Source: Fimbriosthenelais zetlandica
Taxonomy: Eukaryota
DNA length: 64,000 bases
Assembly (NCBI GenBank): GCA_977030845.1
Contig: OZ365116.1
Location: 20,832,001 to 20,896,000 of the forward strand
Direction of reading: 5' to 3'
The notes below the pieces were generated by a model that did not search any database, had not been told where the DNA came from, and was given only the letters and a program-made list of their open reading frames with translations. The translations under genes and the position numbers were made by a program. Positions within the stretch are counted from its first letter, which is position 1, and each line of letters begins with the position of its first letter. Shown piece by piece: positions 1 through 64,000 of this stretch.

Positions 1-1613
1 CACAAAAGACCGAGATGTATACCAGAACTTATACAACATAGACTGTGTCTAGGCCATAACAAAGACGTGTCAACTGGTCAGTGGTGGTGCAGAATAGGTG
101 TCTTACTGGTAATAAATTACGGCTCTAATATCTCATTTCCAAGATAAAGGAGAGATGGTAGCCTGCTGTATAATACATTACCGGGGGCAGGACATATATA
201 GGACATGCTAAATAACAGATGGAGATATGTATTAGTGTTTTATGCTTGATGTATTACCAGAAATTAACATATTCTTGGCGTTAATCAAGAATGGCCTCTG
301 AGGTTGAGAGGGATATTTTCCCGCTATTTTTGTATCATATTGAGACTAGTTGTGTATGCGTACCAGTTGTAAGAAGTGGGTATAATATATTCAGGCTGGT
401 GCTATCAGATACAGTAATACATCAATGATTATACAGCCCATTCTGACCCCAATCTCAATTCCCTTCCTCCTTATCCAGTCTTATTACTTATTGATCGTTT
501 AAGTTTTCGGATTTCAGTGGTTATCTAGAGAATAAATTCAATATATGTTTTAAGATATAAAGTGATATACCAAATATACACACACCTAGGACAGCAAATT
601 CAAAAGTGAATATTTCTATTAAAGACCAGAAACACAATATATGAATATCTCAATATTTTCGTCTGATGGAATGTATACACCAACAGGAAGTTTTGAACAT
701 TATTTTTTCTCAATACTTCATTTTATCAATCGATTTAGCCGCATGAGCACCTGATGTTACTTATAGATTATTCATTTAGTCCATCTTACTTCACCACATA
801 ATGAAATTCATCATGTATAAATATCCACTGTATACACACTTGACTCCAGCACTGAACAACCAACCATGACTTGCCGTTTGAAAAAAAGGGATACTAGCAA
901 ATTTATATACAAACATATTAGTTTTTATACCAGCAAATTAGATATAAGTCTAATTTGTGGAACTAAAGGCTTCATCAGATTGAGTCTGATATTGTAAACT
1001 TTTCCACTTTTGGCAGATTTCTCAATGGAGGTGTTTAATAATAGGGACAACTGAACTAGTGTTAGGTGTTTAGTCAATGCTACACTACAATCAAACATAT
1101 AGAGAATACTGAATCACAGATGTATGTACAACAAAACATTGTCAAGCAAAACTGAGGTGAGAGAAAATCTGCACGTATTAATGACAAAAACAAACAGCAA
1201 CTTACTAGGTCAAATATGTTCAGAAATTGCCAGTTTTTCTCAGGGCTTCTTGGAGCTAACTTTGAATCATATTAATGTATTAAAAAGAACCAGCACCAGA
1301 CATCAAATATTACTGAAGTTGGGCTCAAAGAAAAGAAAGCCAAAAGTGAAAAACAAAGCATCATCCTGAGTAACAGATGTTCAAACCAACTCAACATTCA
1401 CCTCTACAAAACAACCTAGATGTGTCTTGTGTAAATATACATAATCATAATTCCCTGATTTTAAATCCATCCTGGAATTAGCAACCTACAAAACTATTAA
1501 TAGATGTCAATATGTTTTCCCCAAATAATAATTTAATCAGATACTTTTCTAGTGAACTTTTCTAGTGATTGTCAACTCAACACCCCAGATGGAATATACA
1601 CATCTTCACAGCA

Positions 1614-3719
1614 TTAATCTTTGATCAATTCAAAAATCTTGAATATCTTGAGAGCTGGTTTCTGAGTGACAGCCAGTAGTCCCTTGTCGCTGACACACAC
1701 TCCCCATGGTTTAGAGATGGCTAGAAGATGTCGGAGGAACTTGCCATCAGGGCTGAACATGGTCACTCTATTATTGTCTTGATCAGCCACTATAATATTG
1801 TTCTGAGGATCCACACACACGCCTCTTGGATGTTTCATGTGACCGTCAGTTGGTCCTATTCCACCAAATTTGAACATGAATTGACCGCTGGGATCAAAGA
1901 CCTTGATGCAGTGATTGCTGCCATCAGAGACAACGATACGATCATCGTGATCCACGGTCACATATCGCGGCCAGTGGAACTGGTTGTTACCACTGCCTTG
2001 CGATCCAAACTTACGGACACACCTCCCATCAGGTAGGTGGATGCTGACCGTATGCTTCCCATGCTCAGTGTCTGATACTATAAACTGACCAAGGCTATTC
2101 TCTCCTATTCCCCTTGGCCAGCCGTACATGTTCTTTTTCCATGATGAGATGATGCGGCCTGTAGGATCCATGATTTTAACTGACCGGTCCTTATCATCTG
2201 TTACTGCCAGGTTACCTTCACGGGTGACGGTAACACCCCAGGGTTGTATAGAATCAGCACCAATAATGCTGACAGACTGTCCTTTATCATCAAATATCTG
2301 TATCCTCTGGTTCATCCACTCCGCCACTGCTGTGCACCCATCAGGTAAGATGGTCACATCATAGGTCTCACATATCTCACCCACTTTAGCCCCAATCTTG
2401 TCGATTCTCCAGCACAGTTTTGGGCTCACCAGCCACTTGAGAGAAGGCTGTTCCTTGAATGGATCCTTGAAGAATGTGGGAGGGGATGACATGGGTCTGG
2501 ATAGGGAGGAGAGTGATGAAGATTTGGGTATTCTTGGAGACGCCATCATTCCGTTGTGATGACCATTAGTGAGGCCACCAGGACTACCACCTGGAGATTT
2601 AGCCACAACATCAGATGAGAGTTCACACTTCTGGAATGTTCCCACAGAAAGATCTGGCTTAGGCATGAACATATTCATGAGGGCACAGTCCTTAGGCACC
2701 TGTGGAATGGGTTTATTTTTTGTGGATTCAATCATGATCATAATGTCAGTATGCATGGCTAAGAGTTGCAAGCTTTGAGCCGGTTCTGTTAATTTGGCCC
2801 CAAATTTCCACAGACTCTTCAAATTAGCCAATTGGAAAGCTCCATTTTCCTTCTCTATTGCAAGTTGTTTCATGGCTGCGTTGTGCAGCTTATCTAATTC
2901 CTCCATTATTGCATGCTTTCGCATATGTAATTGCCCAATTAAATTATTCACATGTCTGTCAATTTCCAACTTCGTCTTCTTCATCGATGCTTCTTTCAGG
3001 TTTTGGAGATCTTCCAAGTCACAGAGGAACTCTTCTAGTGTGGCCACCTGTTCTGACATACCACTTATACCGTTCATCACCTGGTCTTTTTTATCCCCCA
3101 AGGCTGAATGTAATTCAGATGTTTCATGCTTCTGATGTTCAGTGACTGCACAAACAGTACATAAAGGCACCATACATGTAAAGCAGTAATATTTGACAGT
3201 CTCAGCATCATGGGACTCACACCTTAGTGTGGAATTCTCCATCTGTGTGACAGGAACAGTGGAATGATTCCTGAATAGACAATGCTTGCTATGATCCCTA
3301 CTACATTGTTCACAATAATTAATACCACAACTAGCACAGTGATCTCTAGCCATGACTTCCAGTTTCTTGTATTTACACACATCACAATAGACTTTCTTCA
3401 GTGGGGCCTTCTCAAATTTACACACCATGTCTTGGAGTGGTTCTGCTGGGGCGGCCTTATGTTGAGGTAGATTCCCATCTTTGTTTAACCCAGTAACTCC
3501 GTCGTCGGGGACAGAGACAACCCTTCTACACACAGGGCAAGGCAATGTTCCTGGTTCTTGTATTCCCTCACTTTGTATGGTGGAGAAATATCGGTCCAGA
3601 CAGCCAGAACAGAAAGTATGGTGACATGGCAATACTTTTGGGTTCTCATAGGGCTCCGTGCATATCAAACAGTTGAGAAAATCTTCCGCTGCTGCTTCCT
3701 CGGGGAATTTGGCTGCCAT
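1614..3719 (-). CDS. TRIM-NHL E3 ligase/RNA-binding protein (TRIM2/3/71-like, no filamin domain), 701 aa, intronless CDS
   Basis: RING (CLIC...PCHHTFCSGC...CPVC), B-box1 (CDVC...CASCGINYCEQCSRDH), B-box2 (CESH...CFTCMVPLCTVCAVTEH), coiled coil, C-terminal NHL repeats (FGSQGSGNNQFHWPRYVTVD; FGGIGPTDGHMKHPRGVCVD). Confidence 0.95.
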   Translation of the reverse strand: MAAKFPEEAAAEDFLNCLICTEPYENPKVLPCHHTFCSGCLDRYFSTIQSEGIQEPGTLPCPVCRRVVSVPDDGVTGLNKDGNLPQHKAAPAEPLQDMVCKFEKAPLKKVYCDVCKYKKLEVMARDHCASCGINYCEQCSRDHSKHCLFRNHSTVPVTQMENSTLRCESHDAETVKYYCFTCMVPLCTVCAVTEHQKHETSELHSALGDKKDQVMNGISGMSEQVATLEEFLCDLEDLQNLKEASMKKTKLEIDRHVNNLIGQLHMRKHAIMEELDKLHNAAMKQLAIEKENGAFQLANLKSLWKFGAKLTEPAQSLQLLAMHTDIMIMIESTKNKPIPQVPKDCALMNMFMPKPDLSVGTFQKCELSSDVVAKSPGGSPGGLTNGHHNGMMASPRIPKSSSLSSLSRPMSSPPTFFKDPFKEQPSLKWLVSPKLCWRIDKIGAKVGEICETYDVTILPDGCTAVAEWMNQRIQIFDDKGQSVSIIGADSIQPWGVTVTREGNLAVTDDKDRSVKIMDPTGRIISSWKKNMYGWPRGIGENSLGQFIVSDTEHGKHTVSIHLPDGRCVRKFGSQGSGNNQFHWPRYVTVDHDDRIVVSDGSNHCIKVFDPSGQFMFKFGGIGPTDGHMKHPRGVCVDPQNNIIVADQDNNRVTMFSPDGKFLRHLLAISKPWGVCVSDKGLLAVTQKPALKIFKIFELIKD

Positions 3720-3889
3720 TTTGACAGTGTGTGTGGTTAGAGGGTAATAAGAGCTCTAACCACAGGTATCCTATGTATAGTAACTGTATGTTGACGTGAT
3801 TTTTGTGAGAAATTCGGTCTGTCACTGACTCAGCGAACGTGGAGCTGACCCGATCGATAATTGACGCAGACTGGTGTTTACCATGTACC

Positions 3890-4020
3890 TTCAACCAGGC
3901 GGCCAACATGGCGGCCCTATGATCATTAGCATTATGTATGCAGGTGGGTGTAAGGTACGTGGTAAATGGACACAGGTGAGAGGCTTCACAGTTCAAGGGG
4001 GCGTGGCCTGGGTGGGCTAT
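3890..4020 (-). promoter_or_regulatory. Probable promoter/5' exon of the TRIM-NHL gene
   Basis: GC-rich patch with Sp/KLF box GGGGGCGTGGC (3997-4007) and YY1-like AACATGGCGGC (3905-3915). Candidate minus-strand donor GAAG|gtacat near 3888 and acceptor gttag| near 3757, upstream of the ATG. Confidence 0.45.
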
Positions 4021-4606
4021 AGGGAGCAATGACAGATACTAGTCTACAGCTGTCATTTCACAAAAATATCATAACATCTTAGTAAAAATGATAGCTGAGT
4101 CAGTGGAAAATTAATCCAAAGGATGGGTTAGGGCTAATATAGGCTAGTGTACGCCCTATTGTCTCATCATATGACATATCATAATACGACAGAATCGCAA
4201 TATATAGATACCTGGCGGTAATATAATGAACCATGTGGTTTTCAATATCATTTCATTCACTTTCATAGCCTTTTTTAACCTTTGTTTAATGATTCCGTGA
4301 CTAACAGTATGGTATACTGCATGTATAAACATAGGCATGCGGGCACTAGGTGCCACGCCCACTTTTCCCATTCATTAGTTCCGTGTGTATTCACCGAAAT
4401 CAATGGGTCCTACTTCTTGCCTATTTCTATTGTAGAAGACAATGCCTCTAGCTGAGCTAAAATAATAGACCTCTTCTATTTATATTTTGATAAAACGAAT
4501 AATTCCAGAATACCTCACCTCCTTACTAATTAGGTTAATTAAGGTTTCGATAATGTCCTGAAAAGAATGTTTCACACCTTATTATAAGAAAACATGATCT
4601 ACTCAC

Positions 4607-7600
4607 GAGAGAAGGAGGAAAGTGCCAGGAGGAGTAAGGTTGAGTTGCAGGCCTTCACGAAGGAGGGCTTGGAAGGAGAGCCAGGAATCAATCAACTGAA
4701 CGCCTGGAGAACGCTGCATATAGGCATAGAAGAACTGAAGCATGGAGACCTCCAGAGGCGTGCGTTTCTACAATTATAAACACAAACCAACCTCAATTAA
4801 ACTGTCTTTCTTATATGTAACTTTGGCAGTGATTCTGACACTGATTCAAGGAATTAATACGTAACATAGATTGTGATTTTTGTCACAAAAAATGACATAT
4901 AATATACAATCAATCAGATTCATACCAAAATAATGAGATTGTCTACAACATTATATAGAAATATATAACAGTACCTAACAATTTAATCATGCCTTCTCAA
5001 ATAATCAGATAATGAGTTTTCTTTTCATAACCTATGCCAATTAAACGCTACTTCGCTATTGTAATTACCTTAATAAAAGATATTTCAATTATCATAATAA
5101 AATAACTAAAACTGATAGATAAACACATTTTGAAGATATAAATAAATGATTGTACGTTGAAAATGGAAAGTGCTCTAGTTGAAATATTCATGCTGAATTT
5201 ATATCTAAGGGATTTCTGGGTTGTGAACACAAAAGCAGGTGGCACACTTCTCTATTGGCTATAACTAAAAATAAATATAATATAATTATATCAGCCACAA
5301 AAAAGCTGCAGAATTGCTCACTAATACTAGTATCTACCTTTTCAGCTTCATGCTATTTGAAAAAAATACAGAAAAAAGCAATCACAAATCACATTTAGAA
5401 ATGACAATATAACACGCTCATTTAAAATACAATGATCAAACTATCATGATCGTGTGTGCTAGAGAGTGGCGGTAAGATGAGGTGTTATAAACGTGAATAC
5501 ATGTACCAGATCAAAAACAACCAAGGCTTTCAAATGATCAAAATATTTCATATGAATATTCTATCGAATATGGGAATTTCCATTGGGACAAAAACATATT
5601 TCCCATGTTGAAAAATGAGATCGAATGAAAGATCATTGGATTTTTCTCGAAGGGACGATAATAAAAGAAAATTGTACTTGGAGTTCTAAGCAGGTGCTTT
5701 GGTATTATTGCAGGTTAATTATCCGGTGACAAAATAAAATATTAGCATTTCAATATATCCTGGCAAATATTGCGTGGTCACCTATTACAGGGCTGTTGAA
5801 GAAAGATGAACATAATTGTTCCCAAAGCAACGAGAGATTTCTCTCATAATGATGGTACTTTGAAAGACCATAATGACATTTCTCTACAAAGTGACTGAGA
5901 AATATTAAGAAAAATAATAACACAACATATATACTGAACTGCAGTGCAGAAGATGTGTTAAATTCTTGTTTTAGGTTTGGTGTCTGGGTCCCATAATAAT
6001 TATAGAGCTATACTTACTTCAGAAACGGGTTTCTAAAGGAAGTCAAATATGTGTCAAATATTTGATCGAAATTTTAAAATTTGTACGACTGAGTGATAAT
6101 TATCCTTGTCGAGTTGTCTATATATGCTCTATCAGTTTTTCCTCACATAGATAAAGAACGAGTTGGTTTGTGTCAATTACGCAGGTGGCTATCTCATGCC
6201 GGAGGAGGATTAGTTGTCTGCATGTCATGTATTATTTCCTTACATTACATTTTCATTTGGGATTATTATTTTCAGGCATATTTTCAATTTGATATTTTAT
6301 TATTAGTCAGTCATGTTGGACTCCACTTCATGCAGAGGGAGAGTACAGCATGAAGTTAGTAGTGTCACAACATTCTACATGACTCAGACTGAGAGAGGGG
6401 GGCATCCTGCTGCTGCTGGGGGCAGATCAGACAACAAACGGTGCTTATGCTGCCTCTGGCGGTACTTACACACATTAGGGAGGGCAGGTCTAGGTCCGCC
6501 TCTGTGTACAGACTTTCCTGCACTAAGAGGCGGTCAGTGTCTTCACAGTCTTCCTGCATGGGGAGGAGCATCCATAACTCATCAATCAAAGATTTAAATT
6601 AATACAAAATTGGGATTTTATAATAAATTAGGAAATAAACATGAATACGAAATGAATAAAACGAATGGAGGACATCTTGAGATGAAGCCCTTCTCTAAAG
6701 GTTTGGCCCTAATATGAACGATGTTAAGGACAATCGCACATAGTTCTTGGTAACTTGTGCCTTGCTTCAATGCTCAATATATCTGAAAATATATGGGAGT
6801 TAAGCAGTAGATTTACTTACTCTGTTCTTGTCTAAGTTGGTAGCAGGAGGCTGTTTGACGACTTGTCGGACTGTTTGCATTAATGTATCAGTCGGCATGA
6901 CTTTGATAGCACTGATCAGTTCTACCAGGAGCAGCTGATCCTGACAGGCATCAGGGATAACCTACAATGAATTGGTTGTTATTAGTTTCTCACTAAATTC
7001 AATTGTTTAGAGCCATTATTGTTTATTGAACATAGATAATATGCCTACCTTTTTAATGGGGTTGTTGGAGCGTCTCATTCGCCTGTCATTCCAAACTACA
7101 GCCACAGCTCCAAGCATGTTTACACCATGATGGCGAGAGATGGGGCTTACAAACTCCAAGATATACTGCCTCACAGTCTGAAAAACATTAATACAAATTA
7201 TAATTTTAAAAACCAAAGATACCATATTTTTATAATACCAATAAAGTCAGAAGTATATAGAAAGTAGAGTACAAGGCTAAGGTAGGTACTGATTATTCTC
7301 ACCTTGGGACTACCCAGGGTCCACCAGGGTTGGTCTTTGTTATCTCGTCTATAGCGAGCCTCAGATACATTGATGGCCTTCCACAGGGAGGCAAGGCTGG
7401 CCAGGATACGTGGCAGGATGCTCAACAAGTTACGTCGAGCCTCCAGCACGGGCGGTACCATGTTAGTCACCTCCTTAGCTGGACTTGGTTCCTAGTAAAA
7501 CATCAAATACATCCCTCCACGATAAGTACAAATTATCACCGATTATTAACGTTATGGTGTAAAACATGACAACGAGGTGAAGCATAGATTGTACATATAT

Positions 7601-10600
7601 GAAATTATAAAGCGTAAAGCAAGTAGAAAATAATATAAATTAAAAATATTAATAGCAAGAGATAATTGGAGAAGAGAAATAGAGTGCCTTAGATATAAAT
7701 TAAGGAAATAAAGTATTGTGATACTTGTTATATATATATATTCTTACACCTTATCTTTTCTTCTTAAACATAAGGAGGACAGAATAACCACTGTTTAGTC
7801 CCGGAACTAAATATAGCGCAGAATTCATTTCACACAGCCGAGCATTTAGTTCAATCTACAAAACGAATCCATAGACAAAAGGGATACGACAAATCAACTA
7901 GAAGATGAGTAGGGCATCAAAACAAATATTAGTGCACACAAGAAAGTATAAATCAGTTCAGTATGAAGGTCTGGAAAACCCAGAGAAAACGTGGAAGAGC
8001 AAATATTGCGTGGATAAAATCATTAAATGAAAGTGAGAAATCGTGGGAAGGGTATGATCCTCGTAACAGTACCAATGTGCTTCACACCTAAAACAATTAA
8101 AGTCTTCATGTCCAGACAAAGGGGTTCTTAATGCTAGAACTAAATTATATACAATTACCATTATGTTGACCATTGACATAAACTGCTTAATTAATAGATA
8201 GGGCGGGCAGTTCTGCCCTCTATTCCCTTTCTAAGTATAACCATTCTCCCAAACCCTCAGGTCCGTTTGTAAAGTTCTTGGTACGTTTAAAGTCTCAGAT
8301 AGATTTCAATCTCTTCCATGGCCAGATAAAAGTAAGACATGCACTGGCAAGGCTCCAACTCGAGCTTTAAAAAAAGCAAAAACGGTCCAAAAAGCAGCAA
8401 TTTCTTGCAATGTTTGATTCTTGAAATAGCCAGCCTTGAATATATAGAATATGAATCTAAAGTGCTTTGATTTTGGGAAAGATTTTATCGGATTATGGTT
8501 AGAACCCTTCGCTTTCATAATAGTAAACACGAACATTATTCCATTTCTTGGATAAAATAGTGAGGCGGTGCTTTACAGACCATGCTTGAAGCAGATCCAG
8601 CATAATAAGAATTTGTTCAGTAAATTATTTGTCATTTCCATCCAAGATTAGTGACAGTGATTGTCAGAGCCGTGCCAGTACAGACCGTCATCCAAGGTTA
8701 TAAGGAGCATGAGAGAAGCCCACTCCATACAAACCCTGAAGGCATCGATGATCTGAAAGATTTGAAGCAACGTCACAACACGATGAGACAAGAAAACATC
8801 ATAGCACCCACCAGAAAATACCAGAAACTTGTGTACACGCTAATTTTAAACTTTGGTACAGATTACATGGCCCAGACATTTCTTATAATTTCATTGAAAT
8901 AGTCGCCAATTCCATGTAATCTAGTGTTAATTTTTCAACAGAATTCCACTCAATTAGTCCGAAGATAAAATGAGAATATAGTGTGTCTTTCACGTGTGCA
9001 AGTGATTAGTTCTGGAAATGATATCAGAAATGGAAACACCTTGTTCTAATAGTTGGTGCCAAAAATCAAACAAAAGATAATTAAATGATGGAAATTTGAT
9101 TGTAATTTAGAATTTTCCCCGAGATGTGCCCCTATCTTTCCCTGATAATAGTTAGAGTGGGGACTGACCCTGTTGCTGCTGTAGGGGTTGAAGACATGGA
9201 TGAGGTTGGTGAGGATCTGGCCGGCTGTGGCTGTATCGTTGATGATATTGTTGGATGATGTGGGCATGTGTTGACCTATAGTAATGTCCTGCTGGGCTGG
9301 TTCTAGTACACAGAAGTGACACAGGGTGGTCAGGCCTTCTAACAGGGTGATCAGATGGTCAGCAGGAACCTTATCAGGCATGGCTCCAGTCCCACTAAAA
9401 CAAGAGAGCAGAGAAATGTTTACTTTTAATATTAGACACTGGCCTCTGCTCTGTCAGATCAATGCAATGACTTAGTCAAGACATTTTCTCGTAATATAAA
9501 ATAAGAGTAAGTTAAGAGAATGTACGATGAAGTCAGTTTAAATGGACTCATGTATGTATAGAAACTTAGTATTAAGCAATCAGAAATAAAAATGTATTTG
9601 ATATCGATAGCTCAGTAGCAAGCATATGAATTAGAATATATAGGAGAATAATAGTATTAGCCTACCTTGTGTCCTTGGCCCCCTTCTCGTAGCATTGTGA
9701 GAGCATTTCCAAGTTGTGACAGAGCTGGTTGACAGTCATGACCACAGTGTAGCTCAATGCCCGTCCTATATAAGGCAGAGCACTGGTTACCATAGCGATC
9801 CAGTGTCGGTGCATGTGACAGAGATGTTGCTGTTTAAGCGCGCTGAGAATGGCTGATAAGAGCATAGTTTGGTAGACGATCGGCCGGGACTGGACATAGC
9901 GGACACTGGTCAGTGTGGGCTGCATGTTCATCCTTGACTTGTCCCATTCAGGAGGCAGCATGGCGCTGGTATCAGCTTCCCCCTTCACCTTCCTGATCTG
10001 ATCCTCTAACAAGATGAGGACGAGTATGAGTTTAAGCAGCTTGATCTGGAATGTCTCATTAGTGTTGGCGTCCATGTTCTCCTCGTTAAAGCTGATGATG
10101 GCCTCTGTAAGGTTCTGATTGTTGTGGTTGAGGGGTTTCATCCGGGCATTGTAGACACTAGCCAGCAGACAATGAAGCAATGCCTTCTGTACCTTACATC
10201 GACTGAGGAGATCACCAATATATGTAGAGAACCCCTTACCACTGTCCTTAGCCACGTTAACCAGCTCAGACAGGAGTAGAGTCAGGATCTCACAGCTGAG
10301 GATCTGCACCTCTTTGTTACCGTTGAGTTCCTGCTCTGTTAGTTTGCTCATCATGAGGTTGGGGTAATAGCTGCGGATATAGTAGAGAGACACAGAGATG
10401 ATGATCTCTACATACATGCTGCTGCGGTACCCTGACAGGGCATCGTTAGGCACCTCACTGAAGAAGTTCTTACCAAAGACAGATCGGCGGTGACGAGCTA
10501 GGAGGTGTTGTAGTCTAGTCATGTGTAGGATTGGTGTACTAGTAATACTGCTGGTGGCCATGGCACAGGTCACTAGACGAGGGGTGGTCGTGAGGATGGA

Positions 10601-13600
10601 CTTTAAACATGTCAGAGCATATAATGTCCTCTGAGCATCAAACTTCTGCGTGTAGAGAAGGATGTGGGTATGTAAAGGATGAATGCCCGGTATTTCATCT
10701 CCCACACCTTTCACACACTCGGCCTCTACGTCCACTTCAGAGTAAGCTTCAGGTTGTGAAGCTTGTGACTGTGTGTCTTGTTGAGCAGGCCTGTGTCTGG
10801 ATGTTTTGACATGTATACTGGTACCTGGAATACCATCAGTCTCAGTACTCACACTGTCAGTGTGTGACTCACCTAATGTAACACCTTGTAGGATCACCTG
10901 CTCCTCCTCCCCTGTACGGACCACCTGCTCAATGAGGTCATCTAATATACTGCTCACTACAGCTCGCGCCTCTCTGGCGTGTTGCTCCTCCTCTGTCTCG
11001 TCCTGTCCCTCACTACCCTCACTCACACTATCCGCTGACTCAGTCACACCAGAGTCAGTATCACTCCGCTTCTCCCTCTGTTCATCCACTTCCCCATTTG
11101 GCTTCGCCTCTTCAGCAGCATCTATATCACTCTTTTCTCCATTGCTTTCCTTCTCATTCCTGAGGCCATTTAAAACATGAGCAGCTTCTTCAGCTACTTC
11201 TGTTTCGTCTCTCTTGGCTTTTACATTTGGCTTTGGTGGTATCTTTGGTTTGGTTCGGTCCTGGTGAACGTTTTGTTCGGTACTTTGTTCTACAGCAGCT
11301 TCTGCTCCCCCATCAACTGTGTCGTCTTTGGGCTCGTGCTCCATGTCATCAAAGTAAATGCCTTCCTTCTTACAGGTCTCAGCGCTCAGTCTCGTCACAT
11401 TCTGTAGGTTGGCCAGCTGAGGTGGAGGTTCATACCCTTCAAAGATCACTTTGTCCAATGAACTTTCAGATCCAAATGGATTGACCCTCAAATTGAGATC
11501 ACTGGGATTGATCCTTTCAAAAGGGAGATCCATGTCTTTATTCTTGGCTATCTTGGTGCCTGATGTGCCTTCTGCTATACTTGTCAGGGCATACGTCCTC
11601 AGTTCCTCGGTTGTTCGGGTAGAGAATGGTCGGCCTTGGTTACTGACGTGATATATGATGTTTCCACCTTCACTGCTGATGGCGTAGATCTTGGTTTCAG
11701 ACTGGTCGTTGTCTCGTTCACTCTCAGAGATACGCACTTTCTTAGGCTGGTGAATGTTCACATGCTGGATGGATATCCTGTCAACATACAAGTACAACAT
11801 TATAATTGACATACCATCACTGACAGACCAGTATGTAATACAGAATGACTTGTATTTTAATACATGTGTGAGAGGTTACCTGGCAGTATCAGGGTGTAGC
11901 AGCATGAGGAGTACCGGTTCTAAGATCCGTGCTATGTCACCTCTCTGTATGGCGTGTGTTAACCAGGTCTGTGTCAGAGCGCGGCATGGGTTCACATCAC
12001 TCTGTAGACTGTCCAGCATCAGAAACATGGACCTAAAATACATTAATGATACCACACATTAATGATAACCACACATTAATGATATAATATATCAGACAGA
12101 AACCAATGTATCGAGATATATGAGGTCAGGTATCTCACCTATCAAAGGTTCTAACAGGAAGGCCGGGGTTGGCGCTCTGTCTAAGTTCTCGTAGAAGGTG
12201 CCAGAGTACAGCAAACTTCTTGTGAGCTGAAAGTCTTACACTCTGTAAAGGGGAGAAACAAATGTATAGTACATGTATGTACGAAAATGGGGCAGTGTTA
12301 CATGAATATTATCTCACCTAGAAATATCAACTCAAAATGCAAAGCAAAGGCGGAGAAAGAATACATTTCTTGCTCAGATAATTATGATACCCGATAGGCC
12401 TTTTTTCAAAATAACATTAACTCATTTAAAGCTTAATTTCCTCTTCAATGTGAGTATGTATGAAGCATTATAGACAGTCTTAGACCCATACAATGTGCTG
12501 GCTGAAAAGATGCCCAGAAGGTAGTTCAGATACCATCCCAGTGTTCATTTACATAGGTGCGAAAAATAAAATCTGTACACCAGGTATGTTATGAAAGCAG
12601 AGTGTCACCTTCCTGTTTCTTGTGATAGTTCATATTAGATTAGATTAACAGTGGTTAAAGACCTTAACCTGCTCGGTTATTTAACAATTAATTAATGAAT
12701 TACGCTTATCACCTTAGAATATGGAATTAAAGCATAAAAGAGTGAGTGGATAAGGCTCATACATATTGGTGCCCTGTCAGCATTCCGAGTTTAGTTCACA
12801 GTACATACATTACTACTTTAGATGTATGGCTCCGGCATTCTATAATATACTTAGTAAAAGTGCAGTTCAAGTATTTAAGTATCTTAACAATATATGTCCT
12901 AAGGTTTGACGTCGGTTTGAAAAATATTAATCTGCAAAAATTAAAGCCTATGGAAAACTCACAGAATCATCATTGTCTCCGCTGGCATTCTGTAACATAT
13001 GGTGCCCATCATTTCAAGCTCATTTAACTATGATGTAATTATTACATGTCTGAGACCTTGTTTAGAAAATGCTTGATATAGTAATGAACCAAAAAAAGAC
13101 AGAGCATCTTAATATTTAAAAAGATCATGCTGTACAGCAGTGTGTCCGTGCGCCAGTAGAAATGTAAGAGAGGGCAATGTACGTGTAATGTCTTACTACA
13201 AGTGATGCACCCGCCTAAACAAAGGTGACAAACAAATATTGCTTCACACGATCAAACATAAAGTTGAATTCAAATTCAATTCATGATGTAAATGATTATT
13301 TTTCAGTTATCATTTAAATAGTGATATTGTCACACGCCCACACAGAGCACCAATAATTATGAGCTTCAAGCATTTCATGGTAAGCATCACTATATTAATG
13401 ATAGGACCTGGTGAATCCCTACCTTGCTATCTGAGAGTAAGGCGTTACCGATGACGTCTTCACACACCCAGGGTGTGGGTGCTAACTGATGAAGCTGGTT
13501 GAGTAGATCAACACTTCTCCTGTGGTAAACAGGTGTACGTTCATCCAGGTAATTCCACAGGTGGGTGGATACTATCTGTAAGAGAAACAAAAATTCACTT

Positions 13601-16600
13601 TATTGAATTGATTACACAAGATTAATTTTTTGGTGGGGATTTTACAGATTTGTGACAAAGCTGGAGTCAAATGCTCACAGGGCAGAGTACATCTATTAAT
13701 TCGCGGTTTTCATATACATTGTATGATCATAAAGATGGCCTGAAATAATAGAGAACCTACCCTGTAGAAGTTGGTCTGTTGATTGAGGTATTTGAGATGC
13801 TGGGGGGTGAGTGAAGGGAGCATCACCACAGACACCATGCCCTCACTGAGGGAAGGGGCAGATGACGAAGCTTCCCCTGAACCCTCCTGCTCCTCCCTCC
13901 CACTCTGTTCCTCCTCTTCCCCTTCCTCCCCAGGGCTGCTGGGAGACGAGGTGCTGGCTCGTGGTGGCGGTTCTTTCTCTTCCTGTTCCTCTACCGCCTC
14001 TTCTCTAGTCGTCAGTGACTGAGTCAGACTGACGAGGTCTAGAAGCGTGGATATGGCGGCTTGCTGGATGGCGAAGTTGTTAGTAAAACAGCCAGTCACT
14101 AATAGCAACTGTAGCCATTCTGGGAAGGTGACTTTCTCTGAAAAAAGTAAAAAATCACAGGAAAGTCAAGGGTAAAGCTAAGACGAAATATCTAGTTCAA
14201 TCAATAAATGATTGTGAAGATGCTGACCTTTCTTGGAGGAGTTAAGAAGCTTCTGGTAGTTGGTACAGTACATGGGGAAGCATGAGAAGTCTACTAGGAG
14301 CTGGCAGGCACAGGAGAAAGCACTGGCCACAGTGACTGTGCGGTCCTCTAGTGGTAGTACCCTCACCTCCTCACCAGACCCGGACTCGCCTGAATAGTCA
14401 TCACCTCCCACATCACCGTCCATCAGATTTACCTACATAGTAAATCACAATTATTTTAGAATCATCATAATGCTATAGTCAATAGATATTTCCGCAAATC
14501 ATCAGGAATTTCAAGAAAGAAAAGAAATAAGATTTACCAGGGAGAATTTCTTTCTGTGTTGAGGGGACTGTGGAGGTACATGAACTCTGGGCAGGTTGAG
14601 ATGAGAGAGGGAGGCTGAGGGACGATGTATCTGAGAGATGAGAACCTCAGCCACCTCTGAATCCTGTAATACTCGGGTTTTAACCAGGGTACAGAACAGC
14701 TGCTGGAAGGAATGTACACACGCCTGGAGGAGCGTCTCCCCGCCTCCTCCTTGTTCACCCATAGACAGAGAACACTCAGTGGATCCAGTCAGTGACGGTT
14801 CTCGACCCAGGCCCACCTTCCTCTGAATGAACGGGGAATTGTGAGGCGTCAGCCGGGGGTGCTTTGGGAATGTGTCGAGCCTGTGTTCATCATATTGTAC
14901 AAAGTCAGTAAAGGATGTGGTTTCTTGTTTAGCAGCGTCCATGGCGTTGGCTACACTTAGTGTAGCGGATTCACGTTCCTGGCCCGCTTCACTATCAGCA
15001 CTAAGGTAATCCTCACTCCCACTGATCTGTGTCATGGTGTCTTCATTCTCCGAATCAAATGCGTTCTTCTCAGAGTCAGAGAAAGGATTCTTATGGGAGG
15101 TTTTTTGGAAGAAGCGTGTTGGAGAACTGAATCGACTGTCGTTGTCGTTCTGCAGTGCACCGCTACCACCCACGGGCGTCATGGAGGGAAGGACTCGGGT
15201 GAGGAGCTTAGAGCAGAGCTTCAGACCAGCCGTCAGTTCATCATCAGAGATGTGAACACACTGTGTGCTCAATGCCAGGATCACTTGACGTAAGAGTTCA
15301 GGTAAATGTTCTGCCTGTGTCTCTGTGTAAGTTTCCTACAACCATGTAACACATTAACATGAGAAACCTAAAAGAAACCTTTCAGTGTATATCCAACATG
15401 GATAGTGAAATTTTAAAAATTCAATTAATCACAAACACGTAAAACCTTTCAAACAGGAATGACATTTGAATTGAAACTAGAAACTAAACATTAAAATGTT
15501 ATGTCTTGGCGGAAACTGCTCCACTCTTTTTACCTCCTGTTTTGTTTCCCCATGTTGGACGTCAGATCTATCTACCTTAAGAAAAACCAACATTTTGTGG
15601 GGTTCTTAAATATATGGATAAATACAAAGAATGACAACCAACAAGGTTCATTTATCATTATTACATATATGATTATTAAATAAGATAAACTTGTTCCTAC
15701 TCACCAAGGCTACTTTGTCCAGGAGGAATTCAATGAGCTTGCAGAGTTCGGTCAGGGTTACTTTAGATACCACTTTCTCCGGGGCCCCCTCTGAGCTTGG
15801 CACGCCAGAATCTCTGTCAGCAGAGTGACGTGCTACAATGTCAAACGTCCTAGCGATGTAGTCCCACATGAAGTACGGCTCAAAAGCTCCAAACAACAGG
15901 TTGGCGGTCTTTATGATCTCACTGTTTATTAGTTTCTCCTCTTTGCGCTTGACAGGATCTTTGTTCTGGAAAAAATCATGATCATGAATATCAGAATTAC
16001 CGACATAAATCAATGATATTGAGAATGATATTGATAGTTTTTCAAAATATTTTTCTATTTTAATGGAAGTTATTATTATTTATTAATAGATTATTTATGT
16101 AATCGTATAGAGGTAGAATGAGTGATTGACGTACCAGTTTGCCTTTGAGTGGATGTCTCAGTGTTGGTTCAGCATCCTCTGTGCTCGTGTCCTCTAGCTG
16201 TGAGCTGCTCACGCCCTCACACTCCAGGTACATGTGTTTGAAGACGTCAATGAGTACATCCTCCAGGATGGCTGAGCCGATCTCTGGTTTATCCAGTAAA
16301 CTGATGAGGATACGGAAGGGGCGGAGGTTGGCTGGCTTACCGTCCGCTTGGTGCTCACCCCGCTGGGCCTCCTGTAACATTAAACCATACCATTAATGAA
16401 GTTATGTACGTTTTTTGTATCTTTATCTTTAGTAAATTCTTTAAATCCTTTAAATATTTGTCTAGTAAGATTACACTTTTAAAATCCAGAGGTATTCCTT
16501 AAACATAGTGAATATTTATCCAGTAAGATTTTACTTTTAAAACCATTATTTTTTAAGAAAAGCCGCCTTACCCTTATACAGGTTTGGATGCCGTGGACGA

Positions 16601-18294
16601 GCAGGTCTTTACTGAAGGTGTTAAAGTATCCTAGTTCTACCTCACTGGTGGTGCTCACACTGTCACTACGTGAAGCCAGCGCGGGAGGATTAAATGTGGC
16701 GGGCAGAGGCAGTGGATTACCACTGGCATCCGTCCCCAACAACCAGGCATATAAACGTCTAAAAAATCACAAACACATCATCATCAGCTACACCAGAAAA
16801 ATATATTCCACATTTTAATAACCAATTATGAATCCCGGCTAAGTTAATAAAAACCTGCTTGAATTTTGTCTTTACATATTAGGAATATTTTAGGAGGGGC
16901 AGTGTACCTGTTGAGGGACATATCCCGCCTGAGTACGGCCTTGATAGCCGCAGTACACAACTTGTACATGTCAGGTCTGGTAAGCTGACTGTTGTGCATA
17001 GGAAAACCAATGAGTAGAAGATCCAAGGCTGACCGCTGTACTAATACACTCTGGTCTTGTATGGAGCTGCATAGGCCCTCCACCTTCAAATAGAAATCAC
17101 CTTAATTCATTACAGAGTTCAGTTGTATAAGAATAACCATCTTTATACTATCCTAACACAGGTCAACTAGTATATTTTAAGGGTTTAAAAAATATTATCA
17201 AATAGAACATGATTGAATCATTGGACAGTGAGCTACTCACGAGAACATCGATGTTGGTGCCCATGAAGTGGAGCTGGTCTTCCATGCTTTGTTTCTTGTT
17301 GAAATGGGAGACTACAAAGTTGATGGCGGCCAGTCGAACCCCAGGAACTGTTAGGACACACTCCCAAAGACAGCCATGGAAAAACGCTGGCTCAGCAGAC
17401 TCAGCAAAGTCCTCAAGTAAATGGTTCGTTCTGTAATGATCGAAAATATAATGCTTCAATACTGAAATCATAAATTCAAGATATTGATATATGAAGAAGC
17501 TATTGTAATCAATTTAGAGTATCAATAATACCAGATATATTTCAGTTACTGTAGACTAGGACTGCCAATATACCAACCTATCAAAATGTTCTGACCCTTC
17601 CTCCAGACCCGGAAGAAGACCAAGCAAGAGACCAGTAAGTCCTGGTCTGATATAGCGTCCTAGGGTAACAAAGTGTTTCTCATAGATGGCCAGTAAAACG
17701 GGCTTAACATTCATAGCTGCGTAGGCCAGGAGAGGAAAAAGGCCAGCACTGTAGGTAAAGAGGTCTGCCGCCAGGCGCTGTGTGCCCACACATTTAAATA
17801 TGATATCATACGTCTCTAAAGCTTTAAGGTGGACGCCAGATGGCAGGGCTGGATGGAGACATTGCGCCAGGCGCTTCCCTATCGTCACACGTTTAGGTAT
17901 CACAGCATATTTCACATGACTAGAAAGAACCTGAAATGTAAAATACGAACACATTATCATGATTATCTACAGAATTAAATGTACATGTACTACCGTATAT
18001 TATCTACCTAATTTTTTTACCAATAATTATTACACTGATATGGCGTAAATCAACTAATACTAATTCATGTATTTTCTTGAATTTTCGAACAATAACATAT
18101 GGGAATTAATGCTGTCATTTCTAGTTGTCTCTCACAATAAAACTTACCTTGTTCAGCTTGCCAAGGGCTGATATAAGGTCTGCCCATTCGCTGGTATTCT
18201 CAAAGTTCTTGAGGGCCTTCTCCACTTGAGAGATGTACGCCCTATACTTAGAGTCTCCCAGCAACTCACACTCCTCAATGTTTAGAACATTCAT
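4607..18294 (-). CDS. DOP1: Dopey/DOP1 Golgi-endosome trafficking protein, 5' about 2100 codons (3' end runs out of the window)
   Basis: Phase-consistent exons: 18294-18148 ([49 protein letters not shown]), 17930-17578, 17430-17241, 17083-16908, 16758-16572, 16371-16135, 15965-15705, 15335-14538, 14432-14228, 14137-13761, 13575-13423, 12242-12139, 12032-11880, 11777-9666, 9394-9169, 7491-7303, 7177-7049, 6961-6821, 4767-4607 ([16 protein letters not shown]...). The Dopey N-terminal motif [21 protein letters not shown] is diagnostic. Confidence 0.95.
6470..6553 (-). CDS. DOP1: Putative 84-nt in-frame cassette exon of DOP1 ([28 protein letters not shown])
   Basis: Acceptor ccccatgcag|, donor |gtaagt, length 28 codons, phase 0-0 matching both flanking exons, no stop codon. 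Confidence 0.6.
12041..12084. repeat. Short intronic tandem repeat (cattaatgata(a)ccaca, about 2.7 copies)
   Basis: Read directly at 12041-12084, inside a DOP1 intron. Confidence 0.85.
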
Positions 18295-19478
18295 CTTGAC
18301 AGATGTTTGAACAAGCTGAAAAATATGGGATAATATGACATATTATACTTTATATACCTAAATGTCCTAATCTGTAAATAGGCTAGACAGTAATCTGAGT
18401 AAAGCATTATTCTGTATTTAATATCACAAAACTCCACATTAAGTCCCACTAGTTGAAAGGCAATTTCAATGGAGTACACTAACATTTTCAATGATACACA
18501 GTGACCGACTGTCAATGACTGTGGAAATCAGAATCAGGATTTTGCTAATTTTAGTACTGCTTAGTAATGGTAGAATGACATCATCTAATAATATCAAGGA
18601 CAACGGAACAAGGAACAATGACATGGTCTTGGCTATAGAATCGTTCAGAATATTCAAACGTACAGGCACAATCAACAGGTCAACAAACATTGAGCAAGCA
18701 CAGCTGCTTCTAGTTTCGACCTGCCCCACCCATACAACTAACAAACTGATGTTGATTGCGCGACCTGGTCAGATTCGTGGAGGAAGACCCCCTGATTCTG
18801 AGAATAATTTAACGGTGCCGTACCGATATTATAAGTAACAGAAACCAACATCTAATTTACCTTTCATATATGTGTTGTTCTTCCTTTCACTGACAAGAAT
18901 TAATCCAAAATTCACCTTTAAATGCCATCACATCACGGGACATACGTGAATCAGTTTCTGAAGATAGAAAGTTATGGTTCGAGGCAAATAGCTTCTGGAT
19001 GAACTGCTACATAGAAATTTATAAATACCGGCATTTCGAGATGATTGTCGGCATTCTGCACGTAGTATTATTACAGACACTAAGAATAACTCGGTTATAT
19101 TCATTATTGACTCATTTTGTTAACAGTATAGCACTTACAACGAGTTTCCGCCGAGAACTTCTAACATAGCAGTTATCAAAGCTACAAGTAATGAACAGCA
19201 GGTCCGCGCAGAATGCAATCCGCCGTTTCATTGGATGTGTCCGTATATTTACGGATCACTAGTGAGAAAAACACAAAAAACAAATAATTTTTTGTATTTA
19301 TTGATTTTGTTTTGTCTAATTATACAATCTTTTAGTGGTTTCATCCAGTTTACTATATGCTAAGAATTTCAATAATATTTTTGCACACATTTTATCCTGC
19401 GGAAATCGGCTTCGGGGGACACACGTGAAATTCGTCCTCTAAACTGTAGACGGCAATTCAGTTAAGTTTAAGGCAAAA

Positions 19479-20193
19479 ATGGACTATTCTACGCCCCCAG
19501 CAGGAGCAAAGTTCGATTCTGGTCAGAGGGATCAGTTGATGGACCAAGTAAAATCACAGATCGCGGTCGCCAACGCCCAGGAATTGCTTCAGGTAGGCTA
19601 GTGTAGTAGTGACAGCGTCTGAATCTGATGACATACCCACCCACCCAGTACCTGGCTCTAGACTAGTTAGACTGAGAGGCTCTGTCCGACTCTCAGGTCA
19701 CTGGCTTAATAATAGTAGGCCTACAACTTAGAAATAGAAATTTTACTTAGGTTTTCTCTGCTACTACTTCACTCGCTATTTTAATATTCAACCAACTTAA
19801 TTTTTGTTTCTTTCAGAAAATGTCTGACAAATGTTTTAAGAAATGTATAACCAAGCCAGGAACATCTTTGGATAGCTCTGAAACAGTAAGTACAATAATG
19901 TCAAACTTAAGTCTGCATTACTTGCCATAAGCTGATTTTTAAACATCAATATTTAGGGAAAAGATAAACAATTATTGTAAAATAATAGGGCCCATATAAA
20001 TACTTAATATTTTTCACATCTAGCTTTATTATCAATACTGAATAAGACGTATGTGTTGCCGGTACTTAAATTAATTTTTTTTTTTTCACAGAAATGTATA
20101 GCCATGTGTATGGACCGTTACATGGACTCCTGGAATTTAGTCTCCCGAGCCTACACAACACGATTACAGAAAGAAAGAAACAAGATGGGATAA
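19479..20193 (+). CDS. TIMM13: Mitochondrial intermembrane-space small Tim chaperone Tim13, 94 aa
   Basis: Exons 19479-19592, 19817-19885 and 20092-20193 give [94 protein letters not shown], with twin CX3C. Missed by the ORF track. Confidence 0.97.
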
Positions 20194-20880
20194 CATTATG
20201 GAGGCCTACCACTTCCAATACACATTAAGCTGAATCCATAATATTGTTACATTACGGTAACACAGACGATTTTTTGGTTAGAATGTTCCGATTAGTTGAA
20301 ATGTTTCTGCGTACCCTACCCTGCTAATGTATTTCTGTTACTACCATAGCGAAGAAAGTGTAATGACAAGAAGAGATAAGCCTCTCTGAATATAAGGTCT
20401 AGTATCCTTTGGATTCGGGAACTATACCTGATTGTAAATAATTTTACAATTTGAAAGGATGCTTGTATGCAAGGAGTTTGTATTATCAGTTACGGGGTGC
20501 ACGTGTTGAACACAAAATAAAATGTAGCCTACAAAAGTTATATACATCTTAATGCTTGTGGATATAATGGAAACAGACATCAAAGAATGACTTAGCCCTT
20601 TTTACTCTGAATAATATTAAATTGAGTATACAGATAAAGGTGTGTGCCTGACCCGTATATTATTTACCGAGTAAGAGATGAACGCTTGATTTCATTTAGC
20701 ACAATATTGTCACACCGATATTCTCAATTAATGCGTTAATTAATACATGTAAATATTTTCCTCTAAGTATAAAATATATATCTCATAATTTATAAAAATA
20801 TATTTCGTGCATGAATATAAATTACTGTCCGTGTACAAAAATATATGTAACTTTAGAGAGTTCAAGCGTGAATGGATTCA

Positions 20881-22103
20881 TCAACCATACAAATCTATTT
20901 TGGGACTCTTCTGCTCCGATTTCTCTAAATTTTCCGTACGGTTTCTCAATGTCCGTGTACGAAGCAGATCCTCCATAACAACAACACTCTGAAAAAGGAG
21001 CATATTTAAAAAAATATAAAATGTCTTTTGTTTACCCTGACATTGTGTTCCATATAAAATTTATTTATCTCGTCGAAAATAGACTTCTAGTAACGGGAGT
21101 TGAGTAAGTCTTACTCGCCTTTCTCGCTCCATGATTGAGGAATCTCTCTGCAAAACATTCAAGTACAGAACCTAATCTCCCAAAGCCGTGGACTGTGACA
21201 CTACCTGTCTGTTTGAAGATAGTCCTTCAAAAAAGCAAAGTAATCCATTTTAATGTAGTTAGTACAATTGCCAAATGATATATTAAAGCCTATTTTCCAC
21301 TAAGGCGCACTAACCATCTGTCATTCAGCGGGTCAGGTTCAAATGAGGATTTTTCTGTGGCAGAAACAAATCGGTTCCAGGTAATATTCCTGCTGGTAAT
21401 AAACATTCGTCGTCTACACGCATTCACAGTACATTCCTCCTCTAGTAAGATGGTCTCAACATTGAGGACGTGTAGCTGAAAAGTCCACATATAAGAAGAA
21501 TCGAATATCCATATTTATTAATTCTACTGGTCTTTATGTGTGCGGCTGCCATGAATTATTGACAAAATAATTATATAAATACATGTACATAACTAACTTC
21601 CTCTATGAACTATTAAAGTAAATGACATACAGATTATGAATTTTATGCAAGATTTACCTTTCGTAGAAAATGTGGAATTATATTTTCACACATTGCCAAG
21701 CGTTTCAAGTATTCTTTTCCTGTCGACACATCTGTATTTGAAACAAGAGTCTGTTCATATATTGCACTTAAAATACACTAATCATCATTTCCTATCAACT
21801 TCTGTAAATTATGTTTATTCATCTCTTATGTCTTTACCTGTATATTGTTCAACTGTGTCCATTTTCAGCACATTTTTCTCCCATTTATTAGGGTACTGTA
21901 ATGAAAATGGTCAACATCAGGCATGTGAACCACGTATAGATTACTATTTTATTTTTAACATGCATTGTAAAGTGATTTCAACTTTAAGCGTTTTAGAAAT
22001 TTAATGGAAATTCAGTACCGGTATCTACCTTTGTCAGATGTGTAGCAATCAACATTTCTGAGCGATACTTGAAGACATGGCTAATATTGACACTTATAAC
22101 CAT
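20881..22103 (-). CDS. PRELID2: PRELI-domain protein 2 (PRELID2-like), 193 aa, 6 exons, last intron GC-AG
   Basis: Exons 22103-22029 (MVISVNISHVFKYRSEMLIATHLTK), 21895-21838 (YPNKWEKNV...), 21731-21658, 21475-21315 (LHVLNVETILLEEEC...SRNITW), 21224-21119, 20988-20881. The spliced product is collinear with human PRELID2 as recalled (MGVSVDVHQVYKY...KYPNPMDKNV...LEEESWLN). Confidence 0.9.
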
Positions 22104-22501
22104 GTTGAAGCCTGTGAGGGTGTTCAGCCGTTGGTTTAGCAGCATCCGCGCCGTCAGGGAGGAGGCGATCCCTGTGTGACAGGCTTCCGGAGGTTGAGCG
22201 CCCAAACACCGGCGACCAAAATTGGCAAAAAGCCGACGACGGCACCCCGACCAGCGCTCACTAAAACCGAGGATTTGTAAATGGCAAGCGGTTTATTGCT
22301 ACAAAAACTACAGCGAAAGAGATTCATTCTAAGGCATTTTGTCGATAGACTAGTGTATGAGTGTAATTTACCTCCTGAATTCCTGATAACTTGAGGTTTT
22401 TACCCTGGATGATAGCCTGGACCCGCCCCATCAGGCCGCCGCCATCTTTGTTTATATAGTTCACACGAATTCCGCCAGGCGGAGGAGGAGTGCCAGGCAG
22501 A

Positions 22502-22528
22502 GCGGAAGTGACGTCATTCCATGGCAAC
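22502..22528. promoter_or_regulatory. Overlapping ETS-CRE element plus RFX X-box half site in the PRELID2/ORF150 divergent promoter
   Basis: GCGGAAGTGACGTCA at 22502-22516 followed by CCATGGCAAC at 22519-22528; TATATAAG at 22683-22690. Confidence 0.65.
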
Positions 22529-22930
22529 CAGGGGGCGGCAGTAACAACGGGAGGCTTGAGTTTGGCGCTTTCACACGCTTGTCAACCTGGGTGGGGGGTC
22601 GAGGCCGGGAGGGGGTTACAGTTTTGAGCCAACATTAATATTCAGGAGCGCTCCCTAGTTGGCGAGTAAGACTATAAGTTGCTATATAAGGATCACGTCT
22701 TTAGTTACATGGTAAAAGCGGAGTGAAGCGGTCCACTCGCTCAGTTCTACAGGATCTCAGCAACAGTCCGGACGGGCGACAGAGCCAGAACACTCAGGAA
22801 AGTTTTGCAACGAAGAAAAGCCGAAGCAAACTTTTATTTCTGGTTGTGCATCACGGGAAAGCAAGCTTCTTATAGATCTACTTGTGTTATTCTTTCTGTG
22901 CCTAACTGAGAACACTGGGAAATCGACCAC

Positions 22931-23383
22931 ATGCAGATAGCCACTGCGACTTTAGCTCCCAACTTCGCGGTGAATCCGGCAACGGTAACTTGGGAAAGAC
23001 TTGAAGCCATCCGACTTCAAAAGCTCGGTTTCACCAACAAGTATTCTCGTCATTTCAACGTTTTGAGGACGCACATCGCCCCAAACTCAACGATGAAGGA
23101 CGATCAAATAGCTCTCGGAGGTCTCCCTAAGGAATATACCTTAGAAATGGCCGGTGGGAACCAACCATGCAATCCTGCTGCTGATGGACTCAAACGTGCC
23201 AAGACGATGCTGGACGGAGCATCTGCTCCGAACAAGTCCAACTCGCTAGCTCCTTTTGCCACCGTAGGTAAGCCTACCTGCGGATACTTCTTCTCCAGGG
23301 AAACAGACAACCGCAAAGTGAAATTTGGAATCCCACCCAGCGATCTGGTAAAATGGAGGCACTTTGGTGGACCCCACAACTAA
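22931..23383 (+). CDS. Uncharacterised intronless 150-aa protein
   Basis: ATG-initiated ORF of ordinary amino-acid complexity, GC-richer than the AT-rich flanks, downstream of a motif-rich promoter. No family recognised. Confidence 0.7.
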   Translation: MQIATATLAPNFAVNPATVTWERLEAIRLQKLGFTNKYSRHFNVLRTHIAPNSTMKDDQIALGGLPKEYTLEMAGGNQPCNPAADGLKRAKTMLDGASAPNKSNSLAPFATVGKPTCGYFFSRETDNRKVKFGIPPSDLVKWRHFGGPHN

Positions 23384-26300
23384 CTTTCCTAAAGACTAAA
23401 GTAGATCTAAAGTCAAGATATTTTCTGGCGTCACCAGCACAATCATGACCAAAAATAATTCCTTGACCAGATCTAGATCATGAGTGAACATTAAACCACA
23501 CCAACTTTCATGAAGTATCCTCGATCTATTTAAATTAATTTAGTCTTATTTAAACACAATGTAATCCACTGACAGTCAGAGTGTCAGTCACTCTGAATTC
23601 TTCATTCAAGCATCAAACAAACTGCTGAAATACATGTAGAATCTATGTTACATAAATGTAGCCAACATGGAAATGCAGAATACCTATTGTAAACACGTTT
23701 TCTGTGAGTAATGCCAATGAGTCTCAATATTGAGTCTCAATATATGTATAACTAGTAGGCCTATAGCTTGTATTAACTATGACACACAAATCTTTGGCTT
23801 AAACCTCAAGGCTCACAGCTTGACCTGAGCTCTTTGTTACATATCTTTTCCCTGGTTTCTTCATGTGTACTCGAATGTTTGTATCCATATTCATTATAAT
23901 GTGTTTTATATTGGCCATGGACCAAAAATATAGGAGCTGATCAGATTATCATTTTATATATTCTTGCGTATTGGCCAACATAATACCTTAACTTGGCAAA
24001 GTCATAGTGTTCTATCTGTCAGTATTATAATTTTATGAAGCCATATCGATATTGGCTATAATATTATACAGCTATATAATACTATTTATTCTGTGAGAGG
24101 TTTCTATTATCCTGAGGGGTGAAGGACTGGATCAGTATGAGTTTATCACAGTTTTCTGATTTTACTGTAACCAACAGACCAGTTTGGTCAGAGTGGATCA
24201 CACCTGTCAACTATACTATGTATTCATTGGAAGTTTGTAACAACGATTGCATCCATAACATTAATATTACGTATATCAAAGTAAGTCAGCCTTTGTTGTC
24301 AATAAATTACTGAAATGAAATTTCATTGTAACCCTACTGGAGCTTAATAGTCAATTTATTAAATATTTTAGCTTTTCAAAGTTAAAAAAAACATCTTTGT
24401 TAATAGTCTGTATTTAAGCAGGAAATATATTTTGAGACTTTAGAAATATGCAACTTCATAATCACTGGAGTTTTGAATAATCCAAAATCCGACCGTGCCA
24501 TATTCACGTTTCTTTATGGCCAAACAAAGTCCCAAAGGCGTTTGGCCCAAGAAAATATTACATAAGGCAATAAAATATAATAGGAAAGGGAATGGTTTTT
24601 AAATCTTTAGGATTGTGTGCAAGCTTAATTATACAAATTTCGTTTATAGGATTAGGATTGTTAAACCAGTAATAAAGCTGTAACTATGTCTAGGTGTGGT
24701 ATGTGCATGTACCAGTAACTTATGTCACTCGAGAAATGAACAATTTAAGGGCCAACTTATCACGAGACTGAGCAATCTATAGCTAGACGAAAGGCAGTCG
24801 AGTTTGGCCTCTTCATGATTCTCTAGAGAGAAGTTCTGTGCGATTCGTGATTAATTATTGACTGTTGATCTACATGTAAATCAGGAACCAATAATATTTT
24901 TAACAAATTGAGATGCATACATGCATGTATGGCAATTTCTCTAGCCTAGGTCTCCCAATTTCTGAGCGCGCATTAAAGTTTAGGATGTAATAGACTTATT
25001 TCCCAGGCCTGTTAAAATCTCTCTAATCTTTAATCCCCAAACCTGGATTATATGAGGTTAGATTAGGTGAATTTAAGATGATTTAAGAGTATCAGTATAC
25101 CTTGATTTCAGCCATCAAAATAATATAGTCATTACACTGAAATGTTTGCTCGTTCCGTCTAAATGCTAGATGTTTTATTATTTATAAAGCAAGCAGTGAT
25201 TAAAGCAACCAGTACTTAATCACATTGTTTTTAAAAACTCACCCTCTTACTTAACTTCCCTCTCAAGTGACCTTTAGTATAATCAACGATTCTATTTTCA
25301 TTGCCAATGTAAACAAGACTTAGAGACTGTTCGAAAAGAAATGTTTTTCATAAACAAAATTGTACCCAAAGATTAAACTTTTGAACAATTTACCAATCAT
25401 TTTCTCAAAACCACAAGTGTGACTAAAAGGCAAGCAGAGAATTCAAAGAAACAACTTCGCCCATACGCAACTTAAACTTAGAAACCATTGAACTCTTTTC
25501 CTTTGATATTGATTACAGAAACATATGTTGGTAAAATGGGATTTCAGACTTCTCCACATTTAAATGAAGTGTAAGCTTCCTATTCAATGGATGAATAATT
25601 AAAGTAACGGAAATAGCAGCTAGTGGACTCTCTACAGCATGATCATCAGTCATTCAGACTACAAACATCTTAGTAAAACAAGCCTGGCAAACATTTTACA
25701 ACCATTTCTACTGTATGTTTATGTAAATAATGCGTAAAATTATACCGGATTTAGATTAAAATACTCTTGGTAACCTTATTTTCAGCATTAAGAATATTAG
25801 TTTCAAAGAAAAAACAGAAGGTATTTATTTTTTAGACAATTATAAGTTTTCATTTATTATTTTTAATATAACATAATCCCACAATGTATAAAGTAAATGC
25901 TAAAAGAAACAGGTGAAGCCACTTAGCTGTTAACTGGGCTATACACAAGTAATTTGAGCAGCAAGAAGACACTGTGAGTGACTAGAATAACCCAATACAA
26001 AAAAAAGATTTGAAAGAACAAATTGAAACACAACGCTTACTGTCTTGATTTCCCGAAACATCAATAAGAAAATAATCTCTACAACATTTAATCTTCTGAT
26101 AACTCTACTGCATCTGGGAGTGAAAATACCCTCTACAATACATCTTCAGAATTCTAGAGCATCTAATAATGTATTTATTGGAATGATAAAGTACAAGATT
26201 ATATCATTAAAGAGTGCATTTTCACAGACGAGAGTACAAAGCACTTCACTCATAAAGATGATAATCATTCAGTACATAGCACGGACTCCTATAGACCTAC

Positions 26301-26514
26301 ATTTTATAAGAAGCACATTTTTAATGTGTGGGATAAACTCAGACATGACGATTATGTATTCATAATTCTTAGCACAAGTACATGGAAGGACTTCTACAAC
26401 CTTTTATAAACAAAAAACAAACATTTCCATGCACACCTTGGACCAGGTACTGTTTTTCAAACAATGGTAACTTAGATTTAGTTATAGCATAAATATCTGA
26501 ACATAATCATTTTA

Positions 26515-29500
26515 TTATATGTCCATGTGTTCTAGCACCTTTCTTGATTCTTCCCTCTCCTTGCGAACAGCAGCTAATTCTTGTTCCTGCTTCCTCAACA
26601 TTTCCTTCAAGCGGTTAATCCGACCCATGGATGAATGAACGCTGGGAGTGGAATTGGAGGTGGGTTCTGATATCCCAGATGAACCATTCTTCTCCTTAGA
26701 TGAAGTGTTCAGATCGAAATCTGGCAAACCTGATACTTCCATCTCTGCTAGTAATCCACTGGAATCTTTATCAGTGCCAACCCTAACCACTGAGGTGTTT
26801 GAAGATAAGACATCACCATTTTCACCAGTCTTAAACTCATGTTCAGAATCCTCCCAAAAAGAAGAGTCTCTTTCGCTCACGCCCTCTTCTTCATTTCGCA
26901 ATGGTTCATGTTCAGAAGGAACAACTGATGGGACTTCTTTCAATTCAATATCATCACTAGGTTTACATTTTTTTTGTCTGCTATTAACTGATAGGTCGTT
27001 GACTTTTTGGTCTTTCAGTGGTCTACCCCTCAGTCTTTTCCCACCAACAATTCTGGTTGAGGTGAATGGATGAGCTCGTTTCAGATCAGAAGTACACTGA
27101 AGTGCGTCTGCAGCACTACTTTGGTCTTTTCCATGGAGGGATCGCTGGGTGCTACCAATACTAGAGGATGAATTTTGCTCGTCACATTTTTTTGAACTGA
27201 TATCACTATCACTGGGTTTTTGAAGAGTCTCTGTTATTTTTTCTACTCCAGAATCTTGCCCAGACTCTGGTCTCCCGGTCACCAAGCTATCATTATCCTT
27301 CACACACAGTTCAAGTTCTGACATTTTTCCATCACATGTACGTTCCTCAGCACTATCATACATTTCTGTCTTGGCTGGGTCTGTACAACAAATAACAGAA
27401 TTTTTCATTACTTTAGAAACTTTCCTTGGCCTTCCACGTAATCTTTTTTGAATTGCAGGAGGCAATGCCTGATCCCTGCTTTTTGTAGGACAATCTACCT
27501 GAGACTCTTTAGTTTCGTCAGGATGCTCTAACTCATCCTTGTTTGACACAATAGTGGGATTCTCCTCATCAGAGGCACAGCTGCTTGGGTGACTTTCATC
27601 ATCACTATCTAGCAGCGTTTTCTTGTTACGTTTTTTCCGTTTCGTCCTTTCACTTATACTGACTGAATACTTGGTGTAGGCTACAGTGTCTCCTCCACTA
27701 CCAGGCTCTGCGTTCACAACTTGTTTGCGAATGATTAACTTATTTAATTTCGGTGGTTTTCCTCTTGGTTTTTCAAATTCAATTTGATTATTAGTAGACC
27801 CTTGACACATTAGGTTTTCAACTTCATCAGTATCAGAAACACATTTAATTTCACTCTTGCTCATTGCAACTTCCTGAGGTTCACTAATTTGAGAAACAAT
27901 ATCTGTAGCACTGGACTTGGACCTTCCTCGCCTTTTCCTTGTTGAGGTTTCAGGTGTGTCTATTCCACTGTCAATGACATGCTCATTATCATCATCTTGC
28001 TTTGTTTCTGTTTTGACCTGGACGCCATCAATAGTGTCCTCTACTTTACAGGCAGTCTTGGTTTCTCTGGCCTCCTGATTATTTAAACCTGAAGTAATGT
28101 TGTCCTTTGTTTCAGAAGTATTCTCTGCAGACGGTTTTTCTGAAGGATCTGCTTCTGCCTTGATATTATCAGTAATCTTGTTGCTCGTGTTCTCTTCTGT
28201 AGAAGTACCCACTCCAGGATCACCTCCAAACAGATCATCTACATTGAGACTGCTCAAACTGTTCAGCGTCTGACGGACTTTAATATTATTTTTCATCTGC
28301 ATATTGGCTAACTTTTTCAATTCTAATTCTCTCGACCTCTGGCTTGTCCTTGCTCCCCTAGGGCGACCCCTTTTTCTTTTAAAAGGGAAGGTATTGATAG
28401 AATCATTGATGTTAGCACCCAGAGTGTCCTCTCTCTCAGCCAACATTCTGTCTATGGTTTTGCATCTGGGCCTTCCTCTTCCTCTACCTCGACCTCTTTG
28501 TCTGATGGGACTAGAAGTTGAAGGGAAGGCTTGGACAGAGTTATCGCCAGGGCTATTTGGCAGCCTCATTTCTTCAGGTGGAGATTCATTATTCTCAGGC
28601 TGATTATCATGTTGCCTGAAGAGATAATTGCCTCTCCCTCTACCTCGTCTTCTTGGGATGCAAGTGTAAGTAGGATTCGGTAAATTTTGATCATTTACCG
28701 GACCCCCCAGATCGCATCTCTGGGCTTCTAAAAGGTTCCGAACAGTCCTTAACTTCTTTGGTCTTCTTTTTCCGGCAAGAATATCTTTCACAGTTAGGGG
28801 AGCCAAAGTAGATTTGTCTGTCTCTTCCTCTGGTCTGTCTGTTGGTGAATACATAGGTTGGGGGTCAAGCGATAACATTTGTGCGTTCAGTGGCTGAATT
28901 TGAAATGGTTGGGTTAGGAATGGCTGGGGTTTCATGGACAAAGGACGCAAGGGTTTTACTGATTCTGTGTTCAGTGACTGGGGACTCTCCTTTAGTGAGA
29001 TGACACTAGTTATTTTCAAAGCCATTGGTTCACCATCAAGTGTGGACTCATCTTCTGGCCCAAGTGGTTTTATTTTAATTAAATCATTCAGTAATCCATG
29101 TTCATTTTCATTGGGCTGCTCAAAATTCACTGGGGTCTCAGTATGATCATGTTGATTTTCTTGAATTGATGGGTTGTAGTCTACTTGATTTTCCATGGGT
29201 AGGCTTTCCTGTAAATTAGATTCAAGAGTATGTTGATCTGACTGTGAACTAACATCGGAATGTACATCAGGGACAGTATAACTAATTTGGTCTGTAGGAG
29301 AATGTCTTTGACCTTCTGATGAATCAGAAAGTAAAGGAGAGAAAGGTGCGCTGGTGAACACAGGAGGTGTCAAATTAACAAAAAATTCACCAGACACCTG
29401 AACAACAAAATCATCAGAGTCATTCTGAGATACTTCAGGCTTCTCAACATTTCTTAAATCCACAATGATTCCACCTGGCGTACCCTGTCCTTTTGTATCA

Positions 29501-32478
29501 AAAATATTTAGAAGATTATTAGTATTGACTTTGTATAACAAGGCACCGTCTCCCGAGACTTTGGAGCCATCACTGGTGTTGGATCTCTCGTCTTTCTGGG
29601 ACAGACATGTATCAGCTTCAGACGTTGGATCAGTGGTCTCTGATTTCTTCTCTGAGCAGCTCGCTGGTGATTTAGTATTGATCAGAGATGGTAAGAAGTC
29701 TGAATCATTCTTAGATGTTAATGTATCAGTTGGTATTTTAGATGGTGATAATTCTGGGGCAGTAAGGGATGGTGATAATTCTGTAGCACTGACAGTTTTC
29801 TCTGGTGCTTCATCAAGTTGTAAAGTTCGAGATTTTGTTGATGATTCCTCTGCATGTGTCGGTGATTCGCCAGAGTTTGAACATAGCAATGATTCCTCAG
29901 CGCTAAGAGTACGTGATGTGTCCAGGGATGATGATGACAGGTCAGCAGTCACAGTCTGTGAGGAATCAAGGGACGCTGACAAGTCTCCACAACTCTTAAT
30001 CGGTGACAATTCTTTAGCACTGAGAGTCTGTGGTGAATGAGGCAGGGATGACAGATCTCCAGGACATGTTAACATTTCTGAACTTTTGAGATCCACTGAT
30101 GAATCTGTACTTTTTACACACAAGGGTGATTCAGTATTTGTGACAGATGATATTTCTGGAGTTTCTTCAATGTTTGATGATTCTGTGGGTTTTTCATGTG
30201 TTGATAAGTCTGTGGTTTTTTCAGGTGTTAATGAGTCGGTGGTTTTTACAGGTGTTGATGCTTCAGGCGTATTTATAATTGGAGACGGTTCGTTATTTAC
30301 ATCTTGTAATGAAACAACATTTGTCAGGGATGGTTCAGGATCAGTTTCAAGAGATTTTAAACCTGTAGTTACAGGTTGTGTAGGACTTAGAGGTGGTATT
30401 AATTTAGAAGTTTCTACAGGTGCTGACAAATCTGTAGCACTTGGAGAAGGGGTAGAGTCCTCAGCACTGGGGCATGAAGGTTCTGTATTTCCAACAGGTT
30501 CAGGACTTCTTGGAGACAACTGCAGCTCGGCGGTTTCTGATGTTCGGGTCCCCTGATCAGGTTCATCTTTAGGATCCATTCTCTCTTCTTTAGGGGGCTT
30601 AATTCTATTTTCTTCAGTATCCAGTCCCTCTTCCTGATCCTTTGCTTTAGGCTCCATTCTTTCTTCTGATTTCTGAGGAGCTTTCACATCCTCCTCCTGT
30701 TCTTCATTTGGTTTCTCAGGTGCAGGCCCTGTTTCCTTGTCTAGCGTCAACGGTTGATGGTCAAGACAGGCTTTAGACTCCTCAGCACCAACATCTGTAT
30801 CAAGAATATTTGATGTATCCCGAATTTTACACTCATTGTCCTTATCAATAGATGGACAATTTTCCTCCTTCTCCGGGCTACTTATTTTCACATTGAGTCC
30901 CTGCTCTGTTGCATATTGGTCAGTATGTATGTTGCCTTTACTTTCATGATGTTCTTGATTTAACACAGAAGGCTTATTGTCTATGTCAGTCACATCTGTA
31001 GCTTTTATGTCAGTACAGTCTGATGTAGTGCTGCTCATTACTGGGTGTTCTTTATTCAAGCCAAGTTTCCCTGAACAACTCTTCCTGGCTGTGTGTGTCT
31101 TAGCCCCACCATCTTTCTTGGTTATAGCACCAGGCATTATCATATCAGGAAGTATCTCCCTCAGTTTATCATCTAACATGGCCTCTCTCTGTTGGAGATC
31201 ACATTCATCACTGGCCTTTGTACATTCACCAGCAATAACTTCTCTAAATCTAAACTCTATTCCCTTTGAAAATCCCTGTATCATACCAGGAGCATCCTGC
31301 ACAACAATGTCCCTACCATCCCTCTCTCCTTGACTCAGTAGGTGGGACAAATCTGGTACGCTATTTTCTTCACCGTCTTCATTTTCCACTAGGTGTTCCT
31401 TTATGTCTAGGTTGATCTGCAGTTCATAAGCCAGCTCCTGTGCTTCTTTTATATTTTCATCATCTTCAAATGTGGTCTTGTACAGACCAGACTCGGTAGA
31501 TTCAATCTCAGATGTACGACAGTCGTTACTAAATTCTGCCAGACGGTCAACTACAGAAGACATTTCATTTGCTGTGTCAGTGGATGAGGAAGACCGATCA
31601 TCATCTTCAGACTTGTTTGGCTCTAGATGTGCTTGGCTGGTCGTTAGGGGAGGGGCATCAGGAGCAATGGAAGCAGCATCTCCAGTCAAACTAAACACAC
31701 TTCCAATCTTCAATCCTAAGTCATCACTATTATCACTATTATTATCACAGACTTCATTCGGAGAGCTCGGTTCAGGCCCTCTGGCAGAAGTACTCAGTTG
31801 AGTAGTTGTATTGGTAGAATCTGTCAGAAGAGTAGAAATGGCTTTCTTATACCAGGGTTGGTCCTGTTCTTTACTGGCACTCAATAAGGTGGTTCTCAAG
31901 ATACTTTTGGCAGGTGACCTCGGTTGAGCAGTGGGGGTAACTAGTTTGACCCCTGGTTGTAGAATGTTGTTTGAGATCATTCTAGGAGCTGATGCACCAC
32001 TTGTACTGATTACAGAGCTGGGGATGAACAAACGGCCACCAGAAGGAAGAGTTAAAGAGCTATGTGGTCCTGATATGACAGGCACTGTACCCACACTGCT
32101 ACTGACCACTTGTTGTCCTACCTGAGGTGACAACATTCTCACAACCCGGGTGGGAGTTCCACTATTAACAATTCGAGTACCGGGAGGCGATACATTGTTA
32201 TATGTTAATAGTGGTGACATATTCTGAATATTTGGAGCCCTTGGCGTAGACGACACAAGACGTATCACTTTCTTGATCGCTGGCGTAGTAGTGGCAGTAG
32301 TTCTTGGTGGTGGAGTCATCCCTATCGGTAGGAGCAAGGTTTTGGGTATTCCATTAACTGTAGCTTGAATCAGCTGGTATCTCGGTGGTTTAGATGCCCC
32401 TGTAGATGCAGTGGATAATGTGACTGTGTTGGGAACATTGCTCTGCGTCACAACTGTTATTCCTTTTATATTAGCCAT
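26515..32478 (-). CDS. Giant disordered nuclear protein A (1987 aa from the first ATG) with AT-hooks and C-terminal coiled coil; single coding exon
   Basis: 6-kb uninterrupted ORF; first in-frame ATG at 32478 (the track start is a TTG). Four RGRP AT-hook cores, psi-K-x-E motifs (IKAE, VKTE), and terminal MGRINRLKEMLRKQEQELAAVRKERE. Confidence 0.9.
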   Translation of the reverse strand: MANIKGITVVTQSNVPNTVTLSTASTGASKPPRYQLIQATVNGIPKTLLLPIGMTPPPRTTATTTPAIKKVIRLVSSTPRAPNIQNMSPLLTYNNVSPPGTRIVNSGTPTRVVRMLSPQVGQQVVSSSVGTVPVISGPHSSLTLPSGGRLFIPSSVISTSGASAPRMISNNILQPGVKLVTPTAQPRSPAKSILRTTLLSASKEQDQPWYKKAISTLLTDSTNTTTQLSTSARGPEPSSPNEVCDNNSDNSDDLGLKIGSVFSLTGDAASIAPDAPPLTTSQAHLEPNKSEDDDRSSSSTDTANEMSSVVDRLAEFSNDCRTSEIESTESGLYKTTFEDDENIKEAQELAYELQINLDIKEHLVENEDGEENSVPDLSHLLSQGERDGRDIVVQDAPGMIQGFSKGIEFRFREVIAGECTKASDECDLQQREAMLDDKLREILPDMIMPGAITKKDGGAKTHTARKSCSGKLGLNKEHPVMSSTTSDCTDIKATDVTDIDNKPSVLNQEHHESKGNIHTDQYATEQGLNVKISSPEKEENCPSIDKDNECKIRDTSNILDTDVGAEESKACLDHQPLTLDKETGPAPEKPNEEQEEDVKAPQKSEERMEPKAKDQEEGLDTEENRIKPPKEERMDPKDEPDQGTRTSETAELQLSPRSPEPVGNTEPSCPSAEDSTPSPSATDLSAPVETSKLIPPLSPTQPVTTGLKSLETDPEPSLTNVVSLQDVNNEPSPIINTPEASTPVKTTDSLTPEKTTDLSTHEKPTESSNIEETPEISSVTNTESPLCVKSTDSSVDLKSSEMLTCPGDLSSLPHSPQTLSAKELSPIKSCGDLSASLDSSQTVTADLSSSSLDTSRTLSAEESLLCSNSGESPTHAEESSTKSRTLQLDEAPEKTVSATELSPSLTAPELSPSKIPTDTLTSKNDSDFLPSLINTKSPASCSEKKSETTDPTSEADTCLSQKDERSNTSDGSKVSGDGALLYKVNTNNLLNIFDTKGQGTPGGIIVDLRNVEKPEVSQNDSDDFVVQVSGEFFVNLTPPVFTSAPFSPLLSDSSEGQRHSPTDQISYTVPDVHSDVSSQSDQHTLESNLQESLPMENQVDYNPSIQENQHDHTETPVNFEQPNENEHGLLNDLIKIKPLGPEDESTLDGEPMALKITSVISLKESPQSLNTESVKPLRPLSMKPQPFLTQPFQIQPLNAQMLSLDPQPMYSPTDRPEEETDKSTLAPLTVKDILAGKRRPKKLRTVRNLLEAQRCDLGGPVNDQNLPNPTYTCIPRRRGRGRGNYLFRQHDNQPENNESPPEEMRLPNSPGDNSVQAFPSTSSPIRQRGRGRGRGRPRCKTIDRMLAEREDTLGANINDSINTFPFKRKRGRPRGARTSQRSRELELKKLANMQMKNNIKVRQTLNSLSSLNVDDLFGGDPGVGTSTEENTSNKITDNIKAEADPSEKPSAENTSETKDNITSGLNNQEARETKTACKVEDTIDGVQVKTETKQDDDNEHVIDSGIDTPETSTRKRRGRSKSSATDIVSQISEPQEVAMSKSEIKCVSDTDEVENLMCQGSTNNQIEFEKPRGKPPKLNKLIIRKQVVNAEPGSGGDTVAYTKYSVSISERTKRKKRNKKTLLDSDDESHPSSCASDEENPTIVSNKDELEHPDETKESQVDCPTKSRDQALPPAIQKRLRGRPRKVSKVMKNSVICCTDPAKTEMYDSAEERTCDGKMSELELCVKDNDSLVTGRPESGQDSGVEKITETLQKPSDSDISSKKCDEQNSSSSIGSTQRSLHGKDQSSAADALQCTSDLKRAHPFTSTRIVGGKRLRGRPLKDQKVNDLSVNSRQKKCKPSDDIELKEVPSVVPSEHEPLRNEEEGVSERDSSFWEDSEHEFKTGENGDVLSSNTSVVRVGTDKDSSGLLAEMEVSGLPDFDLNTSSKEKNGSSGISEPTSNSTPSVHSSMGRINRLKEMLRKQEQELAAVRKEREESRKVLEHMDI

Positions 32479-33399
32479 GTCTGTAGCATTCCACTCAGGC
32501 AGTGGATAAGTGGATTCGTTTTGAAAATGGTAGTACTGAATTATGAATGCCAAAAGGCTGACGCAGGATCAAAATGGAGCCATACGTTCATCTGAAACAG
32601 AAAGAAATCTCGTGGTCAAATTTCAATGATTTAAAAACAGCCACTTCATCTGATATTTGCATATAACCTACTTAGTCCTATAATTTATAGCAACATATGA
32701 TTGTGAATTTAATAGTAGGGCTGAGGGCAAAATATTATAGAAGCACTGCCACACCCCTTTCTGTGAAAACCCATACACCATCAGATAACGGTATACACCT
32801 TGATAGTCATAAATAAAAGGAATATTTTGTGGTGAGCTTATTGATATTTAATGTATTGGAGGCATTAACCCCAGCCCTACCACTGTGTCAAGATGACATG
32901 CTGCTCATTCCGTACCACATACATCAACATAACTAAAACCTCGTGGTCTCTATGAGTTCCTCTACCAACTATAAAGCCAATACTCACCCACATATCAATG
33001 AGACTAAGCTTTATAATCCAATACTGGCCTCAATTTTTGCAAACTTCGTCTTCCACTAGCCGAGACTGGCTGCTCAACACTTCCGACAGACATTATTTGG
33101 CCTACCACGCAAACTCACTGCCTTGTTTATCCCAGTATGACCTCATTATGAATCTGGACCGGAAAATGGATATTCAGGTTCCGCTGCGGTATTTCGATGG
33201 TCCTACCACATAAAATCAGCATACGAGGCTATAACAAAGACAACTTTCAATATAAATGCAGAACATGTAATAATATAAGAATATACCTAAATTCCTGAAC
33301 CTACATAGTCATATTATTTAAAATGAGCATGATAAAAATGATCATTTATTTCAGCTTGATGTCACACCCGAGACAGACCGGAAGTGTGCCAACAGCAGC

Positions 33400-35850
33400 G
33401 GTGGGTTAGTTCACGTTTCTCCCGCGTGGCGGCATAACCGTTCTAAAGAAAAATGGCTTAAAAGAAACAAACTGTAGGCCTACTGCCCGGGCCTACTGTA
33501 AGCCTAGAAGCTGTTTATGACTTCAACTTTTGTCCATCAAACTCACATCAGAGCTGTTCATTCATCTAGGACTATATATAGACCTCGAGGCGAATGGGGA
33601 TCATCGACCCCGCCCACCATTTTTCCTCTTCTTTTTTTTCCTTTTTTTTTTTTTGGGGGGGGGGGGGGGGGGGCGGTGGTGCTTCCTTAATTTTATCTAG
33701 GCATATGACTATGTTACGCCAAAATAGGCCTAAAGTTTTTGCCCCCGCCTAGAGCTCTTTTCTCAGCTAGGCCCGACCCCGCCAGGCGGCGCCACATCGC
33801 ACATGCATCTGCCCATGTTTTTTTAGGCCTAAGCACAGACTATGGCCTTTAGCAATGTCAAGGAACGAGATAGCTAGGCCTATATATATATAGTTAGGCT
33901 ATAGTTAGGTTATAGGCCTAGGTCTAGCTCCTAGGTCTAAGGCCTAGGCCTACTGGCTTGGGCTGTCCGGGGGTGGGTGTTCAAAAAGCAAAAAAATCGT
34001 GACATCCTTTAGGCCCTATGGATAGCCCCTGAAAGGCACATAATTAAATTTTCTTCACTCTCAATAAACTTTCCTTTAAGAATCGGACTTAAAATTCCAC
34101 GTGAAAAAATACAATAGGCCGAATCAGTTGTGATCAGGAGTTCTTTCCTAACAAATCATAGATTAGGCCTAGACCTAGTCGCCTCCGTAAGAAGGCGGGC
34201 ACAGTCATTGGATGAAAGTAAACTAGGCCTATCAGAGCCTCGCGTCCACTTTCCTTCCTCTCCAACCAACTCCTCTCCCCTGCTCCTTCTCACAGAGCCC
34301 TCGCCACCAGAGCGAGGCTGTTACCATAAATAGAACTAGCGTCTCATTACACACGAGAATGCGCGAGAGTCTACTGCGCACCCAACATCCGGGTAGCGTC
34401 AGTCCGCGCATGCGCATGGCATGACCAAAACAAAGCCTGCCGAAGCACTTCCCCGATAGGTTGCGCGTCTCTACTTCGAGTTTATACGTGGTTAATTGAA
34501 GGTATGTTCTGTATTATGAGTTTGCCTTGAAATATGACTGTCATAGAAGTTATTGAAGGAGTATTGGGGACAGGAAGGGACGAGATAGTGTCATAGTTGA
34601 TGGGAGTAGTGGGCAGGTTCTGAGTCGATTGTGTGCGCAACATCCGCCATGGGCAGTCTCGCCTCTCCACACCTCGCGCTCTCATTGGTCCGCTCCCTAG
34701 CCTCGCTTTGGAGTGGGGTTAGGTTTGAGGCGTCTGGAAGCGCCTGCTCAATGCCTCTAGTTAGCGCCTCTTGATATATTTTGGATGTTATTGAGAGATG
34801 TACAGCGTACTATTGAAAAGTTGTCATGTGGCTGAAGTCTTAAAGGTGTTGTTATTGGAATAGGGCTATACTAGGTCTGCTGAGCACTAGGCTTATCAGA
34901 CTGAGAGTTTAACTTTAAGAATCTATTGTCAGTTTCCAGAATATCTATGATATAGGAATATGCCCATCAGGTTTACAGAAAGACAAATTGATGTCCATTT
35001 GGAGATTTTCTTTTTCCAGGCCAATGTTTTGAATGTCATTTAGGCCTATGCAAGGCCTAAATGTGGGTTATATTTTCAAGTAGGCTCTCACATCACTTTT
35101 TTGGGGGGTGGTGGCCAGGCCCAGGATTGTGTAAATCCCTGTGAAATATTTGGGAGTGAGGGCCTGCTAAATGGGACAGTGGTGGACCTAGAGGCCGGCC
35201 TAATCCTAAGTCACGTTCCCTGATAAGCCTAGGCCAATAGGCCTATGCCTAATAATGCTTAAGAGCGTTCAGTTCCTAGCATGTCTACAGTCTAAGTCCA
35301 GGTCAAGTGAAGGTCAACCCGACGACGACCTATGCATAGCCTAGGCCCACTGCTCAATCTATTAGGCCTAGTCTACTATAGGCCTAGGCCTACTACTAGG
35401 CCTATATGCTACCTATGCCTACCGACACTGTTTTGCTATAGCCTGAGAAAATAAGGCCTATAGGCCTAACCAGTATCAGGAATAGCCCTAGGCCTATATA
35501 TCCCCTTTGCTTAGGCCTATCGGGTATCCATACCCGTCTTCCCCATCCACGTCACAATGTTGACACACTACCCCCACCCACCCCTTCCCCCCTCCCGCAC
35601 ATTCACACACCCGTGTGTGCGTTCTACCACCCATGACCTGAAAGAATCACGTGATTCTTGTGCCCATATATGGCGTGGGCGATGTCACGTGGTCGGTATT
35701 GAGGATGTCGGGCGTTATGAGCGCTGCTGCTGCTGCCGCTGCCGCTCCTCCCATCCCTCCCGCCCATCTACTCTCTCTGTGTGACTCCGTCTATAGGCCT
35801 AGAGGCTACAACAGTCTACTGCAGTTCACTATGTTATCTTGCGGGGAGCA
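33400..35850. promoter_or_regulatory. Bidirectional promoter region of the giant pair: CpG-rich core with NRF1 site, flanked by TAGGCCTA clusters
   Basis: CGCGCATGCGCA at 34405-34416, CCAAT boxes (ATTGG near 34206 and 34684), ETS CCGGAAGTG at 33378-33386 just outside, and 18 perfect TAGGCCTA between 33475 and 35801. Confidence 0.7.
33642..33673. repeat. T13-G19 homopolymer junction
   Basis: 13 T (33642-33654) directly followed by 19 G (33655-33673). Confidence 0.9.
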
Positions 35851-36835
35851 ATGGCCTACAGCTCTCTTCCACTGATATAATGATTATCTACACGAATTTG
35901 TATAGGCGGGGACCAATCTAATATTTTTGATATTATACTGGTCATCAGTCATAATTTCAAGCTGAATATGAAATAAAATAGAGCTGTCAGATTTAATAAT
36001 ATTTGGTAGAAAACTGTAAGTGAAAGTGGTAGATCAATTTACAGTCCACCTGAATGTTTACACCTGGGCTGAATGTATGCCGCTCTGGGGGTCAGAGAAA
36101 TCATCTGGGTAAAGCCTGAAGGTGTTAATACTTAGTGTAATGCTGTGATACTAACAAGTATAAATGGAATCCTGGATCATGGGAAAATTAATTTAAATTG
36201 AAAAGAATACAAAGAAAAACTAGTGAAACTAAAGCTAAACTTAAAAATGCCAAGTACATGTAGGCCTATTAATATAGTAAATTAGGACAAATTTATTCTC
36301 TACCATATTCTTTAACCAAATTTTGTTTTAATTTTTCAGTGGATTCACATAGAATGACGAAAAGTGTTTAATCCACTCTGTGGAAGCAAGGCCCAGGGCC
36401 CGCTTCATCACTCAGTGACGAGGACCCATGAATATTCATGTAAGTTACTCTCATCTATTACAATTCTCCAAGTACGAAGTTTAGTAGATAACTATTGTAA
36501 ATGATGAAGGTGAACTATTGTGTTGGGCTCCAGTATCGGTCAGTTGGACTGTCAGCTAAGCCCTCCTTCCGTCGGTTTTATTGAGGTATAATTAACAAGT
36601 GAATATGTATGAGAATGTGATATAATAAGGTAGATCAGTAGAGGAGAACAAAGACTAGAGCTGTTAGCATGGTGGACAAAGGGTAAACTATTGATATTCA
36701 CTTTACAATAATTATTTAATCATAATATATGTAGCACTATATATAAACATTTGATGGTCATCTATAATCGCTGTTGCATAATTTAATTATATGAATGTTA
36801 AGAAATAATAAATCAATATTTCTGTTCTTTTCAGA

Positions 36836-39800
36836 ATGCTTGGTGGCAATATTAGGCAAGTGGTAAGCAAACCGGAAGTGAAGATGTCCTCTCCACCTTC
36901 TAGCAAGGGACAAAGTCTGCTATCTATGAATAAAGGGGTGGTATTAGTCCGTGGTCCAGCACCAGTACCACATAAAAATGATCCACGGGTACTTATGGTC
37001 CCAAATGTTCGTCAGAATGTGCCACAGGTATTTGGGAAGAACACAGTGCTTGTCCCAGTGACACAAACACCTGATGGTAAAATGATAGCCACTGGAGCAC
37101 CCGTCCTACCACCTCGACTACAAACCTCTGGTAAAATTAGACCTGATGGAGGAACGATAACAGGTCCAAATGGTCAACAGGTGTTAGTGCCACTACCGCC
37201 TGGTGCCATGGTGAGAACAGCACCTCAAGGAAACAAACCCATAGTTTTAATGTCAGCTAAACAGACAGGCGCGAATAAACAACCAATGGTTATACAAGTC
37301 CCCAAAGGTCCAAATAACCCTGGTGCACGTCCATTATTCATGGTCCCTGTTACATCCTCAGGGGTAGGACAACATGTTTCGGGGGTAGCTGGTAAGGATC
37401 AAACGGTCAAGGTTATTGGGCAAAATAAAGGAGTCAACCTGGTACAAATGCCACTTACTGGTGGTGACAAATCCCGAGCTGCTCAGTCTATGTTTATTCC
37501 AATGCCAGTATCAGGCAAAGGGCCAGGTCAACCTATGGTACTCCTACCTAGGCCACAAAACCAGCCTGTAAAGCAAATTGTGAGACTGCCAGGAGGTACT
37601 TCTAATACAAAATCTGTGATCATCCAGGATCCAAATATGGCTAATCTTCCTAAAGGAGCCAGACTCATTCCTATGTCATCCTCAGTACCTGGAGGTCCAG
37701 TACAACTAGCTTCTTCACATGGTGCTTTTCCGGGTGGAAAGATCGTGTTCATTCCCAATTCAAATGCAGGAGGAATTCCTGGAGGAAAGACAGTTATTAA
37801 TATAGGGGCTTCATCTCAACTGAAGAAACCAAATGTATCCCTTATACAGAAAGTTTTCCCACCGAAAGGTGGAAGGAAACTGTTGTATAAACCGATGGGA
37901 GCATCTGTCAACAAACCTATTAAACCGAAGCCACCTATTCAAACTACAGATTCCTTCTTCAAAACCCCGATAGAAATCAAACCTTTAGAGGAGGAGCATG
38001 ATGATGACTTGGAGAATGTTTTGAGTGCGTTGACTGGAGGAGGGGGCAGTGTCGATCTCATGCCGGTCAACTCTGCTATCACTTCATCACCATCACCTGC
38101 TCCTGTCAATCTTGACCCTGTCCAAATAGATGGACTAGAAAGTATGGGGCTAAAGATTGACTCGGTTTATAGTTTATCATCCAACTCACTGCCAGGAGAT
38201 GGTGAACAGGCTTCAAAAAAGAGCCAAGAGGCAAGTGCAGATACAGGAAAAACATTGAATAAAAAGTCTGAAAAGAAAGATAGTTCAACAGATGGAGAAA
38301 ATAACACAAGTGTTGATGGTGAAAATGTTGATAAAGAAAGAGAGAAGGTGATACAGGAGCCAGAGGTGAATGTGGATAAGAAAGATAAAGAGCCAGATAG
38401 AGAGGAGAAACAAGCACAGACAAATGATGATACAAAATCAGAGGTGATGAATGCTAGAAGAGAGAATACAATGACTGAGGGCGATTCACTGGAGAGCGGA
38501 ATGGATCCAGATGACGACAGACTGAGCGTCGATTCTGATCAAACAGAAGTCATGGATACCTCAGATCTGTATAAAAATGATAACGGCCAGGAAGATCTTA
38601 TAGACCGAGGTGGCAGCTCTGAGAAGGAGGACAGTATAGGGAAGGAGCAGGAGATGGATGACTGTAATGATTCTGATGGGGAAATGAAGGATATACAAGT
38701 ACCAGTTTTGTCGATTGAGCCGCTCTCACCGGAAGACGAACCCTCACAATCAGGAAGCAACGCAAAACCAGAACAGTCTCTCATAGAGACAGAGACTGAG
38801 ATGGAATTCGGGGATCCCCAGAATAACAGTTACAGGCGTATAAGCCTAGAAGATGAGGATCCCAACCTGATGAGAGGGGATTGTCTTCAGGTCAGATTAG
38901 CCCAGCAGGCGGCGCGACAGCTGCAGGAACAGATGAAACAGGAGAGTGAGAACCGGGATATGGTAGCGAGAGAATGGCACATTGAGGAAGATGATGAAGA
39001 AATGGACCAGCCATTTACTCCCTCCAAGGACCTCAATAATACTGCCTCCACAGATGAAGATGGGAGAAAGGAGGAAAGTGAAGAAAAAACTAGAGAAACG
39101 CCGGAGGACAATGAATCCCATCCTTCAGAATCTGATGGAAAGAAAAGTGAGGAAAGCAATAACGACCCAAAGGAAGGTCCATCTAATGAAGAAGATGGGA
39201 GAGGAGAAGGAAAGAAGACTGGTGATGGGAAGAAAGGTGAAGGCGTTATGGATGATGCCCAGAAGGCATTGGTGGCTGCTGCACTCAATGGCTGTGAGGT
39301 AGCCGACTCTGCTGAATTAAATGATATGTTTGATGAACTCATATCTGAATATTTCACAGCTCCTGAGCGGCCTAAGCCGAGTGTACGTGTTCGCGGTATA
39401 GAGGAGTGTAGGGCTGATCTAGATGATGGACCTCAGAGTCTAGTGACGACTACAAAAACGACACCTTCTCTCCACACAGTCACTTCATTGTCACCTTTAA
39501 ACAAGTCACTCCTGTCACAAAAGCCAATATCTATCACTACTCCTTCTGGGCCTGTCACTCTGGTACAGGTTAAAGTTCCAGTGCCTGGTAAGCCTGGTGT
39601 CTCCACAATAAAATACATTCCAGTACAGCTTTCCAAACTTGGTAAAACGGGACTGAACAATGCACCCATGCCACAGTATGTCAAAATAGTTCCTAATACA
39701 ACATCCACAGTTAGCGGGGCAAAACCTATGGCCAGCAGGCTTATACCTACTGTGGCAAACCAGCGTCTGGGTGTGGCATCCAGTTCTGTAGCTTCTAGTT

Positions 39801-42418
39801 CCATCATGAAACAAGGAAAGTCTGTGTTGAAGTTCGTCATAGCACCTGGAAACAGGTTACAACCAAATTTAACTTCATCAGTACTCTCCACAGCTTCAGT
39901 AGTATCCAGACCTACAACTATACCAAGCACTTCTGCTTCTGCCTCATCTACAAAACCATTGAGTAATGTAGACCTCGAGTCCGCTATCAAAAATGCTGCC
40001 CGTAATGTGTTAGGACTTAATCCTGGTAATAAATGGACTGGACTGAAACCTTCAAAGAAACCATCACTTATACCTGGCCGGAATCTGCTGCCTCTGGTTC
40101 AAACTGGAGTGTCACTGGCACAATCCGGGGTTTCACTGGCACAACCTGGGTTTTCACTGGCACAACCTGGGGTCTCACTGGCACAACCTGGGGTTTCACT
40201 GACACAACCTGGGGTTTCACTGGCACAACCTGCATTTTCACTGACACAACCAGGAGTAACGCTGGTGCAACCTGGTGTTTCACTGACACAACCTGGGGTG
40301 TCGCTGGCACAACCTGGGGTTTCACTGGCACAACCAGGAGTAACGCTGGCACAACCTGGAGTATCGCTGGCACAAACTGGGGTGTCAGTATCCTTGCCAG
40401 TTCAAGCACCCACACTGGGAACTCTGTCATCAGCAGACACAAACAAGCCAGACAAAACCATGCATCTACTAACACCGGATAATAACCGAATAATAGTCAT
40501 TCCACCAGGGATGAAGTTGGTTCAAGGTCCTGGAAAAGTTCCTCAGTTAGTCATGGTTAACAAGCCAGACACTGAGCCTTCAACCTCCCTCAGTCCAGGA
40601 GATGTCCTAGCCGCACAACTACAAAGGGAGTGCTCAGTGTTTAATCCCAAAAAGAAAAAGAAGAAAAAGAAGAAGAAGAAAATTAAACTTCCCCCAACCA
40701 AACAATGTTCTGTTGTGTTACGCAGACTTAATATGAAAGTGGTAAAGAAAACACTCAACCTGAAGAGGATTAAACCGTCCTTCCTCTTTGAAACTGTTTC
40801 ACGGCGGCCCATGCGAGGAGCGAAAAGAAAAGCAGAAGAACTGATCAGTAATGATGCCAAACGATTCAAGACTGAGGAGAAATATCAGCCACCCAAATAT
40901 ACAGAGATACCAGATCCTCCCCCACCACCAGTAGACGCACCCACGACCACCAGTGACAGTACATCTCCTAGTAGAGTAAATATAGCCAAGGATTCAGCTT
41001 TATATCAGATCATGTCCCAGCTCCCACCCATCAGGCCAGCTCCTACCATACAACAAGCACCTCTCAATATATTACCATTAAGTCCTGGTGTCCATACGTC
41101 TCCCATGAAGCCACCACCTGGTCCAGTCTCTTTCATGCCCAATCCCCGTACCTCACTTCTTCAGAAATCACCAAAGCCCAGTCCTGTGGTCTCATCACCT
41201 CTACCTAATGTATCACCTTCTCTCATCATGGCTCCAATAAATAGGCTCTTACCACCATCATCAACAACAACAACAGCAGCAGGATCCCGTGAAATCAAAC
41301 TGACTCTGTCCTGCACTACAGCAGCCTCTAGTACCATGCCTGTTAACATCACTAAAGGCTTAAACAGCATTGCTATGTCTATGTCAGGTAGTAATGTTGT
41401 TTCTGGGACGGTCGTATCTCCTTCCCATACAGTGGTTGGACGTGTGGATGCTAACAGACAGACAGGATCCACTGGAGGTAATGTGACGTCACTCCTCACC
41501 TCCACTAATCAACCTAGTCGACCTCTGCCTCCATTACATCCAGCGGGTAAAGTGATGATACCCAATATCCTGACTAGACCTCGTTTTGCCATGCCAACAT
41601 TACAACCAGCCCCAAGACCAGTACAGGGTGTCCGCGGACCCATCCAGCCTCCCACACCCGCGACTGTCATGAAGAGTCCCACCACATTCACCCCAAGGGC
41701 TCCTATAGTCATACAACCTAATGGCACCGGCACAGCCCCGAGACCACCCTTTAGTCAAGGTAACAAACTCGACACCAACAAACGATTCCTCCTGATCAAG
41801 ACAGCCAATGGACAGTTCCTAGTACCGATGCCTGAACATGGTAATCCTATAAACTTAGCAGGTGCTCGACCTGTTAAGACCAATAATTTATCTAACCAGG
41901 CTGAGAACGTGAGTGTCCCAGGTACAGGAGAGACGGCGACGAGCAGCTCATCAGGTGCGTCAGGGACTGCCCAGACTCCCTCCTCACCAATCGTGATCGG
42001 CTCTACTAAAGATACCACTACACCACCCCTCCCTACTCCCCCTCCCCCTCCTCCTCCTCCTCCTCCGGTTAAAGAAAGTAACAGAAGGAAAAGACATGTA
42101 GAATCACCCGTCATAGTCATTAAAGACGAACCTATAGACACTGACTATGATAAGTATGAAAATAGCCCACCACCGAAAGCTAAAACACCAGACACCCAAG
42201 TCAAGATTAAGGAGGAAAAGGAAAGGGAAAAGGAAAGAGAGAAAGAGGAGGAGGATCGGGGAGAGGAGATAGAGGAGGAGGAGGAAGATGCACCCCGAGT
42301 ACCAGCTTCTCTCAATCACATGAAGAGAATAGAAGAACTGAAAGCTCGTCTACGCCAGCATGAAGAGGAGCTGGCTGCACTGAGAAAAGAACGAGAAAAT
42401 CTATCAACCACAAGTTAA
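36836..42418 (+). CDS. Giant disordered nuclear protein B (1860 aa) with heptad repeat, poly-K, PxVxL-like motif and C-terminal coiled coil; single coding exon
   Basis: 5.6-kb uninterrupted ORF with ATG one base after the acceptor ttcttttcag|. P/G/V/Q-rich N-terminus, acidic middle, 11-Lys tract, TKQCSVVLRRL, IKDEP and IKEE SUMO-type motifs, terminal MKRIEELKARLRQHEEELAALRKERE. Confidence 0.9.
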   Translation: MLGGNIRQVVSKPEVKMSSPPSSKGQSLLSMNKGVVLVRGPAPVPHKNDPRVLMVPNVRQNVPQVFGKNTVLVPVTQTPDGKMIATGAPVLPPRLQTSGKIRPDGGTITGPNGQQVLVPLPPGAMVRTAPQGNKPIVLMSAKQTGANKQPMVIQVPKGPNNPGARPLFMVPVTSSGVGQHVSGVAGKDQTVKVIGQNKGVNLVQMPLTGGDKSRAAQSMFIPMPVSGKGPGQPMVLLPRPQNQPVKQIVRLPGGTSNTKSVIIQDPNMANLPKGARLIPMSSSVPGGPVQLASSHGAFPGGKIVFIPNSNAGGIPGGKTVINIGASSQLKKPNVSLIQKVFPPKGGRKLLYKPMGASVNKPIKPKPPIQTTDSFFKTPIEIKPLEEEHDDDLENVLSALTGGGGSVDLMPVNSAITSSPSPAPVNLDPVQIDGLESMGLKIDSVYSLSSNSLPGDGEQASKKSQEASADTGKTLNKKSEKKDSSTDGENNTSVDGENVDKEREKVIQEPEVNVDKKDKEPDREEKQAQTNDDTKSEVMNARRENTMTEGDSLESGMDPDDDRLSVDSDQTEVMDTSDLYKNDNGQEDLIDRGGSSEKEDSIGKEQEMDDCNDSDGEMKDIQVPVLSIEPLSPEDEPSQSGSNAKPEQSLIETETEMEFGDPQNNSYRRISLEDEDPNLMRGDCLQVRLAQQAARQLQEQMKQESENRDMVAREWHIEEDDEEMDQPFTPSKDLNNTASTDEDGRKEESEEKTRETPEDNESHPSESDGKKSEESNNDPKEGPSNEEDGRGEGKKTGDGKKGEGVMDDAQKALVAAALNGCEVADSAELNDMFDELISEYFTAPERPKPSVRVRGIEECRADLDDGPQSLVTTTKTTPSLHTVTSLSPLNKSLLSQKPISITTPSGPVTLVQVKVPVPGKPGVSTIKYIPVQLSKLGKTGLNNAPMPQYVKIVPNTTSTVSGAKPMASRLIPTVANQRLGVASSSVASSSIMKQGKSVLKFVIAPGNRLQPNLTSSVLSTASVVSRPTTIPSTSASASSTKPLSNVDLESAIKNAARNVLGLNPGNKWTGLKPSKKPSLIPGRNLLPLVQTGVSLAQSGVSLAQPGFSLAQPGVSLAQPGVSLTQPGVSLAQPAFSLTQPGVTLVQPGVSLTQPGVSLAQPGVSLAQPGVTLAQPGVSLAQTGVSVSLPVQAPTLGTLSSADTNKPDKTMHLLTPDNNRIIVIPPGMKLVQGPGKVPQLVMVNKPDTEPSTSLSPGDVLAAQLQRECSVFNPKKKKKKKKKKKIKLPPTKQCSVVLRRLNMKVVKKTLNLKRIKPSFLFETVSRRPMRGAKRKAEELISNDAKRFKTEEKYQPPKYTEIPDPPPPPVDAPTTTSDSTSPSRVNIAKDSALYQIMSQLPPIRPAPTIQQAPLNILPLSPGVHTSPMKPPPGPVSFMPNPRTSLLQKSPKPSPVVSSPLPNVSPSLIMAPINRLLPPSSTTTTAAGSREIKLTLSCTTAASSTMPVNITKGLNSIAMSMSGSNVVSGTVVSPSHTVVGRVDANRQTGSTGGNVTSLLTSTNQPSRPLPPLHPAGKVMIPNILTRPRFAMPTLQPAPRPVQGVRGPIQPPTPATVMKSPTTFTPRAPIVIQPNGTGTAPRPPFSQGNKLDTNKRFLLIKTANGQFLVPMPEHGNPINLAGARPVKTNNLSNQAENVSVPGTGETATSSSSGASGTAQTPSSPIVIGSTKDTTTPPLPTPPPPPPPPPPVKESNRRKRHVESPVIVIKDEPIDTDYDKYENSPPPKAKTPDTQVKIKEEKEREKEREKEEEDRGEEIEEEEEDAPRVPASLNHMKRIEELKARLRQHEEELAALRKERENLSTTS
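40100..40393 (+). repeat. Coding 21-bp minisatellite, 14 units encoding Q-P-G-V-S-L-A
   Basis: Consensus CAACCTGGGGTTTCACTGGCA; 13 near-complete units plus a divergent last unit (QTGVSVS). Confidence 0.95.
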
Positions 42419-43721
42419 TGTTAGTCACTGATGACAGACAGACAGTTCTTATGTAATATTATGTATAACTATATATACGCTATCTAACATCCACTCCAAA
42501 AGTTGCTCCTTGATGGCGGAAAAAAGTTTTGCACTATCCTTTTTAAAAGAATGTTTTTGGTAAATTTGCAAATTGATTAAAAAATATGATTTGATCTGTA
42601 ATTTTAGAAGACTACTACCAAAGCAGAATTGTCAATGTTATTATTAAAACTTGTAATGTATATTTGTATATAGGCAGTATATATATTGAAAAGTGCACCA
42701 TTTCATATTGTTAATCTTAAACTTATTTTCGGTGCCAAGAATAGCAGCACATTGCGTGTGAGAAATCTATTGATGCTTATAATTATTTTCAGTAAATGGC
42801 TGTTAAAATAGATACTGGGGGAATTGTTAAAATTTGTGTCGCTTGTTCTCAATATTATACTCAGATGATTCCAGAATGTAAATACTATTTATTGTTGAGA
42901 AACAATTGCAGGTTCAGTTAGATGTCAGTTAGCAGTCGATGTCTGTAGTACTCGTTATACATGATGTAAAATGAACGCGTTCCTGAGAACATTTACTCGA
43001 GTCATTCCTATTGGAAATCTTTGTCCACAGTCTTACATTTCTATGTATTACATTATATATTTATTGAACGCTAAAGCTTCCTATATGATGCAACACAAGG
43101 AAAATTAAAAAAGATATAGTTAGCATTTATGGTTTTGTGGGGTATATTAATTATAGCACATCTTCTAAATATTCAATAGACACTTTCGCATGAAAATGTG
43201 CATTTTTATCGGAAAGTCTTCTTTCTTTGTTTCAACAAATACCCATATGAGATTATCGTGATGAAATTTGTGTAATATTACCGATGTATACAATTTAATG
43301 AACTGTGAGTGTAAGGGATTCAGTGTTATATTAACTCTACATGTGGCTGTGCAGTGTAAAGTTGCAAGGTGCTCTCAATAAATTCCTCTCTCTCTTAGTA
43401 AATCTCTGGTTTCCACATTACTTCTAACTGTCGCCTACTAGTTTCTGGTCGAACATTAAGCACTTAGTTTTACACTAAAATATATCCATTTCTTGTATAA
43501 AGCTGTAGTATATTTCCTACCCGTACCGTTAACCTGATACAATATAAAGATTTTTTCTGATATCTTAGTAAATTATTTTAATATATTTTTACCGGTATGT
43601 TGTAAGTTTGCATACTCTGGTACGAATACTTGGAAGACTTTGGAGACATTTCTTAACGAGAGAAGTGGCAAATGGATAGTTCCACCACTTCTACCATAGT
43701 TCCTGAGTATTATCTACAACT

Positions 43722-45632
43722 TTAACCCATGGCGAACTCATAAGCGGCGGCGTACTGGCCGGTGACATGATGGTAGAGCTGTCTCTCTATATCAGCCAGC
43801 AGACCACTCGCTCCTATACGGAATAAATCAGGTTTAGTCCACGCGTCGCCAAGTTCCTCCTTCATCATTGAGAGCCAAGTGAGCGAGTCCTTAGCACTGC
43901 GGATACCGCCTGCTGGCTTAAAACCAACCTAGGAAACATTAAAACAAAAAATTATTATAAAATTCAGACGATCATATTGAGGGAAATTAGGAAGAGAAAT
44001 TGTTTAATTATATATAAAAGCTGGAATAGTTAACGCACCACATAGCCAGTCCTGTCTTTATATTCCCGGATAGCTCGGACCATGACTAGCCCAACGAGAA
44101 GAATGGCATTCACTCCTTCCTTTCCAGTGGAAGTCTTAATAAAATCGGCTCCTGTAAAAAGTCATTCAAAATCAAAGTTAAATGCCTAAACCAGTCTTTT
44201 CAGAGGATTCATTCTGAATTTAAACAAGAACAATAGTTTCCTTACCTGCCATCATACAAGCCATACTGGCTTTATACACGTTGGTGAGTGAACCTAGCTC
44301 GCCCGTAGCCAGGATGGTCTTCATATGAGCCGAGCCACACGCTTTCTTCATCTCCTTCACCTCCTCGTACACGCCTAAAGACGAAATGAAATTACAAATT
44401 TTAAGGCATGGTATTTTAGAATAGGTATAGAGTAGGCAATCAATAGAGAAAAAAATAAAGTGTCAAGTATATACCTCGCCAATCACCGGCTAGGGCTAGA
44501 GCCCTGTTGATGACAATATCTATTTCTGCCGCTCCATCCTCCAACGCCATCCTGATCTCTTCTAGTCTGGTTTTCAATGGAGTCTGGCCAGATGGGAATC
44601 CAGTAGCCACTTAAAAGTTAAAATAACATGACATTGATTACAAATATCAAACAGTCATTTAAGAAGAGTACAGGTACAATAAGACCACTTTGACATAACT
44701 CCAATTTGCTAGAAATATTTAAATATAAGAAGCCCAATATTAGCATACCAGAAGCTACAGGGACATGAGGCCCCCCTGCCTCTTGGAGATATCGCTTGGC
44801 ATCGGCGACACGGCTGGGGTAGACACAGACTGCACCCGTGGTTATCCCTGAAATATTACAAAATATGGCATCAAATGCGTTGGTTATACTGGCTCCATTT
44901 CTATGATAATTACGTATGCGATTGATTTTCTACAAATTGCAGCATTATGTATGCCCATATAAGTATACTTGCCCATATTTTCCATGTTCATGGCTTTGAG
45001 GAGGTCTGGTCTAACAGCATTCTTAGCCTTGTAGCACAGACGTTGAACATTGCTAGCCGTGTCATCTCCACTCAGTGTAGTTAGATCAATACACGTCACA
45101 GCTCGTAACAACCAAGCAGCCTGTATATGTAAGGAAAGACAAAATGATTATTTTTTTATTAATTGTTGGGATAAAGTATGTCATCCTCTCTGCCTGCATT
45201 TAGGCCAACAACCTACCTGCCATTGTTTCTTCACAGTCCGACGAGTTCCAAGTGTCTCGGCCCTACGTTTGACAGCCGGGAAGTTGATATTCACATGTTC
45301 AATCCAACTGGCATCTTGTCATGTAAAGAAAAATGTATGTCACATTTGAATTTGTGAAGGCAGCCTGCGTATTATGATAACATAAGGCCATAAGGCATAG
45401 GTGAAAAGTGACAGAAAAGTGGGCGGGGCAAAGTCCATAAACATGGCTCAAGGCCAAGCGGAGAGCACATGTGGGTCAATTATCTCATAATTCAGATAGA
45501 GACATGCAAATATTTCACAAAATACTAAGGAAGACCATCATTCTCAAGGTTTATGAGATGATAAACACGTTTTCTACCCAATTTAAAATGTAAAAACTCA
45601 CCGAAATCCACGCCCGGATTCTTTGGACCCAT
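43722..45632 (-). CDS. DERA: Deoxyribose-phosphate aldolase, 8 exons, intron 3 GC-AG
   Basis: Spliced product MGPKNPGVDFD...AAWLLRAVTCIDLTTLSGDDT...GAVCVYP...ATGFPSGQ...GAAEIDIVINR...MKTILATGELG...ADFIKTSTGK...VGFKPAGGIR...FRIGASGLLADIERQ...MG*. A possible upstream in-frame ATG lies at 45638. Confidence 0.98.
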
Positions 45633-46828
45633 TTTCATTTCAGAAGTGAAAAAACGGTAAAACACACACATCTGCTACCGATAAAACCATTACAACGGAG
45701 CGACTCGGCGCTAGTGTCACTAGGCGGACAACACGTGAACCAACAACTCCCGCCTCAGCCCGAGAGAGGCTCTCCCAGCTCACAGAAACTGTACGAGTAG
45801 GCATACTCGATGGAGAGGATATATAAATACCATTTTATATGAATATTTTGTAGATATTTGCTTGCGCGAAGATTATAATGAAACCAAGTAGGCCCTAGGG
45901 CTTACAAACAAAACAATACGGCTAGGCCAACACCGACAAGTTCAGTCACTGAGATTATTGATTAATGCCGCTCATTAAATATTGACATGTTGCTATAGAG
46001 TTTGATCACATAACAGCCAAAGTATGTCTATTCTGCACACATTTATTCTGGACAGTAAAAGTGGACTCACTGCGGGATGACTTCGATCATTGAAGGCCTA
46101 CAAATCAGTAGCATAGTGATCTGGGATGAGAGGGGAGACAGGCAGTAAATAATGATTAGACTTAACGCGCTGAACTAACCATGTAAGTATACCGGTGTTG
46201 TTTTTGCCCCAGGCCATGGAAGCCTACATATTTAGGCCTATAGCTGACAGCAGTAGAAGTCTCGAAAGCTTCTAATTAGAAGCTACTAGCTTTATTTTTC
46301 GCAAGCTATGACATAACGATTGGCAACCGAATCACAATAGTCCACTTACAACATAAGTGGATCGGATTCTAATATTTGAATCACAAGACTGGGCATGTAT
46401 TCGGGTAAATTTACTACATAGGGTCATATAGGGTTATTACGTCCACAATATTATTGTCATATAAGCTGAAATCTCAAGTCACTCAGTCTCACCGGGACAT
46501 AGAACACAGGTAGGTCCATATTTTCGCAATCAGTCCATACAGAACCTAACTATTCATGTTAAAATAAGCTATGTGACTTTGAAGTTCTATATAATGATCG
46601 CGACCCCGATAACTCGATCATAGAACATATAGTAGTTATAGGATTTTGGCCAACTGGTTCGCATACAGTTCACGATATACTTCTATATTCTGCTGCCAAT
46701 GCTATATGCTAAGGAATTTATTCCGCACAATGTAGCTGTCATTATACCACGACGACGACTCCGAAGTTTAATTTCTCCTTGTAGTCATTTTGTATGAATA
46801 CAAGGAAAGGGGAATCGAATTACACTAT

Positions 46829-46951
46829 TTGTGAACTATTGATTGGTATGAAAAAAAAATTCAGTCGTGGTATAAAGAGGTTAAACCACTCGTTTCACTC
46901 GTGGTTTAACCTCTTATTAGTTCATAGGCCTCAAAAGTACCCAGTTCACAA
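46829..46951. mobile_element. Putative 123-bp non-autonomous element remnant (short terminal inverted repeats plus internal hairpin)
   Basis: TTGTGAACT (46829-46837) and AGTTCACAA (46943-46951) are inverted repeats. Internal perfect 15-bp stem AAGAGGTTAAACCAC/GTGGTTTAACCTCTT (46875-46915) with an 11-nt loop. Confidence 0.45.
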
Positions 46952-47210
46952 TTGAATCACATGTTGTTCTGCATGATTTGATTGCGCGATAAAACCCAGA
47001 GCTACACACAGAACATTAAAAGTACAGACTAACGGTTATCTTCATGTTAGTTGAGAAAATGAAGGTAGGATTAAGGTAGATAATTAAGGTAGGATTTAAG
47101 GAGCAATTTCTCATTCTTTCATTAGGTGATCATAGGAACAAATTGCTGCCTCTAGATTAATATGTAATATTATTTCCAATATTTTGAATTCTGCAGATCT
47201 CCTGTCCACT

Positions 47211-50200
47211 ATGGGATGTGGATCTTCATTACCTGAATTAGACGAGAAAGACAGCAGCAATAGGCCTACCAACCTACAGCCTGAGACCACCATGTCCTCC
47301 CAGAATAAACAATCAGAGGAGGCGACCTCACCCTCACCCTCATCATCCACAACATCCATACAAGATGAAACATTACATGATGATAAAGACACAGCTTCAT
47401 TGGAGCAAGTAATGCCTTCCTGGGCGCCATCACACACCTGGTGGAGGTATGCCAGGCTAGGACCAATCACCCAGGATAATGACAGCCCTCCATGGTGGGA
47501 GGTGTGTGACAAGCTGACACCTTCAAAGACCACTGTAATCAAACCAGATACCAAGGTATTACATGATCCTCATTCAAACCATGCTTTATATGAAGGCCAG
47601 TTCCTATAAAGCTTGCTTGCCATTATAGCCCGTTTCTTTCCATTCCATATCTGGGCATTTAGTTTAATCCACTCAGACAACGATGCTAAATATCAATATT
47701 TCTAACGATGCTAAATATCAATATTTGTATCTCAGAGACGAGGATGGAAAACTATCCGCATCTTTGTGAGCAGCACCTTCAAGGACATGCATTCCGAGAG
47801 AGAGTACCTCGTCAAAAGAGTCTTCCCACAGCTCCGTCAATGGTAAAAATTCTTCCACCTTTTCAAATTAAAAATGTGTTTATATTTGCGATTGTTTTAT
47901 ACCATTTTGTTCTTATTTAATTAAGGTGTGAAGAAAAGAGGTTGCGACTAGTGGAGTGTGACCTTCGGTGGGGAATTCCCAAAGATGCAGATGCAAGACA
48001 AACTTTACTTACATGTCTCTCCGAAATTGACAGGTAACAAATCATAATCAATTAATGATAATTTTCCAATTTAACATGTATTCCTGTATTTGTACACTCA
48101 TTCTAACCCTGGGTTTTTTATGTGCAGGTGCTATGAGGAGAACGAGTTTCCATACTTCCTCGCACTCTTGTCTGAGAGGTATGGGTGGGTGCCGTCCCCA
48201 GAAGAGGTGCCATCCGACATAACCCACAGGTTGGTATTCACGTGTGGCCCTTATTTAAAATTGTATGTCTATAATACTTGTATACAGAATAGCACTGTAA
48301 TTCCGTTCATTTTTTACTTTCAAGATATAAATGGATGCCCGGTATGTCAGTGACTACTCTAGAAATCATGACAGGCGGATTTTGGCCAAGAAATCCAAAT
48401 GTAAGTATAGGCTGACTATAAATTTACGAGAAAACATATTGATCTCTCAAGACAGTCGTAATTCATTGGATCGTTTTCACATTTTCGACTTATATACTGT
48501 GTTTTTTCCTCACAGGCGCTGTATATGTTGAGAACACCAGAGTATTTACAGGATATTACACGACCAGAAGTCAAAAAGAATTACGAAGAGTATGACGGAG
48601 AAATACAAGTATCTCTTGATAAACTGAAAGGTACAATATTCCCTAAATTGAGATGAATTCCAAATCAATATGGAGTTAAAAGTTCCAGTTTTATCTATGG
48701 AATATTTTCTGTAAATCATATAATTATTAAAAATCACGAGCTAATTCATGACCACGACATTTGCTTTTATATCACAGAATGTGTTCACACGATTCCAAGC
48801 GATCAAGGTACAGTGAAGACATACCATTGTAATGTGGAAGGCCTTGAAGACAAAAGAGCATGTATAACAGGTATATATTCGTATTATTAAATTATTCAGT
48901 ATTTTTTCATCATAAAATGACGTCTGAAATGGATTCACACTTTTTGTGCTAGGATTAATTAGATGTATTCTTTATCTAGGCCTGGAAGACTTTGGGGAGA
49001 TGATTACAGAACATTTTAAGGCTGCCATTAATAAACAGTACCCAGCAGAAGCTCTGGGCACTGAGATGTCTCTCGAAGAAGAACAGTATTCCCAACATGA
49101 AGCTTTTATGACCCAGAGATCAGCAGTAAGTACAGTTCATTGTATGGGGCCTAGGTATGAAGTATAGCAGGTTTATCATTCCACTCATCTTGTGCCAGTT
49201 TAAACAAACCCCATTAACGGATTTTCTATTACAGTTATTGCTCGGAAGGGATGACATCCTAAAACAAACAGATAATTACATCAACCAGGACAGAAATCCT
49301 CAGGTGCCACTAGTTTTAATAGGATATCCAGGGGCTGGAAAAAGTGCAGTCATGGCAACAGTTGCAAGAAGATATCAAGATAGAGAAAACTTTCACGTGA
49401 GTATTTACATAGCGATGAAATTATTTAAAATTCACAAAAAGGAAAGAAATTCCACATAAATTCAATTCTATCATTGAAAGGATGATTATCTCTACTTGTT
49501 TCTAGCTCTTTTATCACTTCGTCGGGGCAACGCCAGGATCAACCGATTTACTAGCACTACTGAGGCGGTTATGGAAAGAACTTATGCCCAGTCAGGATCA
49601 GGTACGTTTATCCATTCATTAACCTTCATTAAGATTACCGCCGACCGGTATCATTACATGTATCTCAATGAATCTTCGCTTAATTATGACTAAAATATTT
49701 CCCTCTTAATAAACTGTATTATAGGTACCGACAGATCCAGAGGAATTAAAACGATCTATGGCCGTTGTGTTGGGGACGATGGGGAAGAGGATGGAGGGCC
49801 AGAAAAAGTTGATTATACTTGTGGATGCATTAAATCAACTTGACAGTGAAGGTAATGAAAAAAATAATGCCTTACCAAACAAATGTAAAAGAATATCTAT
49901 GTATTTTCGGAAGAATTTTCTTTATATTATAGTCATTTCGTTTTCAATTGTCAGGAAATGAAAATCATATGATTTGGTTGACGAGGGTGCTGCCACCTGG
50001 GGTGCGTGTCATAGTGAGTACTTTGGAGGGACCGTGCCTGGAGGCACTGAGAAGAACAGATCAATCCAGCACAAAACTTCCAGAGTTATTGGTGGCTCCA
50101 CTGGGCAAGAAAATCAGACGGGAAATTGTGAAGAAAACACTCTCCGAATACAATAAAATTTTGGATGATACTCAGGTGAGTGGACCTTTTAAAATAATTC

Positions 50201-52945
50201 ACAATTTTGAATCATTTGCAATCCTAATGAGTTTATTCTCAATTGCTTAATATTGACTTGAACCTTTCTAACACAGATGTCGGTATTGCTGGACAAGACT
50301 GATGCAGGCCGACCACTGTATTTGGCAATTGCCTGTGAGGAATTGAGAGTATTTGGAGAATTTAGAAAGCTCACTGACAAAATCCAAGGTTTGGATCCTG
50401 ATCTGACCAACCTGCTGGTTCAGGTAATGACCACTTTTCCACCATACTCCCCTCATTCAGCTTTAGGGGCAATCTCAAAAGTTCTCAGGTTTCTCTAAAC
50501 ACAGATCAATTATAATAGGTATCGGAGGGAGATAGCACCTAATCGACCAAGAAATTAAAATACCGACTAACTTAGATCAATATTATAGGTGCTGGACAGA
50601 ATAATAGCTGAGAATGGAGGAGACTTGGTGCTCAATACACTGTGTCTTATTGAATCTTCACGGTTTGGGTTACTGGAGAATGAGTTACTCCAGCTGTTGG
50701 CGAGCTACTCTAAAATGGTGGATCAGGGCGCTGGATCTGAGGAGAAACTACCCATGGCAGAGGTAAGTCAACTCCAAACTCTTCATATTCTCCAGCTATC
50801 TTCCCTGAAGAGTAAATGAATTATGCATACATGTGTTAATTAGGTTAATTCATAAATAATTTATTGTTTAATTACTTTATTTTATTTTGTTTAACTTTGA
50901 AAGTGGGCCTTGGTGTACCTGGGTTTGCGCCAGTTTCTACGGCCGGCAGGAGGTTCAGGAGAGGGCAGATTGGACTTCTATCACAGAACCATTAGCAAAG
51001 CTGTCCGCTCTAAATACCTACAAGCTCAGAACAAACACTTCTGGAACAAGAAGCTTGTAGACTACTTCAAAAACTGGTAAGTAACTCCAAATTATCTTGT
51101 GCATAGTATGGACCTTCTTGAAGAACTTCTTGAAATATTAGCCTAATTATGTATACTTTAAAGCCCTGATAAAGAGAGAAGGACAGAGGAGTTACCCTAT
51201 CAACTGATAGCCTATGGAGACAGGGAAGGTCTGACATCCATGTTGGTAGAGATGGACACCTTTGAGAGACTCTATACACCCAGCCATAAACAGCTATTGA
51301 TGAACTACTGGACTCAGGCTGGAGGTTATGGACTGGCTGGGGATCGAACAGTGCAAGCTCATCATAACCATGTTCAGGTATGTCATGTTTACAGCCCCAC
51401 AATTTATAAATTGCATAAATTATTTGATATAAGAAAAGCTTATTTATTTATTTATTTCCTTTTTGAAATTTCCTCAGCGATCTCCAAGGAAAAGGGGTTT
51501 TCATCCACTGAATGTGGCTTTCAAAGAGAAAGGTTTCATGGGGCGCTATGGCGAACAAGATCTACATCAAATACACATTGTTAATGTATATTTTCTTTTC
51601 ACAGAGTATGCCAGAGATGAGTGATGAAGAGAAGATCAGGCTCTATTCCCGGCTCATTATGTTCCTTACTGATATTGGTCAGTACCAACATGCTGAGCAA
51701 ATAGCCAGCCTGACACTTAGTACCGGAGATCCTCAGAGTGTGGCCCTCTGTGAACCTCTCTATGCCATGATCATACTCTACTATCTACAAGGTATGTATA
51801 GGCTATAGAATATATACAAGTACGTATATGAAAATACGGCTGAAAGAATTTGTAGTTACACATAGATATAATTAAAATAGTGTTTCTTCTGTCATATAAG
51901 TACATTGGTATGGATATTTTTTCTTATTCTTTCAGCTCTGAAAGTGGTGTACTCAAGTGATCCAGAATACGGTCGCTGTGTGCGTGAAGGGCGACAAATT
52001 GTACACCGATGTGTGGAGGTAAACCTCTAGGTCTATATAAAAAAAAACATAAATAAACAATATAGAAATAGGACGACCCCGCTTCACTTTGATGCTACCG
52101 TCACGGTAGGCTAATCCCTATAGGCTTATCATTGCGAATATTCCTTTTGGAACAGACCTCGGGTAATATTTTACGAACGGTATGCGGAAGCCCGGTTCTA
52201 CATGATCAAGTTTCTAATTGTTTTTCAGATGCACAAGAAAGTTTACAGCCATGATGATATTCATCTGGGGAGGGTGCTAACAAAATGTGGTTACTTTCAT
52301 AGTAACTATCTCGACGAGGCACGGAAGATCTGTGAAGTGAAGAGTTCTCAGGACTATGCCGAGATTCTCTATATGATTGGAGAAAAAAACCAATATCACG
52401 ATGATATAAGTACGTCTATATATGTTTTTTTTGAAAGGTATTATGTATGAATTTAGGGACTATTTTTATATTTAACGATATGCGAATATATTACTATCTG
52501 CCCTTTCATTTTCTGTTTAGATGTTCCCAAGGACTACTTTGAGAAATCTTTGAAGCTTTGTCTGGGCCACTTTGGGTATTTTCACCTGAACACGGCCCGT
52601 TGTTATCAGTTATATGGACAGCTCTACTGGAACAGAAATACAGGCAACGGCCATTCCATGCTAGAACAGTGTCTGAAACGTTACAAAAAGGTACAAATAC
52701 AGTTTGTAAAGATAATTTTTAAGCTTTATCCACTTTGATTAAAACGCATGAATCCATCTTGCAGTTATGTCTCAAAGGTTATAACAATTATACTTCAAAT
52801 GTCCTTCTTTTTATATGTTCAGGAACTGGAAATTCTGACGGAAATTCTGGGAGCTAAGCATCCAACAACACTAAGGTCTCGAGAGGATGTGATGATCATC
52901 CTACAATACTTGGGTCGCGACCAGGAGGCGAAACTCTATGAATGA
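47211..52945 (+). CDS. N-acylated DUF4062 + NACHT/STAND NTPase + TPR protein (TEP1/NPHP3/NWD-like architecture), 21 exons, one apparent 1-nt frameshift in exon 5
   Basis: MGCGSS N-terminus; RIFVSSTFKDMHSERE...CDLRWG...CLSEIDRC...LLSERYGW (DUF4062); Walker A GYPGAGKS (49322-49345); Walker B LIILVDALNQL; PLYL motif; C-terminal TPR-like helices (HLNTARCY, ILGAKHPTT). All splice phases fit except the exon 5/exon 6 junction. Confidence 0.85.
47679..47726. repeat. Intronic 23-bp direct duplication (period 25)
   Basis: aacgatgctaaatatcaatattt at 47679-47701 and 47704-47726. Confidence 0.85.
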
Positions 52946-53971
52946 GAGCCCGTACCATGTATAAATGTACAAAGTCGATCATTGATTACTAGTGAAAATG
53001 AGCAATGGGACGCATATATATTTCGAAACGATAGGGACTGTATTAAATAATCGACCTATTCATATAGTCTGACGCCCATGAACAAGTATTCCCTCAGGAA
53101 ATATACAATTCTGACTTACCAATTAATATTAATTTATACATTAATTCTGATGCATGAATGTCATCTATATTATGTGATATATTGTGTGCAATTTATATCA
53201 ATTCAGAAACAGAGGTTGGGAGTTTCGAATTGCGATTTGTAATAAAGAAATGGAACGCCATATATTTGCCCAATTTCATTTGAAGTTAACTAATTGAGTT
53301 TCCTCTTAAAAAAATAAAAATAAATGAACATATATATGACACATACATGTCTACATTTCTCATTTCACAACCTGTAAAAAGATATTTAGACGGCTGACAC
53401 ACCCATGTTCTACCCCCTGCATATCCATACCTGCGTAATTTATGTAGGCGTCGATATCTCGATCAAATAAAGGTCAGGTAGATAAGCTTACCTGATATTT
53501 GTAAGTGATAAGGAACAAAACAAATCTATATATGCACGGTGTACACGGCTATCCGGAAATACAGGCAGTAAGTCCAAACATAATTTGAACTATCCTTTAG
53601 TATTTCATTATTATGTCGTTTCTTTTACACCATGACTATGTAGACTATGCTCTCATTTTGTAAGACAAATTCCTTGTTTATAAACATCCAATATAATTAT
53701 ATTAGGCCAGGCGCAAGTCTGTGTGAAATATGTTATAATTTTTATGGCATAACAGCTCAGTACATCTTAGTCAAGAACATTAGGCCCAAATGGGATTCCG
53801 GAACATCAAATTAAGTGGGTCTATAGAAGTTCCTAGTTGAAAGTAGTCCACAAAAACTATAGGCAGATTCACTAAACCATAGCCTGCGTAACTTGTTGGA
53901 CAACTTTGGCCTCATTCCTTGTAGAATTCCACATTTGACATTCACATTTTACGCTTTATTCTGCAGACATA

Positions 53972-56105
53972 ATGTATTGGACCAGGGTTGTACTGTTATC
54001 TGCCGCTTTGATTTCCATCCAGTTCTTCAGGACAGAAGCTGAGATTTTTGGTAAAAATCTTTATATTATTTGAATGACTGCATGTATAGGCTATGCATAC
54101 ATTTATGTACATTTTCACTAACAAAAGTCTGTCCACTTACTTTGGAGTAAAATCTCATTTAGACAGACTGTAATAACATGGTATTTTACTCCAAAGATAA
54201 AGGTGGACAAGCTATATATGTGTCAGAAAGATATCATGTTATTGTTTCATTTTATGCAGGTCGGTTTGTACAAATTGGCGACTTTCATTATGACCCAACC
54301 TACGAGACTTTCGGAAATTCGTGTAACACAGAAATTCCTGAAGAACAAAGGAAGCCCTACGGCAACTACAACTGTGATGCTCCTCTGAAATTAGTAGAGA
54401 ATGCCATCCATGAAGCCAATATACTGTCTAACTACCAAACTGATTTTGTGATGTGGGCAGGGTAAGGCAGATTGTTATTTAGTCCGTTTAAATTAACTTT
54501 AACCTTCACAATATCACAATACATCATAATTAATAACATTTTATATCAAAATTTATCAACGTTTCAGAGATTTTGCACTTCATGTACGAGAGGAGAATGT
54601 GTTAAATGTGGATCAAGTACTGGACATTCTCAATGCCTCCTCTATTCTCATCCGTGGCGGGATTCATCAAGACACCCCCATCTTTCCGATGCTTGGCAAC
54701 CACGACTACTTGCCCAAAAGCCAGCTCCCTACTACAGGGGGCCTCTATCAGCGAATAGGCGACATATTCTGTCCTATATTTGAACTTGAAGGAAACGGAT
54801 GTGACGACTTTGTCAAAGGTATCAAAACAGAAAGCCTTGTAGAACATTCAAACTAGAGTATTGTACAACCATAGGGTAAAGCATTGTACCAATGATTTCT
54901 TATTTTACAGCTGGATACTACTCTCGCCTAATAGATGACAAACTTCTGCTTTTGATAACCAACTCCAACCTTTATGACAGGAGCAACAATGAAACTCTCG
55001 CCACGGACCCTGACCCAGCCGGACAGTTTGCCTGGATGAGAAGTAGGCTTGAAGACGCAAGAAACAGAGGTTATAGGGTGAGTGACATTATAGGTTATAT
55101 GTATGTAGGTTGTTGTACAATGTTTGCCAAAATTTAATGGTTGAATAGTATAACCACGACGCATGATGGTTGAATTTTCTCAGTTTAGAATGTGACGTCA
55201 CTCTGATTAAATAAAAACTAATACATTGCCTCTCTCACAACATCCCATATAGGTACATGTCTTCGCACACATACCCCCAGGCTTTTTTGAAGGGGCCAAA
55301 AACGTGATGTGGTTCAAAAACCAACACAATCAGATTTTCAATGAGATTATCAGGGACTACTCGGACATCATCATTGGAGTATACAGTGCTCATGCTCATA
55401 CTGATAGTTTCAGGATCTACTATAATGAAGGTGACTAACATAGTCTAATGTCTTAGACCTGATTTCAATTCTTTGCAATTGCATGTTTGCTTTTTTCTTA
55501 GTAGATTTTTCATCGTTTAATCTTTAATTCCAGAGAAGAAGCCAGTTGTACCACTCTTGATAAGTCCAGCTGTGACCCCTTGGAGATGGCCTGGAGGTGA
55601 TGGGAAGACTCCACCCAGAAACCCCGCCTTACGTGTTATTACACACCAGATCACAGGCGACATGGAACTGATAAACTATGACCAATATTACCTCAACCTG
55701 GAACGAGCAAATGACCCCACTAATACGGTGATCAGATGGGACAAGGAGTATGGCTTCACTTCTTATGAAGGTGCCGCCAATGCAAGTGCTGCATCTATGC
55801 ATGAGGTAGTGGAAAACTTCAAATCCTATGCCAGTACAGGCTTTCACAAATATTTTGAAAGGACTAATGTATTGATTATGAACAATCATGACAAGCCCAG
55901 CGGACTTCGGTATACGTGTGACATGGCCTGCAAGGAACAGCACATTTGTGCCATCAAGAATCTGGACAAAGAGGAGTACAGGAAATGCTTAGATACAATG
56001 AACCTATCTTCATCGTCTTCCATCCTGACAGCAGGCTATCGTCAGATTCTGACAAGCTTCATGTCATTGGTTGCTCTAGTGCTTGCTACCAAGATTCATA
56101 TTTGA
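53972..56105 (+). CDS. SMPDL3: Acid sphingomyelinase-like phosphodiesterase (SMPDL3A/B-like), secreted and probably GPI-anchored, 6 exons
   Basis: Signal peptide MYWTRVVLLSAALISIQFFRTEA; metallophosphoesterase motifs GDFHYD, WAGDF, LGNHD, AHIPPG, SAHAHTDSF, SPAVTP; C-terminal Ser-rich spacer plus hydrophobic tail. All exon phases are consistent. Confidence 0.92.
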
Positions 56106-56523
56106 AAATGTAAAGATCAAAATAACCTAGGGTGACGCCTGAGCACTAATACAGTGTATACATGTAGTAACAGAGGTCCTGGTCAGACCACCCCGCCCCC
56201 ACCCTTTCCCTGTAAATTAACAGCATGAAATACAGGACCTCCATGTAAATTTCATGACGTTTTTGCAGTGTGGTGCAGTTTATATAGTCGGATTATATCA
56301 ATTAAATAATTATACCAGAGATAATAAAAAGCAAAATTTAATACATGTACATAATACATTAGCTAAAACTACAATGTCATATCCTGCCTGTCCCGTGACA
56401 CTTTCCAATAAAACTAACACAGTTTTAACATATTCCTGCGTCTCGGGAAATCAGTCCGCCGGGACCTCGGGGCCTAGGGCCCCCTTTATGTTTTCCCGGG
56501 TTGTTTTATGTTAATAGGCCTAC

Positions 56524-57039
56524 CTACAAACCTAGCAAGTTTTTTCTGGATTTTCTTTGCTTTCTTCGTTTTCGCTGCTGGTCAGGATAATTATCCTGTA
56601 CTTGGTCAATAGGCTTAGGGCGGTGTATGTCTGGAAGAGAAATCGTTGGTCGCAAAGCCGTATTTTTCACAAAGCGACTCTGTTTTCTGTTTTTCAAACA
56701 TTCTTCACACACATCTGAACCTATGACCTCACACATAGACGAATGTTGAATACTGCTTATCAGGCTCGTGCTGCCGTCTGGGGTATTAGGCCGACAAAGA
56801 AGCCCCGAGCTCTTAACATTTCTATCTCCGAGGTTATTTCTACCCTGTAGAAACTGCCTCTTCTCCATCAGTCCCGACTTCTTGAAGTAATTTAACATGT
56901 TAAGTGTGTCCTCATCTTGTTTTAGGGATTTCGTGACACGCTTGTGGAATGTCTTAGAGCCCCCAAGCTCATGTTTACGTTGACACATCAGAAGGTACAC
57001 CTCAAGGAGTGTGGGTCCATTAGACCTCTGAGAAGGCAT
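56524..57039 (-). CDS. Uncharacterised basic 171-aa protein, single coding exon
   Basis: ATG ORF 16 nt downstream of a tttcag acceptor, with an in-frame stop just upstream of the ATG. Lys/Arg-rich C-terminus (QRKRRKQRKSRK). No family recognised. Confidence 0.6.
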   Translation of the reverse strand: MPSQRSNGPTLLEVYLLMCQRKHELGGSKTFHKRVTKSLKQDEDTLNMLNYFKKSGLMEKRQFLQGRNNLGDRNVKSSGLLCRPNTPDGSTSLISSIQHSSMCEVIGSDVCEECLKNRKQSRFVKNTALRPTISLPDIHRPKPIDQVQDNYPDQQRKRRKQRKSRKNLLGL

Positions 57040-58439
57040 TTCTGCTCATAAGACGCTGAAAAATGTATCATGGAAATGATGAATGTCTTTCAATAGCATT
57101 AAAAGCATCCTTCGTTTTAGATACCACACTTATTTTGGAATTGCATAATACGCACTAATATAATCATATATAAGCCAACCTGGCATATATCCAATCCACA
57201 TAATAATTCCATAATAATTACTAAGTGGTTAAGGTCACACTGCCAGCAATGCAGAATATAATAGCAAACCAACACCCATTCTCCCATTACCTTCTGAATC
57301 TCATGTCCTATACTGAGCCTTTCCCATGATCTTCCTTATACCGTATAGATAGGATAATCAGCTTCTATCTATTTACCTCTGTTTCACCTACTCGGCAGAA
57401 GTTACATGCAATGCGAGCATGTTGAGATCCAGTATAGGCTAACAAGGCCATTACCCAAGCAGGATGTTTACAATCTGTTACATTAAGCTCAGCCTTTGTT
57501 AATCTTATTCTACTGCGCCGCCCATTCTTCTGATACACATGGGTATATAGGCCAGGCCGTGAATAAGATTGTGTAACAGTCGATCATAACGAGCTCTTCA
57601 CATATACTCTGTACCTAGAATTACGCATTCGGGCTATAGATAAAGGGGGGGGGGGGGTATTCATTGCATTTCTTAAATTTAAACAAAATAAATTTAGCAG
57701 AATTATATTCAATGGCCATGTACATTTACATACGTATATCCTATTGATACGATGCCTATTATTGTTAATTTAAGTCATTACAGGTTTACACGTATTTGGA
57801 AAACTGTTTTGTTATTCTTTGTCACGATAGGGGACATGACGAGAATAACATTTAATCTCGATGGTATACTTGTCTTCCACCTAAAGATTTCATTCCAGAG
57901 TTACAGAATAACGTCTTACAAAATTCCCTAGTAGCTAGGCAGCCATTGCTTTATACTATCATAGATCTGTCTAACGTAAATCTGCCTTTGATAGTAGGGA
58001 ATTAGTCAGTTTTTTTACATTTTGTAACAGACTATATAGCCAAAATACTTGCACTTCCAACAATATGTGGTGTAAAGGCTTGGATTAGGTTTACTGTATG
58101 ACCATTTAGAAAATTAATTTTAGACATTGGTAACTATTGGAATTCGCCCTTGGTTATATGTTTCAATTATGTAACTAAATGAATGTATACATTGCAATTA
58201 CATATAATTGAAACAAGGCAATGTATTCTTTGTACAACCCAACCTATACAGTACGTGGTACCTCAAATTGACGCTAGGTGCCACGCCTGTTCTTCCTCTC
58301 TCGGGTAGGCGGGTAATAACTTGATGTTAAGTCAATATTTACAGTCGAAAGGAGATATAGTGCATTTACTTCAATAAAGACATGGTATACACGGGTTGAA
58401 GGGTAGACATTTCGTTCTTTTCTCACACCGTCGTCTGCT

Positions 58440-58500
58440 ACCGCGTGCTCGTATTTGGAAACGTCGCGTGGACGCATTCATGACGTCACGTGCGGCCAGA
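58440..58500. promoter_or_regulatory. CpG-rich element with overlapping CRE/E-box, candidate promoter of the 171-aa gene
   Basis: TGACGTCACGTG at 58481-58492 in a CpG-rich patch. Assignment to the 171-aa gene is positional inference. Confidence 0.4.
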
Positions 58501-61500
58501 CGACTCCTAACCAGTTGATATGTCGTGGACATTGTTGTCACATAAAACAGGCAGGGAAGTAGGCTACCGCGTCCTTAATGTGTCCTCATCGTAAACCTCT
58601 TCCTGCATATTTACAAGAGATAATTTGGGAACTACACAAACTGTCCCCTGTCTCTAGAATCTTTGAATAAAGAAACAACAGATGTAATTTCTATGACCAA
58701 TTGCGCAAGTTCTCCCGCTAATCAATATAGCTTTTATTCGCTACAGACGCGACCCACGTGACTGGTTTTTAAAAAATGATTTGAAATTAATTATTGGATT
58801 TCGAGTAGTATCTAATGTGGAGAGCCTCGTCCACATTTTTCACTTCATGTGAAAAGGAACAACAAACCCATTGATTAGGAACGTGCAATATAAAAAAAAA
58901 GACGGTGCACCTCTCAGAAAGAATCATTGCAATTGATTCAGAAATTTGAAATGTCAACTTAGTATGATTATTATATTCATAAGTTGAATAATATTAGATT
59001 ATTTTAGAATTAATAGCAATTCACATACTGGTTTTTCGGGGTTAATATATGACAGTCAGTCGGTGGTCGCGTTCCCCGGGCGCGCCATAGATGGGCGACC
59101 CCGAAGATTGGAGCCGCAAGCCTGAGAACGAGTAGTACAGGGAAAGTGTGGAGAGGATCAGGCTGCCTCTATAGTCTGATTTATGTAGAAGGTAGAATAA
59201 TCTTCTATATAAATCAGCATGATTAGATTAAACGTTATAGAGAATAGTATGGACATTTGGACGCGATTTTCGCATGTGATATAGACCCATATATATAGAG
59301 CGAGATCGAGCGAGGCTTTATATGGGATAGAGAATATCAGCCTAACCCATTTCAGCCTGGTGCAATAAGCCTGCTGGCTATCACCTGAGGAAGACATTAA
59401 GTTTCGATCTGTGTTCTGGCCGCCTGGTGGTGCCTGGGTCAATAGAAGACGGAGGATCATGTCTGAACACCTGGCCAGCTGTGTCACAATGCCGCGCTGT
59501 GAGAGCCGCGCCCGCGGCGCCACAAATACCACGCGCCCACGTCTAAAACAAGTCCCAGGCTCTCTCAACACTGCGGAAAGAAAGGGATTTATGTTGTATG
59601 GGATCGATAAGGAAGAAAAACGAACTGAGAGAGCGGGCAGGATGGATGAGAGTTGGAGAAAAGGGGGATGAATGGTGAGTGGATGGAGAGATTATGTGAT
59701 TGGGAATTAATGGAACTGGTCGACATTGATCCTCGGCAGGAACGAGTGAATGATATTAGGGAATAAAAGGCATCTACTATAAATGGACTAAATGAATATG
59801 GGAAAAGCTAAATTATCACATTATAACGTGTATTATACATTGTATACATACATATTGTACACATCCTGTTTGAATAACATATATCATATATGAATTGTTT
59901 AAAATGCGTTTGACATGGAATGTTTTCTGAAGGCAAGCATACAGGACTGAATTGCATAAAACTGCTGAACGAATGAAGCTGTGACTAGAGCAGGCCTACT
60001 TATCAAACCCAGGGTTGTATCTATTCATTACAAGTGGCCTTATTCCGACAAAGTATTTGACATTGGTGGTTAAACCCAGCATTATTCCCCCTGCCTATTT
60101 AGCCTACACGTGTCTACAGTAGTCTACCGTTCGTGCTGCTCGTTCCGCCTCCCGCCCGCAGCCTTGAGCGGCCTGTGTTATTTGACGCGGCGCCTGTCGC
60201 GGCTTTCGCCGCCGCAGCGACGGCGATCAACCACTAGGCGACCATGCGTAGATGTTTGAGGAAGCGATGAGACGCTTCCTTTTGGTGTCGGGCTCAAGGA
60301 CCTGGAGGTCCAGATAGATGTGTTAATCTGACCAACAAACTCAGGCATGCCATCTTTGTTAAAGTTGGGAATTATTGGACTAGGTGTATGATTGGAATAG
60401 GCCCTACGCCTACTATGTCATTCTCTATTGTAGGACATAGGCCTACTATTCATTTCATTTCCGAAAGTAATCTAAAATTATATAATATACTGCATGTATA
60501 TACCAGTGGACAATAAAGAAATGATTCCTGGTGCGTAGGGCCGCCCCTTTGTTGCTCAAATAGTAATTTCATTGAGGGGGTGGGCGAGGGGCACGAAGCA
60601 GGAAGGTTTATTGAGGTGAGGGTGGTTCTGGGAGTTACCCCCAGGACGGGGTGGAGGTCTGAGGTTGGGATCAGGGTTGTCGTGGCTGATCGGACACCTA
60701 TTGTAACCACTGCACCTGTGTTATCATTTCAAGCCAGGTTTAGTTCCAGGAAGGGCCGTTTTAGCACTGTCACAACACACCACCTCATTATCCCCTCTTG
60801 TTCCCTTCACGGTGGCACACATCAAAGGGCGATTTTTTATCCTGTGTTAATATTGACTTGGTGGTGAGCTGGGCGAGGTATGTGTGGCCCATGAGGAGAC
60901 GGGCTCTCTCGCGCCCTTAGGCGGAACATTAAAAGACTTCCCAAAATTTGACATTTATGGTTTTTGGATGGAAGTCTGAGACAGAGAGAGTGAGTGAGAG
61001 AGCGGAGAGAGACGAGGGCTGATTAGGGGATCGAGGGAGGCACGGAATCTTACTGCATATACCTATTATAGGCTACGTACAATGTATATATATGTATATA
61101 TTTTCGTTATACCATGTTTAAGGTGTAGGCCTGAGCCTAAATGCCATAGTCTGATATATTTAGACAAAGCATGGGGATGAGGAATGGAATATTTTCTCCG
61201 TCTTCCTGATTTTCTAAAAGAGATATCGAGGTTTCCTTCTAAATACTTTGTCATGAATAGGTAATCCTATCATTTTGCACGAAACAATCGTCTGATGTTT
61301 TCAGTAAACACCTGAGAGTCCACAAAATTGCGGATATATTGGTTCGTCTCTATTTGATATGGAACGTTTTTATTCTTGCCAATGACGTAACTAGACATTG
61401 AGAAAGCACGTGTGAGGTCAGAGTTCACGGCTGCTTAAAATGGTGGCTACACGGGCATATTGACAGAGCGTGGCATGAACTAGCTTTACCTAAAGGAAAA

Positions 61501-63690
61501 GAGTTCAAACCATGAGGCTGCCACTGCACGTGGCTCCTACCCTTCTACCGTCGAAATACAGCCCGCCTCGAGTCCAAGCGACAACAAGGAACGTGCGCAT
61601 TCATTCTCATAATGTCCACCGTCTTTTGTTTCGAAATTCTCAAGTACTTAATCTCAGAGGAAGTGGTCTGACATTTATACTTTCCATGGGATAACATTTG
61701 TAGAGCTCAGACATGCTGAGTAGGTTTAGCAGCTTTAACAAGATTAACTTGTCTAGTGATAAGACTGATTTATTTGTTTTACAAAAGGTGAACATGCTAT
61801 GATTTAAATGTTTTACCGTTAGGTGTGGGCAATTGTTTTATTTGCCAGCCAAGGTAATTGCTAGACGACTCAATTAGGCAAGGAATATCCATACGTATAC
61901 ATGTACTTCCAGAAAGGATTTCAGTTGAAGGAAAGGTAGCTTCATTTATACCGAGACACAAATCAAATATTGAAGGGAAATATAAATTATCCTAAAACTG
62001 AGGGGAAACTTATTCATTTACAAATTTAGAAATAATTCAGTCCGATCTTCCTCAAATATCTTTTGCCATTAACTGCATGGCTCATCAAGCAGACTAATCC
62101 AATTTCAGGGAGGAAGATTTAACATTGTTTTGATTAATAAAGGAAAGCCTCTTACTGCATTGAGGGCTTCTCGGGCTCATCATGGTTATTATCACAGCTG
62201 GCTGCAGCACCATATTGAACCCGCCAAGCCGCCGGGATCTACAATGGGTATTATCATGTGATGAGAGCGGGCAAACGCCAGCCATTTACACCAGCGGACA
62301 GTGCTGCACCGCGGAATGCAGCATATCCATATATCATCTAATTTACTCCCAGAGGTGTATGTTAGCTTCTTTTCTCCATTTTTGCATGATGAGTTTACCT
62401 CCCCGAGGATAAACAGAAAGTGAGGGCTTCCGCGTCCCATACAGCCTGAGGAAACAGGAAAGACGTGAAGGTCAATGGCCCTGCATGTATTTCCTGATTT
62501 TCATGATTTGACTTTGTCTCTCACCAGACAGATGCTGTCATGGATATCTGACCAGAGAAGACCCTGATGTCTGACCTTAAACACCTTCACACATTCACAC
62601 CCCGGCCACTTATACATTTGAAATTAAATGCACAAAATTACATTCTTGCTGCTGCAGCTTTGTTCCCTTTTTCATCCGAGCCTAGGCAGGGTCACTCCGA
62701 ACATTTTTTCTTTCATTGAAAGACACTTTGTACTTTATTGAAGCACACTGGTACAAAATGACGAGTTGAGGAGTGGTTGCGCGCTTTGTCACTACTTTTA
62801 CATTAACTTTTAATATTGAGATAAAACCTGACCACCAACATCTCATCCACTGCAGCGCACCTGGCTTGATTCAGATTTCAAAGTACTCTAAATATACCTT
62901 CACCTCGTCGATACCAGAGCCTCCCAATAACCGTCATGGTTGGCTCACCCAAAAAAGAAGGCCCTATACCCCAACCAATCCACCCTGAATATACACAAGT
63001 TCCCAGAGGTTTCCTCAAATCCTGCGTCTTAATCACACATTTTGTATGCTTCCCTACATCCGATTTCCAGGCACACCTGAAACTGTTCCGCTTGAGTAAT
63101 TTTGTAAAGAGCACTTTTCTTAAGCGGTTCAAGATACTTTTATATTTTGATGGAAGTCATATTTAATGTCACGGGGTTTGTGGACCGTGTCTCCATGTCG
63201 GACCTGATGCTCGACTTTGAAGTGCTTAGGTTTTTTCTTTAAAGAATCACAAAGATTTCCCAGCCTTCATTTCACAAGAGAATGTTATCTTGCTCCAAAG
63301 GCAGCAAGAATTCACCTGGTGTATAAAGGAATAATTTCCGCGGGCCTGAATGAGATCAGAATTAGTTATGAAATGCAGAAAGTTCCTCTGTAAAGATACA
63401 ACCTAGAATCATGCATAGGCCTATATATAGGATATATCATTCCTTTTCGATAAAGTCAAATCAGATAATTAACGATTTGGTAAGCCTTGCCTTGCAATGC
63501 AAGGCCCTGACCCTGCAAGTTGCATACGTCAATTCCTTCTTTCTTTTTTAATTAAAATAAAGATCAGATAAGATTCGGACAGGAGATATCAGGCAGTACT
63601 CCTCTTAGTCTTTGAGAGGCATCACTGGGTTCTTCCTCATTTAAATGCAGCATCCCCCCGTAAAATCAGCCTGTCAATCAAAAGGGAACT

Positions 63691-63770
63691 GGGCGTGGCC
63701 TATGGATTATATCATACCCCTGGTCGGGCGTATATAAGAGTAGTGACGCATGGCCAGCTGATCACTCAGT
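63691..63770 (+). promoter_or_regulatory. TATA-containing core promoter of a gene continuing beyond the window
   Basis: GGGCGTGGC (63691-63699), TATATAAG (63731-63738), and Inr-like TCACT/TCAGT about 31-37 nt downstream. Confidence 0.45.
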
Positions 63771-64000
63771 GAGATGAGGGAGGAGGTAACGCTCATGATC
63801 GGCGGATACTCAATGCCAGGAAATATTGGCGCCTTTGGCAACTGAATCCATAGGCCGGGTTGTGTATGGGAGGATCCATTGACAGCTGTGTACAGTAATC
63901 AACATTGGAGAGTTTGGGGTGATAGCTACACCATCCCCACCCCTACCACTCATGTGAGGCAGGCATATTTAATTGTTCTATACCTGCAACGTCTGGAAAT

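What the first reader, a model, noticed from the sequence alone, without database searches (positions are those of the whole stretch)
26515..42418. Head-to-head pair of giant, single-exon, disordered paralogues sharing a terminal coiled coil: candidate undescribed chromatin module
Seen: two ORFs of about 2000 and 1860 codons with no introns in an otherwise intron-dense window, transcribed divergently from one promoter region. They look unrelated overall but have broadly collinear architecture: P/V/G/T-rich N-terminus, then GLKIxSV[F/Y]SL, acidic disorder, basic tracts, psi-KxE SUMO-type sites, and a C-terminal helix. The tails align at 17/26 identities: A MGRINRLKEMLRKQEQELAAVRKERE (26628-26551) and B MKRIEELKARLRQHEEELAALRKERE (42320-42397). 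Inference: an ancient inverted duplication kept under shared control, with products that homo/heterodimerise or compete for one partner via the tail. A would supply DNA binding (AT-hooks) and B heterochromatin binding (PxVxL-like).
Basis: partly seen in the sequence, partly recalled or inferred. Interest (0 to 1): 0.85.

Follow-up and report, generated by a model that had tools for sequence, protein, structure and literature searches.

The report
Divergent pair of LRIF1-like disordered genes
Two neighbouring, oppositely oriented genes in what earlier scan notes call an annelid-like genome encode very long, mostly unstructured proteins that are old copies of each other and end in the same short helix, much like the vertebrate gene-silencing adaptor LRIF1, though true kinship with LRIF1 could not be proven.

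Summary
ORF A (26515-32478, minus strand, 1987 aa) and ORF B (36836-42418, plus strand, 1860 aa) are uninterrupted and point away from each other, with start codons 4.36 kb apart. Their C-terminal helices match at 17/26 residues.

The tail is specific to this family, not a generic coiled coil. A tail profile searched against 1.84 billion proteins gave eight hits:
- three relatives: a B orthologue, a B-type fragment and an A-type protein, P0006, which carries the tail at its very end;
- five repeat proteins that are not relatives.

A-type and B-type proteins share further motifs in the same order, so they are old paralogues. No Pfam family matches either protein.

The closest known analogue is LRIF1. 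It is the top protein-atlas lead for A, B and P0006. It also ends in a coiled coil, whose R-L-K triplet was part of a triple mutant that lost SMCHD1 binding. A-type tails carry R-L-K. Membership is unproven, because the Pfam LRIF1 model does not match.

AT-hooks in A are canonical and conserved. The "PxVxL-like" site in B is not canonical and fits a SUMO synergy-control site better.

Shared promoter use is untested, because no RNA runs were listed. At the only other locus I could check, no partner ORF was called within 10 kb upstream.

The parts
26515..32478 (-). Gene A coding exon, ATG to stop, 1987 aa. It encodes the A-type (AT-hook) paralogue.
   Evidence: Uninterrupted ORF. Motifs in the same order as in P0006 from another species.
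36836..42418 (+). Gene B coding exon, 1860 aa. It encodes the B-type paralogue.
   Evidence: Uninterrupted ORF. 56% identical to P0001 (1896 aa), with blocks of 100% identity, and conservation begins at M1.
26518..26628 (-). A tail, aa 1951-1987. Family-specific terminal helix with heptad core I-L-L-Q-L-L, an R-L-K triplet at aa 1956-1958 and a [RK]K[VI]LE-x-[ML]D extension.
   Evidence: AF2 helix with block pLDDT of 85-98. RLK compared with the LRIF1 m1 mutant.
42293..42415 (+). B tail, aa 1820-1860. Conserved PRVPASLNH lead-in plus terminal helix with core I-L-L-H-L-L and E-L-K in place of R-L-K.
31681..31722 (-). A motif LKI-1 (aa 253-266, DLGLKIGSVFSLTG).
   Evidence: Conserved in P0006 as IKIDSVFSLSG and in B and P0001.
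38141..38185 (+). B motif LKI (aa 436-450).
   Evidence: Identical in P0001. The B versus P0006 12-mer scores 42, above the shuffle maximum of 41.
28984..29082 (-). A: IKPLGPEDE motif followed by a second LKI motif (ALKITSVISL), aa 1133-1165.
   Evidence: P0006 has PLELKISDVVSL. B has the I[KE]PL-x-[PE]E[DE] motif twice.
38699..38755 (+). B: VPVLSIEPLSPEDEPSQSG motif (aa 622-640), the counterpart of A aa 1133-1149.
   Evidence: Identical in P0001. It is the second-best A versus B 12-mer, score 42.
38885..38935 (+). B helix LQVRLAQQAARQLQEQM (aa 684-700). Counterparts are P0006 IRSAQKAVQQLQ and A IKEAQELAYELQ (31417-31455, minus strand).
27010..28656 (-). A basic region with AT-hooks: RRRGRGRG (aa 1275-1284), RGRGRGRGRPR (aa 1326-1338), KRKRGRPRGA (aa 1367-1376), KRLRGRPRKV (aa 1678-1687) and KRLRGRPLKD (aa 1814-1823).
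   Evidence: Pattern matches. RKRGRP hooks are conserved in P0006. Pfam AT_hook scores only E=4.9.
42083..42160 (+). B: RRKRH-x2-SPVIVIKDEP-x-DT-x-YDKYE (aa 1750-1775).
   Evidence: Conserved in P0001 and as PGVRVKEEPKDTGYNK in L004/P0003.
41777..41875 (+). B: NKRFLLIKTANGQFLVP island (aa 1648-1680).
   Evidence: Conserved in P0001 and in L004 as NKKYLLIKTSSGQFLVP.
39257..39457 (+). B: 67-aa island that differs from P0001 at a single residue (aa 808-874).
   Evidence: AF2 gives no confident fold, mean pLDDT 44 with a two-sequence alignment.
40100..40387 (+). B: 21-nt tandem repeat, 13.7 copies, encoding (GVSLAQP)n.
   Evidence: Absent from P0001, so it is a lineage-specific expansion.
32479..36835 (.). 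4357-bp interval between the two start codons, the presumed shared 5' region. It has acceptor-like sites at about 32590 (minus strand) and 36834 (plus strand), CpG-richer blocks at about 33.0-33.75, 34.0-34.75 and 35.25-36.0 kb, and 19 copies of TAGGCCTA.
   Evidence: No transcript evidence.

Best explanation
A and B are real genes. They are old, strongly diverged paralogues of an unannotated family of long, mostly disordered and probably nuclear adaptor proteins. The family is built from short conserved motifs strung along unstructured sequence.

Both proteins end in the same three-heptad amphipathic helix. I read this helix as a docking helix for a coiled-coil partner. By analogy with vertebrate LRIF1, whose C-terminal coiled coil binds the coiled coils next to the SMCHD1 hinge, that partner would be an SMCHD1-type protein. 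Homo- or heterodimers of A and B are not excluded.

The two paralogues differ in how they would reach chromatin. A-type proteins carry several canonical AT-hooks, which bind the minor groove of AT-rich DNA. B-type proteins lack AT-hooks. They carry instead a conserved P-x-[IV]-K-[DE]-E-P site (a SUMO acceptor, or possibly a degenerate HP1 motif), a lysine run and basic tracts.

What is shown: the ORFs, the conservation, the paralogy, the specificity of the tail, and the presence of AT-hooks. What is inferred: nuclear and chromatin function, the identity of the tail's partner, LRIF1 ancestry and co-regulation.
For: - ORFs of 6.0 and 5.6 kb.
- B is conserved in P0001 and in L004/P0003. A is conserved in P0006, with at least seven motifs in the same order.
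- Tail similarity: BLASTP E=1e-5, hhalign E=3.7e-6, and a score above all 120 shuffles.
- The tail profile against 1.84e9 proteins gave only P0001, P0003 and P0006 plus repeat artefacts. In P0006 the match is at residues 1122-1152 of 1159.
- Generic coiled coils in the PDB reach only 17 bits, against 42-86 bits for family members.
- Between subfamilies and species, the best B versus P0006 windows are the tail and the LKI motif, both above the shuffle maximum. The SDGEM and QLQ-helix matches follow in the same order.
- AF2 models the tail as one helix, residues 11-49, with block pLDDT up to 98.
- LRIF1 clusters are the top atlas hits for A (0.80), B (0.86) and P0006 (0.83).
- The LRIF1 literature describes a C-terminal coiled coil that binds SMCHD1, a triple mutant R732E/L733A/K734E in that coiled coil that loses SMCHD1, a PxVxL motif upstream of it, and a long isoform made by including exon 2. 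A-type tails carry R-L-K about 30 residues from their end.
Against: - Pfam LRIF1 (PF15741) matches neither the whole proteins nor any piece of A, B, P0001 or P0006.
- No vertebrate LRIF1 reached E<=1e-3 with the tail profile.
- Atlas scores are below 0.9 and shared-feature counts are below 170, which the tool itself grades as a lead only.
- B-type tails have E-L-K, not R-L-K.
- There are no expression, localisation or interaction data. I could not check whether this genome has SMCHD1 or HP1.
- I obtained no real LRIF1 sequence from any tool. The direct comparison rests on published mutant positions and on my unverified recollection of the human sequence.
Confidence: 0.55

Rival explanations
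1. A and B form a lineage-restricted family unrelated to LRIF1, and the shared tail serves mainly to make A/A, A/B and B/B dimers. Together they are a self-contained two-protein chromatin module expressed from one bidirectional promoter.
For: - No sequence tool links the family to LRIF1.
- Only three related clusters turned up in a library that represents 15 billion proteins, so the family is narrow or evolves fast.
- The heptad core is regular. As I read the e/g positions, they would allow parallel homodimers and heterodimers equally (inference).
- The genes are head to head 4.36 kb apart, and the interval holds a dense cluster of the palindrome TAGGCCTA.
Against: - Three heptads with a polar residue (Q or H) at the central core position make a weak self-dimer. 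Such helices often need a partner.
- No long ORF was called on the opposite strand within 10 kb upstream of A-type P0006.
- The LRIF1 parallels listed above.
- Co-expression is untested.
Confidence: 0.27
2. A and B are paralogues, but they do not work on chromatin. They could be, for example, cytoplasmic or RNA-granule scaffolds, with the RGRP and RG tracts binding RNA rather than DNA.
For: - RGRGRG tracts (A aa 1275-1284 and 1326-1338) resemble RGG/RG RNA-binding tracts.
- Neither protein has a recognisable folded chromatin domain.
Against: - Three canonical K/R-flanked R-G-R-P hooks are conserved in P0006.
- There are several classical basic NLS-like clusters and psi-K-x-E sites.
- The nearest atlas clusters are all nuclear chromatin or transcription proteins: LRIF1, PHF21B, NPAT and SAP130.
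Confidence: 0.1
3. A and B are unrelated neighbours whose similar ends are convergent, generic coiled coils.
For: Outside the tail, pairwise BLASTP of A against B finds nothing significant. The LKI and IKPL 12-mers of A versus B lie within the shuffle range when taken alone.
Against: - The tail exceeds all shuffles.
- Library-wide, the tail profile finds only relatives. Generic coiled coils score 17 bits or less.
- The LKI motif, the SDGEM motif, the QLQ helix and the tail recur in the same order across subfamilies and species.
- B-type P0003 keeps the A-type tail extension KKILESLD.
Confidence: 0.04

Closest known systems
[quoted passage not shown]
   Same: Both are long, largely disordered proteins that end in a short coiled coil. 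In LRIF1 that coiled coil docks onto SMCHD1, and the R-L-K triplet mutated in the m1 mutant lies within it. A-type tails carry R-L-K about 30 residues from the end. Both have a hydrophobic P-x-V-type motif upstream of the coiled coil. LRIF1's long isoform includes exon 2. LRIF1 clusters are the top atlas leads for A, B and P0006.
   Different: There is no match to PF15741, and no LRIF1 appeared among the significant tail-profile hits. A and B are two to three times longer than the LRIF1 clusters listed (739-1200 aa). The AT-hooks of the A-type, the two-paralogue head-to-head arrangement and the LKI motif are not features I found described for LRIF1. B has E-L-K instead of R-L-K, and its 'PxVxL' is P-V-I-V-I.
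AT-hook proteins (Pfam PF02178; for example HMGA, and PHF21A/BHC80)
   Same: A and P0006 carry several K/R-flanked R-G-R-P cores, the defining AT-hook peptide. PHF21B clusters appear among the atlas leads.
   Different: There is no PHD finger and no other folded domain. The Pfam AT_hook score is below threshold (E=4.9), as is usual for single short hooks. B has no hooks.
SUMO 'synergy control' motif, P-x(0-4)-[IV]-K-x-E-x(0-3)-P, of transcriptional regulators (pattern recalled from my own knowledge)
   Same: B and P0001 (SPVIVIKDEP) and L004 (PGVRVKEEP) fit the pattern exactly.
   Different: This is a pattern match only, with no experimental or statistical test. The same residues could act as a SUMO-interaction motif (VIVI plus an acidic run) or as a degenerate HP1 motif.

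Membership tests
LRIF1 (PF15741) | Significant match to the Pfam LRIF1 profile | tested here: not met
   hmmscan at E up to 10 gave no PF15741 hit. It was run on the whole proteins, on 400-500-aa pieces and on 31-61-aa motif pieces of A, B, P0001, P0003 and P0006.
LRIF1 (PF15741) | Short coiled coil at the extreme C-terminus holding the R-L-K triplet that is mutated in the m1 mutant, which loses SMCHD1 binding | tested here: inconclusive
   [quoted passage not shown] A has R1956-L1957-K1958 of 1987 aa. P0006 has R-L-K about 30 residues from its end. B, P0001 and P0003 have E-L-K. A three-residue match is suggestive, not proof. No LRIF1 sequence was available for alignment.
LRIF1 (PF15741) | PxVxL HP1-chromoshadow motif upstream of the coiled coil | tested here: inconclusive
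   B and P0001 have P-V-I-V-I, with a central I rather than V. L004 has P-G-V-R-V, which fits PxVx[LMV]. The A-type has no conserved PxVxL near the tail. Other PxVx[MV] sites conserved in B are KPIVLM/KPFVIM (aa 134-139) and PSVRV (aa 848-852).
LRIF1 (PF15741) | Physical binding to SMCHD1 and HP1 proteins | not testable with these tools
   This needs co-IP, pull-down or AlphaFold-Multimer. I could not check whether the genome has SMCHD1 or HP1 genes.
LRIF1 (PF15741) | Nearest neighbours in protein-language-model feature space are LRIF1 clusters | tested here: inconclusive
   LRIF1 clusters rank first to third for A (0.80), B (0.86) and P0006 (0.83), but with 129-159 shared features, below the tool's 170 guide value.
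AT-hook (PF02178) | R-G-R-P core flanked by K/R, usually in several copies | tested here: met
   A has KRKRGRPRGA, KRLRGRPRKV, KRLRGRPLKD and RGRGRGRGRPR. P0006 has RKRGRPVGS and RRKRGRPRKA. Pfam E=4.9 is below the cut-off, so membership is met by pattern, not by profile.
Parallel coiled coil / leucine-zipper-like helix | Heptad a/d hydrophobic core within a continuous helix | tested here: met
   The core I-L-L-(Q/H)-L-L at 3-4 spacing is invariant in five tails. AF2 gives a single helix, residues 11-49, with block pLDDT of 85-98. It spans only about three heptads, and the oligomeric state was not tested.
A/B family itself (unnamed) | Tail, [LI]KI-x-S-V-[FY]-S-L motif and Q-rich helix, in that order | tested here: met
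   Present in A, B, P0001 and P0006. The tail and the C-terminal islands are present in L004/P0003.

The most novel reading that the evidence does not exclude
A and B are a co-regulated two-subunit chromatin adaptor specific to a lophotrochozoan lineage. An AT-hook subunit and a SUMO- or HP1-linked subunit would heterodimerise, or compete for one partner, through a private coiled coil. Both would be expressed from one bidirectional promoter marked by clusters of the palindrome TAGGCCTA. If the LRIF1 link is real, this would also push the SMCHD1-adaptor system back to before the split of protostomes and deuterostomes.
Probability: 0.15. Interest if true: 0.6.

Novelty: new variant of a known kind. 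Interest (0 to 1): 0.42.

Why it matters
In the papers I read, LRIF1 was studied only in human, mouse and zebrafish, where it links HP1 and H3K9me3 chromatin to SMCHD1 and is mutated in FSHD2. Suppose this invertebrate family is its distant relative. The adaptor would then be much older than its vertebrate record. It would exist in two forms, one binding DNA through AT-hooks and one carrying a SUMO/HP1-type site, and it would offer a simple natural pair for asking what the terminal helix recognises. If the family is not related to LRIF1, it is still a clean case of how disordered proteins keep homology only as a string of short motifs. It is also a small unannotated family: I found only three other clusters in a library representing 15 billion proteins. 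Without expression or interaction data, the functional part remains inference.

Tried and rejected
- Word-indexed homologue searches found one B orthologue and nothing for A, whether I searched the whole protein or the tail region alone.
- Pfam on the whole proteins and on many pieces gave only weak generic coiled-coil families for the tails and no LRIF1.
- PDB sequence searches returned only chance coiled coils.
- Foldseek of the tail helix against AFDB Swiss-Prot showed nothing.
- AF2 of the best-conserved B island gave pLDDT 44, so no fold emerged.
- The metagenome locus scan returned two loci that match only the GVSLAQP repeat of B. I set these aside as probably spurious without inspecting them.
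- Two run look-ups listed no sequencing runs, so read laying was never used.
- An exact look-up of B in public assemblies found it not on record.
- A literature search for LRIF1 peptide strings that I recalled from memory found nothing. That recollection is therefore not used as evidence.
- Rfam found nothing in the window.
- TAGGCCTA is absent from L001, which holds the 1.6 kb upstream of the B orthologue and the rest of its 9.3-kb contig.
Full report
**1. What is there**

The region holds exactly two ORFs of at least 200 aa. A runs 26515-32553 on the minus strand, with its first ATG at 32478, giving 1987 aa. B runs 36836-42418 on the plus strand and gives 1860 aa. Both translate without interruption, and the region has no N. 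The genes are divergent, with 4357 bp between their start codons.

Both proteins are S/P/T/E/K-rich and poor in aromatic residues. No Pfam family matches either, whole or in pieces. AF2 of the best-conserved B island gave no confident fold, with mean pLDDT 44 on a two-sequence alignment. They look like long disordered proteins built from short motifs.

**2. Are the genes real and conserved?**

B has a 1896-aa relative, P0001, on a Logan contig (L001). The two are 56% identical in the alignment. Blocks of 100% identity alternate with variable acidic and P/S/T-rich stretches, and conservation starts at residue 1.

A found nothing in the word-indexed searches. Its relative came from the tail search described below. 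P0006 is 1159 aa and lies on a 1.4-Mb ENA contig. It shares these features with A, in the same order:
- an N-terminal V-N-G-x3-T-x-L-x-P motif
- [LI]KI-x-SVFSL-x-G
- a Q-rich helix
- G-[IM]-E-x-RFRE
- TARKSC-x-G
- a second LKI-type motif
- RKRGRP AT-hooks
- the tail

P0003 (180 aa) is the end of a B-type gene on a 1.5-kb contig, L004. The upstream reading frames of L004 hold four further B islands.

**3. Is the tail more than a generic coiled coil?**

- BLASTP of A against B finds this match alone, at E=1e-5.
- hhalign of the A family against the B family gives E=3.7e-6 and probability 87%.
- The ungapped score of 83 exceeds all 120 global and local shuffles of B, whose maximum was 77.

A profile of the A, B and P0001 tails was searched with HMMER against 1.84 billion representative proteins. 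Only eight proteins reached E<=1e-3:
- P0001, P0003 and P0006 are relatives. In P0006 the match lies at residues 1122-1152 of 1159.
- The other five are a TPR protein, a zinc-finger-like repeat protein and three other tandem-repeat proteins. They score by adding up 3 to 11 partial matches.

In the PDB, generic coiled coils reach at most 17 bits, against 42-86 bits for family members. AF2 models the tail as a single helix, residues 11-49, with block pLDDT up to 98.

The heptad core I-L-L-(Q/H)-L-L is invariant in all five tails. B-type P0003 keeps the extension KKILESLD, which matches RKVLEHMD in A and HVREGLD in P0006. The ancestral tail was therefore longer, and it has been shortened in B and P0001.

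**4. Paralogy beyond the tail**

Taken alone, the A versus B 12-mers for the LKI motif (score 40) and the IKPL-x-PEDE motif (score 42) lie within the shuffle range, whose mean is 38 and maximum 47. But they fall in islands that are conserved within each subfamily.

Across both subfamily and species, the best B versus P0006 windows are the tail (43 and 39) and the LKI motif (42). The shuffle maximum there is 41. Matches at SDGEM and at the [VI]R-x-AQ-x-A-x2-QLQ helix follow in the same order. No other copy of these motifs exists in the window.

I conclude that A and B are old paralogues, with about 0.9 confidence.

**5. Functional motifs**

A has three K/R-flanked RGRP hooks plus RG tracts. P0006 has RGRP hooks as well. 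B has none.

L004 has PGVRVKEEP. All three B-type sequences fit P-x(0-4)-[IV]-K-x-E-x(0-3)-P, the SUMO synergy-control pattern as I know it. This is a pattern match only. HP1 binding is therefore possible, but the sequence does not indicate it.

Both proteins have basic NLS-like clusters.

**6. Gene structure and the shared interval**

B's ATG sits one base after a polypyrimidine-cag acceptor. A has a similar acceptor about 110 nt upstream of its ATG, followed by a short upstream ORF. Each gene therefore probably has non-coding 5' exon(s) inside the 4.36-kb interval. That would bring the transcription starts closer together than the start codons.

The interval has CpG-richer blocks. It also holds 19 of the window's 26 TAGGCCTA palindromes, against 0.87 expected for the whole window.

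No sequencing runs were listed, so transcription, splicing and co-regulation remain untested.

At the P0006 locus the gene calls show no long ORF on the opposite strand within 10 kb upstream. L001 holds only 1.6 kb upstream, and L004 is too short to judge. Conservation of the head-to-head arrangement is therefore not supported, on thin data.

**7. Comparison with known families**

The protein atlas puts LRIF1 (PF15741) clusters first for A (0.80), B (0.86) and P0006 (0.83). The tool grades such scores as leads only.

What the papers say about LRIF1:
- It binds SMCHD1 through its C-terminal coiled coil and binds HP1 through a PxVxL motif.
- The SMCHD1 side of the contact is its own short coiled coils next to the hinge.
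- The triple mutation R732E/L733A/K734E in the LRIF1 coiled coil compromises SMCHD1 binding.

A-type tails carry R-L-K about 30 residues from their end. B-type tails carry E-L-K.

Against membership:
- PF15741 never matches.
- No LRIF1 reached significance with the tail profile.
- No tool gave me an LRIF1 sequence to align.

My recollection of the human LRIF1 sequence suggests similar N-terminal, G-psi-KID and tail motifs. This is memory, not a test. A text search for those strings found nothing, so it carries no weight here.

I put LRIF1 ancestry at roughly 0.5-0.6, and 'works like LRIF1' (a terminal helix docking onto a coiled-coil chromatin partner) at about the same.

**8. Verdict**

- The paralogy reading is supported.
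- The functional split is half supported: the AT-hooks stand, the HP1 motif does not.
- Shared control is untested.
- 'Undescribed module' should be softened to an unannotated, LRIF1-like, two-paralogue family in what earlier scan notes call an annelid-like genome (I did not check this).

Interest is moderate.

Noticed in passing
window 33475-36268: The 8-bp palindrome TAGGCCTA occurs 26 times in the window, against 0.87 expected. Nineteen copies lie in two clusters (33475-34231 and 35041-35801, plus one at 36261) between genes A and B. Other copies sit near 19.7, 23.8, 46.2, 47.3, 56.5, 60.4 and 63.4 kb, possibly close to other gene starts. It may be a promoter-associated factor site. It is absent from L001, the B orthologue's contig, which holds only 1.6 kb upstream of the gene.
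   Followed up: partly
window 40100-40387: A 21-nt tandem repeat, 13.7 copies at 81% match with a higher-order 84-nt period, encodes (GVSLAQP)n inside B. It is absent from the orthologue P0001, so it is a recent in-frame expansion.
   Followed up: partly
window 32530-32590 (minus strand): Downstream of the acceptor-like site before gene A there is a short upstream ORF (ATG AAC GTA TGG ... TAA) ahead of the main ATG at 32478.
   Followed up: no
window 1614-3719 (minus strand): An uninterrupted 701-aa ORF that looks like a RING/B-box/coiled-coil protein with NHL repeats at the C-terminus (TRIM2/3/71-like). I judged this by eye and did not search it.
   Followed up: no
window 9662-17960 (minus strand), 47100-51800 (plus strand), 54178-56105 (plus strand): Multi-exon neighbours. 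By eye they are a DOP1/dopey-like gene, a NACHT/TPR-like gene and an acid-sphingomyelinase-like phosphodiesterase gene.
   Followed up: no
P0006 (A-type relative), residues about 486-510: The TARKSC-x-G motif is duplicated in tandem in P0006 but occurs once in A. Its function is unknown.
   Followed up: no
L002, L003: Two metagenome contigs matched only the GVSLAQP repeat region of B (29% identity). I set them aside as probably low-complexity matches and did not inspect them.
   Followed up: no

Follow-up and report, generated by a model that had tools for sequence, protein, structure and literature searches.

Two neighbouring genes in the window (the whole stretch of 64,000 nucleotides that was analysed), here called A and B, encode large, predominantly disordered proteins that stand an even chance of being divergent LRIF1-type HP1 adaptors. 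LRIF1 is a vertebrate adaptor that links HP1 to SMCHD1. For the HP1 arm, an LRIF1-like function of B is reasonably supported by structure prediction, in which a short motif of B docks onto the HP1 chromoshadow dimer. Membership of A and B in the LRIF1 family is not demonstrated, and standard profile statistics leave common descent unproven. To our knowledge, LRIF1 has been regarded as a vertebrate protein. The LRIF1 literature that we found concerns mammals only, and both the Pfam LRIF1 family and the LRIF1 clusters found with a protein language model are chordate.

RESULTS

Two head-to-head paralogues

A and B lie head to head, ~4.4 kb apart, and the positions of their features are collected in Table 1. 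A splice acceptor (ttttcag) stands immediately 5' of the ATG of B, and the orthologue P0001 opens with the same MLGG. The protein encoded by B is rich in P, S and V, with W+F+Y+C amounting to 2.5%, and that encoded by A carries six AT-hook-like RGRP/GRGRG sites. The two open frames lie in DNA of ~40-49% G+C, and an internal 21-bp tandem repeat is present in the ORF sequence. A Pfam scan of A and B found no domains of any kind, and the internal core blocks of B were predicted to fold as isolated helices (mean pLDDT 55) and form no domain. A B-type HMM recognised A with E = 2.8e-5 (calculated for one sequence), and an HMM of the HP1 block of B found no counterpart of this block in A. P0001, P0002 and P0003 keep the region around SPVIVIKDEP of B as V[IR]VK[DE]EP-D-GY[DN]K[YH]E, and it resembles a SUMO-interaction motif together with a sumoylation consensus, both putative here. 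The neighbouring genes (TRIM-NHL, DOP1, CIMIP3, DERA and ASMase-like) differ from those presumably flanking human LRIF1, and synteny gives no support.

Table 1. Positions of genes A and B and of their conserved elements, counted from the first letter of the window
Feature	Position	Strand	Remarks
Gene A	26515..32478	-	paralogue of B; single ORF, 1987 aa
A terminal helix SSMGRINRLKEMLRKQEQELAAVRKEREE	26548..26634	-	exact R-L-K triplet
A N-terminal motif RYQLIQATVNGIPKTLLLPI	32323..32382	-	residues 33-52; YQLIQATVNGIPKTLLLPI at 34-52
Gene B	36836..42418	+	one uninterrupted coding exon; ORF, 1860 aa
B block MGLKIDSVYSLSSN	38144..38185	+	common to A as LGLKIGSVFSLTGD
B core blocks DPNLMRGDCLQVRLAQQAARQLQEQM and AQKALVAAALNG...DELISEYFTAPERP	38858..39373	+	family-specific, without LRIF1 counterpart
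B run of 11 lysines	40649..40681	+	residues 1272-1282, just N-terminal of the HP1-type motif
B extended conserved block IKLPPTKQCSVVLRRLNMKVVKKTLNLKRIKPSFLFE...RGAKRKAEEL	40682..40855	+	residues 1283-1340, surrounds the HP1-type motif
B HP1-type motif TKQCSVVLRRL	40697..40729	+	residues 1288-1298; C-S-V-V-L core at 40706-40720
B conserved island NKRFLLIKTANGQFLVP	41777..41827	+	HKYLLIKTSMGQYLVP in P0002
B SPVIVIKDEP	42104..42133	+	hydrophobic VIVI stretch, then I-K-D-E
B terminal helix PRVPASLNHMKRIEELKARLRQHEEELAALRKERE	42293..42397	+	LRIF1-like pattern at 42329-42388

A small family with three LRIF1-type signatures

Does the pair have relatives elsewhere? Among 1.84 billion proteins, an exhaustive profile search (E <= 0.001) found three relatives only, P0001, P0002 and P0003, and no LRIF1; within the genome, A and B are the sole two family members. 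Word-based searches with the C-terminal part and the core blocks of B matched P0001 and P0002 only, in a length window of 1023-3255 aa, because of which shorter relatives could not show. The searches revealed no vertebrate counterpart other than LRIF1, and the core blocks of the family retrieved only these same two proteins. The members measure 1514-1987 aa, are each encoded by one uninterrupted coding exon and are almost wholly disordered. Orthologous uninterrupted ORFs in two other assemblies show sharp identity islands within a divergent background. At least five further conserved blocks characterise the family, among them GLKIDSVYSL, GDCLQVRLAQQAA, DELISEYF, LLIKT-NGQ-LVP and VIKDEP-D-GYDKYE.

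The preliminary description saw the LRIF1-type features as split between the two paralogues. This holds in this genome, and the orthologue P0002 combines all three signatures in one chain, in the order of LRIF1 and with a similar terminal placement (residues 6-26, 1053-1063 and 1480-1501 of 1514).

The three LRIF1 strings quoted in the preliminary description proved genuine, each matching the Pfam LRIF1 model PF15741 (745 positions): the N-terminal string at model positions 5-25 (35.6 bits), the HP1 segment, its query lengthened by a few residues, at 536-555 (26.4 bits), and the tail string at 720-742 (34.5 bits). A literature search found no paper that prints these strings.

Searches for a link to LRIF1

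The profile match that had been proposed as a check did not appear. Searched with E up to 10, PF15741 matched neither A, B, their 100-aa ends and P0001-P0003, nor ten excised motif segments of 21-27 aa. The same model run against the whole genome also gave no match, in a search whose controls were uninformative because they were prokaryotic. HMMER filters hide scores below roughly 10-18 bits, and a weak similarity to the LRIF1 profile is thus not excluded.

A language-model search of 7.7 million clusters with the last 593 aa of B placed LRIF1 (PF15741) clusters at ranks 1-3, with a score of 0.86 that lies below the 0.9 line of the tool (153-156 shared features) and that the tool rates as a lead only. 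This ranking is independent of the motif reasoning in the preliminary description. PHF21B followed at a lower rank (0.78). The N- and C-terminal parts of A gave no LRIF1 signal in this search, only generic matches or none; those of the N-terminal part were generic disordered proteins such as EMSY (0.88) and USF3.

A predicted HP1 ligand in B

The TKQCSVVLRRL motif lies where it had been reported, and translation places it within the plus-strand ORF of B. B, P0001 and P0002 share its block TK-CSV-L-RL without change, although the rest of these proteins is only 35-56% identical. V1293 and L1295 fill the V-x-L positions of a chromoshadow ligand and align with the V-x-L pair that LRIF1 needs for HP1 binding; indeed, an LRIF1 V-x-L mutant loses HP1 binding. 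Compared as a string, the LRIF1 HP1 segment matched the family at chance level (P = 0.6-0.9), with its best matches elsewhere. The lysine run just before the motif, kept in P0001 and present as KKKKRKRKKKRK in P0002, is likely to serve as a nuclear localisation signal.

We predicted the complex of B residues 1280-1320 with two copies of the chromoshadow domain of Mytilus HP1, which is three substitutions away from the exons of this genome. The score was 0.81 against 0.01 for the best control; the controls, in which two peptides and a receptor of unrelated origin were used, all gave 0.00-0.01. Of 78 solved complexes, 51 reach the mark applied to this score, as do 2 of 108 mismatched pairs; the mark is not calibrated on peptides and can be passed through memory of solved chromoshadow-peptide complexes. 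Contact agreement between runs was at least 84%, and partner pLDDT at least 75. In the model, V1293 sits on the dimer axis and contacts residues 109 and 112-115 in both chromoshadow copies; residues 1305-1318 of B also touch the domain. The docking proposed earlier for the CSVVLRRL peptide and the HP1 chromoshadow dimer is thus predicted in canonical geometry, and in silico B has a PxVxL-type HP1 chromoshadow motif.

Terminal helix and N-terminal motif

The C-terminal ends, ...RIEELKARLRQHEEELAALRKERE in B and ...RINRLKEMLRKQEQELAAVRKERE in A, both fit the pattern I-x2-L-K-x2-L-R-x2-E-x2-L-x3-R-K, as had been described, and are 55% identical to each other (E = 8e-6). AlphaFold2 predicts the terminus of B as a single helix (pLDDT about 95). 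In each of the five family proteins, the LRIF1 tail string finds its best local match at the tail, in register and without gaps. It shares 10 of 22 residues with A (P = 0.0005 in shuffles), and P over the five tails ranges from 0.0005 to 0.09. When the shuffles preserve the heptad pattern, P is 0.002 for A, 0.02 for P0003, 0.03 for P0002 and 0.18 for P0001, the tail of B alone falling short of significance (P = 0.12); for the family mean, P = 0.017. By these sequence statistics the likeness to the LRIF1 tail appears to exceed chance modestly. Family tails, used as segments against Pfam, also weakly match unrelated coiled-coil families (E = 0.02-0.5). When the folded tail was compared with Swiss-Prot models by Foldseek, the only matches were generic bZIP/Myc-like helices (all E > 3), an uninformative outcome.

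An LRIF1 mutant in the R-L-K triplet loses SMCHD1 binding. This position reads R-L-K in A, E-L-K in B and A-L-K in P0002, with L-K invariant. In mouse LRIF1, the mutated residues V567 and R732 are ~165 residues apart.

The resemblance of the N-terminus of A to that of LRIF1, also pointed out earlier, stands within the first 60 residues but is lost in whole-protein searches, where the match is not significant. In A, the LRIF1 N-terminal string finds its best match at RYQLIQATVNGIPKTLLLPI. A search confined to those 60 residues gives P = 0.011 for A and 0.031 for P0002, whose motif is VYQMVNLNVNGSVKKVLMALP (residues 6-26), and the motif is degenerate in B (P = 0.18) and P0001 (P = 0.36); the motifs were chosen, and the search was confined to protein ends, after the data had been seen.

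HP1 and SMCHD1 are encoded in the genome

An HP1 gene lies at G000:C13:27073031-27073398. As the preliminary description had asked of the genome, SMCHD1 is encoded as well, on the minus strand of G000:C21 at about 30173000-30214500, and has a GHKL N-box, an S5 domain and a hinge. The S5 domain scores 68, 51 and 37 bits (PDB 6MW7, E = 8e-20), and the hinge, whose region is spread over many exons, matches PDB 6N64 with E = 3.5e-21 and 3e-9. Generic hinge and GHKL models matched only SMC1-4, MLH3-like, HSP90, MORC3 and PMS-like exons and had suggested that SMCHD1 is absent, which the SMCHD1_S5 model overturned.

DISCUSSION

The preliminary description proposed divergent LRIF1-type proteins outside vertebrates. 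The predicted docking, the presence of SMCHD1 and HP1, the tail and the collinear P0002 speak for this proposal; the missing profile link speaks against it. Of the three outcomes named there as jointly contradicting it, namely no profile match to LRIF1, no SMCHD1 in the genome and no predicted or observed binding, we encountered the missing profile match, whereas SMCHD1 is present and HP1 docking is predicted.

If A and B are LRIF1-type adaptors, B would be anchored on HP1-marked chromatin by C-S-V-V-L, predicted to insert between the two C-terminal strands of the chromoshadow dimer. The terminal helix, with the family pattern I-x2-L-K-x2-L-R-x2-E-x2-L-x3-[RK]-[RK], may recruit a partner, purely by analogy most plausibly the SMCHD1 of the same genome. 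The undivided form of the family would be that of P0002, with a YQ...NG...LP motif, a V-x-L motif past a basic run and a terminal amphipathic helix. From such a form, a local inverted duplication may have given A and B: A, which carries AT-hook-like, putatively DNA-binding sites that either A gained or B lost, would have retained the N-terminal motif as well as the R-L-K form of the tail and would have lost the HP1 block, and B would have retained this block.

Was the ancestor of A and B a true pre-vertebrate LRIF1? We consider this quite possible, although we would stop somewhat short of an even bet. The main alternative, which we hold to be doubtful, is convergence, i.e. a lineage-specific family of disordered HP1-binding proteins without LRIF1 ancestry, in which the tail would bind a partner other than SMCHD1 or would dimerise, possibly A with B. 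Evolution can readily produce a V-x-L ligand and a short terminal coiled coil, and the likeness would accordingly reflect shared function (an HP1 ligand) and composition. The predicted HP1 docking fits convergence equally well, and the 55% identity between the tails of A and B would suit a pairing element. The searches gave no profile link to LRIF1, the similarity of the HP1 segment is at chance, large conserved blocks of the family are missing from LRIF1, and the tail matches other coiled-coil families at similarly weak levels. Yet three separate signatures all indicate a single vertebrate protein, whose order and terminal placement they share; the tail of A is in register with LRIF1 at P = 0.002 against heptad-preserving shuffles; and LRIF1 takes ranks 1-3 among 7.7 million clusters.

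Improbable in our view is a third reading, by which A and B are generic disordered nuclear co-regulators with no connection to HP1 or SMCHD1, CSVVLRRL belongs to a region that serves nuclear localisation or holds some other linear motif, and the docking is an artefact of memorisation. In its favour, the complex test is uncalibrated for peptides, motif position -2 is C instead of P or L, and the language-model matches of the N-terminal part of A are of the EMSY and USF3 type. Against it stand the TK-CSV-L-RL block, invariant over deep divergence, the docking controls of 0.00-0.01 against 0.81, and the central valine, which lies on the axis of the dimer just as the known binding mode has it. That the ORFs are chance open frames or decayed repeats instead of genes, as the lack of Pfam domains, the low-complexity composition and the 21-bp tandem repeat might suggest, is effectively refuted by 1860 and 1987 open codons at ~40-49% G+C, by the orthologous uninterrupted ORFs with sharp identity islands in two other assemblies and by the splice acceptor before a conserved start codon.

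We have here an invertebrate with a complete SMCHD1. A deep LRIF1 relative, if true, would provide a handle on the ancestral role of the HP1-SMCHD1 link beyond X-inactivation and D4Z4. Descent from a pre-vertebrate LRIF1 would make the HP1-LRIF1-SMCHD1 silencing axis (X-inactivation, FSHD) older than vertebrates, and would offer a natural separation of its parts, with the HP1 anchor in B and the N-terminal motif, R-L-K tail and AT-hooks in A; the extra blocks of the family would then mark functions of the ancestral LRIF1 that vertebrates have lost or in which they have gone unrecognised. Should the likeness prove convergent, this would still be a family of giant disordered proteins whose function resides in a few invariant short motifs, and the motif of B is a concrete, testable candidate HP1 ligand.

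Comparison with known systems

PHF21A/B- and EMSY-like co-repressors share with A and B a composition rich in V, T, P and S, and the AT-hook of PHF21 proteins is matched by the AT-hook-like sites of A; unlike them, A and B have no PHD, ENT or other defining domain, and the matches look compositional. The PxVxL ligands of TRIM28/KAP1 and CAF-1 p150 resemble B in the V-x-L peptide, which in B is predicted to lie between the chromoshadow C-terminal strands. TRIM28 itself is reported to carry a PxVxL-type motif, but its RBCC, the CAF1A of CAF-1 p150 and the like were not found in A and B by Pfam, and the likeness is one of motif only.

In LRIF1, the main basic run comes after the V-x-L motif. In the family, the main basic run precedes the motif, which has the form C-S-V-[VR]-L. 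The family proteins are also about twice the size (1514-1987 aa against 745 model positions), the distance from motif to tail is about 540 residues in B against ~165 in mouse LRIF1, the extra conserved blocks have no LRIF1 counterpart, and the gene is duplicated in this genome, with AT-hook-like sites in A. LRIF1/HBiX1 (PF15741) and the family nevertheless agree in being largely disordered nuclear proteins whose C-terminal part holds a V-x-L motif, in B a predicted chromoshadow ligand. The family also has candidate counterparts of the YQ-h-h...[ND]G...LLP motif at the N-terminus of LRIF1 and of its short terminal helix, the latter with the pattern given above for A and B, which contains the L-K of the R-L-K triplet needed for SMCHD1 binding by LRIF1, and both partners of LRIF1, HP1 and SMCHD1, are encoded in this genome.

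Genes A and B and their relatives

Translation of the window returned all the peptides that the preliminary description had quoted for the paralogous genes A and B, at their described places. The entire B coding sequence lies in one exon after an untranslated leader, since a ttttcag splice acceptor directly precedes its ATG. Both proteins are rich in P, S, T, V and E, with W, F, Y and C together making up just 2.5-3.8% of residues, and a Pfam scan found no domain in either. The tail is the sole match between them by BLASTP (E = 8e-6); an HMM of three B-type proteins, run against A as a one-sequence search, matched a GLKI-SV-SL block (E = 2.8e-5) and the tail (E = 1.4e-8), the two blocks being collinear. 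Judged from these alignments, A and B are paralogues, and a genome-wide family-profile search found no further member in the source genome.

Among 5.8 billion proteins, a word-based search picked out one relative, P0001 (1896 aa; 56% identity across the full-length alignment). With HMMER, 1.84 billion representatives were searched exhaustively; this yielded only P0001, P0002 (1514 aa, E = 3e-16) and a fragment, P0003, and did not reach LRIF1. The family is very sparsely sampled. P0001 and P0002 are each encoded by a single ORF; no large divergent neighbour accompanies P0002 on its 1.4-Mb contig, and the best matches of P0002 in the source genome are collinear pieces of B.

In the B-type alignments, conserved sequence occurs only in sharply bounded islands: a degenerate motif at the N-terminus, TPIEIKP...GLKIDSVYSL, VLSIEPLSPEDE, DPN-RGDCLQVRLAQQAA, DELISEYF-PERP, a block of a K-run with TK-CSV-L-RL...NLKR-K-FLF, LLIKT-NGQ-LVP, V-VK[DE]EP-D-GYDKYE and the terminal helix. 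The internal blocks were predicted to fold as separate helices and not as a domain, and the tail of B as a single confident helix.

Features of the window and loci of the source genome assembly (G000; C13, C21 and C27 are contigs)
Feature	Position	Strand	Remarks
Gene A	26515-32478	-	single ORF, 1987 aa; ~4.4 kb from B, opposite strand
Gene B	36836-42418	+	uninterrupted ORF, 1860 aa
C-terminal part of B	40697-42418		last 573 codons of the ORF
Tandem repeat in B	40100-40387	+	21-bp unit, 13.7 copies, 81% matches; encodes heptad QPGVSLA, residues ~1089-1184
SPVIVIKDEP in B	42104-42133	+	just upstream of acidic run and terminal helix
A-B intergenic region	33600-35800		T-run and G-run tract at ~33630-33675; many TAGGCCTA-like palindromes
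Neighbour genes	1614-3719 (-), 9662-11812 (-), 22931-23383 (+), 44220-45111 (-), 55557-56105 (+)		five stretches besides A and B
Canonical HP1 gene	G000:C13:27073031-27073398	-	loci L014, L015; chromoshadow domain intron-split
SMCHD1-type gene	G000:C21 ~30173000-30214500	-	41 kb, loci L017-L025
MORC3-type GHKL exon	G000:C27:22692107-22692280	+	locus L012; PDB 6O1E, E = 3.5e-26; 1.8 Mb from the window, on the window's contig

The neighbours comprise a TRIM-NHL protein (single ORF with RING, B-box and NHL), a large DOP1 exon (TPR_DOP1, 410 bits), CIMIP3, an acid-sphingomyelinase-like C-terminal exon and, read by eye only, exons resembling deoxyribose-phosphate aldolase. Six AT-hook-like RGRP/GRGRG sites in A (residues 1279-1820, e.g. 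KRKRGRPRGA and KRLRGRPRKV; B has none) suggest direct DNA binding by A. In B, the SPVIVIKDEP segment, conserved in P0001-P0003 as V[IR]VK[DE]EP-D-GY[DN]K[YH]E, resembles a SUMO-interaction stretch joined to a sumoylation consensus.

Predicted docking of B on HP1

Against the second exon of the HP1 gene, Mytilus chromobox protein 1 shows 95% identity and a Capitella fragment 88%, a hint that the window comes from a mollusc or some other lophotrochozoan. As receptor we used the intact Mytilus chromoshadow domain P0004, which differs from the source genome's HP1 at three positions. Two P0004 copies with B 1280-1320 gave a complex score of 0.81 against 0.01 for the best control. In a calibration on non-peptide cases, 51 of 78 solved complexes attained that mark, as did 2 of 108 mismatched pairs; because similar complexes are already solved, this pass measures likeness to known ligands, not binding. 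The docking proposed for the CSVVLRRL segment was in this way predicted in silico. Runs share at least 84% of contacts, with partner pLDDT of at least 75. In the model, V1293 touches residues 109 and 112-115 on both chromoshadow copies, and L1295 and L1298 touch strand 68-73, which is the known PxVxL geometry as predicted; residues 1305-1318 give extra contacts, in line with the extended conservation. On this modelled interface, the HP1 arm of the interpretation is well supported in silico.

Each QPGVSLA unit of the B repeat contains P-G-V-S-L, a literal PxVxL consensus, so that the array might be a multivalent set of weak HP1 ligands. It is missing from the orthologue P0001; at the matching position, P0002 shows a degenerate repeat of QPGVKS type.

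An SMCHD1-type gene in the source genome

Generic hinge and GHKL models (SMC_hinge, HATPase_c_3) matched only SMC1-4, MLH3-like, HSP90, MORC3 and PMS-like exons and overlooked SMCHD1. The SMCHD1_S5 model recovered three successive exons on contig 21 (68, 51 and 37 bits), verified against human SMCHD1 (PDB 6MW7, E = 8e-20). Around them lie a GHKL N-box exon, many Ig-like middle exons and hinge exons matching mouse SMCHD1 (PDB 6N64, E = 3.5e-21 and 3e-9); by exon content, the gene is complete. Together with the HP1 gene, both proposed partners exist in the source genome.

Relation to LRIF1

The three LRIF1 strings quoted in the preliminary description are genuine: as short peptides they match the Pfam LRIF1 model (745 positions) at 5-25 (N-terminal motif, 35.6 bits), 536-555 (HP1 segment, 26.4 bits) and 720-742 (tail, 34.5 bits). 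P0002 carries three such signatures in one chain, with the same order and the same ends as LRIF1: VYQMVNLNVNGSVKKVLMALP (residues 6-26), TKQCSVRLKRL (1053-1063, preceded by a basic run) and RIEALKARLREHEEQLKELRRQ (1480-1501 of 1514). Their union in P0002 indicates that the split between the source genome's paralogues, which we found as described, is secondary. A would have retained the YQ motif as well as its R-L-K tail and lost the HP1 block, an HMM of which found no counterpart in A; B would have retained that block, its N-terminal motif being degenerate.

In all five family proteins, the LRIF1 tail finds its best local alignment at the protein's own tail, where it aligns over its full length, in register and without gaps. 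Under a null that did not mix core with non-core heptad positions, P was 0.002 (A), 0.029 (P0002), 0.025 (P0003), 0.12 (B) and 0.18 (P0001), and 0.017 for the family mean; for the N-terminal motif, searched within the first 60 residues, it was 0.011 (A) and 0.031 (P0002). The regions were picked after the data had been seen, which counts against the link. In a language-model search with the last 593 aa of B, three LRIF1 clusters ranked first (153-156 shared features), at a score of 0.86 that is only a lead by the search's own calibration; the ends of A gave no LRIF1 signal in this atlas.

Could the family instead be a convergent, lineage-specific HP1 ligand? The Pfam LRIF1 profile matched no family protein or excised segment, nor anything in the source genome; the LRIF1 HP1 segment as a string is similar at chance level (P = 0.6-0.9), and the family tails also touch unrelated coiled-coil families (E = 0.02-0.5). 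Foldseek with the tail gave an uninformative match set. We consider convergence a serious though doubtful possibility, and a divergent LRIF1-type adaptor an evenly balanced proposition; the remaining probability falls to weaker readings. Homology to LRIF1 is plausible from the collinear terminal motifs, the tail statistics and the language-model ranking, and demonstrated by no profile method. The original proposal of divergent LRIF1-type proteins is partly supported: the HP1 arm (in silico) and the partner genes stand and the profile match does not, and since that match was sought and not found, A and B are not filed as LRIF1 family members.

LRIF1 binds SMCHD1 via a C-terminal coiled coil and HP1 via a PxVxL motif (PMC4628070, PMC10307901); HP1 binding is lost in the V567D/L569E mutant, and SMCHD1 binding in the coiled-coil mutant R732E/L733A/K734E (bioRxiv 10.1101/2024.11.18.624083). 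In the preliminary alignment, the V-x-L pair corresponds to V1293 and L1295 of B. At the R-L-K triplet, A likewise has R-L-K, P0002 has A-L-K, and the other three proteins (B, P0001 and P0003) have E-L-K. On the partner side, the hinge G-x-x-G-G motif of the source genome's SMCHD1 resembles the glycines that Brideau et al. mutated.
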